From: Escherichia phage warpig
Sequence record: MN850637.1
Length of the DNA stretch: 64,000 nucleotides
Reading direction: 5' to 3' (one strand)
Position numbers and translations under genes: made by a program
Shown here: positions 1-64,000 of the stretch, piece by piece
Position numbering within the stretch: position 1 is the first letter of the stretch
How the letters are laid out: each line of letters opens with the position of its first letter
Notes under the pieces: model-generated
Databases searched by the model: none
The model's input: only the letters and a program-made list of their open reading frames with translations
What the model was told of the DNA's origin: nothing

Positions 1-65
1 GGTAACATGACTCGATATCATTTTGACAATTGTAAGAAAAAATAACCTTATGTAAAACTTGACAA

Positions 66-106
66 GGTGATGTAGGTCTTGATAGGCTTACATCACCTTT
101 TTATTT
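66..106 (+). terminator. Rho-independent terminator-like hairpin (stem GGTGATGTA/TACATCACC) followed by T-run
   Basis: 9-bp inverted repeat at 66-74/89-97 followed by TTTTTATTT. Confidence 0.5.
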
Positions 107-117
107 GGAGTTACATT

Positions 118-453
118 ATGGACTTGTGGCTTTATGTAGCAGTTTGTGGGATTGTATGTCTGATAATCTTATTTATTCTTGGAATAATGCGATTTAGAGA
201 CATCATACAGTCAGATTTTTTGCCTGAGTTTGCCATGATAGTTGGAGTTATTATACTTTGTGTCTTGGCAGTGTTCTATTCGTACAAAACTGTGATATGG
301 ATGGATGCAAACAATTGTGTAAAAACTCATCAACATCGTGAGGTTACTTATTTTGTAAGTGTACTTAGTGGGAACACCACTATACTTGTCCCACAAACTT
401 CTGTAGAGTATCTTTACACATGTGATAATGGTAAAACTATATGGTGGAATTAA
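118..453 (+). CDS. small hydrophobic membrane protein (hypothetical)
   Basis: ORF track frame 79..453; first ATG at 118 preceded by GGAG; hydrophobic N-terminal segments. Confidence 0.4.
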   Translation: MDLWLYVAVCGIVCLIILFILGIMRFRDIIQSDFLPEFAMIVGVIILCVLAVFYSYKTVIWMDANNCVKTHQHREVTYFVSVLSGNTTILVPQTSVEYLYTCDNGKTIWWN

Positions 454-656
454 CAATGACAACACTCTTGAAAGCATTGATATCCATACTACATATAGCA
501 GTCTTCTTCTTTGGAGTTAGTGTTATGGTATGGGGTTTTTCAGACCCACAATGGAGTTTCTCATATCATGGTCAGATGGATTTATGGTCATGCTTCAAAC
601 CATTTTTAGGGTTAGTCATAGCATTCAGTGCATTACCAACTAAGGTGAAATTATGA
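441..656 (+). CDS. small membrane protein (hypothetical)
   Basis: ORF track; hydrophobic stretch LISILHIAVFFFGVSVMVWGF; alternative ATG at 456. Confidence 0.35.
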   Translation: MVELTMTTLLKALISILHIAVFFFGVSVMVWGFSDPQWSFSYHGQMDLWSCFKPFLGLVIAFSALPTKVKL

Positions 657-1048
657 TTAAGTTGAGCCAAAAACAGTTAGAGTGGATTAAAGATTATGCC
701 TCAGAGTGTGGCTCTTGTGAAAAGAATCACGTAAGATACTCAACATTCCACACGGTCTTCACATTGTATATCGGCGACAATGTTCTAAGTGATTCTGTAG
801 AAGATGGTGTAGCATTGCCTAATGAATTGCTTGACAAATTAGCTGTAGTCACTGGAACTTGGTCTGAAGAAGATGGTCACGAACTATCTGATGATGTTGT
901 CTTCTACAGTCTTGAAAACATTATGAATCCAGAGTACATTATGCTAATGACTTGCGCACAAGATTGTGTACCATTACAAAACTTCATTAAAGAGCACTGT
1001 GAAGAATTTATTACTAAACAGGTTCCTTGTCAGGTGGTGTTTGAATGA
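653..1048 (+). CDS. hypothetical protein
   Basis: ORF track; ATG with upstream AAGGTGA; tight spacing with neighbours. Confidence 0.45.
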   Translation: MIKLSQKQLEWIKDYASECGSCEKNHVRYSTFHTVFTLYIGDNVLSDSVEDGVALPNELLDKLAVVTGTWSEEDGHELSDDVVFYSLENIMNPEYIMLMTCAQDCVPLQNFIKEHCEEFITKQVPCQVVFE

Positions 1049-1344
1049 GTAAAACAATTCGAAGAAAAGGTTTAAAGAACGTTCATGGACTCTATGAGTG
1101 GAGAAATGAGGTACGTAACAGAGAAAATGCTTCAGATGTCTACTTCCATTCTGATATGATGTCCAGAAAAGGTGGCTCTTACGACTTCACAAGCCAGCCT
1201 TGTAGAGAGATTAAGAAGGCCACTAAACGTCTTACAAGAACACAAATAAGGCAGCTTTCTAAGACATCCTTCTTAGATGAAGACTTTGACATTGATAGCA
1301 AGTCTCCAAAGAAAGCTGCTCAGAACACTTATATGTATTGGTGA
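1045..1344 (+). CDS. hypothetical protein
   Basis: ORF track; overlapping start/stop with upstream gene (operon-like). Confidence 0.4.
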   Translation: MSKTIRRKGLKNVHGLYEWRNEVRNRENASDVYFHSDMMSRKGGSYDFTSQPCREIKKATKRLTRTQIRQLSKTSFLDEDFDIDSKSPKKAAQNTYMYW

Positions 1345-1353
1345 GGTAACTAG

Positions 1354-1839
1354 ATGAATTACATGGATATTCGACCATTTGATACAGCTAATGGTGAAGG
1401 GGTTCGTGTAAGCCTCTTCGTAGCTGGTTGTAAGCATCACTGCGAAGGCTGCTTTAACAGGGAGTCTTGGAAGTTTAATGCTGGTAAAGTGTTCACTTAT
1501 GCAAACCTATATGGAATCATCCAGTTAATGTGTGACGATGCTGTCAGTGGGTTGTCAATACTTGGTGGAGAACCTCTGGATGATAGAAATATTCAAGAGG
1601 TTACCAATATATGTAAACGTATTAAAACTGTTTACCCAGAGAAGTCTATCTGGCTCTGGACAGGTTTTCAGTTACACGAAAAAATTCACCTAGATGTAAT
1701 GAAATATGTTGACGTGGTGATTGATGGTAAGTATGATTCATCTAAACCAACAGTTAAACCGTATCGTGGTTCTGATAACCAAAACCTCTGGAGAAAAGAG
1801 TATGGGTGGCAAGGTGATTGTCAATGGCGAGCCGAGTAA
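1354..1839 (+). CDS. nrdG: anaerobic ribonucleotide reductase activating protein (radical SAM, NrdG-like)
   Basis: 161 aa; N-terminal MNYMDIRPFDTANGEGVRVSLFVAGCKHHCEGCFN carries the CxxxCxxC radical-SAM cluster motif typical of NrdG. Confidence 0.75.
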   Translation: MNYMDIRPFDTANGEGVRVSLFVAGCKHHCEGCFNRESWKFNAGKVFTYANLYGIIQLMCDDAVSGLSILGGEPLDDRNIQEVTNICKRIKTVYPEKSIWLWTGFQLHEKIHLDVMKYVDVVIDGKYDSSKPTVKPYRGSDNQNLWRKEYGWQGDCQWRAE

Positions 1840-1964
1840 GTCTCGTCGTAAAGTAGGTTATCGGTAAAGGCCACTTTACAATGTTCTACAGAACAAACTT
1901 AACCGTTTGGTGTCACTGAAGAAGAACTTAAAACCTTTTGTGAAAAGATTGAGAGAGACATGAA

Positions 1965-2222
1965 ATGGGACTCTGGAATAGTTTTAAATCAAAAGTAAAA
2001 GCAGCACTAGCTTCATTAGGTATGCTCACTGGTGTTGATGTGACTCATCTTATGCAGAACTTTAAGATGGATGAGAAGCTGGCTAATGAGATTATGAAAA
2101 GTATCTATGTAGGCCGTGGCAAAGGTGGTAAGAAACAAGCCCACCGTCCGTCTGGTGCAGCAGCTATTAAACGAGCAGCTAAGAAAGCTCGTAACCGTAA
2201 ACGTAATAAGAAGGCTAAATAA
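1965..2222 (+). CDS. hypothetical protein with highly basic C-terminus
   Basis: ORF track; Lys/Arg-rich tail KKARNRKRNKKAK. Confidence 0.4.
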   Translation: MGLWNSFKSKVKAALASLGMLTGVDVTHLMQNFKMDEKLANEIMKSIYVGRGKGGKKQAHRPSGAAAIKRAAKKARNRKRNKKAK

Positions 2223-2224
2223 TC

Positions 2225-2545
2225 ATGAGCAAAGTTTATAACACTCGCAAATTACAGATTTTCGTACTGTGCCAGTTTATGGCTAAAGAGTATAACTTCT
2301 ACTATTGTGGTACAGGTTTTATTAGCGATGATGATGGCTCATACCTCCCATTCAAAGAAGCTGTGAAGCTCTTTAATGAAGAGAAAAGCTCTAAGAAAGA
2401 TATTGAAAAGGTTAAGCTAACCTACAGCAAGAAAGATAAGAAGATTATCTGCCTAGATAACTTTGTAAAAGTTACTGGGGAAGCAAAAGAGTTTATGGAT
2501 GAGAGTGAGATTTCATTCACAAGCATCTTGAAAGTAGCTCAGTAA
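2225..2545 (+). CDS. hypothetical protein
   Basis: ORF track; followed by hairpin plus T-run at about 2558-2586. Confidence 0.4.
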   Translation: MSKVYNTRKLQIFVLCQFMAKEYNFYYCGTGFISDDDGSYLPFKEAVKLFNEEKSSKKDIEKVKLTYSKKDKKIICLDNFVKVTGEAKEFMDESEISFTSILKVAQ

Positions 2546-2557
2546 ACAGATACTATA

Positions 2558-2586
2558 GGGGAACTGTAAAGGTTCCCTTTTTATTT
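2558..2586 (+). terminator. Rho-independent terminator
   Basis: GGGAAC..GTTCCC stem followed by TTTTTATTTT. Confidence 0.5.
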
Positions 2587-2596
2587 TGGAGGTAAA

Positions 2597-3112
2597 ATGT
2601 ATCTGTCAAACCTGAAACGTTCGGTTGCAATGTCAGTTCTAAGACTCAGCTTTGATGAGCGTCAAGAGTTTATAGACTCCCACAAATATGACCCTTCAAA
2701 TTCTAATCACATGGTTCTTTGGAATCGTGACAACTTCCGTGAAAGAGCACTTGTCCGTTATTACCCACACTACACAATAGATAACCTGTATGAATGGTGT
2801 GTTGTGAAGAACACCATTGCAACACTGAACAATCTTTGCAGGTATACAGGTAAGCAAACATTTACACTAGGCCACCACAAACCTGTTACAAAAGGTGGTG
2901 AACATCACTGTGCGAACTGGTTTATCCAAACTAAAGCTGATAACCAGAAGCAAGGAGATAGCCTCCTAAGTATCCCTAAGATGACCTATGAAGAGCAAGA
3001 GAAATATATCAAAAATAATATGCCAGATGTGCTTGACAACAACTATACAGATTTGGCAATATCTCTCCTGTTGAAGTTCGAGACAGTTTATAGGGCAACT
3101 TATAATGGCTAA
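2597..3112 (+). CDS. HNH-type endonuclease-like protein (putative homing endonuclease)
   Basis: 171 aa; segment LGHHKPVTKGGEHHCANWFIQTKADNQKQGD resembles the HNH His-His..N..N core. Confidence 0.4.
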   Translation: MYLSNLKRSVAMSVLRLSFDERQEFIDSHKYDPSNSNHMVLWNRDNFRERALVRYYPHYTIDNLYEWCVVKNTIATLNNLCRYTGKQTFTLGHHKPVTKGGEHHCANWFIQTKADNQKQGDSLLSIPKMTYEEQEKYIKNNMPDVLDNNYTDLAISLLLKFETVYRATYNG

Positions 3113-3383
3113 AGAAAAGTGGGGGATTTTACCATTAGTCAGTGAAGGAGGTAATGGTTGTGAGATGTACATGATACGTGGTCATGTTCCAGAACCAATT
3201 GCACTTGAGATGGTAAACAACTTTACAGATGGTTCTTACAAAGACTTAGGAGAGCCAACTATAAAGCAGCAATGGGTAAAGCCTGTCCCAGACAGCACAG
3301 GTAACTGTAGTGTACTTTACCACGTTGTAGACCCTGTAAAATGCAAATCTGCAATGGCAGTAACAAACGTAACTTTTGATTGA
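3105..3383 (+). CDS. hypothetical protein
   Basis: ORF track; translationally coupled to flanking genes. Confidence 0.4.
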   Translation: MAKEKWGILPLVSEGGNGCEMYMIRGHVPEPIALEMVNNFTDGSYKDLGEPTIKQQWVKPVPDSTGNCSVLYHVVDPVKCKSAMAVTNVTFD

Positions 3384-4276
3384 GAGAGAAAACTATGAAA
3401 ACATCTATCCGTGTCACAATTCATTCACCGACTAAAGGAACTCATGAAGAAGAGTTTAACATCATCCAATTCCCTTCTGGTGAGATTGGTGGCCACTTTT
3501 CACAAGAGCTTGTTGATTTTACTGCTTATGCAGCATCATCTATTAACAATGTGGTTATGATTGTAAAGGGTTATGACAAAGACACACTGTTTGCTGTGGC
3601 ACTGGCTAAAGAAGCAATTGACGATTTAGTTCCTCATGATTATGCCCTGAAGACTGTCATTTTTTACTACTTGCCAAATGCACGATACGACCGTCACATG
3701 TTTAAAGGCGACGCAGCAGCTTTAAAGGTTTTTGCTAAACAGGTAAATGCAATGGGATTTGGTGCAGTCTGTGCAGTTGACCCTCACAGTTATGTACCAG
3801 ATAACCTGTTTAACTGCTTCCAAAGTATTCCTCAAAAGGAGATTGCAGTCCACTATGCAAATGACCCTCTAATTGATTACTTAGTAGCCCCAGATGCAGG
3901 TGCTTCTAAGAAGATTGCAGAGACTGCTAAAGAGGCGGATAAACCATATATCACAATGTCTAAGGTGCGAAATCTTAAGACTGGAGAAATCACTGGTATG
4001 CGAATCCTTGACGATGTTGATTTGACCGATAAAACCGTCATGATTCTTGATGATATCTGTGATGGTGGTCGAACCTTCGTAGAGGCAGCTAAACACCTAC
4101 GTGAAGCAGGTGCAAAACGTGTTGAGCTTTATGTAACACATGGTATCTTCTCTAAAGGTGTTGAAAACCTTCTTGACAACGGTATCGACCATATTTACAC
4201 TACAAACTCTTTAGGCGAAGCTAAAGACCGTGGCTTAACACATTATGGTCAAGTTACTGTAGCAAACCTTGATTGA
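3380..4276 (+). CDS. ribose-phosphate pyrophosphokinase (PRPP synthetase)-family protein; candidate ADP-ribose pyrophosphokinase of an NAD+ reconstitution pathway
   Basis: 298 aa; phosphoribosyltransferase-type PRPP-binding loop VMILDDICDGGRTF; directly upstream of a NAMPT-like gene. Confidence 0.75.
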   Translation: MREKTMKTSIRVTIHSPTKGTHEEEFNIIQFPSGEIGGHFSQELVDFTAYAASSINNVVMIVKGYDKDTLFAVALAKEAIDDLVPHDYALKTVIFYYLPNARYDRHMFKGDAAALKVFAKQVNAMGFGAVCAVDPHSYVPDNLFNCFQSIPQKEIAVHYANDPLIDYLVAPDAGASKKIAETAKEADKPYITMSKVRNLKTGEITGMRILDDVDLTDKTVMILDDICDGGRTFVEAAKHLREAGAKRVELYVTHGIFSKGVENLLDNGIDHIYTTNSLGEAKDRGLTHYGQVTVANLD

Positions 4277-4285
4277 AACTTTATA

Positions 4286-4308
4286 GGGGCTTGAAAGCCC
4301 CATTTTGA
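4286..4308 (+). terminator. hairpin GGGGCT/AGCCCC with short T-run
   Basis: inverted repeat between the two NAD-pathway genes; weak T tract, so may be attenuating only. Confidence 0.35.
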
Positions 4309-4321
4309 GAGAGATTAAAAG

Positions 4322-6103
4322 ATGACTAAATCACTTTATGCAGTACCAGCAGGTTTAAACGCAGATGCTTACAAGTCTGGTCATGTTTACCAGTATCCTA
4401 GTGCAACAGAGTACTTGATGTTCAACCTGACACCACGTAGTGACAAATGGTTTAACAGCCCCTTAGCAATTGATGGTGTAGTGGCTTTTGGTATTCAACG
4501 TTTCGTTAAAGATTACTTGATAGACCACTGGAACGCCACTTTCTTTGAACGTGATAAAAAAGAAGCAATTGACGAAATCTTAGAAGTCATGAATGGTGTT
4601 TTGGGTAAAGATGCTATCGGTCGAGAGCATTGGGAAGCACTTCACGACTTAGGCTATCTACCAGTTGAAGTATACGCTGTAGAAGAAGGTACAGTTGTTC
4701 CGATGCGTGTCCCAATGATTGTCTTTCAGAACACTGTTTCAGGTTTCCATTGGGTAGCAGGGTATCTGGAAGATGCTTTCTCTGCTGAGATTTGGAAGGC
4801 TTGTACCATTGCAACTATTGCATTGCACTACAAACGTATCTGTAAGAAGTGGGCTGACCTTACTTGTGACAATGACTTACATTTACCTTACCAGTGCCAT
4901 GACTTTGCTATGCGTGGTATGTCAGGCTTTACTGATGACGCATTTAACGCTGTAGGCCACTTAACCAGCTTTAAAGGGACTGATAGCTTCCCTGCTGTAT
5001 ATACAGCTAAACGCATCTACGGACAGTCTTACCCAGTCTCTGATATTGGTGGTTCTGTACCAGCCACTGAACACTCTGTAATGTGTGCAAACATTGCTTG
5101 GGAAGGTGGTAATGAATTGATTGAAGAGGAAAGACGCTTTAAAGGTGAATTACAAACCTTCCGTCGCTTCTTAACAGAAACTTACCCAACTGGTATTGCA
5201 AGTATTGTTTCAGATACTTATAACTTCTGGAGAACTGTGTCAGAAATCTTACCAGCACTTCGTAAAGAGATTATGGAACGTGACGGTAAACTGGTAATTC
5301 GTCCTGACTCTGGAGACCCTGTACATATTGTCACAGGTTATAAAGCAATCCACTTAGAGTGTGCTAAAAAGGCTTATTACGAGCACCTAAGCAAGCTGGA
5401 AGCCAGTGACACAATGCTGAATGCTGTTCTGAACATGAAGCTTGAAAACATCAGCTATGGTATTGCTGGATGGCTACTGTCAGAAGGCTACGAAATGGTT
5501 GTTGACCGAGAAGACTTTGAAGTTGCTGATACAGTGATGTTGAAAAATACTTATATGGTTGGCTCTGCAAACGTTGTAACACGTCCTGTAGCAGAGATTG
5601 ATGGAGCTATTAAGACCCTGTACAACATCTTCGGAGGGACTATTAACTCTAAAGGGTTTAAGGTACTGGATGAGCACATCGGCCTTATCTATGGTGACTC
5701 TATCACACTGGAACGTGCAAACGAAATCCTGAAGCGTCTGTATGAAATGGGTTTTGCAAGCTCTAACGTAGTGTTTGGCGTAGGCTCTTACACTTACCAG
5801 TACATGACTCGTGACACCTTTGCATTTGCTGTTAAAGCAACTCTTGCAAGCATTGGTGGTAAAGAGATTATGCTTGCAAAAGACCCTAAAACAGATAGTG
5901 GTGTTAAGAAGTCTGCTTTTGGTGGTGTAGCACCTATGTGGGATGGTGATAAGTTGAAAGCTGTAGATGGCTATGGATTCCAGAGCTTTGCAGATGCACT
6001 TGAACATCCAGCTTGTGCTTTACGTTTAGTCTTTAGTGACTCTGAGCAGTACGGTTACACATCTCTTGGTGATATTCGAAATAATATTGACAAGCAGCTT
6101 TAA
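4322..6103 (+). CDS. nadV: nicotinamide phosphoribosyltransferase (NAMPT/NadV)-family protein
   Basis: 593 aa; NAPRTase-family signature LVIRPDSGDPV; N-terminal YKSGHVYQYP. Confidence 0.8.
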   Translation: MTKSLYAVPAGLNADAYKSGHVYQYPSATEYLMFNLTPRSDKWFNSPLAIDGVVAFGIQRFVKDYLIDHWNATFFERDKKEAIDEILEVMNGVLGKDAIGREHWEALHDLGYLPVEVYAVEEGTVVPMRVPMIVFQNTVSGFHWVAGYLEDAFSAEIWKACTIATIALHYKRICKKWADLTCDNDLHLPYQCHDFAMRGMSGFTDDAFNAVGHLTSFKGTDSFPAVYTAKRIYGQSYPVSDIGGSVPATEHSVMCANIAWEGGNELIEEERRFKGELQTFRRFLTETYPTGIASIVSDTYNFWRTVSEILPALRKEIMERDGKLVIRPDSGDPVHIVTGYKAIHLECAKKAYYEHLSKLEASDTMLNAVLNMKLENISYGIAGWLLSEGYEMVVDREDFEVADTVMLKNTYMVGSANVVTRPVAEIDGAIKTLYNIFGGTINSKGFKVLDEHIGLIYGDSITLERANEILKRLYEMGFASSNVVFGVGSYTYQYMTRDTFAFAVKATLASIGGKEIMLAKDPKTDSGVKKSAFGGVAPMWDGDKLKAVDGYGFQSFADALEHPACALRLVFSDSEQYGYTSLGDIRNNIDKQL

Positions 6104-6118
6104 AAGTATATGATAAGA

Positions 6119-6143
6119 GGCTCCTACGGGAGCCTTTTTAATT
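6119..6143 (+). terminator. Rho-independent terminator
   Basis: GGCTCC-TACG-GGAGCC followed by TTTTTAATTT. Confidence 0.6.
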
Positions 6144-6156
6144 TCTGGAGAAGACT

Positions 6157-6492
6157 ATGAAAATCAAAGAAATGAACATCAATATTGTCTTAGAAGAACG
6201 TTGGGAGAACATCAAGAAGCCTGAAGATGGTAAGAAGTTCCTTAACAAAATTTTAGTAGCAGCTAAAGAAGAACTGACTGGCAAGATTGCAGCAGCAATC
6301 ACAATAAAAGTCTGTGTAAAAGGTCTTCCAGACAACCACCAATTTGCGCTTGACGAGTTTAAAGAAAGCTTCTACAATCCAAACAAACAGATGCTTGAAA
6401 GTAACTTTGCAGTATCTACAAGTATCGTCCATGACAGAAGCTTTATCCTTTACAAAAATATGAGAGGTGAGTCATGCAAGCATATTGGATAG
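6157..6492 (+). CDS. hypothetical protein
   Basis: ORF track; ATG preceded by GGAGAAG. Confidence 0.45.
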   Translation: MKIKEMNINIVLEERWENIKKPEDGKKFLNKILVAAKEELTGKIAAAITIKVCVKGLPDNHQFALDEFKESFYNPNKQMLESNFAVSTSIVHDRSFILYKNMRGESCKHIG

Positions 6493-6650
6493 AAATTTTA
6501 CTGTCACTTGGTAGTGTAGCAGTTTTTGTTTACCTTCTTTGCAAGTACTATGCAGAGTACAAGAAGTGTGATTACTGCAACGGGGAAGGGTACACAAGAG
6601 CAGGTTGTTGCCCTATTTGTGGTGGTTCTGGTAAAATGTTTAATAAGTAA
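6474..6650 (+). CDS. small membrane-anchored zinc-ribbon peptide (58 aa, two CxxCxGxG motifs)
   Basis: Not in the >=60 aa ORF track; ATG at 6474 preceded by GAGGTGA; translation MQAYWIEILLSLGSVAVFVYLLCKYYAEYKKCDYCNGEGYTRAGCCPICGGSGKMFNK. Confidence 0.4.
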   Translation: MQAYWIEILLSLGSVAVFVYLLCKYYAEYKKCDYCNGEGYTRAGCCPICGGSGKMFNK

Positions 6651-6678
6651 TTTAACAGTAAACTAAGAGGAAAGTATT

Positions 6679-9045
6679 ATGCGCATGGTAAACGACCACG
6701 CAGAAGTGATTAAGAGTTCAACTTCTTTGGAGACATCTCAAGCACAGATTACAATGACACCTGAAATGTTCAGCCTTTTGAGTTCAGGTGTATACACATT
6801 CAAAGAAAGGGCAGTGATTCGTGAACTGTCATGTAACGCAGTAGATGCTCAAAAAGAAGCTGGAAAAGAGAACATCCCATTCCATGTGCATTTACCTACT
6901 CGATTTGAGCCTTACTTTGAAGTCCGTGACTTTGGAACTGGTTTAACCCATGACAAAGTAATGAGTTTGTATCTGAACTATGGGGCTTCTACGAAGAATG
7001 ACTCCAATGATTACATTGGTGCAATGGGTATCGGCTCAAAATCACCATTTGCAATTGCTCAGTCATTCACAGTATCTAGCTATGTTGATGGTGTTGTTAA
7101 TAAGTACTCTGTTTACCTTGAGAATGGTATCCCTCAAGTAACTAAGCTTACTACCAACCCAACAAATGAACCCAATGGTTTAGCTGTACGTGTAGCAGTT
7201 GCTGACCATCGTATTTCAAAGTTCTTTGAAGAGGCTGGTCACGTATACTCATACTTTGCTGTAAAACCAGAAAGTAACATTGTATATGATGATGTATTAG
7301 CAGATATGAATGTCATTGCCCGTGAAGATGGTGTTTATGATGCTATGATTCATAAGCAAAGCTGGCGTTCTAGTGGTAACAGGACAGAGTTTAATGTGGT
7401 GATGGGTAATATTGCCTATCCAGTGAACATGGAAGCATTACTTGGTGATGATTTCTTCAAAGTCTTGCCAGAGTTTTTCCGTAGGAGCGTAGACCTTGTA
7501 AACATCTACATGCCTATTGGTTCAGTTGCTATAGCAGCTTCTCGTGAAGCCTTGCAGATGAATGATACGACAAAAAATGTTATCATTGAGGCAACTAAAA
7601 AGATAACTGAAGCAATTACAAAGGATGTTATCAAGAAAGTTAATAGCCAACCTACACTCATGGATGCTGCACAGGCTTATGCTGAGTTACGTTTGAACTC
7701 ACGAGAGATGTTTAATGCTGTGTGTCCAAAGCTAGAGTGGGGAGGCGTTAAGCTTGATTCTCTGGAAGAAGAATTACTAAACATTCGTCGTGGGATTATC
7801 TACGCAGAAGACGGCTCAGTCATTTATGAACGTGACGGTAAAGGTAATATCAAGGTTGATAGGAACGGGAACAATATCCCTAAAGTGGATTATCTTTATA
7901 ATCCAGTTGCTTATGTCAAGTTCAACTCTTTAGAGAGTAAGATTCGTGCAGCAGCACTTTCCTACACTCAAGAGGCAAGTATGTTCAATATCTTTGGTGC
8001 AATGCGTAAAAGCCAAATTGAACAGTTTTTGTTCGTGATTAATGACCGTCGTAATAAAAATGGCACTGAGAAGACTGTAGGCCGCAATCAGATTCTGCGT
8101 GGTGCATGTCGAGACTACGCTAGCGAGTCAAGCCTGTTCCACAGATACAATGGTATTGTGTTTGTATTCTCGACTGAAAAAGAGTTAGATGATTTAATCA
8201 ATCTACACAAGCTTGATAAAAGTTTGTTAAAGATTGTGAAGATGTCTGATAAGGAACACCATTATCAGCGTAAAGAAGCTGTGAGGGGTGTTGTAAAACT
8301 CTGGAAAGCTGTTCCATCAGAAACTAAAGCTTCATACACAGAGGTGTCAGAAGACCTAGATACAATTGAAGAACCCCAGCTTTATATCAAGGCAGTAGGC
8401 GACACAGTTGATGGTGAATGTTTTTGCTCATCCCCAGAAGATGTAGCTAAAACAATTGCTAATGTTATAGGAAAAACAGTCTATGTTTTCCGAAAAGCAA
8501 ATTGGAAAAAGATACCAGAAGACTGGATTGAAGTAGATGAGAAGCTATTGAATGACAGCTTAACTGATGTTCACTGGATTAATCATAACAGGTATATGAC
8601 ACGTATCTATATGAATGGTGTCCTTGACCTTACAAGTAGTTGGATTATTGCCAGAAACTTTACGTTTAATAACAAGAAGATTTCTCGCGGGTATTGCTAT
8701 TCACGAGATACAAACAAAACCATCTTCTTAGAAGGTAATGAGAATGCTGTTGAGGCAATGTTTGGTAAGATTCAGTATGTGGCTGCACCGTTTGCATACA
8801 CTTACACTATCAGTGTTCTTCAGGATTTGAAGTCATGCCTTGACAATGATACAAGACTGTACAAAAAGATTAAGAAAGCGGGTGACCGCATGGTTATCAA
8901 ACTGACAAACTATCTTTCAAAAAGAAAACAAGAAAACTTCTTGCTTTCTCATTTAGATTGGAATAAAGTGTCACCCATCGAAGTGAGTAAGTTCTTAGGT
9001 TTTGATGTGAAGTGTGTTCCAGAAGGAACTACAATTTACGATTAA
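6679..9045 (+). CDS. rIIA: rIIA-like protein (GHKL/histidine-kinase-type ATPase N-terminal domain)
   Basis: 788 aa; N-terminal ATPase-like region (RELSCNAVDA...VRDFGTGLTHD...GAMGIGSKSPF); immediately followed by an rIIB homologue. Confidence 0.75.
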   Translation: MRMVNDHAEVIKSSTSLETSQAQITMTPEMFSLLSSGVYTFKERAVIRELSCNAVDAQKEAGKENIPFHVHLPTRFEPYFEVRDFGTGLTHDKVMSLYLNYGASTKNDSNDYIGAMGIGSKSPFAIAQSFTVSSYVDGVVNKYSVYLENGIPQVTKLTTNPTNEPNGLAVRVAVADHRISKFFEEAGHVYSYFAVKPESNIVYDDVLADMNVIAREDGVYDAMIHKQSWRSSGNRTEFNVVMGNIAYPVNMEALLGDDFFKVLPEFFRRSVDLVNIYMPIGSVAIAASREALQMNDTTKNVIIEATKKITEAITKDVIKKVNSQPTLMDAAQAYAELRLNSREMFNAVCPKLEWGGVKLDSLEEELLNIRRGIIYAEDGSVIYERDGKGNIKVDRNGNNIPKVDYLYNPVAYVKFNSLESKIRAAALSYTQEASMFNIFGAMRKSQIEQFLFVINDRRNKNGTEKTVGRNQILRGACRDYASESSLFHRYNGIVFVFSTEKELDDLINLHKLDKSLLKIVKMSDKEHHYQRKEAVRGVVKLWKAVPSETKASYTEVSEDLDTIEEPQLYIKAVGDTVDGECFCSSPEDVAKTIANVIGKTVYVFRKANWKKIPEDWIEVDEKLLNDSLTDVHWINHNRYMTRIYMNGVLDLTSSWIIARNFTFNNKKISRGYCYSRDTNKTIFLEGNENAVEAMFGKIQYVAAPFAYTYTISVLQDLKSCLDNDTRLYKKIKKAGDRMVIKLTNYLSKRKQENFLLSHLDWNKVSPIEVSKFLGFDVKCVPEGTTIYD

Positions 9046-9050
9046 AGTGT

Positions 9051-9124
9051 TTGACAAGGGGCTTCGAAGCCCCTTAGAATAGCCTTACAAAATGATTTAT
9101 TAACTAACAAGAGAGAGTAATAAG
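9051..9124 (+). promoter_or_regulatory. promoter-like element TTGACA-N18-TAGAAT with perfect 16-bp palindrome GGGGCTTCGAAGCCCC in the spacer
   Basis: Read directly; same palindrome-in-spacer layout as the class-1 cassettes at 15-18.5 kb. Confidence 0.4.
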
Positions 9125-10234
9125 ATGACTACTAAAACTAAAGCACAGATTGACGCAGAAATTTACGAACTGGTTAAAGAAGGTAAGCTGACTAAAACAG
9201 CTATTGCACAGAAGTTCAATACTTCAACCCGTTCAGTTGGTCGTGCTGTAGAGCGTCATGAAGCAACCTTAAAAGGTAAGAAAAAGGTAGCTTCTAAACC
9301 AGCTACGAAGACTTTGAAGCAAGTTGCTAAATCAGTTAAAAAGAAAGCTGACAAACCAGTTGAAAAGGTTGTTAAAGAGCCTGTACAGAAAGCTCCGGTA
9401 AATAAACTGCATGAAGCTATGCAGAATGGCAACCAGATTGAGTACATGATTACTGGCGACTCTGTTATCATGACTTTCGGTGCAGATTCTGAAATCGTTG
9501 AATCTACCCATCCGAACTACAAAGAAATCGTGATGGCTGTTGTATCCGGTGAGTATAAGAAAGCTTTCGAACTGATGAACATTCGTAAGTCTATCGAAAA
9601 CTTCACTCAGGGTACTATCACCATCAAAGGTGACAAGTTATTCTACGGTGCTGTTGAGATGCGTTCTACTCTGGTTGACCGTATTCTTCACATGATGAAG
9701 ACTGGAGATAAGGGTTTTGAACGCCTTGTGATGTTCTTCGAAAAACTGATGGAAAACCCATCTAAAGACTCTGTAGAACAACTTTGGGGATTCGTATCTC
9801 ACCTTGATGTTGAAATTGATGAAGAAGGCTACATCATTGGTTGGAAGAAAGTCTCTACTCATGAAGGCAAGCTGGTTGACTCCCACACCTACAGAGTACC
9901 TAATGATTTGGGTAACATTGTAGAAATGCCACGTTGGATGGTTGATAATAACCGTAACGTGACTTGCTCTCAGGGTCTTCACGTTGGTGCTTGGGATTAT
10001 GTTCGTTGCTTCTCAGGTGATACAATCCTGAAGGTTCGTGTCCATCCACGAGATGTTGTATCTGTTCCAACTGATTACAACGATATGAAGATGCGTTCGT
10101 CTCGTTATGAAGTTGCAGCAATCGTTGATAATCAACGTAAAGTGCTGAAAGAATGGGATGGCAAGACTGAAGCTTTGCATGTCATCGTTGGCACTGCTGG
10201 TGAACTAATCTCCCAACGTAAACGTGAAATCTAA
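9125..10234 (+). CDS. rIIB: rIIB-like protein
   Basis: 369 aa; central/C-terminal blocks (LFYGAVEMRSTLVDRIL, KVRVHPRDVVSVPTDYNDMKMR) match my recollection of T4 rIIB. Confidence 0.7.
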   Translation: MTTKTKAQIDAEIYELVKEGKLTKTAIAQKFNTSTRSVGRAVERHEATLKGKKKVASKPATKTLKQVAKSVKKKADKPVEKVVKEPVQKAPVNKLHEAMQNGNQIEYMITGDSVIMTFGADSEIVESTHPNYKEIVMAVVSGEYKKAFELMNIRKSIENFTQGTITIKGDKLFYGAVEMRSTLVDRILHMMKTGDKGFERLVMFFEKLMENPSKDSVEQLWGFVSHLDVEIDEEGYIIGWKKVSTHEGKLVDSHTYRVPNDLGNIVEMPRWMVDNNRNVTCSQGLHVGAWDYVRCFSGDTILKVRVHPRDVVSVPTDYNDMKMRSSRYEVAAIVDNQRKVLKEWDGKTEALHVIVGTAGELISQRKREI

Positions 10235-10250
10235 TAAGTAATTTCTTAAA

Positions 10251-10276
10251 AGGCTGCTTCGGCGGCCTTTTTTATT
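10251..10276 (+). terminator. Rho-independent terminator
   Basis: AGGCTGC-TTCG-GCGGCCT stem followed by TTTTTTATTT. Confidence 0.6.
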
Positions 10277-10334
10277 TGTATTTTGTGCAGAGTGCTGTAT
10301 AATTGTTGTCACGATAAACTAAACAGGAGAACCA

Positions 10335-10883
10335 ATGAAGAAATTGATTCTAGGTTTGTGCTTAATGTTTACAGCACACTTATCTTATGCAGTTGACTGC
10401 CCAGAGCTATCAATTAGCCAAAAAGTAAACATGTTAAAAGCTTACCAGTATGGTGAGAATAACATGGGTAAAGGTTGGGGTATCACTCTAGCTGCTATAG
10501 CCTTACAAGAGTCAGAGTTAGGTCTGAAGGTAGAGAATAAAAAGACACATGATTATGGTATCTTCCAGAATCACTTGAAGACTGTTGTAAAGCGTAACAA
10601 AATTAGTCCTAATGTGGCTAAAAAGAAACTCTTAAAAGACTTTGACTATGCTGCGAAGGAAACTCACAAAGAGCTTGAGTTTTGGACAAAGGTGCATGGT
10701 CAGCCAAAGTCAAAGAAGACTTTACAAAAAGTTTTAGCATCATATAATGCTGGGTATTCGTACAAAATCCCTAAAGCTAAGAAATATTCTCAAGATGTCT
10801 ATAACAACATGAAAGTCATTGCTCAATGTGAATTTGCAATAAACATTTCTAAGGTAAACCATGAAAAAATTAAAAAAGTCTGA
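10335..10883 (+). CDS. secreted lytic-transglycosylase (SLT)-domain protein
   Basis: 182 aa; signal peptide MKKLILGLCLMFTAHLSYA; SLT-like catalytic region AIALQESELG...DYGIFQ. Confidence 0.45.
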   Translation: MKKLILGLCLMFTAHLSYAVDCPELSISQKVNMLKAYQYGENNMGKGWGITLAAIALQESELGLKVENKKTHDYGIFQNHLKTVVKRNKISPNVAKKKLLKDFDYAAKETHKELEFWTKVHGQPKSKKTLQKVLASYNAGYSYKIPKAKKYSQDVYNNMKVIAQCEFAINISKVNHEKIKKV

Positions 10884-11556
10884 TGAAGTACTGTGTCATG
10901 CTTACGACTTACATCCTCATGAGTTAGGTCTTGATTCCTGTGTATGGACTCCAGAACAGTGTAGGGATTTTGAAGACACTGCAAGAGAAGTTGTATGTTC
11001 ACTCGAAGAGTTCCACACATCAGAGCCAATTGTGAATGTTGTAGATAAAGAGACTGGACAAACTATAGGTGTAAGTCGTGATAGCTTAGTCATAGTCAAT
11101 AAAGACCTTGTAGAAAAAGGTAACCTCATCTTAGCAGATATTGATGGTGTTCTTACAAATTTTAATCACGAAGATTGCTCAACGGAATTGACTGATGGGT
11201 CATTCTCACAGTACACTAATCTTCTTGACTCTGTAAGAGCAAAACCAACGTATGTCTTTAGTATTATTGATGCAATTGCTAATCATGCTGCCGTTGGACT
11301 CTTGACAGCGAGAGGCGAATCTCAGAGAATACCTACTGAGATGTTTTTAAGGCATAACACAGAGCATGATTATATGCTTTTTATGCGTGGTTTTGGAACT
11401 AACTCTATAAGTGCAGAAAGTTTGAAAGTGAGAATGATTCAGTCTTGCATTCTGCCTTACTTTAATATAGTATGTTTTATAGAAGATACAGAGAAGAACG
11501 TGCAGAAGGTGAACAGAATCCTTCCACACATCAAAACCATGTTAGTTAAACATTGA
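10861..11556 (+). CDS. HAD-superfamily hydrolase-like protein (possible nucleotidase/phosphatase)
   Basis: 231 aa; DxDG[TV]L-type motif ILADIDGVLTNF. Confidence 0.4.
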   Translation: MKKLKKSDEVLCHAYDLHPHELGLDSCVWTPEQCRDFEDTAREVVCSLEEFHTSEPIVNVVDKETGQTIGVSRDSLVIVNKDLVEKGNLILADIDGVLTNFNHEDCSTELTDGSFSQYTNLLDSVRAKPTYVFSIIDAIANHAAVGLLTARGESQRIPTEMFLRHNTEHDYMLFMRGFGTNSISAESLKVRMIQSCILPYFNIVCFIEDTEKNVQKVNRILPHIKTMLVKH

Positions 11557-11566
11557 GAGAAAACTT

Positions 11567-12031
11567 ATGAACAATATCATTACGGTAGCACTGGACGTTA
11601 CGGCAAACAAATCTGAAGTAGTTCGTAACATTATCAAGAGCAACTTTGAGGGTAAAATCTTCCGTGCTGTCAATGTAAAAGCAGACGGCAACATCCGAGA
11701 GTATCGTGCTCTTTTGAATGTTAAGAAACACGTCAAAGGTTCTGGTTCAACGACTGCACACAAAGAAAACCTGATGACTATCTATGATATGGGTATGGCT
11801 TCAGAGTTAGGTGCTGAAGGTATCGTTAAAGAAGGTGCTCCGTATCGCTCTTTCAATCTGGAAACTGCTCTCATGCTTTCCTTTACAAGTGGTTCTAAAA
11901 CAACTACTTATCTCTTTACTGATGCTGCAACGGTATCTGCTATCAAGGATAACGCTATCAAAGCTGGGGTAGCTGCTGCTGCAAAAGCTTCTTCGATGGC
12001 TGCAAATGTCCTTGCTAAAGTCCTCGGTTAA
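11567..12031 (+). CDS. hypothetical protein
   Basis: 154 aa; followed by a strong terminator. Confidence 0.5.
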   Translation: MNNIITVALDVTANKSEVVRNIIKSNFEGKIFRAVNVKADGNIREYRALLNVKKHVKGSGSTTAHKENLMTIYDMGMASELGAEGIVKEGAPYRSFNLETALMLSFTSGSKTTTYLFTDAATVSAIKDNAIKAGVAAAAKASSMAANVLAKVLG

Positions 12032-12043
12032 GGTTAAGATACA

Positions 12044-12066
12044 GGCTCCTTCGGGAGCCTTTTTCA
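12044..12066 (+). terminator. Rho-independent terminator
   Basis: GGCTCC-TTCG-GGAGCC followed by TTTTTCATTT. Confidence 0.6.
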
Positions 12067-12083
12067 TTTCAGGAGATTGTTAA

Positions 12084-12431
12084 ATGACATTTAAAGAGTT
12101 CTGTCAAGCTACTTTTATAATTGTTTTCTTAGTTGGGGCAGGTGTCTGGGGAGGATACTCTTACAGAGACTATCAAGTTGCTGAAGCTGAGCTAAACAAT
12201 GAGAAACTAATAAGTGTTGCTAAAGATGCTTATCAGGAAGGTTTAGCCACACTCAGCACCAATTACAAAAATGATTTGAAAGATGTGCTTGCTAAGAATA
12301 AGCATACAAAAGAGGTACTAACATATGAAAAAACTAAGCCAGAGTTTTATAATGTTTGTGTTACTGATAACTATGTCAGGGTGTTCAACGAACAAAGTGA
12401 ACAGTACATTCAAAAACTCCCAAGTAAGTGA
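12084..12431 (+). CDS. membrane protein with N-terminal TM helix and coiled-coil (i-spanin-like candidate)
   Basis: 115 aa; TM FIIVFLVGAGVWGGYSY; a lipoprotein gene overlaps its 3' end in another frame. Confidence 0.35.
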   Translation: MTFKEFCQATFIIVFLVGAGVWGGYSYRDYQVAEAELNNEKLISVAKDAYQEGLATLSTNYKNDLKDVLAKNKHTKEVLTYEKTKPEFYNVCVTDNYVRVFNEQSEQYIQKLPSK

Positions 12432-12594
12432 GAGTGACAAGTACACTCAAGAGGAGTCAAGATTCACTGTCAAAGGCAATACCGGTAGTGATGTGGCAGC
12501 AGCCCTTGAGTTTTATCGTGATGGTTTTTACCAGTGCACAATCAAAGCTAATAACCTTATTGATATGATTTTATTAGGAAACAAACAGCAATGA
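12325..12594 (+). CDS. lipoprotein (o-spanin-like or superinfection-exclusion candidate)
   Basis: 89 aa; lipobox ITMSGC after hydrophobic signal; overlaps the previous gene by about 107 nt out of frame. Confidence 0.4.
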   Translation: MKKLSQSFIMFVLLITMSGCSTNKVNSTFKNSQVSESDKYTQEESRFTVKGNTGSDVAAALEFYRDGFYQCTIKANNLIDMILLGNKQQ

Positions 12595-12860
12595 CAGAGA
12601 ATGAAGATACTTTCTATGTAGAAGGGTACTTACTGCTACCACGACCAAAAGAAACTTATATGCGGGTTGATTTTTCACCAACCATTATGGATAACGTGAT
12701 GTGCCATATCTTTATGCAAGGTGTCACAGCACAACTTAAGCATGTTGGTAAAGAGTGCAAAATAAAGGTTGACACTCATCCAGAAATCAAAGAGAATCAC
12801 TACACATGGTTCTTACCAGACTCTAAAGAAATCTTAGCAGTTCTTAAAACGAGGAAGTAA
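12591..12860 (+). CDS. hypothetical protein
   Basis: ORF track; translational coupling. Confidence 0.4.
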   Translation: MTENEDTFYVEGYLLLPRPKETYMRVDFSPTIMDNVMCHIFMQGVTAQLKHVGKECKIKVDTHPEIKENHYTWFLPDSKEILAVLKTRK

Positions 12861-12862
12861 CT

Positions 12863-13189
12863 ATGCAGATTAATGGAAGAGACTTTGTAGCCGTTTACTA
12901 CGAGAAAGATAAAGAAGTTGGAGTAGCACAAGTATCTTATGGTAATGGTAAGTGGCTATATGGAACAATCGCAGTAGTCGGAACAAGAAGTGATACAAAA
13001 ACTTTTAAAGATTGTGTTGACCTTCTTGAAGAATCCATCCACAATCATTGGTGTCTGATATGGATGACTGACAACGAAGTGATAGAACGCTTCAAAAAGA
13101 TTGACATCAACATTGATAGCATTGAGCATGTTGATTTGTATGAGCTAACTGAGAAGGTAAACTATGAAAGTAATACTAGCCAGAGATAA
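12863..13189 (+). CDS. hypothetical protein
   Basis: ORF track. Confidence 0.4.
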   Translation: MQINGRDFVAVYYEKDKEVGVAQVSYGNGKWLYGTIAVVGTRSDTKTFKDCVDLLEESIHNHWCLIWMTDNEVIERFKKIDINIDSIEHVDLYELTEKVNYESNTSQR

Positions 13190-13391
13190 AAAGACACGGA
13201 AACTTATCAGGTCAGCAGTGTTCATTGGACGAAATGAAGTCATACCATTTACAGCAAATGATGTGATAGCTTACCGGAAGAACTTAGTATTCGCTGACTG
13301 TTTACGTGGATTCATCTCTGAACCATTGGAAGACTTTAAAAGTCGTTGTGGTAAAGGCATCATCATTCAAGAGGCAATTATTCATGGCTGA
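13164..13391 (+). CDS. hypothetical protein
   Basis: ORF track. Confidence 0.35.
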   Translation: MKVILARDKKTRKLIRSAVFIGRNEVIPFTANDVIAYRKNLVFADCLRGFISEPLEDFKSRCGKGIIIQEAIIHG

Positions 13392-13584
13392 CTTCTGCAA
13401 AGATTGTGCTATCGAAATGTTCGGACGTGATACAGGTGACTTAAAAGGTCTTATCACTGAAGATGACTTTAAGGCTGGCTATGCAATGCCAGTAATCTGT
13501 GAAGGTTGTGGATGTATCTGGGTAGACCACGAAGGACAGCGTGTAAAACCTTCAGAAGATAAAGAATCTTGGGAGAGATGCTAA
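13384..13584 (+). CDS. small Cys-rich (zinc-ribbon-like) protein
   Basis: ATG at 13384 within track ORF 13306..13584; MADFCKDC...CEGCGC. Confidence 0.35.
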   Translation: MADFCKDCAIEMFGRDTGDLKGLITEDDFKAGYAMPVICEGCGCIWVDHEGQRVKPSEDKESWERC

Positions 13585-14370
13585 ATGGGTATTGTAAAAA
13601 TCATCAATGGGGATATCTTCTCCGCATTTGATAAAGGTAAGTTTGATATTATTGGTCACGGTTGCAACTGTATGAACTTAATGGGTGCAGGTATCGCTGA
13701 CAAGATTTCTAAACTTTACCCAAAAGCATATGAGACCGATACAGAAGTTTATTTGTATGCAGGTGGCATAGGCCACAAACCCTGTGAAAATTTACTAGGT
13801 AATTTCTCTGTAGCACGTTTAAAACAAGGCCGTATAGCTAACCTTTACACTCAGCTTAAGACTGGTAAAGATGCCCGATACAGTGCTTTAGAGTCATCTT
13901 TGAAACAGCTTAACAGATACTGTGAAGTCAATCAGTTGAAGAAAGTCGGGTTACCTATGATTGGTGCAGGTATCGGTGGGCTAGACGCTCAAGCCGTCAC
14001 AGTTATCATTAATCAGGTGATGAAGAGTGTAGATGTGTATCTGTATGTCTATGAAGGAGAGATGTACCACAAGTTACGCTCAGGTTGGAAGAACTACTGT
14101 GAACCAGAATACTTTGCAGGTGTAGTAACGTTCACAGACAATACAGTTACCCTCTTCAGACGAAGAAAAGGTAAGATACATCAAAGTAACCCTCCGGTTG
14201 AAAAGATGTCTCTAAGTAACGCTCTAGTTACCCACCTGTCGAAGAGCAATCACAGGATTGCAGTAACATTTGGTAGTGATGCAGACACTTATATCTATGC
14301 AAGAACTGATGAGGGTATCGAGACAGTTTTCTCTTCGCCAGAAGTTACCTTCTTAGACGCAAAGAACTAA
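13585..14370 (+). CDS. macro-domain protein (ADP-ribose-binding/hydrolase fold) with extra C-terminal domain
   Basis: 261 aa; macro motifs GDIFSAFDKGKFDIIGHGCNCMNLMGAGIA and LPMIGAGIGGL. Confidence 0.65.
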   Translation: MGIVKIINGDIFSAFDKGKFDIIGHGCNCMNLMGAGIADKISKLYPKAYETDTEVYLYAGGIGHKPCENLLGNFSVARLKQGRIANLYTQLKTGKDARYSALESSLKQLNRYCEVNQLKKVGLPMIGAGIGGLDAQAVTVIINQVMKSVDVYLYVYEGEMYHKLRSGWKNYCEPEYFAGVVTFTDNTVTLFRRRKGKIHQSNPPVEKMSLSNALVTHLSKSNHRIAVTFGSDADTYIYARTDEGIETVFSSPEVTFLDAKN

Positions 14371-14440
14371 GAAACTCTGTAGAGTATTCACAATAAACTA
14401 AGCCTTTCTTATCTGGTAAATTTTTCAGGTAAGGAGGGCT

Positions 14441-14640
14441 TTTTCATTTCAGAATTGTGCAGGTATATTTCTATAGAGAAATCTGTAGAGGAAATTTTGA
14501 ACTCCAAAGAGAAAATTCATTTTCAAACTGTGCAGGTAATCTCCAAAGGGTTTTTTCATTTTCAAAACGTGCAGAGAAAAATCAGGTCGGGCAAGAAAAA
14601 TCATTTTAGAATTGTGCAGGTAGGTGGGTGCAGGTGGGGA
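14441..14640 (+). repeat. 4-5 degenerate direct repeats of TTTTCAtTTCAgAAtTGTGCAGGTA-like units
   Basis: Read directly: copies near 14441, 14514, 14553, 14596 and a GTGCAGGT(G)G tail. Confidence 0.5.
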
Positions 14641-14800
14641 TGTCGCCATTTCTCACAAGGCTACCACATCTGGAAATAAAAGTCAACAGAAAAATTTGTA
14701 GCGGATTGAAAAATAATTCTTGATTGTAGTTCTGTTTTGTGGTATTCGCGCGCACCCGTTTCATTACAATTTTTGCAAAAAAATATTTTTAAAATTCCTA

Positions 14801-14879
14801 TTGACTCTTTGAGTATGGTTATCTAATATTTGCATCAGACGGGCAAGCAAGCCCACTTCCTAAACTGGAGAATCTAAAA
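14801..14879 (+). promoter_or_regulatory. sigma70-like promoter TTGACT-N17-TAATAT plus conserved leader CTAAACTGGAGAATCTAAAAATG
   Basis: -35 at 14801-14806, -10 at 14824-14829; leader shared with downstream small genes. Confidence 0.5.
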
Positions 14880-15086
14880 ATGCTTTACAGTCGTGAATTG
14901 ATGGTTACAACTAACGTTAACACAAAGGTAAAACGTTTTTACATGCAAATTTGTGGCGTATGGTCTAGAATATCAGAAGCTGACTATTGCAACTATGTAG
15001 AAACGGCTATAAACTCTAATTGCTACCTTACAAGAAATACAAGAAAGTACATAAGACAGACAGCAATTTACTACTACGATAAATAA
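14880..15086 (+). CDS. small early-region protein (hypothetical)
   Basis: 68 aa; ATG preceded by conserved leader with GGAG. Confidence 0.45.
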   Translation: MLYSRELMVTTNVNTKVKRFYMQICGVWSRISEADYCNYVETAINSNCYLTRNTRKYIRQTAIYYYDK

Positions 15087-15091
15087 AGTAC

Positions 15092-15173
15092 TTTACAAGG
15101 GGCTTATAGTTCGATAGAGTAAGCCCCAGATAAAGAGCTTTGCTAACTAACCTTAAACTAGGAGAATCTGAAA
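15092..15173 (+). promoter_or_regulatory. class-1 cassette: TTTACA-N17-TAGAGT with GGGGCTTA/TAAGCCCC palindrome in spacer, then conserved leader
   Basis: palindrome 15099-15127; leader ends CTAGGAGAATCTGAAAATG. Confidence 0.4.
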
Positions 15174-15554
15174 ATGGCATATCGTGCACCTAAATTCATC
15201 AACAAAGACAACTTTCGCAACGCACTGGAGAAGTCACTTGATGAAAAATTTAACGGTAAATTGATTATTGTTCACGCATTCAATTTTAAGTATGATATTA
15301 ATGGGAATAAAATCAACCATTACACGGCAACCATGATAGATGGTACACTTTCAAGTGAAAAAGCCGTACTGAATGCACTTGCTGGACGCGGTAAAAACCT
15401 GATAAAATGTGATAAGCGACGTTATCAGGGTGGCGCATATGGTTACGATGATGCTGTTTACCATCTTGAAAACATGGGCTATCAAGTAGAAAAAGCTGGA
15501 GTATCACAAATTATCGGGAGTGATGGTTATGTGACAATTTTCAAAATTAACTAA
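15174..15554 (+). CDS. small early-region protein (hypothetical)
   Basis: 126 aa ORF behind class-1 cassette. Confidence 0.5.
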   Translation: MAYRAPKFINKDNFRNALEKSLDEKFNGKLIIVHAFNFKYDINGNKINHYTATMIDGTLSSEKAVLNALAGRGKNLIKCDKRRYQGGAYGYDDAVYHLENMGYQVEKAGVSQIIGSDGYVTIFKIN

Positions 15555-15562
15555 TAAAGTAC

Positions 15563-15643
15563 TTTACAAGGGGCTTATAGTTCGATAGAGTAAGCCCCAG
15601 ATAAAGAGCTTTACCACTAAATCCTAAATTGGAGAACTTAAAA
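15563..15643 (+). promoter_or_regulatory. class-1 cassette (near-identical copy)
   Basis: same palindrome (15570-15598) and leader. Confidence 0.4.
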
Positions 15644-15901
15644 ATGGCTATTATCAAAAACGTTGTAATTACTGCAAAGACTCGTGATGACGCTCGCGTT
15701 ATGGCTAAAAAGTTATGCGGAAAAGTGGTTGACAACGGAAAACAAACTGCTGTAAGGTGGGGCGTGAAAGCTGATAAGCAACTAACCTTAAAACATAATT
15801 CAAACAACCTTTTTAAAGGTGTAAAATCACTCGGTAAAGTGAACGTTTTTACCAAAAAAGGCTATAAAATGCACTTATCACTAACTGGCAATTTAATCTG
15901 A
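15644..15901 (+). CDS. small early-region protein (hypothetical, basic)
   Basis: ATG at 15644 after GGAGAACTTAAAA; track ORF 15629 begins at an in-frame TTG. Confidence 0.45.
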   Translation: MAIIKNVVITAKTRDDARVMAKKLCGKVVDNGKQTAVRWGVKADKQLTLKHNSNNLFKGVKSLGKVNVFTKKGYKMHLSLTGNLI

Positions 15902-15909
15902 TAAAGTAC

Positions 15910-15996
15910 TTTACAAGGGGCTTAAAAGTTGATATCTTAAGCCCCAGATAAAGAGCTTTACCACTAAATCAAGTCCTTAAACTAGGAGATTCAAAA
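15910..15996 (+). promoter_or_regulatory. class-1 cassette (variant palindrome GGGGCTTAA/TTAAGCCCC)
   Basis: palindrome 15917-15945; conserved leader. Confidence 0.4.
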
Positions 15997-16509
15997 ATGA
16001 AAACTGTAGACGCTACCTTTGAAGTTGTAAAAGAAAAATTTTCCATCGTTTATGAGGCTGTTAATTGCTATGAAGCAAGTCATAATCTTGATAATTGGAA
16101 GTTTACAGATGACCATCAAGGCGGTGTGACTGTTAAAAATCCTAACTGTCAGCGTAATGATTTTAAATATGCAATCCCTTTACATTACAGCCTTAAGCAG
16201 CTTTCAAGTGACTATGCAAAACAAGGCCGTGAGAATCCATCGAAAGAGGCTTACACGAGCTTACAGAAAGAACTAGAAAGAGATTTAGAGGCTTCAGAGT
16301 ATAACCTTGCCGCGAAAGTTGTGGATGCAAACGGTAGCACGGTTTTAGAAAGTTTTTATCTTGGTTACGCTTTCGATTGGTGCTATCGTGACGGCGATGA
16401 TTTAGATGACAGGCTAAAAGAGGAAGTGAACAACGCAGACGCAGAATCTGAAGTATTAGAACGCTTGGAAGCATTAAAAGATTCAGTGATGAATATCTTT
16501 AAGGACTAA
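15997..16509 (+). CDS. small acidic early-region protein (hypothetical)
   Basis: 170 aa; conserved leader upstream. Confidence 0.5.
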   Translation: MKTVDATFEVVKEKFSIVYEAVNCYEASHNLDNWKFTDDHQGGVTVKNPNCQRNDFKYAIPLHYSLKQLSSDYAKQGRENPSKEAYTSLQKELERDLEASEYNLAAKVVDANGSTVLESFYLGYAFDWCYRDGDDLDDRLKEEVNNADAESEVLERLEALKDSVMNIFKD

Positions 16510-16518
16510 ATAGACCTC

Positions 16519-16600
16519 TTTACACGGGGCTAACAAGCTGATATGATAGCCCCAGATAAAGAGATTTATCAAATTAACCCTTAAACTAGGAGATTCAAAA
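16519..16600 (+). promoter_or_regulatory. class-1 cassette (variant palindrome GGGGCTA/TAGCCCC)
   Basis: palindrome 16526-16553; conserved leader. Confidence 0.4.
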
Positions 16601-16897
16601 ATGAAATTATCAAATAAAGTCCGTGAAAATTTAAGCAAGTTACTCAACAAAATTGATTTTATCGAGACATCAAGGAATAGTCATGATGTTATGGAATGGT
16701 TGCACGGCAAAATAAAAGGCCGTCGCGTAGTGATTTGCTTATGGAATAGTTGCAGGGAGTATAAAAAACCTGTATTGCAAGTAAATATTTATGACGATAC
16801 TTTTAAAAGTCCAGTAAAATCTAAAAGTGACTTACTAGATTCTTATGAGATAACTGTAAATGGCAAAGTATCACGTAAAGAGGAAACACCATGTTAA
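16601..16897 (+). CDS. small early-region protein (hypothetical)
   Basis: 98 aa. Confidence 0.45.
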   Translation: MKLSNKVRENLSKLLNKIDFIETSRNSHDVMEWLHGKIKGRRVVICLWNSCREYKKPVLQVNIYDDTFKSPVKSKSDLLDSYEITVNGKVSRKEETPC

Positions 16898-17223
16898 TGA
16901 CTGGCATCACTGCAATCATTGCCATTTTCGCGCTATATAAGGCATATAAAGCCTATAATCTAGCAAATAAGGCAATCACACAGCAGGTTAGCAATAACCT
17001 TGTAGAAAGCTTTCTAGGGCGCCTCAGTGATGAGCAAATAAAGCGGCTAGAGATGAGCTTCAGATATAAAGCGAAAACCTATCAGATAAGTGACATCTTC
17101 AAAGATGATTTTCAGTTAGTCGATGATTATAATTCACTGATAAATGCTTTAAATATCAGTGATTTGAAAGACTATTACGCTGTAATTGTTCAAGAATTGA
17201 GCAAACGAAAACAAAGTGTTTGA
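16891..17223 (+). CDS. small membrane protein (hypothetical)
   Basis: 110 aa; N-terminal TM ITAIIAIFALY; overlaps upstream stop. Confidence 0.4.
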   Translation: MLMTGITAIIAIFALYKAYKAYNLANKAITQQVSNNLVESFLGRLSDEQIKRLEMSFRYKAKTYQISDIFKDDFQLVDDYNSLINALNISDLKDYYAVIVQELSKRKQSV

Positions 17224-17312
17224 CACTGGTTTTCAGATAGATTAAATTACACATCAACGGGGCGGGAATGACCTTCCCCACTAAATAAAGTCCTAAACTG
17301 GAGATTCTGAAA
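17220..17312 (+). promoter_or_regulatory. class-2 cassette: TTGACA-N17-TAAATT, 5'-UTR hairpin GGGGCGGGAATGACCTTCCCC, conserved leader
   Basis: -35 17220-17225, -10 17243-17248. Confidence 0.5.
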
Positions 17313-17585
17313 ATGTATACTACTAACAACGGTCGTACTCTAAATGTAACTTTGCGCCACTATGTGAACGGTGTAATGCACTTCGAGGATTTACAAGCCG
17401 AACAACATATCTTAGATTGGCAAGTTGCAGGACTCCAAAAAACTGCTACAGGATACGGGAAAAAGATTCCAACCAGTTGGAAAGTATACTACGAAGGCCG
17501 TTTGCGCAGAATTTATCAGGATGTGCAAAGCAATAGCGCATCGAGTTACATCATAGTAAAAGGTAAAAAGCTGAATTTAGTATAA
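17313..17585 (+). CDS. small early-region protein (hypothetical)
   Basis: 90 aa. Confidence 0.45.
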   Translation: MYTTNNGRTLNVTLRHYVNGVMHFEDLQAEQHILDWQVAGLQKTATGYGKKIPTSWKVYYEGRLRRIYQDVQSNSASSYIIVKGKKLNLV

Positions 17586-17588
17586 AGT

Positions 17589-17671
17589 ACTTTACAAGGG
17601 GCTTATAGTTCGATAAAGTAAGCCCCAGATAAAGAGCTTTACCACTAAATCCTAAATTGGAGAACTTAAAA
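17589..17671 (+). promoter_or_regulatory. class-1 cassette
   Basis: palindrome 17596-17624; conserved leader. Confidence 0.4.
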
Positions 17672-18076
17672 ATGGCTATTAATAATCGCGAGTTATCAAT
17701 CTTAAAAGCACGTTTGACCGTTAACCGGATTAATGTTATTACGTCATCAGCACCGGACGAAACATTGCACAACATTATTGGGAAGATTCAAAGCGTTATC
17801 TTAGACGTTGAAAACGTAAAAAACTCATTGGCTGACGTTGCAGCAGGTATCACGCTAGACGGTGCACAATATGAAATGACCGACATGTTAGGCAAATCTA
17901 AGGTAATGAATAAAGAGCTTGATTTGAAAATGTTTCGATTTGCTGTTAAAGTGTGGCTATCTGTCGAGTATGACGCTAATTTTGCAATCGCTGACTTTTT
18001 CGCAACATGGTTGCAACGTAACTTAACAAATCACGATTTTCGTAATATCTGTGATGCAATTTACGCAGAACTATAA
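17672..18076 (+). CDS. small early-region protein (hypothetical)
   Basis: ATG at 17672 (MAINNRELS...); track ORF starts at upstream TTG. Confidence 0.45.
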   Translation: MAINNRELSILKARLTVNRINVITSSAPDETLHNIIGKIQSVILDVENVKNSLADVAAGITLDGAQYEMTDMLGKSKVMNKELDLKMFRFAVKVWLSVEYDANFAIADFFATWLQRNLTNHDFRNICDAIYAEL

Positions 18077-18085
18077 AAATTTTTG

Positions 18086-18177
18086 TTGACACTGGTTTTC
18101 AGATAGATTAAATTACACATCAACGGGGCGGGAATGACCTTCCCCACTAAATAAAGTCCTAAACTGGAGATTCAAAA
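18086..18177 (+). promoter_or_regulatory. class-2 cassette (identical promoter and hairpin to 17220)
   Basis: -35 18086-18091, -10 18109-18114. Confidence 0.5.
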
Positions 18178-18381
18178 ATGGCTATTATCAACGGTTTAAC
18201 CATTGAAACTACACACATCAAAGATATTAAAGTTGGTGATGTAGTCCTTTCCCACGGCGTAGAGAAAACTGTTACTGCAAAGGATATTAAAGAGGATTCT
18301 TTCATGGGTAGGACTCTCTTCGGTGATTCTTATTGCTTAGGTTATCTTGCAGTTTTAAAAGTTGTCAAAAATAACCGATAA
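18178..18381 (+). CDS. small early-region protein (hypothetical)
   Basis: 67 aa. Confidence 0.4.
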   Translation: MAIINGLTIETTHIKDIKVGDVVLSHGVEKTVTAKDIKEDSFMGRTLFGDSYCLGYLAVLKVVKNNR

Positions 18382-18386
18382 AGTAC

Positions 18387-18467
18387 TTTACAAGGGGCTT
18401 AAAAGTTGATATCTTAAGCCCCAGATAAAGAGCTTTACCACTAAATCCTAAACTGGAGATTCAAAAA
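18387..18467 (+). promoter_or_regulatory. class-1 cassette
   Basis: palindrome 18394-18422; conserved leader. Confidence 0.4.
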
Positions 18468-19010
18468 ATGAAATGCTTTCACGGTACTACTCAAGAAAAC
18501 TTTATCAACCTGATTAATAATGGTGATAAGCCATCAGGTGCATGGAATTGTTCGGATATGGATGGCAATTTTTACGTATACCCAGAAAATAAAATCTATG
18601 GTGACGATGAGGAAGAGATAGTATCCGAAGGTATTCAACAGGCGTTAGGAAATGCCACTATCACGGCAGCTTTCCAGATGAAAACCCAAAACATTGTTAT
18701 CTTGGAACTTGATATTCCAGAGGACGAATTAAATGATGATTATTCTTGTGATAATATGTCTGGCGTAGCAAGTTTTACAGAATACTTCGATTTAAATTGG
18801 ATTAAAAAGGTTTACGTAACCGAGTTTAATGCGATGTTTTCGCCTTTTTGTCTTCCTTCATTGGATAACCCAAATTTAAACTATCTTGATGAGTCTCTGG
18901 AGCTTCTTGCTAAAAGCGTTCAACAGTCGGACAGTATTCAGGTTTTTTGTGACATCATGGATACACTGGCAGGAAACATCGCAGAAGAGGATTTAAAGAG
19001 CTTTTTTTAA
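18468..19010 (+). CDS. small acidic early-region protein (hypothetical)
   Basis: 180 aa; followed by hairpin AGCCCCTTGTAGGGGCT. Confidence 0.5.
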   Translation: MKCFHGTTQENFINLINNGDKPSGAWNCSDMDGNFYVYPENKIYGDDEEEIVSEGIQQALGNATITAAFQMKTQNIVILELDIPEDELNDDYSCDNMSGVASFTEYFDLNWIKKVYVTEFNAMFSPFCLPSLDNPNLNYLDESLELLAKSVQQSDSIQVFCDIMDTLAGNIAEEDLKSFF

Positions 19011-19076
19011 AAACCTATGCAATCACCTTATAAACACTAATCAGCCCCTTGTAGGGGCTTTTAGGGGGCTTAAATC

Positions 19077-19310
19077 ATGCTTACAACCGTTTACCTCATC
19101 CTTTCCATCTGTAATGGTCATTCATGCGATTTTAAAGGGCTTGAAGAGTTTACAGGAAGTAAAGAAAATGCTATTCAAGTTTGCCAGATAGCACGGCAAG
19201 ACTATCCCGCAAGTGATGATATACAATGCTACTTTAAGACAGAAGATAAAGACGGCATCTATTTTGACAGCGTTGACGGTCAATATGAAATTATCATTGA
19301 AAAAGACTAG
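19077..19310 (+). CDS. small early-region protein (hypothetical)
   Basis: 77 aa. Confidence 0.4.
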   Translation: MLTTVYLILSICNGHSCDFKGLEEFTGSKENAIQVCQIARQDYPASDDIQCYFKTEDKDGIYFDSVDGQYEIIIEKD

Positions 19311-19400
19311 ACAAGCCTGATAAAAGTCTGTAAATTGTCAATCAACGGGGAGGGAATGACCTTCCCCACTAAATGAAGTCCTAAACTGGAGATTCTAAAA
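19308..19400 (+). promoter_or_regulatory. class-2 cassette (TAGACA-N17-TAAATT, UTR hairpin, conserved leader)
   Basis: -10 19331-19336; hairpin GGGGAGGGAATGACCTTCCCC. Confidence 0.45.
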
Positions 19401-19742
19401 ATGGCTTATGTAACCGTAATTACCGATAAAGCTGGCGCATCTTGGTCAACTCAGGTTAGTGATAAGATGTCGCCTATGCAGTGCCTAAAATACTTTGAAC
19501 AGTGGAACAAAGGCGAGGACACAAGCCCCTTTCACGTAATGCAGATTATTCATGTAGACAATGAAGGGAAGAAAACAACTCTGAATAGTGAGTACTACGC
19601 AAGCCGTTTTGAAACGAGAAGTAAAGCAATGAAGCTCTTACGTGAGGCCGGATATGGTCACATTGCCGCGATAATCTGGGATGACCTTCTAAAAAGTCAA
19701 CGTATCAGCTATGTAAAGCCTGAAAAAATATTTATCAGTTAA
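19401..19742 (+). CDS. small early-region protein (hypothetical)
   Basis: 113 aa. Confidence 0.45.
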   Translation: MAYVTVITDKAGASWSTQVSDKMSPMQCLKYFEQWNKGEDTSPFHVMQIIHVDNEGKKTTLNSEYYASRFETRSKAMKLLREAGYGHIAAIIWDDLLKSQRISYVKPEKIFIS

Positions 19743-19871
19743 TCAATAACTTACAAAAAACTTTTAAAAAAGTGTTGACAATACCCCTTGACATTGGTAA
19801 CTTTGTTCGAGGGGGTTTATCTAAAAGGGATTAACTTAAAAGATTCTTTATAGATAAACTTAAAAAATTGC

Positions 19872-19962
19872 TTGCAATCAGCTATCAAAACAAGTAAATT
19901 ACTAATCAACGGGAGGGATGACCTCCCCACTAAGTAAAGTCCTTAAACTAGGAGATTCAAAA
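19872..19962 (+). promoter_or_regulatory. class-2 cassette (TTGCAA-N17-TAAATT, UTR hairpin GGGAGGGATGACCTCCCC, leader)
   Basis: -35 19872-19877, -10 19895-19900; extra TTGACA boxes at 19775-19793. Confidence 0.45.
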
Positions 19963-20493
19963 ATGAACAAGTTCAAAGCCATCAATTACATCCGCTCAAA
20001 TAGTGTTATGTCAAAGCCTGTTAAAGACACCTATGAATTCCGTTGTAATGGTGTACACTTTGCAACCATCACCAAATCAGAAAACGGGGCTTATTACATT
20101 CATCGCCGTAATGTTGCAACCGTTGTAGTCTCTCATTTTATGCAAGCTGTAGCAGAGTTATTACCGCTATTCTTAGAGATTTACTTAGATGAGTGTAAAA
20201 ACGTTCACAACCACGTTAAAAACCTTTTAAACAGTTATAAAATGGCTTATGAACGTTCTATCAAGTCCTTAAACAAGTTTTACAACGCACCTGAAAATAC
20301 TGTGTCAATAGCCTATGCTGCAAATGGTGGGATGGTAAACTTATCCAATGTGGAAGAAATCGAACTGCATGACTTACGCCCTGAAGGTTATTCTAAAACC
20401 CTCGGTGAAGGTTTATCATTCAATATCAAGAACTTAGAAAAAACTTTAAAAGATATTGAAAAAGATATTGACGAGACAATCAAAAATCTGTAA
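19963..20493 (+). CDS. early-region protein (hypothetical)
   Basis: ATG at 19963 (MNKFKAINYIRS...); track ORF 19918 starts inside the leader hairpin. Confidence 0.45.
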   Translation: MNKFKAINYIRSNSVMSKPVKDTYEFRCNGVHFATITKSENGAYYIHRRNVATVVVSHFMQAVAELLPLFLEIYLDECKNVHNHVKNLLNSYKMAYERSIKSLNKFYNAPENTVSIAYAANGGMVNLSNVEEIELHDLRPEGYSKTLGEGLSFNIKNLEKTLKDIEKDIDETIKNL

Positions 20494-20558
20494 ATTACTA
20501 ATCAACGGGAGGGATGACCTCCCTACTAAATAAAGTCCTTAAACTAGGAGACTCTAAA
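20468..20558 (+). promoter_or_regulatory. class-2 cassette (TTGACG-N17-TAAATT overlapping upstream stop codon)
   Basis: -35 20468-20473, -10 20491-20496. Confidence 0.45.
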
Positions 20559-20807
20559 ATGGCAACTATCCGCGCAACTGTTAACGAATTTGGCTTCTAC
20601 TCTCTGGATGTTAAATTCGACCTTGTAGGTACTGATAACGCCTTTGAAATGGTGAAAGTTCTTATCAGTCAGACCATCAAAGACTATAATCCTTCAGATG
20701 AGTTCTGGAAAGAAACAAAACAGGAAGTTCTCAAAGAGGGCTATTCATATCACTATTGGGGTGAAAAAATCGTCTCCCTGTACTACGACAAAGAAGGCAC
20801 TAACTAA
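20559..20807 (+). CDS. small early-region protein (hypothetical)
   Basis: ATG at 20559 (MATIRATVNEFG...). Confidence 0.45.
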   Translation: MATIRATVNEFGFYSLDVKFDLVGTDNAFEMVKVLISQTIKDYNPSDEFWKETKQEVLKEGYSYHYWGEKIVSLYYDKEGTN

Positions 20808-20845
20808 TCGACGCAACGGGGCTAAATAGCCCCAGATACCTTTAC

Positions 20846-20873
20846 AGCCCCTTTCCCATAGGGGCTTTTTTAC
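20846..20873 (+). terminator. Rho-independent terminator closing the + strand early block
   Basis: AGCCCCT-TTCCCAT-AGGGGCT followed by TTTTTT. Confidence 0.6.
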
Positions 20874-21289
20874 GTCTTATCAAATCCCTTATACAACCCT
20901 TTCCCTTTCCTTTCCAGAATCTTATCAGACCTTAAAAAGCAATAACTCTATAGTCTACTCTATAGCCTTTTATCAAATCAACTTAAATATAAGCCCATAA
21001 CCCGAAAGGGAAGGGCAACCGTTTAAACGCTCTATAAAGCTCTATAACAGCCTTATCAACCTAACTTAAGGGATTGCATTAACTCACCCTAAAAAGCCCT
21101 TTATAAAGCTTCCCAGAGACTTAAAAGAATCTTATAAGGGTGTAAGCTTTATCATCTCGTTAGCTATCTTGTGAACTACTAAACAAGCCCCTTGATAGTA
21201 ACTGAAAAGTATGTTATAGGGGCTTTAAAGTTACTTTGAAGTAGCTTAAAAGTTACGTAAATGCTAGCCCCCTTAACAATTTCTTAACA

Positions 21290-22300
21290 AACCCTACATA
21301 GTTATGCTTTTAAGGTACTTGTTAGCAACTTGTTAGCACCTTGTTAAATCTCTGTTAAGACCACGTAAAAGCCTTGTAAGAGTCTTTGACATAGCCTTTA
21401 AAGCCCCTGTAAAGCCCTATAAAGAGCTATCTGTACAGTTGGGCTGTAGTTACTAGGAAGAGACTTAAAAGGGGCTATACAGAGCTATACAGAGCTTTTA
21501 AGAGGTATGTTTAAAGAATCACTAAGAAAGGAAAGGGAACGATAAGAAAAAGAGTAGTGACCATGTTAATAGCTTGTTAAAAAGATTAAACACTTGTTAG
21601 AAACTTGTTAATTATCTTAACAAAATAACTCTTAAAAATTAACTTGTTAGCTCTTGTTAGTCATCTGTTAAGATTCTGTAAAGCCTATTCAGCACTTGTT
21701 AATTGGTATTGTTACCAATCCCTAGAAAACTGTTACAGCCTTGTTAGTTCTGTTAAGAATCTGTTAAGACCTCTGAAGTGTTGTTAAGAAGATGTGAGAA
21801 CTGTTAAGAGATTGTTAAGGATATTTTAAAATTTTGCAAAGTACTTGTAAGGGAGCTGTTAAGGGCTACCAAGCAGATATACATCCTCTACAGATATTTT
21901 TGAGTTCCTTCAAAGACCCTAAAAAATGACTTGATAGTCCTATTTTATAAAAATTTTAAAAATCTGAATAATTACCTATACAGTCTTTTAAAAATACAGG
22001 TAGAAACAGGCTTATAAGATACCTTGTTAGTACCATGTTAGACCTTGTGAGATAAGGTCTGTAAAGATATTCCTGTTAAGTTTGTTAAAACAGTCTATAT
22101 AGAGGCTTAGTAATACCTAGTGAACACCTATAGAGAGTCACATAGTTAACCTAGAGATTAAGAGGTGTATAGGAGCTTCTAAGAAGGTGTAGAGAGATGG
22201 TTAAGGTGATTGTATAGACTGTTAAGAAGGCTTGTTAGAGGACTTGTTAGAAGGGTTATACAGAGGGGCTATTAAGACCACTAGATAGTTACTAAGATAC
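21290..22300. repeat. iteron field: about 30 copies of the octamer YTGTTAR(G) plus TATAGAG/TATACAG repeats in an ORF-free region
   Basis: Read directly; examples CTTGTTAG at 21309/21321, CTGTTAAG at 21694/21770/21782, TTGTTAAG at 21802/21832; no ORF >=60 aa on either strand in 20808-22458. Confidence 0.6.
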
Positions 22301-22420
22301 TATATAGTACTATATAACTATATAGAGAGTAAGATTAAGAAGGTTGTTAAGAAGAATAGATATTTTGTTCACATATGATGGTGACCCAGAGGTTGGGACA
22401 ACCGATAAAATTTTATAAAA

Positions 22421-22452
22421 ATTAAAAAGCCCCCGATTAAGGAGGCTCTTAA
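22421..22452 (-). terminator. Rho-independent terminator for the - strand block
   Basis: On the - strand: AGCCTCC-TTAAT-CGGGGGCT then T-rich run. Confidence 0.5.
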
Positions 22453-22458
22453 GATATT

Positions 22459-23052
22459 TTAAATCAGTGTTTCCAGAACTGTTTTTAGGGATGACTTAGT
22501 TGTCTGATAAAAATGAGTGAATCTATTGTTGTTATCGAATATCTGCATCATGATAGCATCCCCCTTGATTGGATACACTCGGATATCATAGTGAAACCCG
22601 TTAAAGACAGCAGAACCATTACAGAACACACTAAAATCATCCACTGAGATATACTCTTCATGACCTGTGATTTTTATACAGACACCCTTACTCGGTCTCT
22701 TAGGGTTGATGTCTTCCATCACAGACATATTCTGTCCACCAAGAGATACCATAGTGACCACTTTACGGTTCTTCTGTTTAAAGTACATTTTAACTTTCTG
22801 CAAAGTATCTTCATAGAACGGATAAGACTTCTCTACAAAGATTCCTTCAAGTGGCTCTTTACCATTTTCAACTTCTCTGTTATGCCGTACTGCAAAGATA
22901 ATTTGTTCGAACCAGTCAAGATTTTCTTCGGAGAGTGCTTCTCGAACATCGTTCCAGTCAAGTACTAGGTAGTTACCTTCAACTTCTTTTAAGTTATCTT
23001 TTTCCATAGCTATCACACCATTATCGTAAAACTTGGTAGGCTGGTACTGCAA
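22459..23052 (-). CDS. hypothetical protein
   Basis: 197 aa ORF. Confidence 0.5.
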   Translation of the reverse strand: MQYQPTKFYDNGVIAMEKDNLKEVEGNYLVLDWNDVREALSEENLDWFEQIIFAVRHNREVENGKEPLEGIFVEKSYPFYEDTLQKVKMYFKQKNRKVVTMVSLGGQNMSVMEDINPKRPSKGVCIKITGHEEYISVDDFSVFCNGSAVFNGFHYDIRVYPIKGDAIMMQIFDNNNRFTHFYQTTKSSLKTVLETLI

Positions 23053-23485
23053 ACTTGTTGCTGTTGTTCTTAATAAGGTCTTCTTCTGTTACTAAGAATG
23101 TAATCCCACATAAGTGCGTATAGTGGCTGTCATACTCAAATATTTTAAGTAAGTATTTACCATCATGATAGACAGATTCTACTACACCTTTTGCAACAAT
23201 CTTTCCAGTCTTGAAATCTTTAAGAGGGTATGTATTACCAACTTTAGGAACTGTTTTCATCTCAGGTTCTTTTAGCTTCTCACCAACTTCTACATCACCT
23301 AGCAAGTGAGAACTTTCAAAAGCTACATATTGCATATAAGCTTCTGAGCATTCCCAGATAAAACAATGTACAAGAGCCTTAGCAGCATGTCTTGAACAAT
23401 TCAACTTATCACAAATCTCTTTGTACATTTCATCTTTAGTTGAGTTGTCAAGCATTGCTTTTTGAACGACTTCTTTAATTTTCAT
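23021..23485 (-). CDS. hypothetical protein
   Basis: 154 aa. Confidence 0.45.
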   Translation of the reverse strand: MKIKEVVQKAMLDNSTKDEMYKEICDKLNCSRHAAKALVHCFIWECSEAYMQYVAFESSHLLGDVEVGEKLKEPEMKTVPKVGNTYPLKDFKTGKIVAKGVVESVYHDGKYLLKIFEYDSHYTHLCGITFLVTEEDLIKNNSNKFAVPAYQVLR

Positions 23486-23537
23486 TTCGCTACCTTCTAA
23501 GCTTCTACAAAGGGGCTATCAAGTAACCCCTAAGCTG

Positions 23538-23762
23538 TTACTCAGACTTTTCAGTCTTCTTATCGGATTTCTTACTAGTCTTCTTCTCAGCTTTCTGCTC
23601 AGGTTCCTTCTCAGGGGTTGCCTTGATAACCATATCAAGAAGCTCTGATAAGTCACTCTTCAGCAAAGTAACAGGCTGCTCATTGTAGAAGTTTTTGTCA
23701 AGATAAACTTTAAACTCTTCTATAGAAGGAAATCCAAAAATTGGTACAGGTGTTTTAATCAT
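23538..23762 (-). CDS. hypothetical protein with Lys-rich C-terminus
   Basis: 74 aa. Confidence 0.4.
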   Translation of the reverse strand: MIKTPVPIFGFPSIEEFKVYLDKNFYNEQPVTLLKSDLSELLDMVIKATPEKEPEQKAEKKTSKKSDKKTEKSE

Positions 23763-23838
23763 TACTTAGTCTCTCCATAGGCATCTTTTAAGATTGCCTT
23801 GTTAATCATTTCAGCGATTGCAAAACGAATACATACAG

Positions 23839-24372
23839 CTATAATTGTAGGTTGCATTCTTTACTTACCTCTTCAAGTTTAACCTCAGAATCCTTAAGTC
23901 GTTTCTTATGAACTCTGAACCTCATTAGTGAGATGATGATACCAGCTAAAGGAACAACATACAAGTACCAGACATCATGCAACTTTGCAGTAATCTGTGT
24001 AATGGTCAAGTCTTGAGCTATGTAGCTGATTGCTGATACAGCTAGTAATGTTGCTAAGAAGAACACTAGTATCATAACAATATTTAGACAACCTCTGGCA
24101 TGATATTCATGCTTAATGCACTTATTCTTTTCGTCAGCAACCCTGTTGTAGTCATTTGTAAAGTCTCTGTAGAAAGCTTTCAAGTATTCTTGATTGTAGC
24201 CCTCAAAGCAACCTGTACCGTACCAGTAATCACCACCAAAATGTGCTATGATACCGGTATCTCCATTTGGTTTTGTTACTCTTAGGGAGACATGATGACC
24301 AGTCTTCTGATAATCTATCTTATATCTTTCTTCGTAAATCATTTTCCAACCCCTCTCAATCGTTTGTTCCAC
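23839..24372 (-). CDS. membrane protein with two C-terminal TM helices (hypothetical)
   Basis: 177 aa; hydrophobic LNIVMILVFFLATLLAVSAISYI and YLYVVPLAGIIISL. Confidence 0.45.
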   Translation of the reverse strand: MEQTIERGWKMIYEERYKIDYQKTGHHVSLRVTKPNGDTGIIAHFGGDYWYGTGCFEGYNQEYLKAFYRDFTNDYNRVADEKNKCIKHEYHARGCLNIVMILVFFLATLLAVSAISYIAQDLTITQITAKLHDVWYLYVVPLAGIIISLMRFRVHKKRLKDSEVKLEEVSKECNLQL

Positions 24373-24587
24373 TCAATGTCAACAAGCCTTTGTAGGACTT
24401 TCCCTCTAGGTGTTACACCCTTTAAATCTGCATCATAGCAACGGTAAAAGTCACCTTCAGCGTGTTTACCATAGCATTTTCTGATATTCTGACTCCTACG
24501 ATATTGTTCTAATAGAGACAGCTTGTAGTAATCTTCAACTGTAGTTAGTTTTTTCATTCTTTCACCGTAGTGTTTCTCTAGAAACAA
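24339..24587 (-). CDS. hypothetical protein
   Basis: 82 aa. Confidence 0.4.
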   Translation of the reverse strand: MFLEKHYGERMKKLTTVEDYYKLSLLEQYRRSQNIRKCYGKHAEGDFYRCYDADLKGVTPRGKVLQRLVDIEWNKRLRGVGK

Positions 24588-24640
24588 AAAAGGGAACTAC
24601 CTCTCGATAGCTCCCATCATAGTCAATATTGTATACTCGG

Positions 24641-25222
24641 TCAAGAGTATTTTTTAGGCAGCAATGCACTGCGCTTGTTACTCTCTTCACTCAACAGTGC
24701 AATGAAATCATCACTTTTACCTTTCCACGGGCTGAATGAAGGAATGTGTTCACGGATAGCCTCAATCACTGTTTTAAGTGCTGTGTTCTTCATCCACCAA
24801 TCAGAATCTGCTGATGCTACCACGTAGTATCCACCGTCATCAGTTAAAATTGGCTCTGAAATACATGGTGAAATCAAAGTGGTGATGATTGAACCGTTGT
24901 TCATGTAGTATGTGCGCTTCATAACCTTTTCAAGAAGCTTGTGAAGGTCACCAAACAGTGTTACAAGTTCTTTGTGGTCGATGTCTTTTTCGAGGCTTGC
25001 TCGGTACTTCAATAGTGCAGCATCAACCTCTCTGTCATTAAACTTGAAATATTGAACTTCATCAACAAGGCAAACACTGATATTGTTCACATTCATAGTC
25101 AACTTACAAACTTTTGCAGGAGAGTTGATGCTTGGTTGAAAAAGTGCAACACACCCTTCAATGTTTCCAAAATGTTGGACTAGTGTTACTTGTGGAGTAA
25201 TATTCTGTTGCTCTTCGGACAT
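24641..25222 (-). CDS. hypothetical protein
   Basis: 193 aa. Confidence 0.45.
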   Translation of the reverse strand: MSEEQQNITPQVTLVQHFGNIEGCVALFQPSINSPAKVCKLTMNVNNISVCLVDEVQYFKFNDREVDAALLKYRASLEKDIDHKELVTLFGDLHKLLEKVMKRTYYMNNGSIITTLISPCISEPILTDDGGYYVVASADSDWWMKNTALKTVIEAIREHIPSFSPWKGKSDDFIALLSEESNKRSALLPKKYS

Positions 25223-25566
25223 TACAGTTTCCTCATTAAATACTTTTTAAGTTGTGTGTTAGGTTTCTCAAAAACTTCTATAGAAGATATCTTGACAGAT
25301 TCACCACGCATACCAGTATGTTTGAATATGTAGTACTCTAGCATCCCTATGTACTTTGCTGGTAAGTCATGCTTGACATATACCGTCACAGAATCTTCAA
25401 ACTCAACAACCTTTGTACCATCTTTGTAGTTAAACTCTTTAGGATGGTTGTAGTTGTCTATATCGTACATTAAAAAGAGTCTTTTACGTTGTAAGTCAAG
25501 CTTATTTGTTAAAGACTCTTTAATATCTGAGAAGTTTTTGTACACTGTGACATGGAGCTTACTCAT
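25222..25566 (-). CDS. hypothetical protein
   Basis: 114 aa. Confidence 0.4.
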   Translation of the reverse strand: MSKLHVTVYKNFSDIKESLTNKLDLQRKRLFLMYDIDNYNHPKEFNYKDGTKVVEFEDSVTVYVKHDLPAKYIGMLEYYIFKHTGMRGESVKISSIEVFEKPNTQLKKYLMRKL

Positions 25567-25852
25567 CGTTAAACTCTCTGACGAAGAAATAGTTGACTTT
25601 GTTATTACCTACCATAAGGTCAAAGCAGGTATTTTCAAAAGGTTTGTTGTAGGCATCGTATGAAATATATGGGTCAGCTACTTGCTTAGTGCTTAACTTC
25701 TTACTTGATGGATTTAAGAGGCCACCATACAGCTTCTTGATAGCCTCTTCTACAACAGACCAGATGATTTCGTCAGTAATTTCTTCGTACAGGTCAAGTT
25801 CACGCTCTAGTGAGAAGTCACAAATAGGGAAAATAACCTGTACTTTACTCAT
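25559..25852 (-). CDS. hypothetical protein
   Basis: 97 aa. Confidence 0.4.
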   Translation of the reverse strand: MSKVQVIFPICDFSLERELDLYEEITDEIIWSVVEEAIKKLYGGLLNPSSKKLSTKQVADPYISYDAYNKPFENTCFDLMVGNNKVNYFFVREFNDE

Positions 25853-26256
25853 TAACGAATCACCTGTGAGACTTGAATTGCTTCAGTTACTGACAAGTCA
25901 CCTACTTTCTCTTCTTTGATAAAAGTGAAGGTGAGTTCAACAGGTTCTTGCTCTTCTTGCTCTTCTTGCTCAACTGGAATACCGTTAAGCTCATCAAAGA
26001 TTGATTGAGTTGTCCAGTCTTCTCCACCATCTGGGTAGTGGATTGCGTAAAGAGGGAACTCTAAATTATACCAAGCAAAAACAGGACAACCATCTGCATC
26101 ATCTCGACATCTGTGGAGATATGTGTTTGTACCTTCAAAATGCAAATGAAGATTACCATTCTTCTCAAAGAGAAGAGCATCTTTCAGGTCTAATTCTTCA
26201 TTTTCACTGTAACGACTGACATCAACTTTAACGTGGATATGACTGCTATTATTCAT
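25852..26256 (-). CDS. hypothetical acidic protein
   Basis: 134 aa. Confidence 0.4.
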   Translation of the reverse strand: MNNSSHIHVKVDVSRYSENEELDLKDALLFEKNGNLHLHFEGTNTYLHRCRDDADGCPVFAWYNLEFPLYAIHYPDGGEDWTTQSIFDELNGIPVEQEEQEEQEPVELTFTFIKEEKVGDLSVTEAIQVSQVIR

Positions 26257-26647
26257 AAAAACCTCTCTCTGCTTGTTCGATTTTTGCTCTTAAAGCTTCA
26301 CAATGTTGTAAATGATAGTTAGCTTCTTGTTCATGTGTTGCTAACTGCCTTTCAAGAACAGTTTTATAATAACTTGCGAGTTGCTCTTTTGTCAATGGGT
26401 GTTCTGAAATAATATCAAGTCCACTTTCACCAAGAGGGTTGAATTGTCCATGTTCGTTGACATTGTAAGTCTCAAACTTGAACAGACCATTGTTCACAGA
26501 CTCAATAGGCGACAGCTCAACAAGCTCTACAGTAAACCGTGTATATACCTTGTCACCTCTTGAAACCACATTGTTTCCGACAATGCGTACAAGCGAGCCA
26601 TTACGAGTGTACTTAAAAGTTCCAAAGTCACTAGCCCAAAGTTTCAT
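26249..26647 (-). CDS. hypothetical protein
   Basis: 132 aa. Confidence 0.4.
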   Translation of the reverse strand: MKLWASDFGTFKYTRNGSLVRIVGNNVVSRGDKVYTRFTVELVELSPIESVNNGLFKFETYNVNEHGQFNPLGESGLDIISEHPLTKEQLASYYKTVLERQLATHEQEANYHLQHCEALRAKIEQAERGFYE

Positions 26648-26659
26648 AGTTTTCTCCTT

Positions 26660-26688
26660 AGAAAATAAAAAAGGCTCCCGAAGGAGCC
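26660..26688 (-). terminator. Rho-independent terminator after the endolysin gene
   Basis: GGCTCC-TTCG-GGAGCC on the - strand followed by TTTTTTATTTT. Confidence 0.6.
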
Positions 26689-26698
26689 TATGAAGATA

Positions 26699-43684: not shown

Positions 43685-44134
43685 ATGTGTTATACAGGCG
43701 ACCCAGCCAATAACCCTCTTGATAGAGTAAGAATCCTCTGCACAGACACTAATAATGATGAAATTCTTATTGAGCAGTCTGTGCTAGAGTGGTTCTATCT
43801 AGAATCTGGAAAGGATGAAAAGAAAGCAGCCATCAAAGCTCTTAAATATTTACTCTTTCAAGTAGCCAAGATGGGAGATGAGAAGGTTGGTGGTGTTTAT
43901 TTACGTAACTCTTCCAGATTCAAATCTCTGAAAGCTGTTTATGACGACCTTGTTAAAAGCTCTGTTTCAGGACTACCCTATGCAGGTGGTATTAATCAGT
44001 GTGACATTGATATGCGTCGTCAAAATCCTTGCTCTGTCAAGAAATACACAGAATATGGTGATGCTGCCAGATACGAAGGCAGAGATTACTGCAACCGTGT
44101 TAATGGCGTATTTATTATCGAGCGAGATGAATAA
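43685..44134 (+). CDS. head-tail joining/head completion protein (hypothetical)
   Basis: position. Confidence 0.35.
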   Translation: MCYTGDPANNPLDRVRILCTDTNNDEILIEQSVLEWFYLESGKDEKKAAIKALKYLLFQVAKMGDEKVGGVYLRNSSRFKSLKAVYDDLVKSSVSGLPYAGGINQCDIDMRRQNPCSVKKYTEYGDAARYEGRDYCNRVNGVFIIERDE

Positions 44135-44616
44135 TGGTTAAAAGGGTTATTCACCCCGCTAGAGCAAAATTAGTCGGGGCTATGAAGAACTTGCAAACGG
44201 CTAATGCTCAAGTTGGGTATTTTCAAGAACAAGGTCAACATAGCTCTGGTTTTTCTTATCCTGCTTTAATGTATTTACAAGAAGTTATTGGGGTTCCTTC
44301 AGCTTCTGGTAAAGTATATCGTAGGTTGTTTGAAATCACTATGATGCTAAACAAACAGACCTTGTTAGAGCAGACTAAGAAGAATCTATATAAGCAACTT
44401 AGCAGTCTCAACACAGACCCTTCAAATACCTTAGAAGCATTTGCAAAGAATGCTCAAAAGGCAATTAAAAGGGGCTTTGGTAACTCTGCTATCCTCCCTC
44501 CTAACGCACCTTCCACAGTCAAGAAAAAAGGCTTTAACGCACCTCTTGTTGAGACAGGTGACTTAAGAGATAACCTTGCTTATAAAATTTCTACTAAGAA
44601 GGGTATTAAGAAATGA
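44134..44616 (+). CDS. head-tail connector protein (hypothetical)
   Basis: position. Confidence 0.35.
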   Translation: MVKRVIHPARAKLVGAMKNLQTANAQVGYFQEQGQHSSGFSYPALMYLQEVIGVPSASGKVYRRLFEITMMLNKQTLLEQTKKNLYKQLSSLNTDPSNTLEAFAKNAQKAIKRGFGNSAILPPNAPSTVKKKGFNAPLVETGDLRDNLAYKISTKKGIKK

Positions 44617-45014
44617 GACTCTTAAACAGGCACAGCTTTGTAGTAAAGCGTAAAGTCTCTGAAGATGGTTATTATAATGATGATGGTGATTGGGTAGCTT
44701 CACAAGATATTGTAGAGGTTAACTGTAAAGGTAATATTCAGCCATATATCAAAGGTTCTGTAAAGAATGGTACACAGATTGCTTTACCGGAAGGTATCAG
44801 GCTTACCGATACAAGAATCCTGTATACCACATATAAACTTAGAACTTCAGATGATGTAGAGTGGAATGAGTCTGATATTGTTATGATTGATGGTCATGAG
44901 TATGAAGTATTTATGACTATGGATTGGTCACAGCAATTAGCCCATACATCCCATTATGAATATATCATTATTAGAAGGGATAAAATGAATGCAGTTAGAA
45001 ACAGCAGAACTTGA
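44613..45014 (+). CDS. tail completion/neck protein (hypothetical)
   Basis: position. Confidence 0.35.
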   Translation: MRLLNRHSFVVKRKVSEDGYYNDDGDWVASQDIVEVNCKGNIQPYIKGSVKNGTQIALPEGIRLTDTRILYTTYKLRTSDDVEWNESDIVMIDGHEYEVFMTMDWSQQLAHTSHYEYIIIRRDKMNAVRNSRT

Positions 45015-45588
45015 AAAAGGTCTAGTTAGAACCTTAGTGGATGTTATTGGTCACAGATTAGCTCGTGATAAAAATAATAGGCCAAACGTAATTAGAGCTT
45101 ACCCTTCTGATAACTCAAATGACAAAGGTTTAAAACCTGACCAGCCATTTATCACCGTACATTGTCAAGATGCTGCAACACCTTATGGTTGGGTTCTTGA
45201 TAAGTTTGTTGAGGATGATGTAGTTTGCTACAGAATTGCTTTTCAGATTCCAGTATTAATTACGGTAAATGGTAAAGGTGCTCACAGTATTATGCTTGAG
45301 CTTAAACAACGATTAGAGATGAGTTCAGTCAGAGATTTAATCCTTGAAGAGACAGGAGCTACAGTATTAGACACTGGAGCTATCCCGAATGACTATACTT
45401 ATCTCAATACAGATTTCGAAAATTCTGCACCTCTTGTTGTAACTCTTGTAAAAAACTCAGTCCTGAAGGATGAACGTGGAAGTATTATTGAGCGTGTCAT
45501 TGTTGATGGTGAGTTGGTTTATGAAGAAGGACAAGAGCCACCAGAATATACTATCCATCTAGATGTAGACTCCAAAGGGGTAAAATAA
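44989..45588 (+). CDS. tail completion protein (hypothetical)
   Basis: position. Confidence 0.35.
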   Translation: MQLETAELEKGLVRTLVDVIGHRLARDKNNRPNVIRAYPSDNSNDKGLKPDQPFITVHCQDAATPYGWVLDKFVEDDVVCYRIAFQIPVLITVNGKGAHSIMLELKQRLEMSSVRDLILEETGATVLDTGAIPNDYTYLNTDFENSAPLVVTLVKNSVLKDERGSIIERVIVDGELVYEEGQEPPEYTIHLDVDSKGVK

Positions 45589-46941
45589 ATGTGGAATCCA
45601 ATTGTTAATGTAGATATTACATTGAACACCGCAGGAACTACAAGAGAAGGTTTTGGTTTGCCACTATTCTTAGCTTCAACAGATAACTTTGAAGAAAGAG
45701 TGCGTGGTTACACTTCCTTAACTGAAGTTGCTGAAGATTTCGATGAGAATACTGCTGCATATAAGGCTGCTAAACAACTTTGGAGTCAGACTCCTAAAGT
45801 AACTCAGCTTTATATCGGTAGACGCGCTATGCAGTACACTGTATCAATTCCTGATGCCGTTACCGAAAGTACAGACTACTCAATTACTGTAGCTGTTGGT
45901 GGTGGAATTTCTCAACCATACCAGTACACAGCACAAGATTCAGACACTGCTGAGGTAGTGTTGCAACAGTTTAAAACACAGATTGAAGCTGACCCAACAA
46001 TCAAAGATAAGGTTTCTGTGAATGTAACTGGTAGCAATGGCTCTGCCACAATGATTATTACCAAAGCTGGTGATAATGACTTTGTGAAAGTAACAACCAC
46101 AGCACAGACTGTATATATTGCAAGTACAACTGCTGATACAGCAGCAACTGCTCTGGCAGCTATCGAAGCTTACTCTACTGACTGGTATTTCATTGCAGCA
46201 GAAGACAGAACTCAACAGTTTGTCTTAGCAATGGCTTCTGAGATTCAGGCTCGTAAGAAAATCTTCTTTACAGCTAACTCCGATGTAACAGCCCTGCAAG
46301 GTACAGAATTAGCCAGTGCAAATGATGTTCCAGCACAGCTTGCTAAGAATATGTACACTCGTACAGTTTGCTTGTGGCATCACGCAGCAGCAGAAGATTA
46401 CCCAGAGATGGCATACATTGCTTATGGTGCTCCATATGATGCAGGTTCAATTGCTTGGGGTAATGCTCAGCTAACTGGTGTAGCAGCTTCTCTACAACCA
46501 TCTAATCAGAGACCTCTGACAAGTATTCAGAAGTCTGCTTTAGATGTACGTCACTGTAACTTTATTGACCTTGATGGTGGTGTTCCAGTGGTTCGTAGAG
46601 GGATTACTTCTGGTGGGGAATGGATTGATATCGTCCGTGGTGTTGACTGGTTGGAATCAGACCTGAAAACTTCTCTGAGAGACTTGCTAATTAACCAGAA
46701 GGGTGGTAAGATTACTTATGATGATACTGGTATTACCCGTATTCGTCAAGTCATTGAAACCTCTCTGCAAAGAGCAGTCAACAGAAACTTCCTGTCATCT
46801 TACACAGTTAATGTTCCTAAAGCCTCTCAAGTTGCTTTAGCAGACAAGAAAGCTCGTATCCTGAAAGATGTTACCTTCGCAGGTATCTTAGCAGGGGCTA
46901 TCTTAGATGTTGACTTGAAAGGTACAGTGGCTTACGAATAA
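45589..46941 (+). CDS. tail sheath protein (putative)
   Basis: 450 aa immediately upstream of a 148-aa tube-like protein, chaperones and tape measure; P2/Mu-like order. Confidence 0.5.
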   Translation: MWNPIVNVDITLNTAGTTREGFGLPLFLASTDNFEERVRGYTSLTEVAEDFDENTAAYKAAKQLWSQTPKVTQLYIGRRAMQYTVSIPDAVTESTDYSITVAVGGGISQPYQYTAQDSDTAEVVLQQFKTQIEADPTIKDKVSVNVTGSNGSATMIITKAGDNDFVKVTTTAQTVYIASTTADTAATALAAIEAYSTDWYFIAAEDRTQQFVLAMASEIQARKKIFFTANSDVTALQGTELASANDVPAQLAKNMYTRTVCLWHHAAAEDYPEMAYIAYGAPYDAGSIAWGNAQLTGVAASLQPSNQRPLTSIQKSALDVRHCNFIDLDGGVPVVRRGITSGGEWIDIVRGVDWLESDLKTSLRDLLINQKGGKITYDDTGITRIRQVIETSLQRAVNRNFLSSYTVNVPKASQVALADKKARILKDVTFAGILAGAILDVDLKGTVAYE

Positions 46942-46956
46942 TAGAGGTAAATTGGA

Positions 46957-47403
46957 ATGGCTATGTATCAGCAATATTCCCCTAAAGACGTTGTATGTAG
47001 CTGGAACGGCATTGCTATTGAAGGCTTTGCTCCAGACTCATTCTTGCGTCTGCAGAGAACATCACCACTTGTGACACCAGTTGTTGGTGCAGGTGGTCAG
47101 GTTGCTCTGACACGAAATGCAGACAAGACAGGTACTATTGAGATTGAGTTAATGCAGACTTCTCTCTCTAACCAGATGCTTTCTGCAATTCAAGCTAAAC
47201 AAGACAATATGGAACTTGAAGAAGATATCTCTTCTAACTTCGTAATCTACGACCCATCAGGCTCTGTTCTGGCAACTGGTATTAACGCTTGGTTGCAGGA
47301 GTTACCACAGATTGAACTTGGTCGTGACCAGAACTCTAAAACTTGGATTTTTGGTTGTGAGAAGTTAGACTACACTTCTACAATTCCAGCGTCAAGTGTT
47401 TAA
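46957..47403 (+). CDS. tail tube protein (putative)
   Basis: 148 aa; followed by strong terminator. Confidence 0.5.
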   Translation: MAMYQQYSPKDVVCSWNGIAIEGFAPDSFLRLQRTSPLVTPVVGAGGQVALTRNADKTGTIEIELMQTSLSNQMLSAIQAKQDNMELEEDISSNFVIYDPSGSVLATGINAWLQELPQIELGRDQNSKTWIFGCEKLDYTSTIPASSV

Positions 47404-47415
47404 TAAATCCTATAA

Positions 47416-47448
47416 GGGGGAGACTTTAAAAGGTCTTCCCCTTTTTTG
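47416..47448 (+). terminator. Rho-independent terminator after tail tube gene
   Basis: GGGGGAGAC...GTCTTCCCC stem then TTTTTTGTTT. Confidence 0.6.
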
Positions 47449-47476
47449 TTTCTTTTAAAAGTATTAAGGAATCACA

Positions 47477-47875
47477 ATGAAAACAGAATCTAGAGTAATT
47501 AATGGTAAGAAAGTAAATATCGTTCTGCTTGGGGCAAGAGATGGTATTAAGATGTCTATGAAGTTGGGTAAAATTGTTGTTCCAACCTTTGCACAGATGC
47601 TATCAAGTCTGACTGACAAGGGTAAGAAAGAAGCTCCAATGGTTCCATTTAAAGAACTTGTTGAAGCTTGTTTTGACAGAATTGAAGAAATTAACCTTGA
47701 AGAGATGGCAACCCTGTTATTTCAAGGGGCAACTGTTGATGACTTCCCACTTAATATTGATACGTACTTCCAAGCAAACTACGGTGAATTTATTGATTAC
47801 TTAGCATTTGCGCTGGAGGCAAACTTCGGAAGTTTTTTCGAAGCAAGCATTTTCAAAAGCCTAACTTCTCAGTAA
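47477..47875 (+). CDS. tail assembly chaperone (putative)
   Basis: 132 aa before tape measure. Confidence 0.45.
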   Translation: MKTESRVINGKKVNIVLLGARDGIKMSMKLGKIVVPTFAQMLSSLTDKGKKEAPMVPFKELVEACFDRIEEINLEEMATLLFQGATVDDFPLNIDTYFQANYGEFIDYLAFALEANFGSFFEASIFKSLTSQ

Positions 47876-47877
47876 AC

Positions 47878-48116
47878 ATGGGTAACACTCTACAGACACC
47901 ACTAACTGATGCTGCTGTAGAGGCAACCTATGAAGAAGCAGACGAGATGAAATTTGTGCTTGCTATTTATGGTATGGAAGGGTGTAAAGAAACACTTGAC
48001 CAACTCTTTGCTATGACATTCTCTGATTTATTATCATTGAGACAATTTCTTGAAATTCAGAGGTCGTATAAAGAGGAAATTGCTTACAACGAACTTAGAA
48101 GAGCAGGAAAAATGTA

Positions 48117-48117
<1 letters not shown>
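47878..48117 (+). CDS. tail assembly chaperone (putative)
   Basis: 79 aa. Confidence 0.4.
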
Positions 48118-56133
<8,016 letters not shown>

Positions 56134-56135
56134 TA

Positions 56136-57284
56136 ATGGCAGTAGGTGAAATTCAAATTAGTGCCTTGCCTCAAGCAGCCTTACCAATTGACCTTAGTGA
56201 TATCTTCCATCTTAAACAGGGTATCGAGGATAAGAGATGTACTCTTGAGCAATTACTTGCTCCACACTCAAGCCTAAGAAATAACCCACATGGTGTTACT
56301 AAGACACAAATTGGTTTAGATAACGTTATTAATGCTCTCCAGTTAGTCGCTGAAAATAACTTATCAGACATTGTTAATGTAGCTGAGGCAAGAGCAAATC
56401 TACAGATTATGTCTTCAGAAGAGGTTAATAATCTTATTCAACAACATATTGATGATAAGAGCAACCCACACAACACCACTAAGGCACAGGTTGGATTAAG
56501 TAATGTTCAGAACTGGGTGACATCTAACCTGTATAATGAGGATGCAGATAAGTATGCTACAGCAAGAGCAGTAAATAACTTGTACAAGGCTGTTCAGGCT
56601 TCTTATCCAGTAGGTACTATCCATCTCTCTATGAATCCTGCAAACCCTTCTACGTATTTAATTTGTGGAGGTACTTGGGAGTTAGTTTCAAAAGGAAGAG
56701 CACTTGTAGGTTATGATAGTGCTTCTAGGCCAGTTGGCTCAACGTTTGGTTCGCAGACTACTGCACTGACAGTTAACAACATTCCTGCACATACTCACTC
56801 AGTATACGTTACTGGTGGTGGTCACACACACGGTGCAACGGCCTCTATCAGTGCTTTTGACTACGGTACTAAAGGGACTACAACGTTTGACTATGGAACA
56901 AAGACTGTATCTACTTATGACTATGGTAACAGAACAACCAGTGCTGCTGGTTTAACACAAACAACATTCATTAATCGTGGTTATGCTGATGGTGGTTGGA
57001 GAGGTTTATCAGTTGAGGGGGCAAGCTATGACCCAAGAGCTACGCTGACAACAGCTAACAACCACACTCACTCTGTAGCAATTGGTGCGCATAATCACAC
57101 AGTTGGGATTGGTGCTCACAGCCATTCTGTTGCAATTGGTTCCCACAACCACTCAGCAACAGTAACAGTAACCGGAGCAGGTGAGCATTCGCACTCTGGC
57201 ACAACTGGCACAACTGGTTCTGGTCAAGCATTTAGCGTTGAACAGCCATCCTTCGTATTGTATGTATGGCAGAGAACAGCTTAA
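56136..57284 (+). CDS. tail fibre protein with His-rich (HxH) C-terminal module
   Basis: 382 aa; C-terminus ...HTHSVAIGAHNHTVGIGAHSHSVAIGSHNHSA... Confidence 0.6.
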   Translation: MAVGEIQISALPQAALPIDLSDIFHLKQGIEDKRCTLEQLLAPHSSLRNNPHGVTKTQIGLDNVINALQLVAENNLSDIVNVAEARANLQIMSSEEVNNLIQQHIDDKSNPHNTTKAQVGLSNVQNWVTSNLYNEDADKYATARAVNNLYKAVQASYPVGTIHLSMNPANPSTYLICGGTWELVSKGRALVGYDSASRPVGSTFGSQTTALTVNNIPAHTHSVYVTGGGHTHGATASISAFDYGTKGTTTFDYGTKTVSTYDYGNRTTSAAGLTQTTFINRGYADGGWRGLSVEGASYDPRATLTTANNHTHSVAIGAHNHTVGIGAHSHSVAIGSHNHSATVTVTGAGEHSHSGTTGTTGSGQAFSVEQPSFVLYVWQRTA

Positions 57285-57294
57285 TTTCTTTACA

Positions 57295-57315
57295 GGGGCT
57301 GTATAGCCCCTTTTA
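57295..57315 (+). terminator. hairpin GGGGCT-GTAT-AGCCCC followed by TTTT
   Basis: read directly. Confidence 0.45.
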
Positions 57316-57330
57316 AGAGGAAAATTTATA

Positions 57331-59682
57331 ATGGCAGATTACAAGTTGAGTGAATTAAACTCAATTGATACAATTCGTTCAGACGACCTTCTTCATGTCA
57401 GGGTTAAAAAGAGACCTGAAATGTTGGGCGATGAAGACCGTCGAATGACCTATCAAGACTTCTTAGCATCTTTTAAACTAGAAAGGTTTGTCCAGATTGC
57501 TGGTAGCACTATGACGGGTGACTTAGGAATTGTCAAGTTACTTTATGGTGGTAAGGCAGTGTTTGACCCTACAGGCTCTTCTGAGATTACTATGGGGGAT
57601 GTTTTAAAGGCTTTTAAAATCAATGCAAATGGTCTTAAACTAACTATTGCAGATGCTTCAAGGTCTGCAACCGTTTATCATACTCTGAATAAGCCAAGCC
57701 CTAATGAACTTGGGATGAGAACTAATGAAGAGAATGATGCAAGATATGCAAGGTTGGCTGTAACAAACACATTCTCTAGAAATCAGAACATTCAAAGTGA
57801 TGGTAATGCACTTCGCCTTAGAAACCAGATTGCAAATAATGCACAATACATTGAGGGTGTAAACCTAGATGGTTCAGCTAGATGGTGGGTTGGTATTGGT
57901 AGCAATGGCGAGGATGCAGTAAGCCTGTATAACAGCAAATACAACTCAGCAGTGATTGTTGCAAGCAATATCTCTGTTAATAAGTCTTTAGCAATCACTG
58001 GTCAAGTTCAGCCTTCTGACTTCTCTAACTTAGATGCTAGATACTTTACTCAGACAGCAGCTAATCAGAGATTTGCGCAGTTAGTTGGTAATAATACCTT
58101 CAGTGGTTTAAACACATTCAGTAATAATGTTAATGTGAACTCTGATGGTGCTGCTATCATTCTAAAAAATAAAACGGCCAATGATACTCTGTTCATCCTA
58201 GCAAGAGACAGTGAAAACAATAATTTGTGGTATATTGGTAAAGGTGATGTAACCTCTAATATCACGATTTATGATTATAATGGTGACACTTCTATTAAAT
58301 TAAACGCGTCTGGTGTAACATTTAATAAGGGTGTAAAAATCACTGGTCAAGTACAACCTTCTGATTGGACTAACATTGACTCTCGTTATGTTCTTATTGG
58401 TTCATACGCAAATCTTGCTAAGAAGAATGAAGCTAACACATTCACTTTACAGCAGAATATTCAATCTGATGGTGAAGCATTAAGAATCTACAGCAAGGCT
58501 CAGAATAATTCTTCTTACATTGTTGGTAAGAATACTGATAACACAAATAAGTGGTTTATCGGTTGTGGTACTAATGGTTCTGGTACGGCATCATTCCATA
58601 ACTACTTGACTGGTGCAAGACTCGATTTAGCTGACGAAATTCTTCTGTCTAAATCTCTACAGATTACTGGACAGGTAAAACCTTCTGATTGGTCTAACTT
58701 AGATGCTAGATACTTCACTCAGTCAGCAGCTAATCAGAGATTCATGGTTGCAGGTTCTACAGGAGAAGCTACAGAGCAGAATGCAGATGGTGTGGCATGG
58801 AACGCTAAAACAGGCTTATATAATGTAACATCACCAAATGGTGATTACACATCACTTGTATTTCAAATGTATCAGGGAGTGTCCTCTTCTACTGCCTGTG
58901 CGCAACTAAAGTTCCAGTATAAAAATGGTGGGATGTGGTACAGAACATCTGTAGACAGTAAAGGTTTTGAGGCTAAGTGGTCTAAGGTTTACACAGAGGC
59001 TCAGAAACCAACCCCTTCAGAGCTTGGTGCATACACTAAAGCTGAAACTAACCAGAAGATTGCACAGGCAGTAAGTGACTCTACAGACCTTAACAAAATC
59101 TATCCAGTGGGTATTGTGACGTGGTTTAACAGTAATGTTAACCCTAATACAGCACTGCCTGGTCTAACTTGGACGTATCTGAACAATGGTGTTGGTAGAA
59201 CTATCAGAATTGCAGCAGCAAACGGTTCAGATGTTGCTACAACTGGTGGTTCAGACTCTGTGACGTTAGCTGTTGGGAACTTGCCTTCACACACTCACAG
59301 TTTTTATGCGACTACCTCATCGTTTGACTACGGAACAAAAAACACTAACACGACTGGTGCTCACACCCACTCTGTGAGTGGTTCTACTTCATCTGCTGGT
59401 CACCACAACCACGCTATCTCGTGGATTGGTCAGAACTCTACACACTATTCTGGTGGTGGTGGTGGTAGAATCGGTACAGGTCCGGGTTACACTGATGGGG
59501 GTGGTGACCACACCCACTCTGTAAGTGGTACTGCTACTTCTGCTGGTGACCATGCTCACAGTGTTGGTATTGGTGCTCACAGTCATACAGTTAGTGGTAA
59601 CACTGGTGGTACAGGTTCTGGTTCAGCATTTAGTGTTACTAACCAGTTCTATAAGTTAATGGCTTGGGTGAGAACTGCTTAA
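57331..59682 (+). CDS. long tail fibre protein with repeated segments and His-rich (HxH) C-terminal module
   Basis: 783 aa; internal repeats (ITGQVQPSDxxNxDxRY); C-terminus ...GDHTHSVSG...GDHAHSVGIGAHSHTVSG... Confidence 0.6.
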   Translation: MADYKLSELNSIDTIRSDDLLHVRVKKRPEMLGDEDRRMTYQDFLASFKLERFVQIAGSTMTGDLGIVKLLYGGKAVFDPTGSSEITMGDVLKAFKINANGLKLTIADASRSATVYHTLNKPSPNELGMRTNEENDARYARLAVTNTFSRNQNIQSDGNALRLRNQIANNAQYIEGVNLDGSARWWVGIGSNGEDAVSLYNSKYNSAVIVASNISVNKSLAITGQVQPSDFSNLDARYFTQTAANQRFAQLVGNNTFSGLNTFSNNVNVNSDGAAIILKNKTANDTLFILARDSENNNLWYIGKGDVTSNITIYDYNGDTSIKLNASGVTFNKGVKITGQVQPSDWTNIDSRYVLIGSYANLAKKNEANTFTLQQNIQSDGEALRIYSKAQNNSSYIVGKNTDNTNKWFIGCGTNGSGTASFHNYLTGARLDLADEILLSKSLQITGQVKPSDWSNLDARYFTQSAANQRFMVAGSTGEATEQNADGVAWNAKTGLYNVTSPNGDYTSLVFQMYQGVSSSTACAQLKFQYKNGGMWYRTSVDSKGFEAKWSKVYTEAQKPTPSELGAYTKAETNQKIAQAVSDSTDLNKIYPVGIVTWFNSNVNPNTALPGLTWTYLNNGVGRTIRIAAANGSDVATTGGSDSVTLAVGNLPSHTHSFYATTSSFDYGTKNTNTTGAHTHSVSGSTSSAGHHNHAISWIGQNSTHYSGGGGGRIGTGPGYTDGGGDHTHSVSGTATSAGDHAHSVGIGAHSHTVSGNTGGTGSGSAFSVTNQFYKLMAWVRTA

Positions 59683-59689
59683 TCCCTTG

Positions 59690-59718
59690 TTGACTGATTG
59701 TTAAGATGGTGTTAATAT
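59690..59718 (+). promoter_or_regulatory. sigma70-like promoter TTGACT-N17-TAATAT
   Basis: -35 59690-59695, -10 59713-59718. Confidence 0.45.
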
Positions 59719-59761
59719 TCTTTATGGGTATTCTCACCATCTTGGCTGATGAGGTGATTAA

Positions 59762-59956
59762 ATGCCTACAATCCTAGCAATTCTTCTAAAAAATCTAGGT
59801 AGTTTCTTCTGGAAACTCATTTTATCCCTTCTGAGTGAATACATGATTGAGAAAGTGTTCTTTAGGCTTGCAAGATATCTTGCGAGTAAAACAGACACAC
59901 CTATCGATGATGAGTTCGTAGACAACTTAGAAAAAGCTTTTAAGGGGGAGAAATAA
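59762..59956 (+). CDS. small membrane protein (holin-like candidate)
   Basis: 64 aa; hydrophobic N-terminal half, charged C-terminus; follows tail fibre genes. Confidence 0.3.
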   Translation: MPTILAILLKNLGSFFWKLILSLLSEYMIEKVFFRLARYLASKTDTPIDDEFVDNLEKAFKGEK

Positions 59957-60328
59957 ATGAAGTGGCTAGAGGAAGCTTTTAAAAACAATATTGGTGCAAT
60001 TGTTGTTGGTATTTTTAGTGTTATTGGGATGTATACCACCATGCAAGTTTCAAGTGGTAAGCAAGAAGTGTCTATCACAACAAAGTTACAGCAGCTAGAT
60101 AATTATTCCAAAAGTAATTATTCAGCTATTCGTGATTTACAGTCTGATATGAGGCTGCTTCAGCTAGGGATGGAGAACCAGAAAGTCCAGTTAGAGAATG
60201 TTAAGGGAGAGAATGCAAAGCTTACTAAGACTCTTGATAAATTCTCTGATAGTGTTAACAATCTGGCTCAATCAGTATCAGCCCTCCAAGCTATTACTGA
60301 AAAGAACACAAAGAATACTGAAAAATAA
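59957..60328 (+). CDS. membrane-anchored coiled-coil protein
   Basis: 123 aa; TM IGAIVVGIFSVIGMY then heptad-rich region. Confidence 0.35.
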   Translation: MKWLEEAFKNNIGAIVVGIFSVIGMYTTMQVSSGKQEVSITTKLQQLDNYSKSNYSAIRDLQSDMRLLQLGMENQKVQLENVKGENAKLTKTLDKFSDSVNNLAQSVSALQAITEKNTKNTEK

Positions 60329-60336
60329 AATTTTAA

Positions 60337-60362
60337 GGCTCCTTTTTACGGGAGCCTTTTTT
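60337..60362. terminator. bidirectional Rho-independent terminator between convergent genes
   Basis: GGCTCC..GGAGCC hairpin flanked by A-run upstream and T-run downstream. Confidence 0.6.
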
Positions 60363-60366
60363 GTTT

Positions 60367-61266
60367 CTACTTACCTACTGACAAAGGTGCTTCAATCTTT
60401 CCTGCATGTTGGTAGTTACTAATTCCACCGATAAAGTCACTTGCAGTAAGATGTTTCAGGTCACTTAAAGTATTAAGTTGTAGACCAATCTCAAAAGTTG
60501 GTGCATGGAACTCTTCATTGTTCATCAGTTCATAAACCTGCTTCATATGATTCTGATAAATCTGAGTATCTCCAAAGACACCTATCAAGTACCGTGGAGT
60601 GTATCCAGTCATCTTACAAAGAACTTCCAGAATAAAACCATAGGATGCAATGTTAAATGGAAGTCCTAAAAAGGTGTCTACAGAACGTTGATACCATTGT
60701 AAGTCAACTTCACCTTCGTTAGTGATATAAATCTGAAACAGGACATGACAAGGTGCTAAAGCCATTGAGTTTGCTGCAATATCTGCTGCATTCCAAGCAT
60801 TAACAAGCATGTAGCGGTCTGTGATATCACCCTTCATCTTCGTTACTAAGGTATCTAATTGGTCTACAACACAACCATTATGACCTTCAAAGTTTCTCCA
60901 CTGAACCCCGTAGATTCTCCCACCTGCATCTTCTAACCAATCCTGTTCAGAGGAATAGTTAGAGCTTAACCAACGTTTAAAATCATCTGACCAGATAGTC
61001 CAGCGTTCCCCATCATTTTCACCCCAAGTACGGTAACGGAGTTCGCCAAGTTTATTCTCACCATTCAGGAACCATAAAGCTTCCCCAATAACTTGCCGTG
61101 TAAACACCTGTTTAGATGTTAAGAGCGGGAAACCAGTTCGCATATCAAAACGAAACTTAGGTGGAGCAAATGCAGAGATAACATCTCCAGTTCGTGTAGT
61201 ACGCAGTTCACCAACTGATAAAACATGGTTCAGGATATTTTTGTAGCTTGTATCTGCTTGTGACAT
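60367..61266 (-). CDS. thyA: thymidylate synthase
   Basis: 299 aa; ThyA-like blocks ...TRTGDVISAFAP..., ...ALAPCHVLFQIY..., ...DTFLGLPFNIASYG... Confidence 0.8.
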   Translation of the reverse strand: MSQADTSYKNILNHVLSVGELRTTRTGDVISAFAPPKFRFDMRTGFPLLTSKQVFTRQVIGEALWFLNGENKLGELRYRTWGENDGERWTIWSDDFKRWLSSNYSSEQDWLEDAGGRIYGVQWRNFEGHNGCVVDQLDTLVTKMKGDITDRYMLVNAWNAADIAANSMALAPCHVLFQIYITNEGEVDLQWYQRSVDTFLGLPFNIASYGFILEVLCKMTGYTPRYLIGVFGDTQIYQNHMKQVYELMNNEEFHAPTFEIGLQLNTLSDLKHLTASDFIGGISNYQHAGKIEAPLSVGK

Positions 61267-61267
61267 A

Positions 61268-61813
61268 TTAAAAGTGCCCTTTTACTTGTGGAACATAAAT
61301 TTCAAAGGTTGCTTTACCATCATCTGAGGGTCTTGACTGCACCTTTGCAAATACACGGTTATCATACAGTTTATCGAAGAAGTTTTCAAAAGGTAAATAC
61401 ACAGCGGCCTCTTCAGTGACTTTATGGAAAACTGTATGGAAAACTACACCAGCATACGGCAAAGCATCGACAAGAACACCTGCACCACCAATTACAAAGA
61501 CATCTTCATCAATAGAGCTATCAAGATACTTCAAAAATGCTCCAAATGACTCTTTACTGGCTTTAGCATACATTACATCATCTTTGCCAAAGTCTATGCC
61601 TAAGTATGGTACAGAATTTGTTAAGATGAGGTTTGCACGTTCTGGTAAAGGTTTACTACCCAGAGTCTTAAAAGTCTCATTACCCATGACTACTAAGTTA
61701 TTTTTAGTGAGTCTCTTAAACTCTTGCATGTCCTGTTTATGTCGAGGCCACGGCATACCAGTTGGAGTACCAAACTCACCATTTTCACCACTTGCAAAGA
61801 TTAATTTAATCAT
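61268..61813 (-). CDS. frd: dihydrofolate reductase
   Basis: 181 aa; MIKLIFASGENGEFGTPTGMPWPRHKQDMQEFKRLT...; adjacent to thyA. Confidence 0.7.
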   Translation of the reverse strand: MIKLIFASGENGEFGTPTGMPWPRHKQDMQEFKRLTKNNLVVMGNETFKTLGSKPLPERANLILTNSVPYLGIDFGKDDVMYAKASKESFGAFLKYLDSSIDEDVFVIGGAGVLVDALPYAGVVFHTVFHKVTEEAAVYLPFENFFDKLYDNRVFAKVQSRPSDDGKATFEIYVPQVKGHF

Positions 61814-62070
61814 TTTGTAAATCCTTTCTTAATAAACCAGTTGATAACATTCTTCACAGCTTTATTGCTATGGTAGATTAAGTGTGGTGTAGGTTGGTAT
61901 GAACCATAAGCCCAGAAAGCAATGATTTCATTACATCCTGTACACCTTGTACTCTCTTCAGCAATATGACCGTTGACTATTTCACTTACCTCACCTTGTA
62001 AGTCTGTACACCCACAATGTGGACATCGGATAGGTGTTCCATCAGACTCATAGCAGTGTTCAATTTTCAT
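61810..62070 (-). CDS. small zinc-ribbon protein (hypothetical)
   Basis: 86 aa; CPHCGC...CTGC. Confidence 0.4.
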   Translation of the reverse strand: MKIEHCYESDGTPIRCPHCGCTDLQGEVSEIVNGHIAEESTRCTGCNEIIAFWAYGSYQPTPHLIYHSNKAVKNVINWFIKKGFTK

Positions 62071-62586
62071 TTACTTAACCTCAAAAACTGGCTCAAGAAC
62101 CAATATAAAGTCTACACAGTCATCTTCTTCATCCAGAATACCATCAAAGTTCTTAGGAACGAAGTCGAAGAGGCTCATAACAAAACAGTCAGAAGTGACC
62201 TTGATAGTTCCTCCCATGTTCTCTACAGTCAACACTGTACGACTTTCTTTTACCTCCCTCAGAAGATTACCCACAAAGTCATCTAAGAAGTACTTCATCA
62301 GTGACTTAAACCCTTTAGGGTAGTCTGTACCAGAGTATGTTTCAATCTGCGGTACAAGTTTAACATTTATACTAGTCTTTGTTAAGAACGTGTTAGAGAA
62401 CATGCTATCAGGTAACTTACAAACAGTCTTTCCAGTACCTTCATGCTCAATCTCAACAAAACCAGCTTCATCGCCACATGTAACTATTTTAAAAGATGCT
62501 TCATTCTCATACTGTGAAGCCATAAACTTTTTAAGCATCTCTTTAAGGAAATCTGCATGAGCATCTTGTAAGAAGATATCAATCAT
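62071..62586 (-). CDS. hypothetical protein
   Basis: 171 aa. Confidence 0.45.
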   Translation of the reverse strand: MIDIFLQDAHADFLKEMLKKFMASQYENEASFKIVTCGDEAGFVEIEHEGTGKTVCKLPDSMFSNTFLTKTSINVKLVPQIETYSGTDYPKGFKSLMKYFLDDFVGNLLREVKESRTVLTVENMGGTIKVTSDCFVMSLFDFVPKNFDGILDEEDDCVDFILVLEPVFEVK

Positions 62587-62599
62587 AGTTAATCACCTA

Positions 62600-62959
62600 T
62601 TATGGGAACAAGCACTTAATGTCATCGTTTTTGAAAACGAAACTTGTGTAATTGTGACCATCAACGTCCAGCCAAACAGCCTGAACATCTACACCATCAA
62701 GGTTGTTGTAAAGCTCTTTGATGAAGTGGTCTTTTACAATCTGACTGCTAGTTGTTTCCAACTTAATGTTCGAGATTGCTGAACCTACAGCCATATAGCC
62801 CATGACACGTTTCTTCTCAGTATGCTTAATCTTACCATCTTTGTAAGCCATAATGAGATTGGAAAGAATCTTTACACCATAATACTTCTCAAGGTGAGTA
62901 GGTACACCATAAAAGCCTAATGCAAAGTTTTCAGAGTGGATAATGTTTTCACGTTTCAT
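62600..62959 (-). CDS. hypothetical protein
   Basis: 119 aa. Confidence 0.45.
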   Translation of the reverse strand: MKRENIIHSENFALGFYGVPTHLEKYYGVKILSNLIMAYKDGKIKHTEKKRVMGYMAVGSAISNIKLETTSSQIVKDHFIKELYNNLDGVDVQAVWLDVDGHNYTSFVFKNDDIKCLFP

Positions 62960-62960
62960 A

Positions 62961-63290
62961 TTAATCTGCCAACCTTAAATTAAAATTAACACCAAATTTT
63001 TCACAGACTCCCAACATATACTCAAGAGAGACATTCCCAGTGAGGTGGATTATGTTGGATACACGAGCTTGAGAGATACCACAAATTTTAGCAACTTGCT
63101 CTTGAGAAAGACCTCTGGATTTAATCTCTCTCTTAAAACGATGTGCAACGAAATCTCTCATTTCGTCTACATCCATTGGACAAATATAACTCCCCATTTC
63201 AGCCTCTCTATCAGCCTCCCAATCATCTTGTGGAGCATAAGGGTCAAAAACCTCATTCATCTTTCTTCTTCCGTTTGCGTGAAGTGTCAA
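62961..63290 (-). CDS. helix-turn-helix (XRE/Cro-type) DNA-binding protein
   Basis: 109 aa; HTH LSQEQVAKICGISQARVSNI. Confidence 0.5.
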   Translation of the reverse strand: MTLHANGRRKMNEVFDPYAPQDDWEADREAEMGSYICPMDVDEMRDFVAHRFKREIKSRGLSQEQVAKICGISQARVSNIIHLTGNVSLEYMLGVCEKFGVNFNLRLAD

Positions 63291-63465
63291 TCAATGAATC
63301 TATGTTTGTAGCCCTAACCTTTTCACGTTCATCGTTAAGATAATCATCAAGAGCCTTTTCAATCTGTGAATCATCTTGACAGATAACTGTAAAGACTGTA
63401 AAGCCATCTGTATCGTCAATTATCTTACCATAACCGCTTCTGGGATGTAACTTTTTAAGAGCCAT
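63253..63465 (-). CDS. hypothetical protein
   Basis: 70 aa. Confidence 0.35.
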   Translation of the reverse strand: MALKKLHPRSGYGKIIDDTDGFTVFTVICQDDSQIEKALDDYLNDEREKVRATNIDSLIDTSRKRKKKDE

Positions 63466-63466
63466 A

Positions 63467-63850
63467 TCAAATACCTGTGCAGCTTCTGTTTTCTAAGAAA
63501 TACTCAACACCGTACATAGCTTTTTGCATCAAATCTTCTTTAAACTGGATACGGTGGTTGAGCATCGCCTGTACATCAATATCATCATGGTGTTTCTCTT
63601 TAATGTTTGCAGATTGCAGGAAATACTCTGCAAGAACGCGATATTGATAGTCAGTTACCTTATCAGTCATCTCTGTCAAAGACTCTTCAGAGATTGGTTT
63701 AAGTAGCTCACCATTAGCTAGAGCAACACCTTTAACAATCTGGCAAGTGTCTTCTGGAACACCTGATAAGTCCACATTTGGGAGTTCTGTTGCATTGACT
63801 GGTAAATTCATTGCCATAACCATTGCAGCAGCTAATAAAATCTTTTTCAT
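63467..63850 (-). CDS. secreted/periplasmic protein (hypothetical)
   Basis: 127 aa; signal peptide MKKILLAAAMVMAMNLPVNA. Confidence 0.45.
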   Translation of the reverse strand: MKKILLAAAMVMAMNLPVNATELPNVDLSGVPEDTCQIVKGVALANGELLKPISEESLTEMTDKVTDYQYRVLAEYFLQSANIKEKHHDDIDVQAMLNHRIQFKEDLMQKAMYGVEYFLENRSCTGI

Positions 63851-64000
63851 AATGACCTCAAAGTTATATTAAATTTTGTATTACATTGAGTATAAAAATA
63901 AGCTATAACACCTGACTTGTCAACAGATTTTATAGCTTATTTGGCAGATTTTTTATAAGGCTACTGCCATCCTTCCATACCTTACCACACCAAACCACAC

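Follow-up and report, generated by a model that had tools for sequence, protein, structure and literature searches.

The closest described relative of the locus studied here is the NARP1 pair of phage Bas63 (JohannRWettstein), the phage in which the system was discovered, where bas63_0079 encodes Adps and bas63_0080 encodes Namat (Osterman et al., 'Phages reconstitute NAD+ to counter bacterial immunity'). Bas63 lacking genes 79-80 was sensitive to SIR2-HerA and formed about 20-fold fewer plaques; infection with wild-type Bas63 restored NAD+, ADPR-PP (m/z 720.010) was detected only where wild-type phage infected cells with the defence system, and host PncC and NadR were dispensable for the protection (bioRxiv 10.1101/2024.02.11.579819). 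Bas63 Adps could not be purified, and its chemistry is known from in vivo metabolites and from homologues (bioRxiv 10.1101/2024.02.11.579819). An independent report described single-gene deletions with complementation in Bas63 (bioRxiv 10.1101/2024.10.10.617714). The immune systems countered by NARP1 are SIR2-HerA, DSR, type I Thoeris and SEFIR, the Bas63 case resting on deletion and complementation. In vitro chemistry has been demonstrated for the SpbetaL1, ICP1, DyoEdafos and Paenibacillus foliorum homologues. Conversion of ADPR and ATP to ADPR-PP was shown for SpbetaL1 and ICP1 Adps (PMC13586617; bioRxiv 10.1101/2024.02.11.579819), and the Namat proteins of SpbetaL1, P. foliorum and DyoEdafos had a measured preference for ADPR-PP over PRPP and synthesized NAD+ directly.

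Other systems share part of this design with the pair that we analysed in a 64,000-nucleotide stretch of Escherichia phage warpig (MN850637.1; the window). The NARP1 systems of Bacillus phage SpbetaL1, studied biochemically and with Namat crystal structures (9w5w and 9w5x), and of Vibrio phage ICP1 (NrsA/NrsB, with Adps structures) have the same two-enzyme pathway and gene order, and the catalytic residues, PP loop (DDICD...), catalytic Lys and clamp helix are conserved; identity to the window proteins is about 38% for Namat (fold-search alignments) and 33% for Adps against ICP1 (protein alignment). The Adps and Namat core recurs in NARP1-AP of Vibrio phage Gary, which adds the Macro-domain phosphatase Adpp, and in the RyDEP-extended NARP1 of Mycobacterium phage DyoEdafos. 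NARP2 (Vibrio phage KVP40 NadV with the NMNAT/Nudix protein NatV) and NARP3 (a PnuC-like transporter with a NadR-like enzyme, Bas30) serve the same purpose, and NARP2 also uses a Nampt-family enzyme. However, NARP2 takes PRPP as its starting material and NARP3 takes nicotinamide riboside that has been imported, whereas NARP1 starts from ADPR; NARP2 and NARP3 also require an NMNAT or NadR-like adenylyltransferase, and the scans of the window turned up no such enzyme. Cellular Prs (class I-III) and Nampt/NadV have folds and core catalytic residues in common with the window proteins, but their substrates are ribose-5-phosphate and PRPP rather than the ADPR and ADPR-PP of NARP1 enzymes.

DNA comparison identified the window as a Felixounavirus (FelixO1-like) phage genome. 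Bas63 was 97% collinear with it at 91-97% identity, and 259 phage records matched its DNA, nearly all of them FelixO1-like and from Escherichia, Salmonella, Shigella and Citrobacter; 236 of the 259 carried 80% or more of the operon region used as query. The locus lies between nrdG-side small genes and rIIA in both the window and Bas63, and consists of the following elements.

2557..2579, + strand: upstream intrinsic terminator, the 5' boundary of the unit; 9 pairs followed by a T-run, -14.3 kcal/mol
2597-3112, + strand: upstream gene 1, 171 aa, homologue of Bas63 gp77 (phrog_3500; Bas63 collinearity)
3105-3383, + strand: upstream gene 2, 92 aa, homologue of Bas63 gp78 (phrog_4726; Bas63 collinearity)
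3395..4276, + strand: adps, putative ADP-ribose pyrophosphate synthetase (Prs-like), 293 aa (family matches; Bas63 orthology)
4286..4307, + strand: adps-namat intergenic hairpin, GGGGCU-UGAA-AGCCCC then AUUUUG; -12.6 kcal/mol, z -2.9
4322..6103, + strand: namat, putative nicotinamide ADP-ribose transferase (NAMPT-like), 593 aa (family matches; Bas63 orthology; fold)
6115..6138, + strand: closing intrinsic terminator; 10 pairs followed by a T-run, -16.6 kcal/mol, z -3.3

A preliminary description had placed a two-gene cassette at 3380-6103, with a Prs-like gene directly upstream of a NAMPT-like gene, in an operon closed by a terminator. The ORF list and the family profiles bore out the gene pair, which lies side by side as NARP1 pairs do, here with both genes on the + strand and 45 nt between them; gene order, spacing and protein lengths (293 and 593 aa) were equal in the window and Bas63, and the protein alignments were gap-free. 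The 5' end of the cassette had to be revised. The mechanical ORF of adps (3380..4276, + strand, 298 aa) begins with a TTG that overlaps the stop codon of the gene before it. ATG 3395 has GAGAGAGAA in front and agrees with the start annotated for the Bas63 and AYO145A genes, and start codon and Shine-Dalgarno sequence are common to the window and Bas63; ATG 3395 is thus the likelier start.

The terminator-bounded unit (2557-2579 to 6115-6138) contains four genes rather than two. The products of 2597-3112 and 3105-3383 are neighbours in the unit, not NARP1 enzymes. Retron Ec67 is reportedly countered by Bas63 gp77, the homologue of the first of them. The closing terminator, with the stem-loop AAGAGGCUCC-UACG-GGAGCCUUUU, is strong and real and closes the operon, as had been proposed; the AYO145A annotation has a terminator at the place that matches the upstream one. 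A simple terminator scan of the window made no call at the intergenic hairpin, which is also kept in Bas63 and is annotated as a rho-independent terminator in AYO145A; it could serve as a weak terminator or attenuator, or act on RNA stability. Downstream of Namat, the window lacks the 345-nt bas63_0081, which directly follows the gene in Bas63.

We then compared Adps with the characterized enzymes. The features concerned were:

3956..4006, + strand: predicted catalytic beta-hairpin with Lys190, equivalent to ICP1 Lys185 (alignment)
4049..4078, + strand: PP loop DDICDGGRTF, aa 219-228, predicted ATP-pyrophosphate-donor site (role from ICP1 structures, PMC13586617)

Profile searches placed both proteins in the expected families far beyond chance. 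For Adps, TIGR01251 scored 119 bits (cut-off 113), this broad subfamily model being the only Prs model whose cut-off was passed, and phrog_619 matched with E 6e-97. The Prs equivalog and subfamily NCBIfam models gave 42-103 bits against cut-offs of 296-536, and none was reached. The PRPP-binding-loop motif reported earlier, VMILDDICDGGRTF, was located at nt 4037-4078 (aa 215-228, numbered from ATG 3395). The loop within it has the Adps-type pattern DD-I/L-C-D-G...F, whereas archaeal Prs has DDIISTGGT at this place; ICP1 differs from the window in reading CDGAAS instead of CDGGRT. In an alignment of 14 Adps homologues, ICP1 included, D219, D220, C222, D223 and F228 of the loop were invariant, as were R97, H131, D167 and K190. 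The counterparts of ICP1 R87, H121, D161, D212, D213, D216 and Lys185 were therefore all present, and these nine residues of the window protein (R97, H131, D167, K190, D219, D220, C222, D223 and F228) match ADPR/ATP-binding or catalytically essential residues of ICP1 Adps, in which K185A abolished ADPR-PP formation (PMC13586617). The acceptor-site residues and the catalytic Lys occur in true Prs too, and alone do not separate Adps from Prs. Of the catalytic and ADPR-binding residues mapped from the ICP1 structure, the adenine-stacking F18 (from the neighbouring protomer) and F92 are the only ones that the window protein does not keep; at these columns it has H10 and M102, and Bas63 has T10 and M102. 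Because the functional Bas63 enzyme also lacks it, the Phe pair appears to be specific to ICP1 rather than family-defining, with the N-terminal alignment uncertain.

Adps shared 229 of 293 residues with Bas63 gp79 (78%, no gaps), and the differences were unevenly distributed. The C-terminal region (aa 181-293) was about 96% identical, with an omega of 0.05 (Nei-Gojobori), while the N-terminal ~180 aa were about 65% identical, with a dS of about 1.4 and an omega of 0.17 (aa 1-180). The N-terminal domain is a deeply diverged allele, which puts the window protein one step away from the tested Bas63 allele. By analogy with its orthologues, the conversion of ADPR and ATP to ADPR-PP by window Adps is predicted.

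Namat was analysed in the same way, and the relevant features were:

4430..4465, + strand: predicted selectivity-clamp loop (SCL) region, TPRSDKWFNSPL (stretch identical to Bas63)
5300..5323, + strand: RPDSGDPV catalytic-core motif, aa 327-334 (R327/D329 correspond to SpbetaL1 R306/D308)
5342..5602, + strand: 87-aa insertion subdomain, aa 341-427, replacing a ~15-residue loop of short Namat proteins
5783..5815, + strand: selectivity-clamp helix motif GSYTYQYMTRD, aa 488-498 (consensus GSX-phi-X-phi-X-phi-TRD, PMC12774641)

The family matches were NF006629 (469 bits), phrog_448 (E 1e-202) and Pfam PF04095 and PF18127. Namat was 98% identical to Bas63 gp80 (583/593, no gaps), with an omega of 0.04 (Nei-Gojobori). 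Its best PDB sequence match was SpbetaL1 Namat (9w5w/9w5x, E 2e-127), and the AF2 model (pLDDT 92) had Namat crystal structures as its top fold matches (TM 0.94-0.95 on target). F195, R198, D221, H251, R327 and D329, the last two from the RPDSGDPV motif found where the preliminary description had noted it, were invariant in a 27-sequence alignment and make up a Nampt-like core; F195, R198, D221 and H251 align with SpbetaL1 F189, R192, D215 and the catalytic His. All NAD+-contacting residues of SpbetaL1 Namat were kept or conservatively swapped.

Two elements bear on substrate choice. In the clamp helix, motif positions 3 and 7 are aromatic and stack on adenine (PMC12774641); in the window protein they are Y490 and Y494. 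The same site reads GAQTYQRNTRD in H. ducreyi NadV and GGALLQKVDRD in Xanthomonas Nampt, the clamp motif being absent from both, and H. ducreyi NadV, which among true Nampt enzymes in the PDB comes closest, is without both clamp aromatics. Because it separated Namat from this related enzyme, the pattern GS-[YF]-T-Y-[QN]-aromatic-x-TRD is usable as a sequence rule. The second element is the SCL, in which the third position after TPR is Arg, Lys or Tyr; where it is Lys or Tyr, stacking falls to the residue at position four, Bas63 being the Lys-type example. The window loop (TPR-S-D-K42-W43) is of the same Lys type, in contrast to Arg40 of SpbetaL1, and the clamp motifs of the window and Bas63 are identical. 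By analogy with the orthologues, direct NAD+ synthesis by window Namat, with ADPR-PP favoured over PRPP, is predicted.

The preliminary description had called the NAMPT homologue unusually long at 593 aa. The length is correct, and it is no oddity, as Bas63 Namat also has 593 aa. It is accounted for by the 87-aa insertion (341-427) and by a further insertion of 15-20 aa at aa 257-276; SpbetaL1/ICP1-type proteins lack both. Among the homologues retrieved, the long form was also found in Felixounavirus, Suspvirus, Pectobacterium-phage and Yersinia-phage proteins. The insertion at 341-427 has a confident fold and persists in long-form homologues whose identity is as low as about 45%. Structure comparison returned no match as a structural relative of it; the Namat paper makes no use of the word 'insertion', and the 87-aa insertion was not covered in the literature searched.

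An NMN adenylyltransferase, said earlier to be missing from the window, was looked for in three ways. A six-frame motif scan for P-x-(H/T)-x-GH and ISSTxxR-type NMNAT motifs found none; Pfam scans of 29 further window ORFs, larger and non-structural ones, found no NMNAT; and the annotation of Bas63 contains none. The earlier statement holds as far as these checks reach. The search concerned the window, and the Bas63 counterpart of the 23 kb outside it carries replication and nrd genes.

With presence, orthology, operon boundaries, purifying selection and conservation at the catalytic and specificity positions established for the pair, we consider the locus, at a probability of about 0.93, to be the NARP1 operon that this FelixO1-like (Felixounavirus) phage carries, its activities and counter-defence role being taken from its orthologues. 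The type 1 reading offered earlier, from ADPR through ADPR-PP to NAD+, is supported by Bas63 orthology and the Namat clamp motif. In addition, a single profile, PHROG 12872, matched both proteins in adjoining stretches, suggesting that Adps-Namat fusions occur. The same account had held that the chemistry is undecidable from sequence alone; it is decidable, because the two genes are orthologous to the experimentally tested gp79 and gp80 (78% and 98%). On this model, a host SIR2, TIR or SEFIR effector would split NAD+ into ADP-ribose and nicotinamide; Adps (3395-4276) would convert ADPR and ATP to ADPR-PP; and in the Namat (4322-6103) reaction nicotinamide would displace the pyrophosphate of ADPR-PP, giving NAD+ directly with no need for an NMN adenylyltransferase. 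The phage would then replicate in cells with NAD+-depleting immunity, a phenotype predicted from the 98% (Namat) and 78% (Adps) identity to Bas63.

Dual use has a very small chance of being correct: the pair would act as NARP1 under NAD+ cleavage, and in undefended cells Namat would add NMN made from host PRPP as a metabolic boost. Namat retains PRPP-dependent NMN synthesis, clamp mutants included (PMC12774641), and the operon region (at least 80% of it) occurs in 236 of 259 phage records, although any one NAD+-depleting system is presumably absent from most hosts. However, NARP1-specific metabolites appeared in Bas63 infection only with the defence system present (bioRxiv 10.1101/2024.02.11.579819), the Bas63 pyrophosphokinase was reported to lie in a genome segment that is non-essential on standard hosts (bioRxiv 10.1101/2024.10.10.617714), and a phage NMNAT to finish the pathway was not found in the scanned window ORFs and frames. 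Slightly less probable still is classical salvage, in which Prs makes PRPP, NadV/Nampt makes NMN and host NadR/NadD completes NAD+: it fits the database names (TIGR01251 just past its cut-off, NF006629 'nicotinate phosphoribosyltransferase' and every GenBank annotation) and the appreciable PRPP-to-NMN activity of Namat homologues in vitro, by which some classical salvage is possible (PMC12774641), but it is opposed by the scores of 42-103 bits in the specific Prs equivalog models (cut-offs 296-536), by the clamp motif that H. ducreyi NadV and Xanthomonas Nampt lack, and by SpbetaL1 Adps, which formed product only from ADPR and ATP and none in the test reaction typical of PRPP synthetases (bioRxiv 10.1101/2024.02.11.579819).

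The locus is a further copy of the founding NARP1 example, from the same phage genus, and no new kind of system. Its practical value lies in annotation. About 250 FelixO1-like genomes, therapy and biocontrol candidates among them, carry the old labels 'ribose-phosphate pyrophosphokinase' and 'nicotinamide/nicotinate phosphoribosyltransferase'; these should be replaced by Adps and Namat, from which it follows as a prediction that the phages withstand NAD+ depletion of the SIR2, TIR, DSR and SEFIR types but are sensitive to aRES-type cleavage. Modest structural or evolutionary leads come from the domain inserted in Namat and from the dimorphism of Adps alleles.

We also searched for accessory genes. 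In the operon-flanking ORFs (653-6650), the two upstream genes of the unit included, Pfam detected neither a Macro nor a RyR domain; the unit and the two genes to each side of it have no such gene, as a NARP1-AP or RyDEP-extended arrangement would. One Macro-domain gene was found elsewhere:

13585-14370: Macro-domain gene, 7.5 kb downstream of the operon (Pfam; the only one found)

Its product is related to AdfM and Adpp, and is slightly closer to the T-even Tk.4 family than to an operon-embedded Macro protein (T4 Tk.4 is AdfM; the Tk.4 comparison was made through RB69 Tk.4). The literature searched for Felixounavirus NARP1 did not cover the Namat insertion, this downstream gene or the Adps alleles. 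It is unlikely that these details matter. If they do, the insertion could be a functional add-on; it might dock Adps to channel labile ADPR-PP, be a regulatory module, or protect against a host factor as a decoy or a shield. The Macro protein could be an ADPR-1''-phosphate phosphatase working in trans; if so, Felixounaviruses would be cryptic NARP1-AP phages, resistant to aRES and overlooked by a survey of two neighbouring genes. The Adps N-terminal domain occurs as deeply diverged alleles swapped by recombination, and pressure from an Adps-targeting host factor could lie behind this.

The preliminary description placed a gene for a ribose-phosphate pyrophosphokinase (Prs)-like protein directly upstream of a NAMPT-like gene. 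Both ORFs, both motifs and the family profile matches were found, confirming the pair.

3380..4276, + strand, mechanical ORF of the Prs-like gene, 298 aa counted from TTG
4037-4078, + strand, motif VMILDDICDGGRTF in the Prs-like gene
4322..6103, + strand, NAMPT-like gene, 593 aa in the ORF listing
5300-5323, + strand, motif RPDSGDPV in the NAMPT-like gene

The Prs-like protein matched the Pfam phosphoribosyltransferase and Prs-associated domains and PHROG 619, 'ribose-phosphate pyrophosphokinase' (E 6e-97). With TIGR01251, a broad model of the Prs subfamily, it reached 119 bits against a cut-off of 113; it scored far below the cut-offs of the specific Prs equivalog models. The NAMPT-like protein matched Pfam NAPRTase and NAMPT_N, NCBIfam NF006629 (469 bits) and PHROG 448 (E 1e-202). 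The first gene had been described as running from 3380; the gene stands, but its start most likely lies at ATG 3395 rather than TTG 3380, giving a product of 293 aa. This ATG has GAGAGAGAA immediately 5' and is the annotated start in Bas63 (Escherichia phage JohannRWettstein) and in phage AYO145A, and a start at TTG 3380 would overlap the preceding gene's stop codon.

A megablast search with 3300-6200 matched 259 phage records, nearly all FelixO1-like myoviruses of Escherichia, Salmonella, Shigella and Citrobacter, with identity up to 97%; 236 of the 259 covered at least 80% of the query. BLASTN against the complete Bas63 genome (MZ501086) showed collinearity over 97% of the window, at 91-97% identity; in Bas63 coordinates the match starts at 49.7 kb, passes the genome end and reaches 27.4 kb. 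The NAMPT-like protein was identical to Bas63 gp80 at 583 of 593 positions and the Prs-like protein to gp79 at 229 of 293, both without gaps, and the lengths and spacing of the two genes equalled those in Bas63. The pair is orthologous to Bas63 genes 79-80 rather than just similar to them.

NAD+ reconstitution pathway 1 (NARP1), in which Adps converts ADP-ribose (ADPR) to its pyrophosphate and Namat joins this to nicotinamide, was discovered in Bas63. Bas63 without genes 79-80 was sensitive to SIR2-HerA, its plating efficiency falling about 20-fold; NAD+ was restored by the wild-type phage only, and ADPR-pyrophosphate (m/z 720.01) was seen only when wild-type phage infected defended cells (bioRxiv 10.1101/2024.02.11.579819). 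An independent knockout screen confirmed each gene singly, with complementation; there, loss of a single gene lowered plating 10^4- to 10^6-fold (10.1101/2024.10.10.617714). The window locus is thus assigned as plain NARP1, an already known system with Bas63 as its founding phage, and the enzyme activities of the window alleles are predicted by orthology. NARP1 had been the preferred reading from the outset, and the orthology to genes 79-80 supports it; the accompanying view that the chemistry could not be decided from sequence alone no longer holds, as this orthology decides for NARP1.

NARP2 and NARP3, unlike NARP1, need an adenylyltransferase, and a hidden NMN adenylyltransferase (NMNAT) would have pointed to one of them. 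As stated previously, none was found in the window: a six-frame scan for the NMNAT-type motifs P-x-(H/T)-x-GH and ISSTxxR was empty, as were Pfam scans of 29 additional window ORFs, and the Bas63 annotation lists no NMNAT. The longest window segments without a Bas63 match were at most 446 bp, less than an NMNAT, at roughly 170 aa or more, would require. We therefore rejected this alternative; the evidence is good but not exhaustive, as the window leaves out about 23 kb of the genome.

Classical nicotinamide salvage, from PRPP through NMN to NAD+, was rejected on the Bas63 genetics and metabolite data together with a specificity motif in Namat. A structural study of SpbetaL1 Namat defined an adenine 'selectivity clamp', consisting of a helix with the motif GS-X-phi-X-phi-X-phi-TRD, with aromatics at motif positions 3 and 7, and a variable loop after TPR, the third or fourth residue of which stacks on adenine; Bas63 was given as an example of the lysine-type loop (PMC12774641). 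Window Namat carries the helix motif at aa 488-498 and the loop TPR-S-D-K-W. Both clamp aromatics are missing from the two Nampt-type proteins compared.

Clamp motif comparison
Window Namat: GSYTYQYMTRD
H. ducreyi NadV (9ke8; genuine Nampt, next-best PDB relative): GAQTYQRNTRD
Xanthomonas Nampt: GGALLQKVDRD

In the alignment, all NAD+-contacting residues of SpbetaL1 Namat were conserved or conservatively replaced in window Namat. An AlphaFold2 model built from a 27-sequence alignment (mean pLDDT 92) had the Namat crystal structures as its best fold matches (TM 0.94-0.95 on target), with NadV and mammalian NAMPT ranking below them.

The length of Namat, previously called unusual, is shared with Bas63 Namat (also 593 aa), and the long form was common to the retrieved homologues from Felixounavirus, Suspvirus, Pectobacterium phages and Yersinia phages. 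Compared with 495-aa proteins, the extra length consists of two insertions, aa 257-276 and aa 341-427. The latter takes the place of a roughly 15-residue loop directly after the RPDSGD strand, and the same loop is filled with unrelated sequence in other lineages, indicating an insertion hot spot. A Foldseek search with the full model returned Namat and Nampt only. For the identity of the insertion, the top matches were to unrelated proteins, namely an RNA polymerase subunit of phiKZ, OTU domains and N-terminal domains of integrases, and were treated as noise. We regard the insertion subdomain as a modest lead.

For Adps, the best PDB sequence match was an archaeal Prs (E 3e-17) in a set without the ICP1 Adps structures, which have been published (PMC13586617). 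We took the ICP1 NrsA/Adps gene from GenBank and mapped its residues onto window Adps by alignment. The acceptor-site residues R97, H131, D167, D219, D220 and D223, the catalytic hairpin lysine K190, and the PP-loop residues C222 and F228 were invariant across 14 Adps homologues. The two phenylalanines of ICP1 that stack on the ADPR adenine were not conserved, being H10/M102 in the window and T10/M102 in Bas63; their replacement in both phages indicates that they are not a family-wide feature.

DNA identity to Bas63 was 66-79% between the start codon of the Adps gene and roughly nt 3940, and exceeded 91% beyond that point.

Divergence from Bas63
Adps aa 1-180: dS 1.37, omega 0.17
Adps aa 181-293: dS 0.39, omega 0.05
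Namat: dS 0.18, omega 0.04

The values for the N-terminal domain ruled out positive selection and indicated that it is an anciently diverged allele that has been exchanged by recombination and evolves under purifying selection. In the protein database, the allele type of the window makes up the larger cluster (791 members at 95% identity), and the other clusters lie at 73-80% identity.

The operon was correctly described as closed by a terminator, a strong intrinsic one at 6115-6138 (-16.6 kcal/mol, z -3.3). It is not a two-gene unit: it begins after another terminator at 2557-2579, so that four genes lie between the terminators. The two genes 5' of adps, at 2597-3112 (+) and 3105-3383 (+), are homologues of Bas63 gp77 and gp78. 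Between adps and namat, at 4286-4307, lies a hairpin (GGGGCU-UGAA-AGCCCC, then AUUUUG; -12.6 kcal/mol, z -2.9) that is kept in Bas63 and annotated in AYO145A as a rho-independent terminator. It may act as an attenuator of Namat expression or as a stabiliser of the adps message. The hairpin and the Adps allele dimorphism are both modest leads.

According to a preprint, Bas63 gp77 counters retron Ec67, and genes 84 and 85 (rIIA and rIIB) counter qatABCD; on this basis, counter-defence genes appear to be clustered in window 2.6-10.2 kb. The preprint ascribes a GIY-YIG domain to gp77, whereas PHROGs gave a weak HNH-endonuclease match (E 2e-6). Comparison of window 6104-6156 with Bas63 55455-55857 showed that the 345-nt bas63_0081, which in Bas63 separates Namat from the following gene, is missing from the window; all that is left there is the terminator plus a promoter-like site at 6087-6114 (11/12 consensus matches). 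Matches to 3300-6200 were split in several relatives (FelixO1 NC_005282, VSe102, PMBT20; finno, SP3_SHan-2021, RPN213). Some contained an extra segment of about 0.5 kb with an HNH homing endonuclease and others about 1.7 kb of small hypothetical genes, indicating that the NARP1 neighbourhood is an insertion site for mobile elements and gene cassettes.

PHROG 12872 (nicotinamide phosphoribosyl transferase, 547 positions) matched both window proteins, Adps at profile positions 35-224 and Namat at 235-534, which implies that fused Adps-Namat proteins exist. The retrieved proteins included an 843-aa Namat homologue (P0064). Multi-megabase contigs from Klebsiella, Cronobacter, Kosakonia, Phytobacter and Superficieibacter encode short-form homologues at 45-49% identity, with Namat at about 496 aa and Adps at about 286 aa. 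They probably represent copies of NARP1 in prophages or bacteria, which agrees with a report of bacterial NARP1 in Paenibacillus.

The extended forms NARP1-AP and RyDEP differ in needing a gene for a Macro or RyR domain within or beside the operon, and were rejected because the flanking ORFs contained no such domain. A distal gene encodes an orthologue of bas63_0095, 'putative phosphatase'.

13585-14370, + strand, Macro-domain protein, 261 aa
10861-11556, polynucleotide kinase homologue
18468-19010, + strand, ORF of 180 aa, collinear with bas63_0107

The N-terminal part of this protein is a Macro domain (PF01661, E 1.5e-7) whose nearest NCBIfam match is the DarG antitoxin (E 8e-13); the C-terminal 100 aa or so matched nothing. 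The protein showed 33% identity to RB69 Tk.4 and 28% to a Kronos protein encoded within an operon of this kind. The T4 version of Tk.4 has recently been given the name AdfM, as a factor that acts against DarTG2. As RB69 Tk.4 and the Kronos protein are themselves 37% identical, sequence does not separate an AdfM-like role, an Adpp-like role or both for this gene, which we consider a modest lead. The 180-aa ORF had no Pfam match; taken with the kinase homologue and the Macro protein, it may point to a set of genes for RNA repair or ADPR handling.

Beside the endolysin, an Ig-like domain protein (27163-28047, - strand) has 294 aa in the window, compared with 460 aa in Bas63 (76859-78241). BLASTN at 27182-27670 revealed internally repeated segments of about 68% identity, suggesting variation in Ig repeat number.

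Follow-up and report, generated by a model that had tools for sequence, protein, structure and literature searches.

The window (the whole 64,000-nucleotide stretch of the Escherichia phage warpig genome analysed here, MN850637.1) contains a short open reading frame (ORF) which lies directly upstream of rIIA and encodes a protein of 58 amino acids, MQAYWIEILLSLGSVAVFVYLLCKYYAEYKKCDYCNGEGYTRAGCCPICGGSGKMFNK. The features of this locus are collected in Table 1. The GAGG core of the Shine-Dalgarno sequence and the ATG of the 58-aa ORF are separated by 6 nt, and similar purine runs were found 5' of the start in the homologues from Sf13, SUSP1, Krischvirus and P778. A preliminary description of the locus had reported a 58-aa ORF with a strong ribosome-binding site, and both its exact coordinates and the GAGGTGA were verified, as was its overlap with the 3' end of the preceding ORF. 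The identical 19-nt overlap is found in Bas63, JLBYU28, Sf13 and SUSP1, making translational coupling of the 111-aa and 58-aa ORFs possible.

Table 1 Features of the region around the 58-aa ORF (positions are those of the window).
Feature	Start	End	Strand	Remarks
Sigma-70-like promoter, TTGACA-16-TATGAT	6087	6114	+	11/12 match; upstream of the 111-aa ORF (ORF111); putative, consensus scan only
G+C-rich hairpin with T tail	6115	6138	+	After the Namat gene; terminator-like, consensus scan only
111-aa ORF (PHROG 4262)	6157	6492	+	Co-oriented with and overlapping the 58-aa ORF; no transmembrane segment
Shine-Dalgarno sequence GAGGTGA	6464	6470	+	Ends 3 nt before the ATG of the 58-aa CDS; read from the sequence
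58-aa protein CDS	6474	6650	+	ATG start; orthologue of Felix O1 ORF131 / Felix01p243, PHROG 3931
Overlap of 58-aa ORF start with 111-aa ORF 3' end	6474	6492	+	19 nt
Predicted transmembrane helix, residues 5-23	6486	6542	+	WIEILLSLGSVAVFVYLLC; Kyte-Doolittle 19-residue maximum and AF2 helix
First CxxCxGxG motif, CDYCNGEG	6567	6590	+	Residues 32-39 (C32, C35, G37, G39)
Second CxxCxGxG motif, CPICGGSG	6609	6632	+	Residues 46-53 (C46, C49, G51, G53)
rIIA	6679	9045	+	phrog_612, E 1.4e-189; annotated rIIA in relatives; starts 28 nt after the 58-aa stop codon
rIIB	9125	10234	+	phrog_609, E 3e-88; annotated rIIB in relatives
Strong terminator-like hairpin	10248	10271	+	Directly 3' of rIIB; consensus scan only

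The 58-aa protein matched the phrog_3931 HMM over its full length (E 9.8e-33, residues 1-58 on positions 1-59 of 59). It differs by two substitutions, Y29H and I48M, from the product of Felix O1 ORF131 (Felix01p243, NP_945023, 58 aa, "hypothetical membrane protein"), which occupies the matching place, with ORF130 on one side and rIIA on the other. Felix O1, Bas63, JLBYU28, Sf13 and SUSP1 have it annotated, as do around two-thirds of the sampled annotated records. The preliminary description had called it unannotated, which is correct for the nearest record, garuso, where it is missing from the annotation, but not overall: the gene is already catalogued and is conserved in Felix O1-like phages (Ounavirinae). 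One record labels a member of the family "heat shock protein", while the PHROG 3931 and ORF131 records, as seen by us, nowhere state its zinc-knuckle nature. Word-indexed searches, using either the single sequence or a five-sequence profile, found nothing beyond phage orthologues and four frameshifted variants, none with a functional name, and Pfam and NCBIfam gave only sub-threshold matches to the single sequence. An exhaustive profile search produced 1498 matches, mostly multi-repeat CxxCxGxG proteins or DnaJ which are similar at the level of the motif; only about 10 short proteins among them have the layout of a transmembrane segment plus knuckle. Candidate orthologues from IMG/VR (L019-L022) were rejected, as their CxxCxGxG pairs lie inside large unrelated phage proteins of 380 and 460 aa.

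The preliminary description had counted a frame not conserved in related genomes among what would refute this gene, and we found the frame to be conserved. In Felixounavirus its pN/pS was 0.09, in comparison to 2.0 and 1.0 for the other two sense frames, and 22 of the 33 variable sites of the ORF were third codon positions; in Moogle/Suspvirus pN/pS was 0.14, with values of 1.0-2.0 in the other sense frames. The ORF is intact at every Ounavirinae rIIA locus having upstream DNA, including that of SUSP1 (L055), whose G39D substitution takes it outside the strict motif pattern. Across the six frames of the window, CxxCxGxG matched at the two sites in this ORF and nowhere else, while 100 shuffles gave a mean of 0.17 single motifs and never a pair. 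C32, C35, C46, C49, G37, G51 and G53 were invariant in 14 diverse relatives at 21-55% identity and G39 was kept in 13 of the 14, so that the conservation of the Cys residues on which the preliminary description had wished to see the zinc site judged is borne out. It could be argued that this is a chance ORF and not a gene, as it is short, is missing from the annotation of garuso and related MN850xxx records, and is frameshifted in a few genomes, phiWec177 among them. However, low pN/pS in the 58-aa frame alone effectively refutes this, and the intact ORF at the Ounavirinae loci, the conserved ribosome-binding site, the invariant Cys and Gly residues and the absence of motif pairs from the shuffles also stand against it; we consider its probability to be negligible. 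ORF 6474..6650 is a genuine small gene under purifying selection.

The 58-aa gene appears to belong to a single transcription unit, ORF111-ORF58-rIIA-rIIB, which is bracketed by a putative promoter and terminator-like hairpins. Co-transcription is predicted here from the sequence, and it should be noted that the consensus scan found 24 promoter-like sites where 19.7 were expected. The predicted unit lies downstream of the NARP1 NAD+-reconstitution genes, and the order Namat, ORF130/111-aa ORF, 58-aa ORF, rIIA is common to Felix O1, Bas63, JLBYU28, Sf13, SUSP1 and L023. Both flanking modules act in counter-defence: NARP1 is proven to do so in Bas63, where it consists of genes 79-80 (bioRxiv 10.1101/2024.02.11.579819), and rIIA/rIIB of SUSP1 are required against lambda RexAB (PMC11879866). 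RIIA, RIIB and ORF111 contain no hydrophobic segment of transmembrane grade, and the 58-aa protein is the only predicted integral-membrane product of the unit.

We scanned 80 rIIA loci for linkage of the two genes. The 58-aa gene was found directly 5' of rIIA in all five of the lineages examined: Felixounavirus, Mooglevirus, Suspvirus, Kolesnikvirus and the P778/L025 lineage, the last of which retains the homologue upstream of an rIIA of only 37% identity even though ORF111 is absent. No CxxCxGxG pair was found within 2.5 kb at any of the 52 rIIA loci of other phage groups (rIIA identity of 42% or below); at one locus (L057) the genes upstream of rIIA are instead one for a CCA-adding enzyme and an 86-aa ORF with a soluble product. 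T4 rIIA.1, which has the same position in T4, was rejected as a counterpart as it is an unrelated soluble helical protein. Since the linkage to rIIA is confined to one subfamily and its close kin, it may represent mere inherited gene order.

The 58-aa protein is predicted to be a single-pass (bitopic) inner-membrane protein. The highest-scoring 19-residue Kyte-Doolittle window covers residues 5-23 and has a score of 2.1, values above about 1.6 being the usual sign of a membrane-spanning segment, and AF2 modelled residues 3-28 as a single helix followed by the knuckle, at moderate confidence (mean pLDDT 74, pTM 0.33); the one transmembrane helix which had been noticed from the sequence is thus supported by both. 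The hydrophobicity of the helix is kept across the 14 relatives despite sequence variation. Net charge is -1 in the N-terminal flank and +3 in the C-terminal domain, with K24, K30 and K31 following the helix, and by the positive-inside rule this suggests an N-out/C-in orientation which would place the Cys4 site in the reducing cytoplasm. A signal peptide or lipoprotein was considered and rejected, as the n-region has no positive charge, Cys23 is unconserved, and the residue preceding Cys23 is Leu, where a lipobox requires G, A or S.

C32, C35, C46 and C49 are predicted to make up a single, anti-TRAP-type Zn(Cys)4 centre. The preliminary description had proposed a DnaJ-type zinc-finger pair; the CxxCxGxG module is indeed related to the DnaJ cysteine-rich domain (family profile vs 1exk, E 4e-12; single sequence, E 0.0027), but the "pair" would be a single centre, and the "four Cys pairs" described are in fact two pairs, giving four liganding Cys. 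The protein did not reach the gathering threshold of PF00684 (15.3 bits vs 32.7, profile positions 42-65 only). Whereas DnaJ/Hsp40 proteins have four motifs, two interleaved zinc centres, a J domain and C-terminal substrate-binding domains, the phage protein has two motifs and one predicted centre, and Pfam and NCBIfam gave no match to a J domain (HPD motif).

A closer likeness was found to anti-TRAP (RtpA) of Bacillus, which at ~53 aa similarly has two CxxCxGxG motifs, separated by a spacer of 6 residues (the same length in the alignment), and one Zn(Cys)4 centre. The best Foldseek matches in the PDB were the anti-TRAP structures 3ld0, 3lcz and 2bx9 (rmsd 1.0-1.2 A over 29 residues, 28-34% identity, probability 0.98-1.0), and the family profile matched 3lcz with E 4.8e-5. 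The curated anti-TRAP cut-offs were not reached, however (Pfam PF15777, 10.6 vs 32; NCBIfam NF058604 RtpA, 10.6 vs 65). To our knowledge the enterobacterial hosts have no TRAP. Anti-TRAP is also soluble and trimerises by a C-terminal helix (PMC2896485), while the model of the 58-aa protein has no C-terminal helix, its sole helix being N-terminal and membrane-spanning.

A possible distant member of the family was found in Krischvirus (RB49-like), where a 52-aa "putative membrane protein" has, like the 58-aa protein, a transmembrane segment, CxxCxGxG-x6-CxxCxGxGK and a "GCC" doublet. It shows about 42% identity over 50 residues, the two families are reciprocal best cross-family tblastn matches (E 0.05-0.2 in one direction and 2e-3 to 0.1 in the reverse) and the RB49 protein (Q7Y3T0) ranked second in BFVD; homology is plausible but not proven, as the protein is so short and dominated by its motifs. 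Its gene lies after an nrdC/nrdH glutaredoxin gene, unlike the 58-aa ORF with its position upstream of rIIA, and in Makalu_002 it begins 11 nt inside the nrdC stop region, an arrangement repeated in L027. Some DnaJ-type zinc fingers lacking a J domain are credited with disulfide isomerase activity, and taken with the overlap of the nrdC/nrdH 3' end this means that the 58-aa protein might be a membrane-bound redox partner acting in thiol-disulfide exchange. An extra Cys beside C46 (Cys45), which makes a "CC" doublet in 8 of the 14 sequences, could be cited in favour of such a role. This Cys is not invariant, however, the Ounavirinae loci have no redox gene beside the 58-aa ORF, and Cys4 zinc sites of DnaJ-type knuckles are mainly structural, so we find a redox function very improbable.

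The best reading of the available data is that the 58-aa gene is accessory and dispensable, as has been seen for the SUSP1 orthologue (AVU07_agp080), which was classed as "Not Fit", with no fitness effect scored on knockdown, in a published CRISPRi-ART screen in a laboratory host; the frameshifted alleles of a few genomes also speak for dispensability. The knockdown result also bears on lysis, as Felix O1 gp131 was listed among five holin candidates by Whichard et al. 2010 due to its transmembrane segment and charged C-terminus (PMC3185647). A role as holin or other lysis-timing membrane protein would agree with the small size of this membrane protein, its transmembrane segment and its lysine-rich C-terminus, and the neighbouring genes carry the database label "lysis inhibitor". 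Nevertheless, the protein has a single transmembrane helix together with a conserved, predicted-cytoplasmic Cys4 knuckle, which known holin classes do not have. A phage deprived of its only holin should form far fewer plaques or none, and the "Not Fit" classification therefore argues against this reading. The genes beside it are rIIA and Namat, with neither endolysin nor spanins adjacent; expression of the adjoining Felix O1 genes 130 and 1 is highest at 25 min (middle) and not late; and the Krischvirus homologue belongs to the Straboviridae (T4 family), members of which use the T holin. The holin reading is disfavoured, and we see even less room for it than for a redox function.

As the 58-aa protein has neither a J domain nor a catalytic domain, we read it as a protein-binding module. 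Anti-TRAP acts purely through binding another protein, and a protein with a comparable layout is known from Arabidopsis: FIP has a transmembrane anchor followed by a stromal C4 finger of two CxxCxGxG motifs, lacks a J domain and binds FtsH5, and without its transit peptide it consists of a short luminal N-terminus and one transmembrane helix before the finger (PMC5915565). The phage protein shares this layout, with the finger on the cytoplasm-equivalent side in its predicted topology, although FIP is eukaryotic and plastid-targeted and the likeness is architectural. The preliminary description had raised small peptides of this kind as candidate regulators or inhibitors of host proteins. The protein might act independently of RII by inhibiting or modulating one of the host's inner-membrane proteins (e.g. 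FtsH, a transporter or a defence system's membrane effector), with the transmembrane helix keeping it in the plane of the membrane and the knuckle docking on the cytoplasmic surface of the target, like FIP or anti-TRAP; its adjacency to rII would then be inherited gene order in an accessory/counter-defence region. In addition to the architecture of FIP and the inhibitory role of the closest solved fold, this would fit with the position of the gene between two proven counter-defence modules, with the "Not Fit" classification in a host poor in defences, and with the Krischvirus homologue, whose location away from rII indicates that the family can work without rII adjacency. Against it, nothing singles out FtsH as the target, and in an accessory region the company that a gene keeps says little about its function. 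We consider independent inhibition a possible but fairly unlikely explanation.

Instead, we marginally favour the reading that the 58-aa protein is a protein-binding module tethered to the inner membrane on its cytoplasmic face, preferably acting with or alongside RII. Its very short N-terminus would be periplasmic, the helix at residues 5-23 would cross the inner membrane, and the lysine-rich C-terminal 35 residues would lie in the cytoplasm, where C32, C35, C46 and C49 would hold one zinc ion and the knuckle could bind a partner at the membrane surface, recruit it or block it. The protein is apparently co-expressed with rIIA and rIIB, whose products, themselves lacking transmembrane segments, work at the membrane, and it may act with or beside them in shielding the membrane of the infected cell from abortive-infection systems. 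This functional link to RII is speculative, and taken by itself we would call it rather unlikely. A stronger version, which we regard as distinctly unlikely, is that in Ounavirinae the rII module has a third component, this protein, which would tether or position RIIA/RIIB by its knuckle and be needed for RII-mediated escape from membrane-depolarising abortive infection of the RexAB type. The T4 RII proteins are membrane-associated without any such partner, so a membrane anchor is not obligatory, and our search of the literature on RIIA/RIIB and the membrane found no small partner protein.

The mechanism of RIIA/RIIB is among the oldest questions of phage biology, with an action at the membrane and against RexAB-type exclusion to be reconciled with proteins which have no membrane-spanning segment. 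A tiny conserved protein, predicted to be integral to the membrane and encoded just 5' of rIIA across a subfamily, is a cheap and testable candidate for an RII partner, and its position between NARP1 and rII also makes it a reasonable candidate for anti-defence screens. Genetically tractable phages exist for such work: Cas13a has been used to edit Bas63, and SUSP1 has been through a CRISPRi-ART screen. If neither link is true, the 58-aa protein would be another small accessory membrane protein, and the lesson would be that length cut-offs drop this gene from many Felixounavirus annotations.

ORF58 is, with high confidence, a real gene. Its coordinates, 6474..6650 (+), were exact as first described, and reading them gave the 58-aa product MQAYWIEILLSLGSVAVFVYLLCKYYAEYKKCDYCNGEGYTRAGCCPICGGSGKMFNK. 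A good Shine-Dalgarno sequence, GAGGTGA, lies at 6464-6470, in agreement with the strong ribosome-binding site of the preliminary description, and the reported overlap with the preceding ORF amounts to the final 19 nt of ORF111 (111 aa); this overlap is present in Felixounavirus, Mooglevirus and Suspvirus. Contrary to one part of the refuting condition, the frame was conserved in relatives, with pN/pS in the range of purifying selection. For 12 distinct Felixounavirus alleles it was 0.09 in the ORF58 frame but 2.0 and 1.0 in the two alternative sense frames, and 22 of 33 variable sites were third codon positions; for Mooglevirus and Suspvirus alleles it was 0.14 vs 1.2 and 1.7. Intact ORF58 was found in every IMG/VR Ounavirinae rIIA locus with upstream DNA, counting as intact the SUSP1 orthologue, which lies outside the strict motif pattern (G39D change).

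The closest relative over window positions 5500-9500 was Escherichia phage garuso (98.5% identity), and approximately 200 further Felixounavirus genomes (Ounavirinae, Felix O1 group) were 94-97% identical. ORF58 had been described as unannotated, but it is already catalogued as PHROG 3931 (full-length match, E 9.8e-33) and Felix O1 ORF131 (Felix01p243, "hypothetical membrane protein"), and is annotated in Bas63 (bas63_0083, "putative membrane protein"), JLBYU28, Sf13, SUSP1 and most sampled records. Neither garuso nor the sister MN850xxx records include it, presumably due to a length filter. The feature first described is real and right in outline, and its family is catalogued and functionally uncharacterised.

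The only CxxCxGxG matches in six frames of the 64-kb window were the two in ORF58; 100 shuffles gave a mean of 0.17 single motifs and never a pair. When 14 relatives, the most distant at 21% identity, were aligned, exactly C32, C35, G37, C46, C49, G51 and G53 were invariant, with G39 in 13 of the 14 sequences and an extra Cys45 in only 8. The cysteines are therefore conserved, but the two motifs supply four liganding Cys, enough for one zinc centre, rather than the four Cys pairs first counted. With the single ORF58 sequence all matches were sub-threshold, both in Pfam (DUF5351, E 0.0017; DnaJ_CXXCXGXG, 0.024; Anti-TRAP, 0.59) and in NCBIfam (DnaJ, E 0.0033; RtpA, 0.48). With a profile of the 14 relatives, matches reached E 4e-12 for 1exk, the cysteine-rich domain of E. 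coli DnaJ, and E 4.8e-5 for anti-TRAP (3lcz), and the top Foldseek ranks were three anti-TRAP structures (rmsd 1.0-1.2 Å over 29 residues, 28-34% identity), with DnaJ and BSD2 below them. By alignment, the 6-residue spacer between motifs is the same in ORF58 and anti-TRAP, where adjacent motifs have one zinc in common, whereas DnaJ's four motifs interleave into two centres and ORF58 has two motifs. Because of these profile matches, the Foldseek ranking and the spacer, the domain is predicted to belong to the DnaJ cysteine-rich superfamily and to form one Zn(Cys)4 knuckle like that of anti-TRAP. The proposed DnaJ-type zinc-finger pair stands as regards its motifs and superfamily, but not as a pair of fingers. 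No J domain was found in ORF58, and a co-chaperone identity was therefore rejected.

The CxxCxGxG zinc knuckle is a module widely reused across phage proteomes. Two distant IMG/VR matches, a 380-aa acidic protein (L019, 2601..3743) and a 460-aa protein (L022, 3162..4544) encoded upstream of a major-capsid-like gene, contain an internal CxxCxGxG-x(5-8)-CPxCxGxGK pair; both are large and unrelated to ORF58.

The one TM helix first described was recovered at residues 5-23 (Kyte-Doolittle 19-residue score, KD19, 2.1), and the AlphaFold2 model (mean pLDDT 74) has a single helix at residues 3-28 followed by a small beta knuckle. Across the 14 relatives the hydrophobicity of this segment is kept and its sequence is not. 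ORF58 has neither a signal-peptide n-region nor a lipobox. No positive charge occurs in its N-terminal flank (net -1), while K24, K30 and K31 come after the helix, and the net charge of the C-terminal domain is +3. Since the positive charges sit C-terminal of the helix, the positive-inside rule would place the knuckle in the cytoplasm, a location also favourable to a thiolate zinc site.

Features of the ORF58 locus and of the likely Krischvirus homologue
Feature	Coordinates	Remarks
"Ribose-phosphate pyrophosphokinase"	3380..4276	database label
"Nicotinamide phosphoribosyltransferase"	4322..6103	database label
Sigma-70 promoter, near-perfect	6087-6114	TTGACA-16-TATGAT; consensus scan, pattern match
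Terminator-like hairpin	6115-6138	10-bp, G+C-rich, T tail; consensus scan, pattern match
ORF111	6157..6492	PHROG 4262, Felix O1 ORF130
ORF58	6474..6650	feature studied
rIIA	6679..9045	
rIIB	9125..10234	
Terminator-like hairpin	10248-10271	consensus scan, pattern match
Krischvirus locus, Ec_Makalu_002 (L006)	2736..3153	protein of 52-58 aa, TM + CxxCxGxG-x6-CCxxCxGxGK; start inside nrdC/nrdH 3' end
Krischvirus, second locus (L027)	3742..4177	as for L006

The gene pair at 3380..6103 is orthologous to Bas63 genes 79-80. Experiments identified the Bas63 pair as Adps and Namat, which belong to NARP1, an NAD+-reconstitution pathway that overcomes SIR2-HerA and further defences based on NAD+ depletion (bioRxiv 10.1101/2024.02.11.579819). 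The Bas63 genes are not PRPP synthetase and NAMPT, and the usual labels are therefore misleading. ORF111 has no family match and no TM segment; it is absent from the lineage of P778 and L025 (L025 being a P778-related metagenomic contig). The zinc-knuckle protein thus occurs without ORF111, which is no obligatory partner. Genes for HNH homing endonucleases interrupt this conserved block at differing points, between ORF58 and rIIA in L025 (884..1378) and between Adps and Namat in SUSP1 (L005, 593..1084).

ORF58 or its homologue immediately precedes rIIA in five lineages: Felixounavirus, Mooglevirus (Sf13, Michonne), Suspvirus (SUSP1), Kolesnikvirus (Erwinia phage M7 gp087) and the unclassified Yersinia phage P778 lineage. 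The rIIA of L025 is only 37% identical. The linkage does not generalise beyond this group, as no CxxCxGxG pair occurred within 2.5 kb of any of the 52 rIIA loci that belong to other groups of phages. T4 rIIA.1, which occupies the corresponding position in T4, is unrelated.

The predicted promoter and hairpins, which are pattern matches and not proof, bracket ORF111-ORF58-rIIA-rIIB. Within this unit only the ORF58 product has a hydrophobic segment of TM grade (KD19 maxima: RIIA 1.29, RIIB 0.78, ORF111 1.17). The Namat stop codon falls within the promoter, which directly adjoins the first hairpin; a transcript from this promoter would start inside the hairpin. A second near-consensus sigma-70 promoter (TTGACA-18-TAGAAT, 9051..9080) in the 79-nt rIIA-rIIB gap suggests that rIIB may be transcribed independently of rIIA. 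This would fit the Felix O1 RT-PCR of Whichard et al. 2010, a gene set with gp131 outside it, because gene 2 peaks at 10 min, before genes 130 and 1, which flank gp131 and peak at 25 min.

SUSP1 needs rIIA and rIIB against lambda RexAB but can do without them on Rex-free E. coli (PMC11879866). In a genome-wide CRISPRi-ART screen of SUSP1, the ORF58 orthologue AVU07_agp080 (phrog_3931) was "Not Fit" (score 1.05, 7 guides) and rIIA "Semi-Fit" (1.83) (PMC11879866). The score of AVU07_agp080 (L005, 3501..3680) exceeded that of every upstream neighbour (-1.5 to 0.1) and was nearer that of rIIA (PMC11879866 supplement 16); it may reflect polarity on, or translational coupling to, rIIA, or else a mild effect of AVU07_agp080 itself. 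Felix O1 gp131 was listed among five possible holins by Whichard et al. 2010, purely on small size, a TM segment and a charged C-terminus (PMC3185647). A holin is disfavoured by the "Not Fit" knockdown and by the predicted cytoplasmic zinc domain. A third argument against a holin is the likely homologue in Krischvirus, which belongs to the T4 family, whose phages use the T holin.

In Krischvirus (RB49-like T4 relatives) the likely homologue is linked not to rIIA but to the nrdC/nrdH glutaredoxin gene, whose 3' end it overlaps. The Krischvirus and Ounavirinae proteins are reciprocal best cross-family matches, suggesting common origin or horizontal exchange between the two phage families.

In phiWec177 (L110, 975..1166), a 1-nt deletion in a GGGG run (window 6581..6584) gives a 63-aa frameshift product without the zinc knuckle, and three more independent frameshift variants (P0005, P0006 and P0007) were found in single contigs each. 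These alleles are either natural loss-of-function or homopolymer sequencing errors.

The ORF58 product is far too small and featureless for an enzyme. All characterised J-less relatives of its zinc module act by protein binding, the partners being TRAP for anti-TRAP, FtsH5 for FIP and the Rubisco large subunit for BSD2. By analogy, the most economical mechanism would be that the protein is tethered in the inner membrane and binds another protein at the cytoplasmic face. For its architecture, the closest precedents are anti-TRAP as regards the knuckle and plant FIP as regards the TM-plus-knuckle layout. An accessory or counter-defence role that is useful under some conditions fits the evidence, because ORF58 has a proven counter-defence module on either side, is apparently co-expressed with rII, has an orthologue in SUSP1 that a laboratory strain does not require, and is occasionally frameshifted in sequenced isolates. 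It may work with RII, a tentative possibility, or, with a slightly lower probability, act independently on a host target. A role as membrane partner of RIIA/RIIB, testable with existing phage-engineering tools, is the one reading which, if true, would raise the value of ORF58.

Follow-up and report, generated by a model that had tools for sequence, protein, structure and literature searches.

The two overlapping genes at positions 12084 to 12594 of the 64,000-nt window, i.e., the whole stretch of Escherichia phage warpig DNA (MN850637.1) analysed here, very probably encode the two-component spanin of a Felix O1-like myophage. The most likely role of the pair, by prediction an inner-membrane protein and an outer-membrane lipoprotein, is to disrupt the outer membrane of the host in the final stage of lysis. 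It is already known, since Kongari 2018 (PMC6139136) catalogues it explicitly, and it is an ordinary feature. The window as such belongs to Felixounavirus: over 2 kb it is 98% identical to Escherichia phage JohannRWettstein and 95.5% identical to Salmonella phage Felix O1. Respective coordinates are collected in Table 1.

Table 1. Coordinates in the window of the gene pair, its signals and related features; genes are named by the preferred reading.
Feature	Position	Strand	Remarks
Intrinsic terminator	12043..12068	+	stem GGCUCC-UUCG-GGAGCC and U run; 16 nt before the i-spanin start; corresponds to Felix O1 t5
Shine-Dalgarno AGGAG, i-spanin gene	12072..12076	+	read from sequence; identical RBS string for Felix01 in Kongari 2018 Table S1
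i-spanin gene	12084..12431	+	115 aa; corresponds to Felix O1 ORF6 / Felix01p014; ORF list, PHROG 1152, relatives' annotation, Kongari 2018
i-spanin transmembrane helix	12108..12158	+	residues 9-25, ATFIIVFLVGAGVWGGY; predicted by hydropathy
Shine-Dalgarno AAGAGG, o-spanin gene	12310..12315	+	within the i-spanin gene, 9 nt before the ATG; read from sequence
o-spanin gene	12325..12594	+	89-aa precursor, 70-aa mature lipoprotein from Cys20; corresponds to Felix O1 ORF7 (p015); ORF list, lipobox, selection, relatives, Kongari 2018
Dual-coding overlap, 107 nt	12325..12431	+	o-frame is +1 relative to the i-frame
Best-conserved i-spanin segment	12327..12395	+	EKTKPEFYNVCVTDNYVRVFNEQ; invariant E82, N90, C92, N102; signal peptide and lipobox of the o-spanin are read from this DNA as well
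Lipobox M-S-G-C	12373..12384	+	Cys20 is the predicted lipidated residue, followed by Ser, not Asp
o-spanin Cys71 codon	12535..12537	+	only periplasmic Cys; invariant in 9/9 aligned homologues
ATGA, overlap of o-spanin stop and next gene start	12591..12594	+	next gene is the Felix O1 ORF8 equivalent
Endolysin, GH24-type phage lysozyme	26699..27163	-	PF00959 2e-40; phrog_7 1e-57; annotated endolysin in JohannRWettstein

An initial annotation of this DNA had reported an overlapping out-of-frame ORF pair, and both ORFs exist exactly where it had placed them. The lipoprotein gene was described as starting inside the 3' end of the first gene in a different frame and as carrying the lipobox ITMSGC. 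This is confirmed by a start at 12325 in the +1 frame and a lipobox that leads up to Cys20. The arrangement itself had been classified as embedded, i.e., of the Rz/Rz1 type, which has to be corrected: the o-spanin ORF continues for 163 nt beyond the stop of the i-spanin ORF, so that the genes are overlapped as in P2 lysB/lysC. In the surroundings of the pair, small ORFs occur besides a polynucleotide-kinase-like gene and a gene for a macro-domain protein, with rIIA/rIIB close by. On the minus strand, ORFs of 42 aa and 35 aa in the ORF listing underlie the gene pair.

With regard to the 115-aa protein, the N-terminal transmembrane helix proposed initially is supported by hydropathy. Residues ~9-25 form the single hydrophobic stretch of the protein, with a value of 1.75 for the top 19-residue Kyte-Doolittle window, and 88 polar residues follow beyond this segment. 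The Felix01 i-spanin is likewise flagged with a TMD in Table S1 of Kongari 2018 (PMC6139136), where its periplasmic domain begins at R28. We infer an N-in orientation. The coiled coil that had been claimed in addition finds no counterpart in the published prediction for the 97%-identical Felix O1 protein, whose periplasmic domain is given with 66% helix and 0 Pepcoil coils; many accepted i-spanins likewise score 0 coils. AlphaFold2 models computed from shallow alignments are of low confidence for both proteins: the i-protein is modelled as several short broken helices (pLDDT 56), and the o-protein reaches a pLDDT of 46.

The N-terminus of the 89-aa protein reads MKKLSQSFIMFVLLITMSG followed by CST, i.e., two lysines (K2 and K3) and a hydrophobic core without charges are followed by a lipobox, by Cys20 and by a Ser at position +2. 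As predicted from these residues, it is a signal peptidase II lipoprotein signal that lacks the Asp for inner-membrane retention. The mature protein contains no proline at all. We also scanned all six frames of the 64-kb window for lipoprotein signals. Here, the 89-aa ORF is the sole credible ATG-initiated candidate; the other match is a TTG-initiated ORF of 45 aa on the minus strand (16193-16330).

The lipoprotein ORF might be a chance open frame, such that only the 115-aa membrane protein would be genuine. Some GenBank records and one comparative paper indeed leave the +1 ORF unannotated, and Felix O1 ORF7 is outside the published RT-PCR set. Against this stands the distribution of the ORF, which is intact across 330 phage records in a tblastn search of phage genomes (the 115-aa product is found in 402). 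We further compared the window with Felix O1, Sf19 and SUSP2 in terms of nucleotide substitutions. Within the non-overlapping part of the o-spanin ORF, 64-82% of the substitutions are synonymous, compared to 19.5% expected if they were random (p ~1e-9). The overlap diverges by 10-12% and the single-coding flanks by 20-25%, i.e., the overlap shows about half the divergence, which is the expectation for dual coding. Judged by these substitution patterns, both frames are demonstrably selected, and purifying selection acts on the o-spanin ORF. The ORF moreover has its own Shine-Dalgarno sequence, and both its lipobox and its C-terminal motif are retained at ~30% identity between phage families. 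A spurious +1 ORF is thus excluded by the combination of selection and conservation as read from the compared genomes, and the probability that we would assign to it is negligible.

The relation to Felix O1 is close. Its ORF6 differs from the i-protein at four amino acids (~97% identity), and the overlap shows no nucleotide difference. ORF6/ORF7 further agree with the pair in ORF length (115 and 89 aa), in the overlap of 107 nt, in the upstream terminator and in the RBS; there is no substantive difference, and the window represents another isolate of the same genus. In its record, Felix01p014 is labelled 'Rz-like spanin'; JohannRWettstein and many other GenBank records of close relatives carry i-spanin/o-spanin annotations. 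Respective profile matches are obtained as well: the i-protein matches PHROG 1152 'Rz-like spanin' with 9e-42; for the o-protein, there is a match to phrog_4180 (unknown function) and a weak one to phrog_456 'Rz-like spanin' (1e-4).

The published catalogue (Kongari 2018, PMC6139136) lists the genes of Felix01 at 5330-5678 and 5571-5841 with a 107-nt overlap and classes them as 'ovl'. Their i-spanin is grouped with those of Moogle, Mushroom, WV8, NJ01, phiEco32 and KBNP1711 into the 'JH2' i-spanin family, and the partner is placed in the 'JH2' o-spanin family, to which Moogle, Mushroom and WV8 also belong; phiEco32-like podophages are listed along with Felix01. Sequence similarity of the window's i-protein is in line with this membership, i.e., tblastn aligns it with 31-37% identity to the i-spanins of NJ01 and other Kuravirus phages (E down to 9e-10). 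When the features by which two-component spanins are recognised (Summer 2007; Kongari 2018) are considered, we find an i-protein with an N-terminal TMD, an SPII lipoprotein signal without Asp at +2, adjacent genes that overlap in the +1 frame, and periplasmic cysteines. An association with holin or endolysin genes, which is typical but not obligatory, is not observed for the pair.

Searches of Pfam, NCBIfam and PDB sequences return sub-threshold matches or matches to the lipoprotein signal peptide only. A large protein database yields close relatives only, and an exhaustive HMMER search yields 5 representatives. Short overlapped genes are poorly represented there; far more informative is tblastn against phage genomes. 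Homologues of both proteins outside Ounavirinae are thereby found at ~30-37% identity in Kuravirus podophages, two Peduoviridae and one phage each of Klebsiella and Proteus.

A +1-frame ORF with a lipobox-Cys motif is kept in 9/9 related loci from Ounavirinae, Kuravirus, Peduoviridae, Klebsiella and Proteus phages, where the motif takes the forms MSGC, TSGC, MSAC, ISAC, IAGC and TASC. An automatic filter identified 8 of them; the MSGC of the Yersinia locus was found by reading. At this locus, the annotated start lies after the lipobox. Within the family alignment, G24, E82, N90, C92 and N102 of the i-protein are invariant, and its best-conserved motif is K-P-x-F-x-N-x-C-x-[ST]-D-x-Y-V-R-x-F-N-E. 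For the o-protein, G54, C71, N76 and L78 are invariant in the alignment of 9 homologues, within a motif Y-x-x-x-Y-x-x-C-x-x-x-x-N-x-L.

Each partner thus holds one conserved periplasmic cysteine (i: C92, o: C71). Homotypic intermolecular disulfides are reported as a requirement for the lambda and T4 spanins and were inferred for 507/528 catalogued systems; one conserved periplasmic cysteine per partner fits this requirement. Furthermore, the best-conserved part of the i-protein and the lipobox of the o-protein use the same DNA: YVRVFN in the i-frame (12372-12389) and MSGCST in the o-frame (12373-12390) are read from shared nucleotides. As a consequence, the C-terminal motif of the i-spanin and the lipobox of its partner are conserved in lockstep.

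The genomic context of the distant homologues is most instructive. We confirmed the lysis genes next to four of these pairs by Pfam rather than by record labels. In Yersinia phage vB_YenM_324, Phage_holin_3_2 (6.5e-39) and Peptidase_M15_4 are located directly upstream of the pair, and Peptidase_M15_4 also directly precedes it in Salmonella phage SI7. In Klebsiella phage VLCpiS10a, the adjoining upstream genes are Phage_lysozyme and then a small membrane protein; in Proteus phage 2207-N35, a CHAP gene is found. That is, a conserved pair follows unrelated endolysin types, which argues for a role in lysis and against receptor-specific exclusion; this is the strongest contextual argument. The placement of the homologues after endolysins hence supports the lysis role. 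Taken with the topology signals, the +1 overlap, one cysteine per partner, the PHROG 1152 match, the annotations of relatives and the catalogue entry, these lysis-cassette homologues bear out the initial description of a spanin-like pair.

In the window, the endolysin is found 14.1 kb from the spanin pair and on the opposite strand; it presumably provides the upstream step of the same lysis pathway. The distance and the strand were thus correctly noted initially. The distance is not the anomaly that had been suggested, since dispersed lysis genes are on record both for Felix O1-like phages and for T4. In T4, the spanin genes pseT.3 and pseT.2 adjoin pseT, far from e and t.

Upstream of the pair, a terminator scan finds the terminator listed in Table 1, which is given for Felix O1 as t5 at 5291..5316 (Whichard 2010, Table 2). 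Its hairpin dominates a 53-nt fold (MFE -14.1 kcal/mol) that is indistinguishable from shuffled sequences (z = -1.64). The terminator is kept in Felix O1 and Sf19; at the corresponding place, phiEa21-4 carries an equivalent of different sequence. In a promoter scan, no sigma-70-like candidate lies in the interval from the terminator to the i-spanin start, and those closest to it upstream are located at 11553-11580 and 10721-10748. Given a strong terminator and no obvious promoter after it, expression of the pair probably depends on terminator read-through or on an unrecognised promoter.

Respective expression data stem from the RT-PCR of Felix O1 by Whichard 2010. There, ORF6 has its maximum at 25 min, in the class of the lysin ORF35, and the upstream ORF5 has its maximum at 10 min. 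The ORF6 amplicon maps to 12140-12424 of the window and therefore covers also the first 100 nt of the lipoprotein ORF. This timing goes along with a lysis role, but it is coarse, and ORFs of what seems to be one unit, neighbouring or downstream, are assigned to several classes. The initial assignment to an 'early region' is thus correct only in part. A literature search found no transcriptome study of Felix O1-like phages.

We compared the pair with the known spanin systems. In its layout, the pair resembles P2 LysB/LysC, which is likewise overlapped with the o-spanin in the +1 frame extending past the i-spanin stop. The P2 pair is located inside the lysis cassette, unlike the pair of the window; homologues of the latter occupy the equivalent position after holin and endolysin in other Peduoviridae. 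Homology to LysB/LysC is not detectable (BLASTP E 3.0 and 1.2; hhalign probabilities of 5% and 9.5%, i.e., in the range 5-10%).

With T4 PseT.3/PseT.2, genomic position is among the similarities. Both pairs are of similar size (117 and 83-99 aa in T4), and both are unlinked to holin and endolysin and found among early-type genes, close to one for a polynucleotide kinase. The T4 o-spanin, too, lacks a proline-rich region and is structured, and T4 function needs the cysteines of the o-spanin. On the other hand, the T4 genes are separated rather than overlapped and their products have 0 and 2 periplasmic cysteines, compared to 1 and 1 for the window pair. We find no homology between the two systems: the i-proteins align with a BLASTP E of 17, the o-proteins with an E of 0.03 that covers the signal peptide only, and hhalign gives 0.2%. 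Shared ancestry with the T4 pseT neighbourhood was considered and rejected, as the window's 'polynucleotide kinase' aligns only weakly to the phosphatase part of PseT (E 0.05) and the gene order differs. The T4-like proximity to pseT is therefore treated as an analogy, not as shared ancestry.

The pair presumably shares the functional class of lambda Rz/Rz1, in which an outer-membrane lipoprotein encoded in the +1 frame likewise accompanies an inner-membrane protein of type II. Rz1 is fully embedded in Rz, unlike the overlapped window pair; two coiled coils are predicted for Rz, whereas none is predicted for the window's i-protein; and Rz1 is unstructured and proline-rich, in contrast to the proline-free mature o-protein. 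Again, no homology is detectable by BLASTP or hhalign (hhalign probability 2%).

From these comparisons, we derive how the pair may act. The 115-aa protein would be anchored in the inner membrane by its N-terminal helix, with a mostly helical 88-residue domain reaching into the periplasm. By analogy to work on lambda and T4, the i- and o-proteins would bind each other across the periplasm, and each partner probably homodimerises via its single conserved periplasmic cysteine. The complexes are expected to be inert as long as they are threaded through or caged by the peptidoglycan. As soon as the lysozyme, whose gene lies 14 kb away, has been released by the holin and the wall has been degraded, the complexes would be free to move and could fuse inner and outer membrane, thereby letting the progeny out. 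For a complex that stays inert while the wall persists, production well ahead of lysis and a remote gene position would be unproblematic.

The initial fallback proposal was receptor-blocking exclusion. That is, the lipoprotein, with or without its membrane partner, could be a superinfection-exclusion or receptor-masking factor made before lysis that, like T5 Llp or the Cor proteins, keeps related phages from entering. The pair is indeed located amid T4-early-type genes (rIIA/rIIB, the polynucleotide-kinase-like gene and the macro-domain protein) and distant from the endolysin, and the ORF6 transcript is present by mid-infection. Llp and Cor are small phage-encoded outer-membrane lipoproteins, too. 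Lipoproteins of this type generally function without a partner and are linked to a receptor protein. In contrast, the lipoprotein gene studied here was never seen without its overlapping membrane-protein gene in the 10 loci examined, and Felix O1 has LPS as its receptor rather than a protein which a lipoprotein might plug. Moreover, homologous pairs are present in Yersinia, Klebsiella, Proteus, Erwinia and E. coli phages, which use different receptors, and are found there within holin-endolysin cassettes. The pair of the window does not adjoin any receptor-binding protein gene, PADLOC reports zero matches at E up to 0.1, and no exclusion-type PHROG is matched. Beyond genomic position nothing speaks in favour of an exclusion function, which thus receives no support and which we consider highly improbable.

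The pair might also form an envelope-spanning complex whose primary role is not lysis, e.g., stabilising or tethering the envelope alongside the rII proteins, with the outer membrane being disrupted otherwise or its disruption being unneeded. Such a role would go along with the close-by rIIA/rIIB genes, which are annotated as membrane integrity protectors, with a family that has no sequence homology to proven spanins, and with its atypical features, i.e., no predicted coiled coil and a proline-free o-component. The T4 spanins are equally poor in proline, structured and located apart from e and t, and still complement lambda RzRz1; PseT.2 lacks a proline-rich region as well. Furthermore, the homologues fill the spanin slot of lysis cassettes, and the 64 kb examined contain no other spanin candidate, the 89-aa ORF being the only credible ATG-initiated one with a lipoprotein signal. 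Given cassette contexts and the lack of another candidate, a non-lytic envelope role is unlikely. The two-component spanin remains the preferred reading, within which the JH2/Felix O1 family may still act unlike lambda Rz/Rz1. This possibility refers to the lack of a predicted coiled coil, to the proline-free and probably structured o-subunit and to the i-spanin motif N-x-C-x-[ST]-D-x-Y-V-R-x-F-N-E that is locked to the lipobox. Being transcribed behind a conserved terminator from mid-infection, such a spanin might in addition have a pre-lysis role, e.g., in envelope tethering or exclusion. We regard this combination as quite unlikely.

For JH2-family members, a literature search found no published genetic or biochemical test. 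As the family is apparently without experimental work and its predicted structure is unlike that of lambda Rz/Rz1, it could reasonably serve as a third model for the spanin mechanism, which is an incremental point. A practical aspect concerns annotation. In many Felixounavirus records, one gene of the pair or both are still called 'hypothetical', and a comparative paper called the o-spanin absent from a phage whose ORF is intact. Stating that the pair is a genus-wide overlapped spanin helps to annotate these phages; several of them have been suggested for use in therapy or biocontrol.

According to a comparative paper, Salmonella phage vB_Si_DR094 carries an i-spanin gene only. Here, tblastn with the o-spanin of the window finds an intact o-spanin ORF in the vB_Si_DR094 genome (MZ327262.1, 62346-62612) with 96.6% identity over the full length. 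That is, the missing o-spanin is a gap in the annotation and not a loss of the gene. A copy 100% identical to the o-spanin of the window is found by tblastn at 41344-41610 of MG065668.1, a 43-kb record without annotation that is named Campylobacter phage A126; its sequence probably stems from a Felixounavirus, through mislabelling or contamination. For Yersinia phage vB_YenM_324, translation of the o-spanin from its annotated start begins with MPPNVPY, while an MSGC lipobox is located in-frame upstream, such that the recorded start codon is probably wrong. Respective coordinates are provided in the table along with those of features discussed below.

Features at and around the spanin and endolysin loci (window coordinates unless a locus is named)
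Feature	Position	Strand	Remark
Hairpin copy with one mismatch	6119-6134	+	third occurrence in window
T4 Vs.1 / Felix O1 ORF3 homologue	10335-10883	+	1.2 kb 5' of spanin pair
16-nt terminator hairpin GGCTCCTTCGGGAGCC	12044-12059	+	directly 5' of i-spanin gene
261-aa protein with N-terminal Macro domain	13585-14370	+	PF01661 at 1.5e-7
177-aa protein, function not assigned	23839-24372	-	phrog_4343; 2.3 kb from endolysin
Identical 16-nt hairpin GGCTCCTTCGGGAGCC	26673-26688	-	11 nt 3' of endolysin stop; strand opposite to spanin pair
Felix O1 ORF9	4364-4672 of Felix O1 locus (L002)		corresponding window site about 12860
vB_YenM_324 'O-spanin'	2793-2981 of Yersinia phage locus (L004)		annotated start 3' of lipobox

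The product of the Vs.1/ORF3 homologue matches the SLT transglycosylase domain weakly, with a score below the threshold (18.8 bits at a cut-off of 21.3; E 0.0012), and its counterpart in the related phage Sf19 is labelled 'putative lysin' in the record. It may be a second lysozyme-like protein near the spanins. With regard to the holin, which was not identified in the published account of Felix O1, the record of the closest relative shows no holin annotation in the region of the phrog_4343 gene. The C-terminal half of the product of this gene contains two hydrophobic stretches (judged by eye), and the protein could be a holin candidate.

Both the spanin and the endolysin locus carry GGCTCCTTCGGGAGCC. 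For Felix O1, the hairpins at the i-spanin and endolysin loci have been described as terminators t5 and t35 (Whichard 2010). The hairpin looks like a terminator module that is used repeatedly.

The Macro domain gene, whose counterparts in relatives are annotated as 'phosphatase', is the last gene of the run beginning with the spanin pair and is directly followed by a terminator (14400-14441). Just 3' of the spanin pair, Felix O1 and several relatives contain an extra small gene, ORF9 (~300 bp, 102 aa), which is missing from both the window and its close relative JohannRWettstein, as seen from alignments split into two pieces by ~298 extra bases.

Follow-up and report, generated by a model that had tools for sequence, protein, structure and literature searches.

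A two-domain macrodomain protein of Felix O1-like phages as a candidate anti-DarT factor of the T4 Tk.4 type

That phages encode macrodomains able to reverse DarT-type ADP-ribosylation of DNA has come to light only recently (PhiKZ gp104 and T4 Tk.4; 2025-2026). A HIDEN-SEQ preprint reported that tk.4 was the only gene of T4 to score as conditionally essential on a DarTG2 host, and that a clean tk.4 knockout sensitized T4 to DarTG2; the gene was renamed adfM, for anti-DarT factor Macrodomain (bioRxiv 10.1101/2025.11.20.689424). The evidence for Tk.4 in this preprint is genetic. PhiKZ gp104, a DarG2-like protein of a chimallivirus, counters DarTG2, is imported into the phage nucleus, and removes DarT2-installed ADP-ribose from oligonucleotides in vitro (PMC13309987). 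Its active-site residues are N23 and K78, and the role of the Asn is described in the same report (PMC13309987). SCO6735 from S. coelicolor carries Gln85 at the position of the lysines DarG K80 and TARG1 K84, and both Q85A and Q85E abolish activity (PMC9411070, PMC9967889). Wild-type SCO6735 takes thymidine-linked ADP-ribose off DNA and gives protection from DarT, and its proposed mechanism is water-mediated (PMC9411070, PMC9967889). H24 and N27 were among the SCO6735 residues picked for active-site mutagenesis, and the protein also shows interaction-inhibition (PMC9411070, PMC9967889).

We analyzed 64,000 nucleotides of Escherichia phage warpig (MN850637.1; this whole stretch is the window) and found only one macro domain in it, encoded by the gene at 13585-14370 (Table 1). 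The region was nearest to Escherichia phage JohannRWettstein (Bas63; Ounavirinae, Felixounavirus; 97.5% DNA identity), which has a ‘putative phosphatase’ CDS at the matching place. About 200 further Felix O1-like phages were 93-96% identical over the macro-gene region. The macro protein matched PHROG 335 (‘phosphatase’) over its full length (E 1.5e-111), and GenBank labels on its homologs were ‘O-acetyl-ADP-ribose deacetylase’, ‘macro domain-containing protein’, and ‘high-affinity ADP-ribose binding module’. The family bears the database label ‘phosphatase’ because T4 Tk.4 is annotated as ‘phosphatase; contains A1pp phosphatase motif’. This widespread annotation is probably misleading.

Table 1. 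Positions of the macro gene, its domains and motifs, and surrounding features in the window
Feature	Position	Strand	Remarks
Ribose-phosphate pyrophosphokinase gene (prs)	~3380-4276		NAD+ reconstitution, with nampt
Nicotinamide phosphoribosyltransferase gene (nampt)	4322-6103		NAD+ reconstitution, with prs
rIIA	6679-9045		
rIIB	9125-10234		
PNK-like ORF	10861-11556	+	‘polynucleotide kinase’ in relatives
66-aa ORF	13384-13584	+	directly 5' of macro gene
Shine-Dalgarno-like GGGAGAG	13571..13577	+	7 nt 5' of macro-gene ATG; read from sequence
Two-domain macro protein gene, complete	13585..14370	+	261 aa plus stop; ortholog of bas63_0095; ORF list
N-terminal macro domain (residues 1-156)	13585..14052	+	TARG1/DarG/Poa1p class, T4 Tk.4 (AdfM)-like
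Motif H25-G-C-N28-C-M-N-L-M-G-A-G-I-A38	13657..13698	+	conserved His and Asn, first glycine-rich ADP-ribose-binding loop
Allele-replacement cassette	13728..14555	+	codon ~48 to gene end, plus terminator; blastn against Felixounavirus ‘finno’
Motif N86-L-Y-T-Q90	13840..13854	+	Gln at catalytic Lys position of DarG (K80) and TARG1 (K84)
Second glycine-rich (diphosphate-binding) loop I126-G-A-G-I-G-G132	13960..13980	+	
Linker helix (residues 158-167) and beta-rich C-terminal domain (residues ~170-261)	14053..14367	+	six strands, one helix
Terminator-like hairpin	14400..14451	+	17 pairs, 8-nt loop, T-rich tail; terminator scan
~20-nt motif TTCATTT(T)CA(A/G)AA(C/T)NGTGCAG	14443-14463, 14516-14536, 14555-14574		three copies
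Intergenic module, first family	15083-15182, 15554-15653, 15901-16000, 17582-17681, 18378-18477		
Intergenic module, second family	17220-17312, 18086-18178, 19308-19400		
Intergenic module, third family	19887-19965, 20483-20561		

The macro gene starts with ATG and is the final ORF of an abutting same-strand run (i-spanin, o-spanin, four small hypotheticals, macro gene) that starts past a terminator at 12043-12060. A strong terminator-like hairpin at 14400-14441 closes its transcription unit. None of the neighbors (spanins, small hypotheticals) had a Pfam domain, and none of the neighboring genes was a darT toxin gene. The TAA of the 66-aa ORF abuts the macro-gene ATG, which suggests translational coupling. 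This ORF belongs to PHROG 2210 (unknown function; E 1e-40), and its cysteine pairs (CxxC...CxGC in MADFCKDC...VICEGCGC) suggest a zinc ribbon; its counterpart in phage finno is shorter (168 nt). We also considered NADAR/AdfN as a second anti-DarT factor in the window, and rejected it, as the sole tblastn match (E 0.13) lay inside the tape-measure protein and was spurious.

The N-terminal domain showed a three-layer alpha/beta/alpha macro fold with glycine-rich ADP-ribose-binding loops. Pfam Macro (PF01661) matched residues 25-141 with 31.8 bits, above its gathering score of 22 (E 1.5e-7). In NCBIfam and PADLOC, the sole significant match was to the macro half of DarG (E 7.8e-13 and 3.3e-13). 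Against the DarG equivalog NF048014, the macro protein reached 48.4 bits, below the cutoff of 250, and covered profile positions 4-153 of 338. The nearest structural and sequence neighbors were TARG1, DarG, BT1257, and Poa1p, not MacroD, PARG, or macroH2A. Structural-neighbor values were 16.1 for BT1257, 15.9 for Thermosipho DarG, 15.7 for M. tuberculosis (Mtb) DarG, 15.6 for TARG1, 14.3 for Poa1p, and 11.3-12.7 for MacroD1/2. A profile of the clade matched TARG1 (1.4e-13), BT1257 (8e-13), and Mtb DarG (1.3e-9), and also SCO6735 (5E3B; E 2.2e-9). A first-pass annotation had quoted macro-domain motifs from this protein, called it TARG1/DarG-like rather than MacroD-like, and proposed a profile search against macro families; the motifs were present, and the class assignment agrees with all of these matches.

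Within this class, the closest characterized relative was T4 Tk.4 (BLASTP, 34% identity over 160 aa, E 4e-24). PhiKZ gp104 matched Mtb DarG well (E 9e-25) and has an FPTK motif with Lys, whereas its match to the macro protein was marginal (24% identity, E 0.008). On sequence comparison, PhiKZ gp104 classes as a true DarG-type protein and the macro protein groups with T4 Tk.4, in a different macro clade. The name ‘AdfM’ was given independently to the non-orthologous PhiKZ gp104 (L005:22518-23003) and T4 tk.4 (L004:4926-5390), and annotation transfer on this name alone would conflate the DarG-type and Gln-type clades. All relatives of the macro clade from bacteria and T4-like phages were single-domain proteins of 150-158 aa, and in the 3 loci examined no DarT lay beside the bacterial relatives. 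On a ‘Bacilli bacterium’ MAG contig (JBOFGC010000414.1, L008; 44 kb), genes for a T4 Rnl1-type RNA ligase, a Tk.4-like macrodomain of the Gln type, and a Dda-type helicase follow one another; the contig almost certainly derives from a T4-like phage and not from a bacterial chromosome.

We examined the active-site residues in an alignment of 19 family members. In the first glycine-rich motif, H25, N28, G34, and G36 were invariant, and N28 aligned with the active-site Asn of DarG (N22) and PhiKZ AdfM (N23). NLYTQ was also invariant in the family, and the alignment set Q90 opposite the PTK of DarG and PhiKZ and the ITK of TARG1, so that the column of the catalytic lysine holds Gln. We observed Gln at this position in T4 Tk.4, in an Erwinia homolog, and in all bacterial relatives. 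In the second loop, G127, A128, G129, I130, and G132 were invariant in the family alignment, and G131 occupied the column of TARG1 Asp125, which resolves the lysyl intermediate. DarG Trp83, which stacks on the modified thymine, was replaced by Thr93, three residues past Q90; T4 Tk.4 has Pro in this column, and PhiKZ gp104 has Trp, as does DarG. By analogy with SCO6735, the precedent, Gln in place of Lys need not imply an inactive enzyme. We infer a Gln-type mechanism for the Tk.4/Felix clade because Q85 is essential in SCO6735 and its H24/N27/Q85 mirror H25/N28/Q90, where the equivalence of Q90 and Q85 is transitive, via DarG K80 and TARG1 K84.

Our preferred reading, which we rate at somewhat better than even, is that the product of the macro gene is an anti-DarT factor, DarG-like but orphan and of the T4 Tk.4 (AdfM) type, that removes DarT2-installed ADP-ribose from the thymidines of single-stranded phage DNA by a Gln-type mechanism. 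The N-terminal macrodomain would bind the ADP-ribose that a host DarT2-type toxin had put on these thymidines and would then hydrolyze the base-ribose bond, so that replication could proceed. Catalysis would probably be water-mediated and Gln-type, as in SCO6735 (His-x-x-Asn ... Thr-Gln), and not Lys-based as in DarG and TARG1. The C-terminal ~100-residue beta-rich domain would be an accessory module specific to the lineage and would pack against the macrodomain. It would most likely serve in targeting or partner binding, for example of the toxin or of a phage or host replication protein, and would evolve quickly in an arms race. Homology to an anti-DarTG2 factor and the Gln-type residues support the earlier proposal of an ADP-ribosylation eraser. 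The preferred reading also draws on the in vitro activity of PhiKZ gp104, on the dispensability of the gene and its counter-defense-rich surroundings, and on the allele replacement and the rapid change of the C-terminal domain described below. Counting against it are the missing DarG residues Lys80 and Trp83, the low score against the DarG equivalog, and the H-x-C-N motif that the protein has in common with Poa1p. The substrate (thymidine-linked ADP-ribosylated DNA) and catalytic competence are predicted from this homology and these residues, and at 34% identity to Tk.4 the substrate specificity of the macro protein could differ.

The C-terminal domain sets the macro protein apart from the single-domain relatives. 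We found the two-domain architecture only in ~85-92 kb Ounavirinae-type myoviruses, namely Felixounavirus, Citrobacter/Shigella Moogle-like phages, Erwinia Kolesnikvirus, and Pectobacterium and Yersinia relatives. The gene lay at one and the same position, 3' of the spanins, in Bas63, ESCO50, finno, and the Erwinia Kolesnikvirus, the loci that we inspected. Divergent versions of the C-terminal domain were homologous to one another (HHalign 95.9%, E 5e-9). Outside the family, the domain had no match in Pfam and nothing significant in PHROGs besides 335. Only its own family was returned by phmmer against 1.84e9 representatives, by a profile search of 5.8e9 proteins, and by Foldseek against BFVD. 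The C-terminal domain is an orphan fold confined to Ounavirinae, and the first-pass remark that about 100 C-terminal residues lack an obvious match stands. NCBIfam and PADLOC profiles did not relate it to the DarT-binding half of DarG. We rejected domain fission or fusion with the T4 neighbor genes vs and tk.3 (HHalign of the C-domain profile, probability 0.1%). A generic nucleic-acid binder was not supported either; a conserved DNA-binding role is unlikely because the net charge varies from -6 to +4 across the family. The C-terminal domain of the Felix group has a basic hairpin, FRRRKGKIH.

The two domains differed in their rate of evolution. The macro domain had a mean pairwise identity of 57% and a dN/dS among close relatives of 0.02-0.04; in the C-terminal domain the corresponding values were 30% and 0.14-0.23. 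Both domains are constrained, and the C-terminal domain evolves 5-7 times faster. In a blastn comparison with finno, identity was 94% up to 13727, there was no DNA homology over 13728-14555, and identity was 91% from 14556. The finno allele of the macro protein was 41% identical and occurred in finno and 12 other records, within the genus. The finno difference is therefore a clean cassette replacement of most of the gene plus its terminator. The allele replacement and the fast-evolving yet constrained C-terminal domain fit a host-conflict gene.

A related reading gives the C-terminal domain a more direct part. Here it would be a new fold that binds and directly inhibits a DarT2-type toxin or another defense effector, which would make the protein a dual-mode antitoxin (erasure plus stoichiometric inhibition). 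It would repeat the two-domain logic of DarG by convergence, with an unrelated second domain, and the allele cassettes would retarget it to toxin variants. We regard this version as unlikely. Within the preferred reading, partner or toxin binding by the C-terminal domain is an attractive hypothesis, drawn by analogy with the second domain of DarG (PMC11825919) and with the interaction-inhibition seen for SCO6735.

We weighed other substrates against thymidine-linked ADP-ribose. The macro protein might act on small-molecule ADP-ribose derivatives, as a Poa1p-like ADP-ribose-1''-phosphate phosphatase or as an O-acetyl-ADP-ribose deacetylase. In this role it could clear by-products of RNA repair (KptA/2H pathway) or destroy ADP-ribose-derived toxic metabolites or immune signals. 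The macro protein and Poa1p have an H-x-C-N motif in common. However, the clade profile matched Poa1p only over the N-terminal half (1e-8), whereas TARG1, DarG, and SCO6735 matched the full length of the macro domain. T4 Tk.4, the nearest relative that has been characterized, shows a phenotype specific to DarTG2. Beside the macro gene we saw no KptA/Tpt1 or 2H gene, and the PNK-like gene is separated from it by one terminator and eight ORFs. These data make a small-molecule substrate doubtful. The PNK-like ORF itself had no Pfam match and covered just the HAD-type 3'-phosphatase part of the PNK PHROG profiles (residues 84-219); it is therefore probably a phosphatase-only protein, not a bifunctional PNK.

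Reversal of protein or RNA ADP-ribosylation appeared quite improbable. The modification could come from host ART toxins (CmdT-type on mRNA, or ParT/RES-type) or from the phage's own ADP-ribosyltransferases, whose effect would be tuned. TARG1 was the best PDB sequence match of the macro protein, and the closest solved relatives, TARG1 and SCO6735, also de-MARylate proteins (PMC9967889, PMC9411070). RNA ADP-ribosylation defenses against T-even-like phages exist (PMC11618068). However, the protein-ester dyad of TARG1 (K84/D125) is absent, with Q90/G131 in its place, the literature searched reports no link of the clade to RNA- or protein-ART defense, and no ART gene was noticed in the neighborhood. 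A non-catalytic ADP-ribose reader or sponge, with the C-terminal domain as an effector or tethering module, is in keeping with the missing canonical Lys and Asp of the class, with the label of the one GenBank homolog called a binding module, and with an extra domain that could serve as output, but is highly improbable given that Gln is catalytically essential at the Q90 position in SCO6735, that N28 is invariant and its Asn counterpart is needed for activity in PhiKZ AdfM and DarG, and that single-domain relatives, including T4 Tk.4, have the same active site, the defense-specific phenotype of Tk.4 being best explained by enzymatic reversal.

The arm that holds the macro gene is non-essential and rich in counter-defense genes, with NAD-centered functions. 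prs and nampt lie ~7-10 kb upstream of the macro gene, and rIIA and rIIB lie 3-7 kb upstream. In PhageMaP, the Bas63 genes g79/g80 (prs/nampt) and g84/g85 (rIIA/rIIB) were reported as counters of Sir2-HerA and qatABCD. The same study called ~46-66 kb of Bas63 ‘uniformly nonessential’. The macro gene falls inside this segment and is accordingly non-essential on laboratory hosts. The PhageMaP defense panel for Bas63 had no DarTG, and the macro gene was neither flagged nor mentioned.

Downstream of the macro gene, we observed repeated intergenic modules of ~80-100 nt, of three families, 5' of most of the small genes. In each module, a promoter-like element is accompanied by a GC-rich hairpin (such as GGGGCTTA...TAAGCCCC) and by a GGAG ribosome-binding site that ends at the ATG. 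The modules resemble the promoter/stem-loop cassettes of T4-like phages, to which gene shuffling has been attributed, and could serve as substrates for the recombination that made the arm mosaic. Three copies of a ~20-nt motif sit in a ~500-bp non-coding gap past the macro-gene terminator. Homology to finno picks up, at 14556, at the start of the third copy. Two small minus-strand ORFs annotated in Bas63, bas63_0096/0097 (~14449-14764 in the window), overlap the repeats and are perhaps not genuine genes.

The macrodomain annotation in GenBank and the characterization of a homolog as an anti-DarTG2 factor were already known. Our data add that the two-domain form is fixed among the Felix O1-like proteins and has as its C-terminal domain an orphan that evolves fast and is swapped as a cassette, that the macro clade appears to have an SCO6735-type Gln active site, and that the name AdfM spans two distinct macro clades. 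With them, the T4-type clade with a Gln active site also takes in the Felix O1-like phages, which are in wide use for Salmonella and E. coli biocontrol and therapy. In Ounavirinae, the enzyme forms a permanent fusion with this orphan domain, which changes rapidly and is exchanged in cassette form. If this domain sets which toxin variants are neutralized, it would affect host range on DarTG-carrying strains.

Compared with known systems, the macro protein is most similar to T4 Tk.4. Both have HGCNC, NLYTQ with Gln at the Lys position, and a P-IGAGIG signature, and both are encoded by orphan phage genes that have no toxin partner and are non-essential on laboratory hosts. Tk.4 is a single-domain protein of 155 aa, whereas the macro protein adds a ~105-residue C-terminal domain that lacks a T4 counterpart; the anti-DarTG2 phenotype reported is that of T4. 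SCO6735 has the same Gln and His-x-x-Asn but is a bacterial, single-domain, distant relative with a longer central loop, which a single-sequence search with the macro protein misses. PhiKZ gp104, also single-domain, is likewise a phage-encoded orphan macrodomain with the active-site Asn conserved. Relative to human TARG1/OARD1 (PDB 4J5R/4J5S), K84 and D125 are replaced by Q90 and G131. Relative to DarG of DarTG2 (T. aquaticus and M. tuberculosis; PDB 5M31/5M3E/5M3I; NF048014), Lys80 and Trp83 are replaced by Q90 and T93, the DarT-binding half does not align with the C-terminal domain, and no darT is adjacent to the macro gene. If the C-terminal domain does determine the toxin that is countered, the macro protein would be a second, independent case of the ‘enzyme plus binder’ design seen in DarG.

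Follow-up and report, generated by a model that had tools for sequence, protein, structure and literature searches.

A conserved array of four direct repeats ahead of the right-terminal early genes of a Felix O1-like phage, probably a binding site set for a DNA-binding protein

Introduction

What are the short direct repeats that precede the small early genes of Escherichia phage warpig, and what might they do? Felix O1 and its relatives, which include the BASEL phage Bas63, are widely used in Salmonella and E. coli typing, in biocontrol and in defence-system research, and the repeat array has routinely been mis-annotated in them as one or two small genes. The repeats listed in the Felix O1 genome paper are exact ones of at least 24 bp; it also lists the terminator t13 and does not mention the array (PMC3185647). 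Our literature searches also found no description of an origin or of the array motif for these phages. We analysed the array in a stretch of 64,000 nucleotides of the phage (record MN850637.1), here called the window, and in the genomes of its relatives.

Results

Anatomy of the gap

The intergenic gap at 14371-14879 (509 bp) runs from the macro-domain gene to the ORF at 14880 that opens the small-gene run. We mapped the following features in and beside it.

13585-14370, plus strand: macro-domain gene, T4 Tk.4-like, 'putative phosphatase' (Pfam Macro, E=1.5e-7; ORF list)
14400-14451, plus strand: intrinsic terminator, 17-bp stem and T tail, 't13' of Felix O1 (terminator scan, RNA fold)
14441-14465, plus strand: copy 1 core, TTTTCATTTCAGAATTGTGCAGGTA (PWM 37.2 bits; exact pattern match)
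14461-14488, plus strand: degenerate copy, 64% identical to copy 1, including a second short motif, AAATCTGTAGAG (repeat search)
14514-14538, plus strand: copy 2 core, AATTCATTTTCAAACTGTGCAGGTA (PWM 36.1 bits; exact pattern match)
14553-14577, plus strand: copy 3 core, TTTTCATTTTCAAAACGTGCAGAGA (PWM 32.2 bits; exact pattern match)
14598-14622, plus strand: copy 4 core, AAATCATTTTAGAATTGTGCAGGTA (PWM 34.7 bits; exact pattern match)
14628-14638, plus strand: half copy, GTGCAGGTGGG (repeat search)
14623-14680, no strand: two-form GC-rich segment (alignment, diversity profile, G-run scan)
14681-14735, no strand: block AAAAGTCAAcAGAAAAATTTGTAGcGGATTGAAAAATAATTCTTGA, nearly invariant in the genus and common to Mooglevirus (alignment; diversity about 0)
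14762-14801, no strand: AT-rich tract, UP-like region of the promoter (nearest-neighbour stability scan)
14801-14829, plus strand: first strong sigma-70 early promoter, TTGACT-17-TAATAT (promoter scan)

As an earlier note on this DNA had placed it, the array follows the macro gene and precedes the first strong promoter, which heads the right-terminal small-gene module. The stem of t13, a terminator tabulated for Felix O1 (Table 2 of PMC3185647), spans 14400-14441, and its T tail runs straight into copy 1. The segment at 14623-14680 is G-rich on the plus strand here and in Bas63, and other Felixounaviruses, Mooglevirus and Kolesnikvirus carry a C-rich counterpart (CCCC..CTCTTACTCCCC). Further on, about 140 bp past copy 4, starts the AT-rich tract, which is at the same time the early promoter's upstream region. 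From 14762 it forms the least stable 40-bp duplex within 13000-16500 (98.7th percentile of the window).

The motif is present at a single locus

We observed four plus-strand copies of W4-TCATTTY-N6/7-GTGCAGG, at 14441-14465, 14514-14538, 14553-14577 and 14598-14622. The 25-bp cores are asymmetric and share one orientation. Four to five copies had been described in the earlier note; four are cores, and the 'fifth' resolves into the half copy GTGCAGGTGGG and the 64%-identical degenerate copy. When the units were aligned, two information-rich blocks, TCATTT and GTGCAG, were seen about one helical turn apart. This alignment gives the core as W4-TCATTTY-N6/7-GTGCAGG(TA), with a purine-rich flank that is conserved less.

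The copies are spaced 73, 39 and 45 bp apart, which agrees with the 40-75 bp previously given, and only alternate copies are roughly in phase. Iteron origins have three or more direct repeats of about 12-25 bp in the same orientation, as the four plus-strand cores are; the helically phased regular spacing of such origins was not seen here. Tandem Repeats Finder reported no repeat for the array, since the copies are dispersed, separated by unequal spacers and not arranged head-to-tail.

The degenerate pattern TCATTTNNNNNNNGTGCA had exact matches at 14444, 14517, 14556 and 14601, all on the plus strand, and none elsewhere in the 64 kb. With one mismatch allowed, two matches were found elsewhere, which is the chance level (2.29 expected). 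The 22-mer proposed in the earlier note gave two matches at up to three mismatches, against 0.01 expected. We also searched with a 25-bp weight matrix (PWM) made from 70 distinct copies across relatives. The four copies scored 32-37 bits, the next best site in the window less than 10 bits, and the best site in the 23 kb of genome outside the window (sequence taken from Bas63) 12.4 bits. No further copies of the array motif were found by PWM in the genome of about 87 kb, composed of the window and the rest from Bas63. The genome-wide search called for earlier thus places the motif at one locus only.

The array is conserved in related phages

A Megablast search with 13500-15600 returned 234 phage records, with many Felixounavirus genomes among them. 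The best match was Escherichia phage JohannRWettstein (Bas63, MZ501086), with 97.2% identity over the full length (Bas63 position = window position + 49693). The window accordingly belongs to a Felix O1-like myovirus of the genus Felixounavirus. Through the macro protein we recovered 27 IMG/VR loci, from Felixounavirus, Suspvirus and Mooglevirus, and all 27 carry the copies, at matching distances past the macro gene. Most of these loci have four copies and three of them have three; one of the latter (L022) becomes chimeric past copy 3. Four copies each were found in Citrobacter phage Mordin (Mooglevirus) and Erwinia phage phiEa104 (Kolesnikvirus), three in some Felixounavirus variants, and five in a distant metagenome lineage of about 88 kb (L065/L146), whose macro protein is about 48% identical. 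The spacing in relatives is 75/41/45 in Mooglevirus and 37/37/39 in Kolesnikvirus. In each lineage the gene next to the array on its upstream side is, without exception, the macro gene, annotated as phosphatase or macro in relatives. A strong rightward promoter is kept in Mordin, phiEa104 and L065 about 180-215 bp past the last copy. Every lineage keeps one order: the macro gene, then the array and, after about 180-215 bp, the strong rightward promoter.

We compared the units all-versus-all. The identity of the cores to the window units was 0.75 in Mordin, 0.67 in phiEa104 and 0.60 in L065, and that of the flanks was 0.48, 0.41 and 0.24, the last being the random level. For the Erwinia phages, sensitive blastn picked up only the array (query 146-248) out of the 509-bp gap. 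Within the genus the array is quiet, with a diversity of 0.034 in the cores and hot spots only between copies 3 and 4 and past copy 4. Since the cores are kept while the flanks decay, in the same order in every lineage, these comparisons indicate that selection acts on the core sequence itself. The array is the most conserved non-coding element found in the region.

Absence of the motif from relatives had been named beforehand as evidence against a function; it is present in all the related groups examined. It was not found in the more distant macro-gene neighbours L038, L039 and L176. A two-copy and single-copy pattern search of IMG/VR yielded, outside the Ounavirinae and L065/L146, only coding tail-fibre-like repeats and chance singletons. 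One contig (L050) with two 50-bp repeats containing the motif was set aside as unrelated.

Interruption of the array is tolerated

In the PhageMaP study a barcode cassette was inserted at Cas9 sites throughout Bas63 (bioRxiv 10.1101/2024.10.10.617714). The Bas63 scores are given per gene, with none for intergenic DNA, and the array is represented by 'gene 96' alone. This is bas63_0096 (64142-64297), which corresponds to 14449-14604 of the window and lies on copies 1-3; the text of the paper does not discuss it (bioRxiv 10.1101/2024.10.10.617714). Across the four sheets consulted, two of them lab-host and two defence-screen, gene 96 scored +0.24 to +0.98. For comparison, the dispensable macro gene scored +0.6 to +1.1, and DNA polymerase, ligase and capsid about -1 to -3. 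Under laboratory conditions the phage thus tolerates interruption of the array. Such tolerance speaks against an origin or packaging signal that is essential and the only one of its kind; a regulatory site would be compatible with it, as would a redundant origin.

Coding, RNA, promoter and neutral explanations

A protein-coding gene at the array (annotated as bas63_0096/0097 and Mordin_126) was rejected: the reading frame, the start codon and the length differ between lineages. ORFs are open on both strands because the motif contains no stop codons. A structured RNA was also rejected, as Rfam gave no match near the gathering score and there was no structure beyond the terminator. The plus strand folds with z=-2.98, which is owed to the terminator hairpin, and the minus strand with z=-0.48 relative to shuffles.

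The minus strand might nevertheless be expressed, as the small protein of these annotations or as an antisense RNA of about 300 nt with four A-rich motifs. ORFs of 50-105 aa are open across the repeats in every lineage and are annotated in some records. The minus-strand ORF has a weak PHROG match (phrog_15689, E=3e-5, function unknown), phiEa104 has a good leftward promoter (TTGACC-18-TATACT), and the t13 hairpin could stop transcription both ways. However, most spacings (73; 75 and 41; 37 and 37) are not multiples of three, so that the motif changes frame, and the N-terminus varies by lineage as do start and length. A Pfam search of the minus-strand ORF found no family, the RNA folds no better than shuffles, the leftward promoter is absent from the window and Mordin, and the ORF is dispensable. 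We consider such a product improbable.

The copies could instead serve as promoters. They might be a tandem set for sigma-70 or, as the earlier note had suggested, a class that a phage-modified polymerase reads. Copy 1 does give a sigma-70-like TTTTCA-17-TATATT (9/12), and the A/T-rich half of the unit resembles an UP element by our own comparison. A sigma-70 promoter set was rejected, since only copy 1 gives such a match and no -10 is conserved after the copies: the bases past GTGCAG vary among copies and lineages. The earlier note was right that the motif matches neither the sigma-70 consensus nor the downstream cassettes. Its proposal of a promoter class did not hold up, as there is only one locus in the genome of about 87 kb and no conserved -10-like element in any lineage. 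Moreover, the 37-45 bp between copies is below the footprint of RNA polymerase. We therefore regard a promoter function of the copies as very unlikely. In Kolesnikvirus the 37-bp period of the units makes promoter-like sites on the minus strand at the unit junctions, and these junction promoters are not reproduced in the window or in Mordin.

We also looked, by eye and by scan, for sites of DnaA, IHF, CRP, NtrC, sigma-54 and sigma-E, and for marbox, ArcA and Chi sites, and none of them fits all copies. The Kolesnikvirus form of the motif, TGTGCATAG, is one mismatch from a DnaA box, whereas that of Felixounavirus differs from the box at three positions. Sites for DnaA or IHF do not occur beyond chance.

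Could the repeats be neutral leftovers of a tandem duplication of the terminator tail (CTTTTTCATTT...), kept by linkage or by frequent recombination? Copy 1 overlaps the T tail of t13, the terminators t2 and t5 share the tail CTTTTT(C/T)ATTT, and the upstream half of the unit is similar to the 3' arm of the terminator. The GTGCAG half, however, belongs to no terminator. In addition, the core is kept over random flanks across lineages with a macro protein only about 48% identical, and the copy number and order are maintained in four genera. There is, in our estimate, only a slight chance that the array is such a remnant.

A probable binding array: possible replication origin or operator

We infer that the array is probably a set of cis-acting sites for a sequence-specific DNA-binding protein. 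The signature of a binding array is seen in its single locus, in its direct and asymmetric copies, in the half-sites lying one turn apart, and in the conservation of the core over random flanks. Two of the readings offered in the earlier note remain the best supported on these sequence features. A transcription-factor binding array and an origin-associated iteron set are both consistent with the unique locus, the direct orientation, the core being conserved above the flanks, and the adjoining AT-rich tract and strong early promoter.

The binder would probably be a phage-encoded protein conserved across the Ounavirinae. Plasmid iterons and phage P1 C1 operators are read on one face by a monomer with two reading heads. 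The TCATTT and GTGCAG half-sites may likewise be read on one face of the helix by a two-headed monomer, and a nucleoprotein complex built on the four occupied sites would then stand where the right-terminal early-gene module begins.

This complex may mark a replication origin of the T4 oriE type, in which the activity of the early promoter would help origin opening or priming. Such an origin would be one among several initiation routes and hence dispensable. By analogy with T4 oriE, we put forward a dispensable origin as a tentative reading, one that is possible but short of probable. The layout is origin-like: the repeats are followed by the GC-rich tract, then by the AT tract that is least stable within about ±1.7 kb, and then by the early promoter. 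Dispensability fits a non-unique origin, because the PhageMaP scores of gene 96 resemble those of dispensable neighbours; insertion tolerance is, however, equally expected of a non-essential regulatory site. Several further observations stand against an origin. The spacing is irregular, unlike the regular spacing of about 22 bp in classical iterons, and among the neighbouring genes no initiator was recognised with Pfam and PHROGs. The cumulative GC skew has no inflection at 14.5 kb and follows gene orientation. Phages with a T7-type replisome are known, from the case of T7, to start at AT-rich origins that are primed by transcription and lack iterons. A T7-type primase-helicase and a family A polymerase are present in the phage (PMC3185647), and even for T4 oriE the role of the iterons is unproven (PMC3016281). 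A motif-like site that overlaps a promoter elsewhere in the window also points to transcription control:

10272-10290, plus strand: possible solitary motif-like site, TTATTTGTATTTTGTGCAG (1-mismatch pattern match; PWM below 10 bits)

The array may alternatively be an operator array: a phage protein that regulates early transcription would bind its four sites, and perhaps the site at 10272 as well. At the first promoters of the terminal early-gene module, this regulator would act as a switch, a silencer or an insulator. Analogues are known, as phi29 protein p4 binds at four sites and P1 C1 at asymmetric operators. One candidate regulator would be the 99-aa Cro/C1-type HTH protein Bas63 gp35, an essential HTH_3 protein without a known target (Pfam E=4.9e-10; PhageMaP about -1.2). 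The conserved 180-215 bp from the array to the first strong early promoter in all lineages speaks for an operator, and insertion tolerance is typical of fine-tuning elements. The timing of Felix O1 transcription is stated to be unknown (PMC3185647). The site at 10272 directly follows the rIIB terminator and shares bases with the -35 and spacer of a promoter with a TATAAT -10. It is conserved in Mooglevirus, where the Mordin counterpart is TTATTTGAAAAATGTGCAGG, framed by a -35 TTGAAA, a 16-bp spacer and TATAAT. However, the site stays under 10 bits and is missing from Kolesnikvirus; it is a tentative member of the array's system. Furthermore, direct repression across 180 bp would be a long reach, the array would account for only one of roughly 20 early promoters, and Cro/C1-type dimers usually read palindromes, whereas these sites are direct and asymmetric. 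We regard an operator array as rather doubtful, although it should be taken seriously. The two readings fit about equally, and we slightly favour the origin, which is narrowly ahead.

If the origin reading is true, it would aid phage engineering and the interpretation of copy-number data, and if the operator reading is true, it would give a first handle on temporal regulation in the subfamily. The array also provides a short probe of about 190 bp for catching the binding protein, and a defined spot at which to search for an origin or an early-gene switch.

Comparison with known repeat arrays

The array is undescribed. It belongs to a known type of element, the direct-repeat protein-binding arrays in phage control regions, and does not form a new category.

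The repeats of plasmid iterons are asymmetric, with two half-sites one helical turn apart, and lambda ori has four copies. Like the array, R6K gamma, F, P1 and lambda ori have direct sites of about 19-25 bp; these lie beside an easily melted AT-rich tract, to which the tract past copy 4 may correspond. Unlike these plasmid and lambdoid iterons, the array has no adjoining or enclosing initiator gene, its spacing is irregular, and it has no DnaA or IHF sites beyond chance. Its genome also differs from those of the plasmid and lambdoid hosts, being linear, terminally repeated and lytic, with a T7-type replisome. The phi29 p4 sites and P1 C1 operators resemble the array as a few sites in a control region of about 200 bp beside early promoters. 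Their sequences are unrelated to it, however, and the array lies at least 180 bp from the promoter.

T4 oriE has direct-repeat 'iterons' that are conserved in the syntenic regions of relatives; it depends on an early promoter and is one of several origins (PMC3016281). Both oriE and the array consist of short direct repeats in non-coding, syntenic DNA of a virulent myovirus, beside an early host sigma-70 promoter (PMC3016281). In both, the element is individually dispensable and the role of the repeats undemonstrated (PMC3016281). The oriE repeats are 12 nt long and evenly spaced, whereas those of the array are about 25 nt, at 37-75 bp, with no sequence similarity between the two. T4 oriE has RepEA/RepEB, and no such partner was recognised for the array, whose role as an origin is proposed by analogy.

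Genome ends and the terminal early-gene module

The position of the array relative to the genome ends bears on two further explanations. Short direct terminal repeats derived with PhageTerm have been reported for Felix O1-like phages, of 613 bp in Ro111lw and 581 bp in Pr103Blw (PMC6454146, PMC8303462). For E9 and its companion phages direct terminal repeats are reported with the length not given (PMC11737134). We observed that the records of Ro111lw (613 bp) and E9 (580 bp) hold both repeat copies, with the common start GCCCCCTTAACAT... and the common end ...TGTTAAGGGCTACC. These place the physical ends at about 21266 and about 21870 of the window, and the array at a distance of 7.2 kb (8.3%) from the right end. 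The array of phiEa104 is about 8 kb (about 9-10% of the genome) from the homologous TGTTA-rich terminal region.

With its 509 bp the gap is close in size to the reported repeats (581-613 bp), and breaks of several assemblies fall inside or beside it, which could suggest that the array is part of the terminal repeat or a packaging (pac) site. We rejected this, since the mapped repeat (about 21266-21870) is 7 kb away, insertions are tolerated, and the contig breaks fall at differing bases, one of them in a chimeric contig; of all the explanations considered, this one has the least to recommend it. The records of Erwinia phages EAP4 and BoyaciRG1, which start near the array and have end overlaps of 1.2 kb, look like assembly overlaps, and EAP4 is labelled partial. 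The announcement of Fifi318 states that the genome was opened at a PhageTerm terminus. We did not retain it as a terminus marker: the record starts just past the tRNA cluster (its last ~1 kb) and has no TGTTA/TTAACA motifs.

The array might also be the inner boundary of a terminal host-takeover module of about 7-8 kb, with a role like that of the T5 iss in DNA entry, end architecture or membrane anchoring, though we give this little weight. The T5 iss is, at a 7.9% boundary, a conserved non-coding repeat region (bioRxiv 10.1101/866236). Both it and the array are conserved non-coding repeats at the inner edge of the small early genes of the terminal 8% or so, and both are better conserved than the adjoining ORFs (10.1101/866236). 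The stretch from the array to the end (7.2 kb here, about 8 kb in phiEa104) contains only small early genes, with their own strong promoters. However, the iss measures about 1.2-1.6 kb, lies mostly within a 10-kb terminal repeat and overruns it, and has palindromes and paired DnaA boxes (10.1101/866236). In contrast, the array is 180 bp long, outside a terminal repeat of 0.6 kb and without DnaA-box pairs. Neither paired DnaA boxes, the basis of Davison's iss model, nor large inverted repeats were found in the gap. The four one-mismatch DnaA-box matches there are isolated (14384, 14649 and 14771/14772, where a single palindromic site matches on both strands). The array tolerates insertions, unlike the T5 iss, which is regarded as essential, and the 8% match may merely reflect the size of the small-gene module. 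To our knowledge, no report describes DNA transfer in two steps for Felix O1-like phages.

By analogy with T5, the right-terminal 8% or so would be treated apart from the remaining genome, for example by entering or being expressed first, and the array would be the boundary where a host or phage protein arrests or organises the DNA, a partition that we think has a small chance of being real. In L065 the array abuts about 13 phased TTAACA repeats, a motif that fills the Felixounavirus terminal repeat. Since the TGTTA/TTAACA repeats adjoin the array in this lineage, the sequence arrangement suggests that they may belong to the same partition system.

TTAACA repeats beside the array and in the terminal repeat

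We observed that in the distant metagenome lineage L065/L146 the five-copy array is directly followed by about 13 TTAACA repeats, spaced 10-12 bp apart in L065 (600-760, minus strand; IMG/VR 3300045988_063805) and likewise present in L146. A promoter and then a small gene lie 3' of these repeats in L065, and both contigs stop about 1.2 kb past the macro gene.

The word beside the L065 array is the same as the one that fills the Felixounavirus terminal repeat. Judged by homology to the Ro111lw and E9 records, window 21266-21870 corresponds to the direct terminal repeat, and hence to the physical ends of the genome, in Felix O1-like phages. About 22-25 copies of YTGTTAR/CTTAACA are crowded into this segment, often spaced about 11 bp apart, and it is located at the convergent junction between plus- and minus-strand genes. 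A homologous TGTTA-rich region was found in the Erwinia phage phiEa104 (record ~16.8-17.5 kb; L246 ~5800-6700).

Other features of the array gap

The gap also contains three occurrences of another short motif, AAAYYTGTAGMG, and is overlain by two minus-strand ORFs:

14373-14384, AAAYYTGTAGMG, directly 3' of the macro stop codon
14449-14649 (-), ORF over the array gap
14479-14490, AAAYYTGTAGMG, between copies 1 and 2
14606-14764 (-), ORF over the array gap
14692-14703, AAAYYTGTAGMG, within the invariant block

Several GenBank records list the ORFs as genes for hypothetical proteins (bas63_0096, bas63_0097 and Mordin_126); these are most likely annotation artefacts of the stop-free repeat.

The segment 3' of copy 4 (window 14623-14680, and its equivalents in the relatives L015, L024 and L002) has two unrelated forms among close relatives, one G-rich on the plus strand versus one with a C-run tract. 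In the Citrobacter phage Mordin the minus strand of this segment forms a canonical G-quadruplex motif; no such motif was found within the whole 64-kb window.

Assembly breaks were frequent inside or adjoining the gap. Two metagenome contigs (L024 and L025) stop at the identical base of the C-rich tract, one of them continuing into a Nextera adapter, and a third (L032) also ends in or beside the gap. L022 is chimeric 3' of copy 3, from ~4005, and two isolate records terminate at the gap, MK482690 with its end and KC139526 with its start. These breaks could stem from strain mixtures, from the repeats or from a C-run that was poorly covered by reads.

Motif-like sites and promoter cassettes elsewhere

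A solitary motif-like site was located near rIIB, and hairpin-promoter cassettes recur in the small-gene run:

10272-10290, solitary site TTATTTGTATTTTGTGCAG, directly 3' of the rIIB terminator
15085-15141, hairpin-promoter cassette
15563-15591, 19330-19400, 19893-19965 and 20490-20560, examples of further cassettes

The solitary site overlaps a promoter whose -10 is a perfect TATAAT. The site is kept in Mordin (L243 ~3626), and no counterpart was seen in the part of phiEa104 that was examined (L242, record 1-7400). The terminators t2, t5 and t13 have the tail CTTTTT(C/T)ATTT in common.

Each cassette carries the hairpin GGGGCTTA...TAAGCCCC between its -35 (TTTACA) and -10 (TAGAGT). The cassettes correspond to a 57-bp repeat that has been reported in Felix O1, and they are similar to the 'promoter early stem-loops' found in T4-type phages.

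TCATTTTAACATAGTGCAG was also found in two exact direct repeats of about 50 bp in L050 (6254-6321; IMG/VR 3300018080_002802), a 10-kb viral contig unrelated to the window, where it is probably a coincidence. Downstream of these repeats are two ORFs, one of 151 aa whose C-terminus is weakly HeH/SAP-like and one of 543 aa, in what may be a packaging-gene neighbourhood.

Follow-up and report, generated by a model that had tools for sequence, protein, structure and literature searches.

The array and its genes

The window, the whole 64-kb stretch of DNA that was analysed, belongs to a Felixounavirus and is 94% identical to Escherichia phage JohannRWettstein/Bas63. It contains an array of 14 ORFs of 67–180 aa, all on the + strand between 14880 and 20807, just as the original prediction described. 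A terminator scan brackets the array with canonical terminators at 14400 and 20846. The intrinsic terminator 5' of the array (14400..14441, +; a 17-bp stem and then a T-run) is the homologue of Felix O1 t13, and the one closing it (20846..20866, +) is Felix O1 t23 (PMC3185647). A cassette of 80–95 bp had been claimed for every gene; one of ~90 bp is present before 12 of the 14, the exceptions being ORF 16891, which overlaps the upstream stop, and ORF 19077, which has its own Shine-Dalgarno (SD) sequence. The cassettes are confined to this one array in the window and, among the phage collection, to Ounavirinae.

All features of the array lie on the + strand. Cassette 1 (14801..14882) reads TTGACT (14801)-17-TAATAT (14824), with an AT-rich UP-like tract upstream, hairpin GGGCAAGCAAGCCC at 14841–14854, leader TAAACTGGAGA at 14861 and the ATG at 14880. 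Its cargo ORF (14880..15086; 68 aa, pI 9.3), a Felix O1 ORF15 homologue, is missing in 5 of 17 relatives. Cassette 2 (15084..15176, class 1; TTTACA at 15092, 17 bp, TAGAGT; hairpin 15099–15127, leader 15154) precedes a 126-aa ORF (15174..15554) that is absent from Felix O1 and ASO1A and has a class-2 cassette in AYO145A, wV8, FGS030, JK55 and humlepung. Cassette 3 (15555..15646, class 1; -35 at 15563, -10 TAGAGT, hairpin 15570–15598), 99% identical to cassette 7, precedes an 85-aa ORF (15644..15901; pI 10.5) that is absent from Felix O1, GEP101 and SP2; wV8, ASO1A and humlepung have an allele of 59–63% identity in its place. Behind cassette 4 (15902..15999, class 1; -35 at 15910, extended -10 TGaTATCTT, hairpin 15917–15945) is an acidic ORF of 170 aa (15997..16509), corresponding to Felix O1 ORF16 and absent from wV8; its AlphaFold model is confident, yet gave no fold match. 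Cassette 5 (16511..16603) is a class-1 variant, TTTACA (16519)-17-TATGAT with TG, in which the stem is the 7-bp GGGGCTA/TAGCCCC (16526–16553) and the outer stem is altered in a compensatory way. It is followed by a 98-aa ORF (16601..16897; absent from GEP101 and SP2) and then by the 110-aa ORF without a cassette (16891..17223), the start of which overlaps the stop of the gene before (ATGTTAATG) and which would therefore be translationally coupled. Cassette 6 (17220..17315, class 2; TTGACA at 17220, 17 bp, TAAATT, ACTAAAT, leader 17294) has a predicted +1 near 17255/6 and a 5'-UTR hairpin at 17259–17279. Homologues of its 90-aa cargo (17313..17585) are found in unrelated ~150-kb phages of Cronobacter, Enterobacter and Klebsiella, and also in Rhodococcus phages.

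The right half begins with cassette 7 (17583..17674, class 1; -35 at 17591, -10 TAAAGT, hairpin 17598–17626) and its 134-aa ORF (17672..18076; Felix O1 ORF20). Cassette 8 (18086..18180, class 2; TTGACA-17-TAAATT, hairpin 18125–18145) is 98% identical to cassette 6 and precedes a 67-aa ORF (18178..18381). An unrelated ORF, x6, takes the place of this ORF in Mooglevirus, and in Felix O1 it is deleted together with the next two ORFs. Cassette 9 (18379..18470, class 1; -35 at 18387, TGaTATCTT, hairpin 18394–18422) leads into the longest ORF (18468..19010; 180 aa, pI 4.05), and further on lies a GC hairpin, AGCCCCTTGTAGGGGCT, with a weak T-tail (19043..19059), which is the right-hand limit of an allele swap of that ORF. 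The second ORF without a cassette (19077..19310; 77 aa, acidic) has the SD GGGGG and a separate hairpin before it. Cassette 10 (19308..19403, class 2; TAGACA-17-TAAATT, hairpin 19347–19367) precedes a 113-aa ORF (19401..19742; Felix O1 ORF21), before which wV8, Mordin and Sf13 have class 1 instead. An orphan promoter-like site (19775..19815; TTGACA-17-TAACTT with an embedded CCCC...GGGG(G) hairpin) has no ORF behind it in the window; Mooglevirus has a 46-aa ORF, x8, there. Cassette 11 (19872..19965, class 2b; TTGCAA-17-TAAATT, hairpin GGGAGGGATGACCTCCCC at 19911–19928, leader TAAACTAGGAGA) precedes a 176-aa ORF (19963..20493; Felix O1 ORF22, absent from OPT-SAL01). Cassette 12 (20468..20561, class 2b; TTGACG-17-TAAATT, hairpin 20502–20518) overlaps the end of that ORF, and in seven relatives an extra 87-aa ORF, x1, sits between duplicated copies of this cassette. 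The last gene (20559..20807; 82 aa, acidic) is absent from GEP101 and SP2 and is represented by a 57–62%-identical allele in six relatives. Beyond it lies a cassette remnant, CAACGGGGCTAAATAGCCCCAGATA (20813..20840), which mixes the class-2 CAACGGGG and the class-1 AGCCCCAGATA.

Cassette anatomy

What do the cassettes have in common? All share the leader TAAAYT(R)GGAGA-N8-ATG, whichever the promoter class. There are 12 copies in the window, on the + strand only (14861–20551), each 8–9 nt 5' of an ATG, and none elsewhere. Cassette copies are 77–100% identical across 93–100 nt, far above chance, and the expectation of a common leader is borne out. GGAG-type SDs are found in 12 of the 14 array genes, as opposed to only ~20 of the 90 other putative genes in the window. 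The two proposed classes exist, six copies of class 1 (before the ATGs at 15174, 15644, 15997, 16601, 17672 and 18468) and five of class 2 (17313, 18178, 19401, 19963 and 20559), but cassette 1 is a third type. Class 1 consists of TTTACA-N17-TAnnnT and a GGGGCT(T)A...T(A)AGCCCC hairpin. This palindrome had been placed inside the spacer, which holds for its 5' arm; the 3' arm, however, runs from the last T of the -10 through the discriminator to about +1. Class 2 has the order -35, N17, TAAATT, 10 nt, a G-run/C-run hairpin, ACTAAAT and leader. The canonical TTGACA predicted for this class is present in just two copies, the other -35 elements being TAGACA, TTGCAA and TTGACG.

Probable promoters and RNA hairpins

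Each of the 12 cassettes of the window has a -35-like hexamer separated by 17 bp from TAnnnT. When the class-1 copies of 18 phages were compared (59 distinct sequences), neither the -35 hexamer nor T1 and A2 of the -10 varied, and T6 hardly did, while -10 positions 3–5 took more than 10 forms. This combination of constant and variable positions is a sigma-70 promoter signature, and we infer that the cassettes act as sigma-70 promoters. The class-2 promoters were also called, independently, in the GenBank annotations of AYO145A and ASO1A. A literature search for a Felixounavirus transcriptome found no paper.

Predicted hairpin energies run from -9.5 to -13.7 kcal/mol; paired cells make up 97%, as against 32–57% in slid controls. 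At two pairs, compensatory changes convert G-C to U-A, and at a third they convert U-A to A-U; this covariation comes from few independent events, in one lineage each. G·U pairs are frequent on the sense strand, where the opposite strand would have A·C mismatches. With pairing upheld in these two ways, and the G·U pairs possible on the sense strand alone, the hairpins probably act as RNA. Part of the conservation of the class-1 arms could stem from the promoter, since these arms overlap promoter elements. No cassette hairpin passes the terminator scan, and the class-1 element is not a canonical terminator because it has no U-tract.

The two classes may place their hairpins on different transcripts. 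In class 2, transcription would start about 3–4 nt 5' of the hairpin, making it a 5'-terminal stem-loop on the gene's own mRNA. Such stem-loops are a known arrangement that protects mRNAs from RNase E, and a similar protection may apply here. In class 1, the start site would lie just 3' of the hairpin, so that the helix would form only in read-through RNA from the upstream gene. There, an interrupted helix of ~20 bp could be built from the hairpin plus the arms on either side of it (TAAAGT/CTTTA ... TAAAG/GCTTTA), with predicted energies of -26 to -28 kcal/mol (for example, -28 kcal/mol for the 20-bp helix of cassette 7). We take this element to serve either 3'-end protection or processing (RNase III-like) or attenuation, a reading about as likely as not.

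Gene shuffling among relatives

The comparison with related phages that had been proposed was made with a gene-order table of 17 genomes. What is present in one relative and missing from another is the whole cassette+ORF unit, and the junctions lie within cassettes. Fourteen indel events were counted, and ~21 of 23 endpoints lie inside cassettes, which make up 18.3% of the array (enrichment P~6e-14). Junctions lie at 14882|15154, 15176|15903, 15178|15556, 16002|16518, 15646|15903, 18183|19341, 19965|20490 and 20509|20814 (a deletion in GEP101 and SP2; the remnant at 20813..20840 is its right-hand junction). Insertions lie at 14843–14882, 17283–17316, 18378–18471, 19379–19401 and 20490–20562. 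One deletion, 16511|16878, has a cassette at one end only. The overlaps at the junctions are 7–93 nt long and fall anywhere in the cassette: in the leader only, the hairpin or the whole cassette. Single ORFs are swapped for 54–63%-identical alleles, again with cassettes as boundaries, and nucleotide identity falls directly 3' of the ATG. The cassette before one and the same ORF can be of class 1 or of class 2, depending on the phage, and the array position of ORF family x5 differs between genomes. There is also concerted evolution: Felixounavirus has variant v5 at several positions, and Mooglevirus has variant v34 at four to five.

Gene-order comparison thus shows the cassettes acting as recombination joints for gene gain, loss and swap. 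As direct repeats that are long and almost identical, the 12 cassettes are substrates for homologous recombination, both within a phage and between co-infecting phages. The comparison shows that such recombination deletes, inserts, duplicates, re-orders and allele-swaps cassette+ORF units, and that the cassettes within genomes are homogenised by it as well. These results support the idea of a plug-in expression system, with exchangeable ORFs behind regulatory cassettes that stay.

Cargo and timing

All cargo is unannotated. The lack of recognisable domains was confirmed, with no Pfam domain in the 14 ORFs and PHROG matches all of "unknown function". Four ORFs are strongly acidic (pI 4.05–4.7), consistent with the claim of several, although most others are basic. 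ORF 18468..19010 models as an ADP-ribosyltransferase fold with conserved H5, Y36, Y38 and E80, and is probably such an enzyme; a second allele (53–54% aa identity) occurs in AYO145A and mio. This model is the one case in favor of the suggested host-takeover cargo, and the cargo as a whole may be accessory host-interaction genes. A host sigma-70 promoter, a GC-clamped RNA stem-loop and a common A-rich leader with a GGAG SD 8 nt 5' of the ATG would mean that any small ORF behind a cassette is transcribed and translated right after infection. Early timing has partial support from Felix O1 RT-PCR: the homologues ORF16, 20, 21 and 22 peak at 5 min, but ORF17, 19 and 23, likewise behind cassettes, belong to a later group (PMC3185647).

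Alternative explanations

Could the leader itself be the main cause of conservation? The T4 endoribonuclease RegB cleaves GGAG in early SDs, and "start-associated sequences" (SASs) are known from cluster K mycobacteriophages. By analogy, a dedicated post-transcriptional regulator could recognise the shared leader (ACTAAAT...CCTAAACTGGAGATTCAAAAATG): a RegB-like endoribonuclease that cuts early mRNAs at GGAG, or a factor that represses or activates translation; a repressor or an endoribonuclease had also been the original suggestion. All array genes would then be shut off or boosted together, with recombination at the cassettes as a by-product. The concentration of GGAG SDs in the array, the use of one leader by both promoter classes, the RegB precedent and the likening of the 26-bp repeat of Mordin to SASs (PMC4611695) all fit. 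However, the leader is lineage-specific, with Erwinia-type relatives differing in it while keeping the core, and RB49 cassettes end in nearly the same GGAGAATCAAAAATG, which a generic optimal initiation region explains equally well. Recombinational homogenisation and selection for a good translation-initiation region suffice, so a regulator is not needed, and we consider this explanation unlikely.

Rather less likely is one long early operon transcribed from the strong 14801 promoter, with the cassettes as RNA-processing or stability hairpins and ribosome sites instead of promoters. RNase III sites lie between T7 early genes, and the class-1 interrupted helix resembles RNase III substrates; canonical terminators stand at the two array ends only, and the G·U pairs point to sense-strand RNA structure. 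Against this, T1 and A2 of the -10 are held constant, with T6 nearly so, although T1 and A2 sit in a hairpin loop in which the bases around them are free to vary. Both classes also keep a spacer of exactly 17 bp, the -35 hexamer does not vary, the class-2 promoter elements lie outside any structure, and the RB49 equivalents are strong promoters in lacZ fusions (PMC2839356). Moreover, promoter and RNA-processing roles are not exclusive. Active mobility of the cassette+ORF units is very improbable. Under this reading the units would move not by general homologous recombination but through a site-specific recombinase or nuclease, encoded by phage or host and comparable to integron-attC or homing systems, that recognises the hairpin as folded ssDNA or duplex. 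The hairpins do keep structure more than sequence, family x5 does change position, and the authors of the RB49 work considered this possibility too for GGGG...CCCC stems and detected excised mini-circles (PMC2839356). Junction overlaps of variable length and position, however, are what homologous exchange predicts and not a fixed cleavage site; the G·U pairs favor RNA over DNA structure; scans of the 14 array ORFs and two upstream flanking ORFs gave no integrase or nuclease domain; and the cassettes occur in one array of one phage subfamily.

Relation to known systems

The array is most likely the hyperplastic region in which a Felix O1-like myovirus carries its early accessory genes, built from cassettes of the PeSL type (promoter-early stem-loop) and shuffled by homologous recombination. 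Its design matches that already described as PeSLs in the T4-like phages RB49 and phi1, here in Ounavirinae, a precedent that the original prediction did not mention. RB49/phi1 PeSLs have the same anatomy as the Felixounavirus cassettes, and their promoter and attenuator activity has been measured and recombination-derived mini-circles described (PMC2839356). In our own read-out of RB49 intergenic regions the layout was the same, with a (T)AGGAGAATCAAAAATG end that is almost identical as well. When a profile was made of 12 RB49 PeSLs, its best hits among the cassettes were not significant (E 0.05–0.11), so the kinship is architectural, with homology not demonstrated. In earlier work on Felix O1, wV8 and Mordin, the repeats were described as no more than direct repeats or "SAS-like"; the authors of the Mordin study saw the same 26-bp repeat (PMC4611695). 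In Erwinia-type relatives the class-1 promoter/hairpin/AGATAAAGAGCTTT core is retained, but the leader differs and the SD is AAGGA. Hence, the leader is lineage-specific, and the promoter/hairpin core would be the older, constrained part of the cassette.

Array layout and cassette anatomy

The array lies in a 6.2-kb stretch that shares 94% identity with Escherichia phage JohannRWettstein (Bas63). The stretch matched 255 records, nearly all from myoviruses of the Felix O1 type with Escherichia, Salmonella, Shigella and Citrobacter hosts. It is the counterpart of Felix O1 ORF15-23, all annotated as hypothetical. The original prediction described 14 small genes, each behind one of two types of promoter and leader cassette, as a plug-in expression system for exchangeable early genes. 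The observation is real, with some details corrected. All 14 plus-strand ORFs (67-180 aa; 14880-20807) are present, and a cassette precedes 12 of them. The other two, named like all array ORFs by the position of the ATG, are the ORF at 16891, which is translationally coupled to the upstream gene, and the ORF at 19077, which is preceded by a separate hairpin. The repeats comprise a 100-nt unit in five copies and a 93-nt unit in three, at 70-100% identity, plus shorter common blocks. Each cassette fills an intergenic gap, and its last part is the Shine-Dalgarno sequence (SD) with the ATG of a small ORF. The gaps have a median intergenic length of 88 nt for class 1 and 91 nt for class 2 (177 cassettes).

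The common 3' end of the cassettes is a leader, TAAAYT(R)GGAGA, that lies 8-9 nt 5' of the ATG. It occurs 12 times in the 64-kb window, always on the plus strand and between 14861 and 20551, and no copy was found in the window outside the array. GGAG forms part of the SD in 12 of the 14 array genes vs ~22% of the other genes in the window, which covers 64 of ~87 kb. Control of the T4 RegB type would require such a GGAG in early mRNAs and, in addition, a phage-encoded RegB-like endoribonuclease. A search of Rfam with 14000-22600 (E<=1) matched no family.

The division into two classes holds for all cassettes except the first, which is a unique third type (TTGACT-17-TAATAT with a GGGC...GCCC hairpin). 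The six class-1 cassettes have the form TTTACA-N17-TAnnnT. Their hairpin, GGGGCT(T)A-N-T(A)AGCCCC, is followed by AGATAAAGAGCTTTACCACTAAAT and the leader. The class-1 palindrome had been placed inside the promoter spacer. Only its 5' arm lies there; the final T of the -10 hexamer is the first base of the 3' arm, which occupies the discriminator. In the five class-2 cassettes, a promoter with TAAATT 17 nt from its -35 hexamer is followed by 10 nt, a hairpin of a G-run and a C-run, ACTAAAT and the leader. The canonical TTGACA ascribed to class 2 is found in some copies, and others have TAGACA, TTGCAA or TTGACG.

Two apparently non-coding stretches flank the array. Between the upstream terminator and the first array promoter, at 14435-14622, a 23-28-nt repeat (TTCATTTYMRAAYTGTGCAGGTA) that is unique in the window occurs three to four times. 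GenBank records disagree on which small ORFs are present there and on which strand, so the stretch is probably non-coding; the repeats could be a binding array for a regulatory protein. Downstream, ~1.55 kb at 20900-22450 has no credible ORF. It contains many short motifs of the CTTGTTAG / CTGTTAAG type, often ~10-11 bp apart, and many inverted repeats. This stretch separates the array from the convergent minus-strand genes and is conserved in relatives as the gap between ORF23 and ORF24. Several GenBank records were opened within it, and it may be a genome terminus, a packaging region or an origin.

Gene exchange at the cassettes

The main reading of the original prediction was that ORFs are exchanged while the cassettes stay, and this plug-in model is supported by sequence comparison with related phages. 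We called and clustered the ORFs in the loci of 17 phages: 13 Felixounavirus, two Mooglevirus, one Erwinia phage and its Salmonella relative PMBT37. Every type of change predicted for exchangeable cassettes was found, and at least 22 ORF families occupy the slot across the 18 genomes. The units at 14880, 15174, 15644, 15997, 16601, 18178-19077, 19963 and 20559 are each absent from some phage, and relatives carry eight additional ORF families behind cassettes (x1, x5, x6, x7, x8, x19, x20 and x28). Units also move. For example, x5 precedes the ORF at 14880 in ASO1A and GEP101 and follows the ORF at 19077 in Mordin. The cassette itself can change class, with the ORF at 15174 behind class 1 or class 2 depending on the phage, and likewise for the ORF at 19401, x6 and x7.

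Where do the junctions fall? The boundaries of BLAST blocks place them in the cassettes. Five phages have a leader-to-leader junction, 14882|15154; Felix O1 has junctions 15176|15903 and 18183|19341, with overlaps of 89 and 67 nt; wV8 has 16002|16518; and OPT-SAL01 has 19965|20490. In seven phages, x1 is inserted between duplicated copies of cassette 12. Cassettes make up 18.3% of the array and, by our own count, contain ~21 of 23 endpoints of 14 events (binomial P~6e-14). The deletion 16511|16878 clearly departs from this pattern. The sequence at 20813-20840 (CAACGGGGCTAAATAGCCCCAGATA), just 5' of the closing terminator, looks chimeric, with a class-2 start (CAACGGGG) and a class-1 end (AGCCCCAGATA). 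In GEP101 and SP2, a deletion has its right-hand junction here.

Exchange also occurs at the level of single alleles. Individual ORFs are replaced by diverged alleles while adjoining ORFs keep >90% identity, as for the ORFs at 18468 (53-54% amino acid identity; AYO145A and mio), 20559 (57-62% identity; six phages) and 15644 (59-63%; three phages). Cassettes delimit these swaps. At the ORF at 18468, the nucleotide identity of the second allele drops ~10 nt past the ATG and returns at the next intergenic hairpin. The cassettes, in turn, are homogenised within genomes. One hairpin variant (v5) is found at several positions in most Felixounaviruses, the Mooglevirus phages have their own variant (v34) at four to five positions, and the variant at a given position differs even between close relatives. 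BLAST matches to the cassettes come from Ounavirinae only. Erwinia-type relatives keep only the class-1 core of promoter, hairpin and AGATAAAGAGCTTT, and their leader differs.

Predicted promoters

A consensus scan called 11 of the 12 cassettes as σ70-like, and the twelfth reads TTGCAA-17-TAAATT; every spacer is 17 bp. Conservation says more. We collected 198 cassettes from the window and the 17 related loci and aligned the 59 distinct class-1 copies. The -35 hexamer and positions T1 and A2 of the -10 hexamer are invariant, and T6 is nearly so, while positions 3-5 vary (TAAAGT, TATCTT, TATGAT, TAGAGT, TAAGAT, TAGGAT, TACAGT, TAGTAT and more). T1 and A2 sit in the hairpin loop. Because adjoining loop bases vary freely, structure does not explain the invariance of these two positions, whereas promoter function does. 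Class 2 obeys the same TAnnnT rule, and class-2 promoters were called independently in the GenBank annotation of AYO145A and ASO1A. From this conservation pattern, we infer that the cassettes would act as σ70 promoters. An alternative that pairs GCTTTA, as a MotA-box-like element, with TAAACT of the leader as the -10 was dropped, since the transcript would begin 3' of the SD; no MotA/AsiA-type factors have been reported for Felix O1 (PMC3185647). RT-PCR in Felix O1 found that the homologues ORF16, 20, 21 and 22 are maximal at 5 min and put ORF17, 19 and 23 in a later group (PMC3185647). A literature search found no Felixounavirus transcriptome.

An orphan promoter-like site, TTGACA-17-TAACTT, lies at 19775-19815, after AAAAAGTG (as in the RB49 cassettes discussed below). 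It has an embedded CCCC...GGGG hairpin and no ORF behind it. Mooglevirus relatives have a 46-aa ORF at this place, so the site may be what remains of a cassette gene since lost, or a small RNA may begin there.

Hairpins

As RNA, the hairpins have predicted stabilities of -9.5 to -13.7 kcal/mol; the values for DNA are roughly half as large. The GenBank record of ASO1A labels them as terminators. We reject intrinsic termination because there is no T-tract; AGATAAAG or ACTAAAT comes after the hairpin instead. A scan for intrinsic terminators called none of the cassette hairpins, and its only plus-strand calls, at 14400-14441 and 20846-20866, bracket the array.

The position of the hairpin relative to the predicted transcription start suggests different roles for the two classes. 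The class-2 stem-loop begins 10 nt past the -10, with the predicted start ~3-4 nt 5' of it; the gene's own mRNA would therefore carry the hairpin as a stem-loop at its 5' end, where it might act as a 5' stabiliser. In class 1, the 3' arm shares bases with the -10 hexamer and the discriminator, and the predicted start is immediately 3' of the hairpin, which would therefore be confined to read-through transcripts of the upstream gene. In such read-through RNA, the arms TAAAGT-a-CTTTA / TAAAG-a-GCTTTA extend the hairpin to an interrupted helix of ~20 bp (-26 to -28 kcal/mol) that takes in the -35 hexamer and the +1 region. The class-1 hairpin may thus serve upstream transcripts in processing, in protection of the 3' end or in attenuation.

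Is the class-1 structure formed in RNA? Among the 59 distinct copies, 97% of cells in the alignment are paired, vs 32-57% in slid-partner controls. Compensatory changes from G-C to U-A occur at two pairs, at one of them in seven copies of the Erwinia type and at the other in nine 16601-type copies. A third pair changes from U-A to A-U. The stems also contain many G·U pairs, and because these wobbles would be A·C mismatches on the opposite strand, a structure in the sense-strand RNA is favoured over a DNA cruciform. The compensatory changes are few and lineage-bound, so they support an RNA structure but do not prove it. The AAAGnnCTTT palindromes could conceivably serve as repressor operators instead, but the extended RNA helix, with its compensatory changes, explains the same bases.

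Cargo genes

The cargo genes have no recognisable domains, as predicted: all 14 ORFs lack a Pfam domain and every PHROG match is of "unknown function." Several were also described as strongly acidic, which is correct for four (pI 4.05-4.7), while most others are basic. PDB sequences were searched with five cargo ORFs and, for the 18468 family, with a profile, and nothing credible was returned. The cargo ORFs are spread more widely than the cassettes. The ORF at 17313 has homologues in ~150-kb phages of Cronobacter, Enterobacter and Klebsiella and in Rhodococcus phages, and the ORF at 18468 has homologues in Pseudomonas Pakpunavirus-type and Vibrio phages.

Structure prediction gave a confident model without a fold match for the ORF at 15997. 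For the ORF at 18468-19010, which has no match in Pfam or among PDB sequences, it gave an ADP-ribosyltransferase fold with the split beta-sheet NAD-binding core. Candidates for a catalytic triad (H-Y-E or R-S-E in this superfamily), assigned by eye rather than by superposition, are H5 (FHGT), Y36/Y38 and E80. Across 25 homologues, these residues show little or no variation, and they map to predicted strands. We consider this protein a probable ADP-ribosyltransferase, a fold-level assignment made with moderate confidence. Such an enzyme would fit a role in host takeover. Just upstream of the array, at 13585-14370, is the gene for a macro-domain protein ("phosphatase" / ADP-ribose-binding). The two proteins could act as writer and eraser; alternatively, the macro-domain protein may serve in anti-defence.

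Relationship to PeSLs

Promoter-early stem-loop cassettes (PeSLs) were described in 2010 for the T4-like phages RB49 and phi1 (Arbiol et al., PMC2839356); the description was extended in 2014 (Comeau et al., PMC4122927), and they are also known from PST/T4 and nt-1/KVP40. They consist of a σ70 promoter, a GGGG...CCCC stem-loop and an SD, and they precede ORFans in hyperplastic regions; promoter strength, attenuator/terminator activity and recombination-derived mini-circles have been documented, and a role in modular shuffling was proposed (PMC2839356). The warpig cassettes share this architecture. Both are intergenic units of ~100 bp with an AT-rich tract, σ70 -35 and -10 hexamers at ~17-bp spacing and an SD with ATG at the end. 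In both, a GC-clamped stem-loop, with G·T pairs in the stem, lies between -35 and -10, overlaps the -10 or follows just 3' of it; copies cluster in hyperplastic regions before small ORFans; and indel or replacement junctions between close relatives fall in the cassettes. Reading the RB49 intergenic regions directly, we found the same layout and a 3' end, (T)AGGAGAATCAAAAATG, almost identical to the leader. By architectural analogy, the cassettes are PeSL-type elements.

There are also differences. PeSLs belong to Straboviridae, whereas these cassettes belong to Ounavirinae, and ~50 PeSLs are spread over several regions vs 12 cassettes in one 6-kb array. Unlike PeSLs, the cassettes form two sharply defined classes with a common long leader, and in class 1 flanking arms lengthen the stem to the ~20-bp helix. 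An nhmmer profile of 12 RB49 PeSLs matched the cassettes at best with E values of 0.05-0.11, which are not significant, and the likeness is confined to the surroundings of the -35 and the GGAGA(A/T)TCAAAAATG end. We therefore dropped homology as an explanation and claim the same kind of element rather than common descent. The profile also weakly matched (E 0.04-0.14) strong promoter-like sites, an AT-rich tract with GTTGACA, at ~29500, ~30050 and ~32555, outside the array and near a switch between minus and plus strands. In our literature search, no publication connected PeSLs with phages of the Felix O1 type, and a comparative Felixounavirus paper and two defence papers contained nothing on the array region.

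A bolder and, in our estimate, improbable proposal is that specific factors bind the class-1 helix and the common leader, e.g., RNase III together with a phage RegB-like nuclease or repressor. The exchangeable set might then be shut off or processed as one regulon, and the nearly identical GGAGAATCAAAAATG end common to the cassettes and RB49-type PeSLs might let two unrelated families of coliphages, Ounavirinae and Straboviridae, trade ready-to-express ORF cassettes at co-infection. If so, accessory and anti-defence genes would have a "standard connector" that works across families.

Implications

The design is already known from PeSLs and is not conceptually new; its use lies in annotation, in the hunt for host-interaction genes and in engineering. 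PeSL-type cassette shuffling now extends past T4-like phages to the Felix O1 group, which is widely used in Salmonella and E. coli typing, biocontrol and therapy, and repeats catalogued for ~15 years without interpretation gain an explanation. The array may be a 6-kb slot for exchangeable, immediately expressed host-interaction genes, making it a sensible place to search for host-takeover and anti-defence functions. It could also provide a natural, standardised landing pad for cargo engineering in Felixounaviruses such as Bas63. Finally, the cassettes give concrete, cheap predictions for 5'-end mapping.

Comparison with earlier records and known systems

The cassettes are the same elements as repeats in earlier records, where they are not linked to gene shuffling. 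The Felix O1 57-bp repeat CTTTACATGGGGCTTAAAAG...CCCCAGATAAAGAGCTTTACCACT is class 1 and the 39-bp repeat TTGACACTGGTTTTTAGATAGATTAAATTACACATCAAC is class 2; in wV8 (EU877232), the same sequences are annotated as repeats, DR_1-DR_9. Start-associated sequences of the SAS type are short conserved motifs, including the ribosome-binding site, directly 5' of start codons in a subset of genes. The leader resembles them in pattern only, with its 12 copies 8-9 nt from an ATG and none elsewhere in the window. Unlike SAS, it is the 3' end of a larger promoter and hairpin unit and coincides with recombination junctions. In Mordin, the cassette sequences were noted as a 26-bp repeat, called "SAS-like" and compared with SAS/ESAS of cluster K mycobacteriophages (PMC4611695). 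The Felix O1 paper lists the cassettes as direct repeats only, not among the promoters, and calls temporal regulation unknown (PMC3185647).

Considered as RNA, the class-1 element would resemble the RNase III sites of phage T7, in being an intergenic, interrupted helix of ~20 bp in an early polycistronic region. The T7 processing hairpins lie between early genes and are not known to be fused to promoters or repeated as recombination joints. The class-2 hairpin, within 3-4 nt of the predicted 5' end, would resemble an ompA-type 5' stabilising stem-loop.

As a gene-exchange system, the array could be compared with integron-like cassettes. A scan of the 14 array ORFs and of two ORFs flanking the array upstream found no recombinase domain, and the junction overlaps vary from 7 to 93 nt rather than sharing a fixed crossover point. 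Other parallels are the host-takeover modules, such as the terminal-redundancy module of SPO1 and the early ORFan clusters of T4, whose Alt, ModA and ModB are ADP-ribosyltransferases, and the morons, which have their own unrelated promoter and terminator on the flanks and are thought to arrive by illegitimate recombination. Like these, the array consists of small accessory genes with their own expression signals, putative early expression and putative host-directed functions. Unlike morons, it relies on standardised, mutually homologous cassettes that would supply both the expression signals and the sites of exchange.

Follow-up and report, generated by a model that had tools for sequence, protein, structure and literature searches.

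Promoter-like hairpin cassettes between small genes of Escherichia phage warpig resemble the promoter-early stem-loops of T4-like phages

The window, a 64,000-nucleotide stretch of Escherichia phage warpig (MN850637.1), is from a Felixounavirus with about 95% identity to phages garuso and JohannRWettstein, and it carries a gene array that holds two families of intergenic cassettes, type A and type B (n=5). Six clustered type-A elements, beginning at 15092, 15563, 15910, 16519, 17591 and 18387, share the layout TTTACA-N-GGGGCT(T)A-(11-14 nt loop)-T(A)AGCCCC-AGATAAAGAG. At each site the element is the core of an intergenic cassette of about 90 nt, located on the gene strand with a stop codon before it and a Shine-Dalgarno-ATG after it, in the order stop codon, promoter with hairpin, leader, Shine-Dalgarno, and ATG, and it sits within a direct repeat of about 100 nt (family D1) that reaches the next ATG. 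A gene of unknown function directly follows every type-A cassette; none of the ten array ORFs matches Pfam, and the PHROG families they fall in all lack an assigned function.

Cassette 1 (15083-15173; all features described here are on the + strand) has its -35 TTTACA at 15092-15097, its -10 TAGAGT at 15115-15120, and a hairpin at 15099-15127 with 8-bp arms (GGGGCTTA/TAAGCCCC) and a 13-nt loop, followed by a predicted start at C15127/A15128, a leader with GGAG, and the ATG at 15174; it scores 83.5 bits in a covariance model. Cassette 2 (15554-15643, 88.8 bits) has its -35 at 15563-15568, hairpin at 15570-15598, -10 TAGAGT at 15586-15591, and ATG at 15644, and is 99% identical across 100 nt to cassette 5 (17582-17671, 86.7 bits; -35 at 17591-17596, hairpin at 17598-17626, -10 TAAAGT at 17614-17619, ATG at 17672). 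Arms of 9 bp are found in cassette 3 (15901-15996, 90.7 bits; -35 at 15910-15915, hairpin at 15917-15945 with an 11-nt loop, extended -10 TGaTATCTT with its hexamer at 15933-15938, ATG at 15997) and in cassette 6 (18378-18467, 89.6 bits; -35 at 18387-18392, hairpin at 18394-18422, -10 TATCTT at 18410-18415, ATG at 18468). Cassette 4 (16510-16600, 76.8 bits; -35 at 16519-16524, ATG at 16601) is a variant with an extended -10 TGaTATGAT (hexamer at 16542-16547) and a hairpin at 16526-16553 that has a 14-nt loop and lower-stem partners CTCTTTA/TAAAGAG; its arms, given as GGGGCTT(A) in the initial annotation, are in fact GGGGCTA/TAGCCCC, 7 bp.

When the covariance model was run over all 64 kb, the six type-A sites were the only strong matches. 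The pattern TTTACANGGGGCT-N16-AGCCCC with up to three mismatches gave seven matches (the six type-A sites and a reverse reading of 16526) versus 0.06 expected from shuffles, confirming that the repeated promoter-palindrome element first noticed here is real, and exact GGGGCTT-N(0-12)-AAGCCCC occurs at 4286 and 9058 versus 0 expected. The positions originally listed stand for 9051, 15092, 15563, 15910, 16519, and 18387, but the seventh, 17589, truly starts at 17591; the -10-like hexamers TAGAGT, TATCTT, TATGAT, and TAAAGT were read correctly and lie exactly 17 nt after TTTACA. The palindrome had been placed in the -35/-10 spacer, which holds at 9051 only: at the six clustered sites the spacer contains the 5' arm alone, the loop carries the -10 hexamer, and the region from the -10 to +1 holds the 3' arm. 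The whole-cassette context, the second family, the breakpoint role, and the precedent of the promoter-early stem-loops (PeSLs) were not part of that annotation.

The type-A elements look like sigma-70 promoters, in keeping with the promoter-like character first proposed. Among 75 distinct copies from four Ounavirinae genera, TTTACA is kept in 75/75 and the 17-nt spacer is also kept, while the -10 TAnnnT retains its T in 67, A in 70, and final T in 71 with freely variable middle positions; TG at -15/-14 is present in 36/75. This conserved geometry (TTTACA, 17-nt spacer, TAnnnT, often TGn) suggests early promoters for the host sigma-70 RNA polymerase, with a predicted start at the A of AGATAAAGAG or the adjacent base, so that transcripts begun there would lack the hairpin. 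In Felix O1, ORFs 16 and 20, immediately after the two 57-bp repeats of type-A sequence (CTTTACATGGGGCTTAAAAGTCTGTAAAGTAAGCCCCAGATAAAGAGCTTTACCACT), peak 5 min after infection, whereas ORF 17, preceded in FO1a by a type-A element, peaks at 25 min and counts against the early-promoter reading, this RT-PCR timing being coarse (PMC3185647). A literature search returned no maps of transcription starts, processing sites, or RNA 3' ends for any Ounavirinae phage.

Folded alone as RNA, the hairpin has an energy of -12 to -14 kcal/mol (z of about -3.3 to -4.2), and 91% of alignment cells are paired vs 30-55% in slid controls. Among 59 distinct hairpins, pair 3 is G-C in 50 and U-A in 9, pair 5 is C-G in 21, U.G in 34, and U-A in 3, and pairs 7 and 8 switch between U-A and A-U, although the copies are linked by duplication and gene conversion and these counts therefore exceed the number of independent changes. 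In Erwinia phage variants (GGTGTTTATA..TATAAGCACC and GGGGTTATGGTT-ATGA-GATTATAACCCC) the sequence differs and pairing is retained. The arms are thus kept via compensatory changes, which upholds the initial view that selection is on the palindrome; outside Felixounavirus, most copies have unequal DNA half-sites (GGGGT vs GGGGC). There are 116 G.U cells vs 17 A.C cells, and the mean energy is -12.2 kcal/mol for the sense hairpin vs -9.9 for the antisense, with sense more stable in 46/59, making an RNA hairpin on read-through transcripts the best-fitting of the options originally raised. Compensatory and G.U changes (G-C to U-A; C-G to U.G to U-A) in four genera favor sense-strand folding, and since the window's own upper stems are perfect palindromes of equal stability (sense -12.9 vs antisense -13.2 kcal/mol), the strand assignment draws on the relatives. 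Selection on sense-strand pairing is supported by these patterns, and we infer that it acts on RNA and not on the + DNA strand. The inverted repeat may also be longer, left ATAAAGTACTTTA being able to pair with right TAAAGAGCTTTAC in a fold of about 19-21 bp broken by a 3x3 loop. RNAalifold calls the 6-bp GC stem only, and TAAAG/CTTTA is self-complementary, so that a direct repeat would likewise produce apparent pairing; the longer lower stem is weakly supported.

Two sister architectures belong to the same array, one with the hairpin within the spacer and one with it just after +1 (type B). The first, at 9051-9080 (26.6 bits), has TTGACA at 9051-9056, GGGGCTTCGAAGCCCC at 9058-9073, and TAGAAT at 9075-9080 with an 18-nt spacer; it is a different architecture because the whole hairpin is in the spacer (TTGACA-A-GGGGCTTCGAAGCCCC-T-TAGAAT) only there. 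It lies in a gap between long ORFs (6679-9045 and 9125-10234) that, judged by position in related records, is the rIIA-rIIB junction, and FO1a, SUSP1, and Michonne keep the stem but have other loops (TTGA, GAAA). The type-B cassette at 17220-17312 (family D4) has TTGACA at 17220-17225, a 17-nt spacer, and TAAATT at 17243-17248, then ACACATCAAC and a hairpin at 17259-17279 (GGGGCGGGAATGACCTTCCCC), which would be at the 5' end of the transcript; its leader, ACTAAAT..CCTAAACTGGAGA, is common to type A. A second copy at 18086-18177 (hairpin 18125-18145) is 98% identical to it, and variants are located at 19308-19400 (TAGACA-17-TAAATT; hairpin 19347-19367), 19872-19962 (D6; TTGCAA-17-TAAATT; hairpin 19911-19928, GGGAGGGATGACCTCCCC), and 20468-20558 (D6; TTGACG-17-TAAATT; hairpin 20507-20524; upstream stop codon within the -10). 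GGGGCT/AGCCCC arms with 4-nt loops occur at 4286, 9058, 20818, and 57295.

Breakpoints in alignments between relatives are concentrated in the cassettes: 116/149 internal blastn segment ends (78%), or 48/70 distinct coordinates, fall in cassettes that make up 21.6% of the region (binomial p of about 5e-17). Whole-gene indels are bounded by a single shared cassette, with FO1a, for example, lacking 15176-15903 and L046/L014 lacking 15646-15901, and the junctions are scattered across the whole cassette, Shine-Dalgarno leader included. Copies are homogeneous within genomes, pair 5 being C-G in 6/6 copies in the window and U.G in 10/10 in Michonne. We infer recombination as the cause of the concentration.

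We consider it probable, with moderate confidence, that the type-A elements are the cores of portable expression cassettes that work like the PeSLs of T4-like phages, and PeSL analogues are the best reading of the Felix O1-like cassettes. About 90 nt would pack three functions: a promoter, a hairpin on read-through RNA, and homology for recombination. The GC-rich hairpin around the -10 would fold in sense RNA reading through from the upstream gene and most likely mark the boundary of a transcript: it might damp read-through or, more probably because the U-tract is missing, serve as a processing site or as a structure that protects the 3' end. Each small gene would then act as an independent unit, and the cassettes would supply repeated homology for the deletion, insertion, or swap of single genes between phages.

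PeSLs are described in the T4-like phages phi1/RB49, PST, and nt-1 (PMC2839356; PMC4122927), where they run from a stop codon through an AT-rich stretch, -35/-10, stem-loop, and Shine-Dalgarno to an ATG, have stem-loops with G-T pairs, often GGGG...CCCC, mostly between the boxes or overlapping the -10, and are located in variable ORFan regions (PMC2839356). The cassettes here are likewise repeated intergenic units of about 100 nt with their parts in the same order, a GC-rich stem-loop in the spacer, over the -10, or just past it, and several placement subclasses per genome (here three: 9051, type A, and type B); they are clustered in variable regions before small genes of unknown function, and indel breakpoints of close relatives lie within them. 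They differ in coming from Ounavirinae rather than T4-like phages, and because a DNA search with the cassette gave nothing pointing outside Ounavirinae, the resemblance is one of analogy and not of shown homology. They also differ in having no U-tract, which makes terminator activity doubtful, and in a pairing that may go on to enclose the -35 plus the first 15 nt of the transcript. PeSLs have measured promoter, terminator, and mini-circle activities, whereas the Felix O1-like cassettes are characterized here from their sequence.

Hairpins between genes are also familiar from T7, whose early-region RNase III sites consist of an upper stem, internal loop, and lower stem and, once cleaved, leave a 3' hairpin that stabilizes the upstream mRNA. 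The cassettes share with them an intercistronic position among early genes of a phage transcribed by the host polymerase, and the extended fold has the same three parts, its lower stem being weakly supported. T7 RNase III sites are not known to contain promoters, whereas here the predicted promoter overlaps the hairpin, and RNase III would need a longer duplex than the 7-9 bp of the upper stem by itself. REP elements, e.g. at malE-malF, are intercistronic stabilizer hairpins of host repeats without a known internal promoter; like them, the cassettes place a stable GC-rich stem-loop without a U-tract after a stop codon, but unlike them enclose a -10. By analogy, the hairpin could act as a barrier to 3'-to-5' exonucleases and determine how stable the upstream segment is.

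The arms could instead, though we think it unlikely, be an operator as initially suggested, with GGGGCTTA/TAAGCCCC bracketing the -10 as half-sites (about 21 bp centre to centre, same helix face) for a dimeric repressor, from the phage or possibly the host, that silences the early promoters together, and with possible extra sites at TAAAGTACTTTA over the -35, a perfect 12-bp palindrome, and TAAAGAGCTTTA at about +4 to +15. A protein on the arms, which lie on either side of the -10 and extend over the start region, would block RNA polymerase; arm conservation is far above the need of a spacer or discriminator; symmetric changes in the two arms are also compatible with a symmetric site that co-evolves; and the annotation of the relative Michonne includes a Cro/C1-type regulator. 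However, the 4-nt loops at the four other sites mean that half-site spacing is not fixed, and the half-sites differ at position 5 in 34/59 hairpins, toward sense G.U and almost never the reverse. Arms vary within one Erwinia phage genome (GGGG..., GGTG..., GGGGTTAT...), so that one protein would face several different sites; in the lower stem, the 5' half on the left covaries with the 3' half on the right at a distance of about 52 nt (pair 11-63), rather than the two halves of each 12-mer with each other.

Also improbable in our judgment is an attenuator or terminator only, in which the stem-loop stops or damps upstream transcription and each gene depends on its own promoter alone. The PeSL211/210 stem-loop lowered lacZ expression to roughly the same extent as the rrnB T1 terminator (PMC2839356), the hairpin is stable and always after a stop codon, and the same arms with a T-tract form terminator-like sites: 4286-4301 (GGGGCTTGAAAGCCCC then ATTTTG, after the ORF 3380-4276 stop codon) resembles a terminator, and the Felix O1 genome paper lists the site matching 57289-57314 (TTTACA-GGGGCTGTATAGCCCC-TTTT; 18 bits in the covariance model) as terminator t76 (PMC3185647). 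The type-A sites, however, were not called by a terminator scan, their 3' flank always being AGATAAAGAG without a T-tract, as the initial annotation had noted in calling them not obviously intrinsic terminators; without a U-tract the hairpin is not predicted to terminate transcription, as PeSL stem-loops are claimed to do. None of the 75 aligned copies has a U-tract, nor do further Erwinia phage variants, the 3' flank being AGAUAAAG or GUCGAAAC with at most one U among the first six bases, and the loops are long (11-14 nt). The phage ends its gene blocks with canonical terminators with long T-tracts (14400, 20846, 12043), one of which (20846-20866) begins 12 nt after the promoterless hairpin at 20818-20838 (GGGGCTAAATAGCCCC then AGATA, after the last array gene) and would be redundant if that hairpin itself terminated.

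Less probable still is a DNA recombination site, likened to integron attC sites or PeSL mini-circles, in which the + strand, when single-stranded in replication or recombination, folds into the hairpin and is then the target of a nuclease or recombinase mobilizing single-gene cassettes, the promoter overlap being secondary. The breakpoint concentration and strand-specific pairing, whose G.T-type mismatches are also tolerable in single-stranded DNA, agree with this, and Arbiol et al. detected mini-circles and speculated that GGGG...CCCC stems could be protein targets (PMC2839356). However, about 90 nt of near-identity suffices for the phage's general homologous recombination, the junctions do not fall at one hairpin point, and Pfam/PHROG annotation of the array ORFs links no recombinase to the array.

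N4 early promoters, with a 5-7 bp stem, a 3-nt loop, and no known -35/-10, are extruded DNA read by the virion RNA polymerase, and share with the cassettes a hairpin-forming inverted repeat at an early promoter but not their host-type geometry or 11-14 nt loops. A hairpin promoter of this kind for a phage-encoded or virion polymerase, an option of the initial annotation prompted by a conserved hairpin at a promoter-like site before early genes, is very improbable and was rejected, since complete sigma-70 geometry is conserved and the Felix O1 genome paper reports neither a phage RNA polymerase nor polymerase-modifying factors (PMC3185647).

The cassette sequences have been seen before in Felix O1, where Whichard et al. 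(2010) described 57-bp and 39-bp direct repeats (PMC3185647). They were presented as direct repeats only; no function was assigned to them, nor any role in recombination or as a promoter or hairpin, and they are absent from that paper's promoter and terminator lists (PMC3185647). The 57-bp repeat is the same sequence as type A, and the 39-bp repeat, TTGACACTGGTTTTTAGATAGATTAAATTACACATCAAC, is that of the type-B promoter.

A search of the window for TTTACANGGGGCT-N16-AGCCCC with up to 3 mismatches returned 7 matches against 0.06 expected, falling at six sites. The seven promoter-like sites listed in the initial annotation are all real, although the one placed at 17589 is off by two and truly starts at 17591. 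Their palindrome had been assigned to the -35/-10 spacer, which is correct only for the separate promoter at 9051 (TTGACA-A-GGGGCTTCGAAGCCCC-T-TAGAAT), whose 18-nt spacer holds the entire hairpin. In the six others, the type-A cassettes (15092, 15563, 15910, 16519, 17591, and 18387), the 5' arm (GGGGCTTA, GGGGCTTAA or GGGGCTA) alone lies in the spacer; the -10 hexamer, correctly listed and exactly 17 nt after TTTACA, falls inside an 11-14 nt loop, and the 3' arm extends from the -10 to the predicted start. Type-A cassettes run in the order stop codon, ATAAAGTAC, TTTACA, hairpin with the -10, AGATAAAGAGCTTTACCACTAAATCCTAAACTGGAGA, A-rich stretch, and ATG. Five type-B cassettes (17220, 18086, 19308, ~19872, and ~20468) consist of TTGACA-17-TAAATT, ACACATCAAC, and a downstream hairpin (GGGGCGGGAATGACCTTCCCC or variants of it), and have a leader and Shine-Dalgarno sequence in common with type A. 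Short hairpins with the GGGGCT/AGCCCC arms are also present at 4286, 20818, and 57295. On the minus strand of the Michonne record (31443-35833), several type-B cassettes have no intergenic -35 and keep the hairpin and leader, with the upstream stop codon lying within a -10-like TAAAGT; there the hairpin is thus what stays constant between cistrons, and the promoter is in some cases absent or embedded in coding sequence.

The elements sit in an array of small plus-strand genes downstream of two long ORFs (6679-9045 and 9125-10234), which match rIIA and rIIB by position in related records. The 6-kb stretch around them shares 95% identity with Escherichia phages garuso and JohannRWettstein, and its 255 matching phage records are nearly all Felix O1-like (Felixounavirus). 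The array genes are annotated as hypothetical proteins in relatives; the ten encoded proteins gave no Pfam match, and their PHROG families are all of unknown function. Using blastn, the cassette was found in 288 phage records with several copies each, and among the matches listed every record with a taxonomy retrieved belongs to the Ounavirinae, in the genera Felixounavirus, Suspvirus (SUSP1), Mooglevirus (Michonne, Sf16), and Kolesnikvirus (Erwinia phage phiEa21-4, ST-3). Scanning IMG/VR by pattern brought in 68 further loci, and the set collected from phage records and IMG/VR comprises 180 instances, 125 with distinct cores. Mooglevirus copies with U.G pairs and Erwinia GGTG...CACC variants fall outside the perfect-stem GGGG...CCCC pattern, and intergenic regions were read directly. 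A covariance model derived from 75 distinct copies gave only six high-scoring sites in the whole 64-kb window (77-91 bits, all on the gene strand) and scored 9037-9094 at 26.6 bits. An Rfam scan of 8800-21500 with E up to 1 returned only weak chance matches, none at the elements.

TTTACA is invariant in all 75 distinct copies, and in the hexamer 17 nt downstream positions 1, 2, and 6 are T (67/75), A (70/75), and T (71/75), respectively, while positions 3-5 are free to vary; TG is present at -15/-14 in 36 copies. Conservation of this kind is what a functional sigma-70 -10 element would be expected to show. The start is predicted to fall on the final C of the 3' arm or the next A, and host polymerase would initiate on that A, giving starts at or beside the A of AGATAAAGAG at 15128, 15599, 15946, 16554, 17627, and 18423; in type-B cassettes, transcription would begin about 5-6 nt ahead of the hairpin. 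For Felix O1, these sequences were given only as 57-bp and 39-bp direct repeats, located at the gene junctions 15/16 and 19/20, and 18/19 and 20/21 (PMC3185647). By RT-PCR, Felix O1 ORFs 16, 20, 21, and 22 peak at 5 min and ORFs 17, 19, and 23 at 25 min (PMC3185647), a timing that weakly supports an early promoter. Our literature search on Felix O1 and the Ounavirinae found no transcription-start or RNA-seq data and no earlier description of these elements: promoters and repeats go unmentioned in the wV8 genome paper, predicted promoters are merely counted in the UAB_Phi87 paper, and promoter-early stem-loops (PeSLs), the repeated cassettes of T4-like phages, are merely cited for a T4-like phage in the UFV13 paper.

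Folded by itself, the upper hairpin has an energy of -12 to -14 kcal/mol (z about -3.3 to -4.2). Across the alignment of 75 sequences, pairing holds in 91.1% of cells vs 30-55% with slid partners, and the observed covariation score was reached by 0 of 500 shuffles. With the Erwinia phage variants added, the set holds 59 distinct hairpins, in which mismatches are almost absent from the first seven pairs and four positions change in a paired manner: pair 3 (G-C 50, U-A 9), pair 5 (C-G 21, U.G 34, U-A 3), pair 7 (U-A 45, A-U 13), and pair 8 (A-U 42, U-A 10), counts that do not equal independent events as copies are related by descent and gene conversion. Arms in phiEa21-4 read GGTGTTTATA...TATAAGCACC and GGTGTTTAGA...TCTAAGCACC with the flank AGATAAAGAGCTTT retained, and a 12-bp version, GGGGTTATGGTT-ATGA-GATTATAACCCC, contains three G.U pairs. 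Pairing is therefore kept through compensatory changes, bearing out the initial view that selection is on the palindrome. Wobble cells are one-sided (116 G.U vs 17 A.C), and sense-strand stability stays at about -11.4 to -13 kcal/mol across all sequence classes, whereas the antisense falls to -7.4 in some; sense RNA is the more stable in 46 of 59 hairpins. The window's own copies are uninformative on strand because their upper stem is a perfect palindrome. Pairing is under selection with a sense-strand bias. The one-sided G.U pairs and the sense stability point to a sense-strand structure, most simply in read-through RNA from the upstream gene, with the sequence fitting the plus DNA strand equally well.

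A longer fold is possible. Single-sequence folds pair ATAAAGTACTTTA with TAAAGAGCTTTAC below a 3x3 internal loop (CAA/AGA), extending the predicted duplex to ~19-21 bp, compared with the roughly 20 bp of mostly continuous duplex expected of an RNase III site; whole cassette segments fold at -24 to -25 kcal/mol (z -3.3 to -4.7). One pair of the lower stem covaries (G-C 52, U-A 13) between positions ~52 nt apart, and it does not join the halves of each local 12-mer palindrome. Apart from complementarity to the -35 region, no promoter-related cause is apparent for keeping the invariant TAAAG at +4 to +8. RNAalifold recovered the 6-bp GC stem only and not the lower stem, which the Erwinia GGGGTTAT variant also lacks. 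Because TAAAG/CTTTA is self-complementary, a direct repeat would also look like pairing, and over the whole 60 nt the energy difference of sense minus antisense is small (-1.3 kcal/mol).

Since the predicted start lies at the end of the 3' arm, transcripts begun there would lack the hairpin, which would instead act on read-through RNA, one of the options initially offered. A structure protecting 3' ends or serving in processing is ranked above true termination because a U-tract is absent from every copy in four genera, canonical terminators are used at block ends (14400, 20846, and 12043), and the hairpin at 20818 stands 12 nt before a real terminator. An operator for a dimeric regulator, also proposed at first, would fit the fixed spacing of type A, but this reading is weakened by loop length, which varies for the same arms and is 4 nt elsewhere, by DNA half-sites that differ (T versus C) in 34 of the 59 hairpins, and by the several arm sequences found within one Erwinia phage genome. 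It seems very improbable that the sense-strand hairpin is an attC-like folded recognition site through which single-gene cassettes excise as circles and re-insert at other cassettes across the Ounavirinae; if true, this would be a phage-borne, integron-like gene-cassette system with its own promoter. In a milder version, the hairpin may be an RNase III or RNase E site that gives processed read-through mRNA and primary transcripts one 5' end. A cruciform in duplex DNA is unlikely, since the loops span 11-14 nt and the opposite strand would carry A.C mismatches. An intrinsic (Rho-independent) terminator is rejected for want of a U-tract, the loops being 11-14 nt and the 3' flank AGAUAAAG; the initial annotation rightly saw no T-tract, the 3' flank of the six sites always being AGATAAAGAG, and a terminator scan called none of the six. 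GC blocks that merely confine promoter melting would not explain the complementarity kept where both arms lose GC at mirrored positions (GGTG/CACC). A promoter specific to a phage polymerase, suggested initially, and its N4-type hairpin form are rejected on the conserved sigma-70 geometry and on Felix O1, for which no phage RNA polymerase is reported (PMC3185647).

Gene content of the array varies between relatives. When window positions 13500-21500 were aligned to all relatives and blast segment ends scored against cassettes, 116 of 149 internal ends (48 of 70 distinct coordinates) fell within cassettes, which make up 21.6% of the region (binomial p about 5e-17, relatedness not corrected for). 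Breakpoints thus concentrate in cassettes, and several indels delete precisely one gene or two, with a single shared cassette left behind: 15176-15903 is missing from the related records FO1a and L074, the gene at 15644-15901 from two others (L046 and L014), and the gene at 14880-15086 from AYO145A and others, via the repeated leader. Pair 5 is homogeneous within a genome (C-G in 6/6 copies of the window, U.G in 10/10 of Michonne and 7/7 of SUSP1), and window cassettes 2 and 5 are 99% identical over 100 nt, which suggests ongoing exchange between cassettes.

PeSLs comprise an upstream stop codon, AT-rich sequence, a sigma-70 promoter, a stem-loop that includes G-T pairs, a Shine-Dalgarno sequence, and an ATG, the stem-loop being often GGGG...CCCC and mostly between the boxes or over the -10 (PMC2839356). 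They stand in front of ORFans in hyperplastic regions, fall into five placement subclasses, mediate indels, and have been claimed solely for T4-like phages (PMC2839356; PMC4122927). Promoter activity and mini-circles have also been reported for PeSLs (PMC2839356). The Ounavirinae cassettes match this anatomy almost point by point: all six sites carry a correctly spaced, intergenic sigma-70-like -35/-10 (TTTACA-17-TAnnnT) and a stable GC-rich stem-loop of 7-9 bp nested in or adjoining the promoter, are bounded by an upstream stop codon and a downstream Shine-Dalgarno/ATG, and, as in PeSLs, indel and replacement breakpoints lie within the motifs. They likewise recur within a variable region, ahead of small genes whose function is unknown, and several placement classes occur together, here three (9051, type A, and type B). 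They differ in residing in another phage subfamily with no sequence relationship detected, RB49 and phi1 being set beside them by description, in their possibly longer fold, and in having no U-tract, which makes it doubtful that they share the terminator activity measured for one PeSL stem-loop. The feature is genuine and fits a known class, whose Ounavirinae member had appeared only as direct repeats without explanation. If this is confirmed, cassettes combining a promoter and a stem-loop extend beyond T4-like phages and would be a recurrent, probably convergent means by which virulent phages keep arrays of small early genes separately expressed and readily swapped. Small early phage genes often serve host takeover or counter-defence, and Felix O1-like phages are widely used in typing, biocontrol, and therapy. 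For these phages, the cassettes provide a concrete map of likely early promoters, account for repeats noted without comment in 2010, and mark predictable sites of gene-content difference between isolates that could be natural landing pads for engineering; the sense-strand covariation offers a testable RNA element in a phage group without transcript maps.

Several other features were observed. In Michonne (37480-37653, minus strand), a cassette ATG is directly followed by a second complete cassette (ATGCTTTACATGGGG...), and the window ORF at 14880 begins ATGCTTTACAG, its first codons mimicking a -35; the double cassette looks like the scar left when that ORF was deleted via the microhomology. 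Four spaced copies of about TTCATTTTCAnAnnTGTGCAGGTA (14443-14640) lie within a 500-nt non-coding stretch between a terminator (14400-14441) and a promoter at 14801. The same repeat, as TTTTTCATTTTCAATTTGTGCATAGG, occurs in 4-5 copies at the equivalent place in phiEa21-4 (intergenic 6552-7012) and is therefore conserved across genera; such repeats could be iterons or regulator binding sites. A conserved non-coding block with two overlapping TTGACA motifs (GTGTTGACAATACCCCTTGACATTGG...GAGGGGGTTTATC; 19743-19900) precedes a type-B cassette, and nearly the same block is found in Citrobacter phage Michonne upstream of the CDS ending at 32563. Separating the plus-strand early array from minus-strand genes is ~1.6 kb (20870-22450) with no ORF of at least 60 aa and dense short repeats (CTTGTTAG/A, CTATAAAG, and TATACAGAGC), a stretch that may represent a genome end (direct terminal repeat), packaging site, or replication origin. 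Near-identical copies of a canonical terminator (AGGCTCCTTCGGGAGCCTTTTT...) are scattered through the genome at 6118-6151, 10251-10284, 12043-12076, and 60340-60373. Judged solely from repeated T-arm-like GGTTCGAATCC motifs, 31840-36424 is a predicted tRNA gene cluster; tRNA clusters are known in Felix O1-like phages. Repeated GGTGCTCACA..CACTC-type segments inside long ORFs at 57083-59592 probably correspond to the repeats described in the tail-fibre genes 76/77 of Felix O1.
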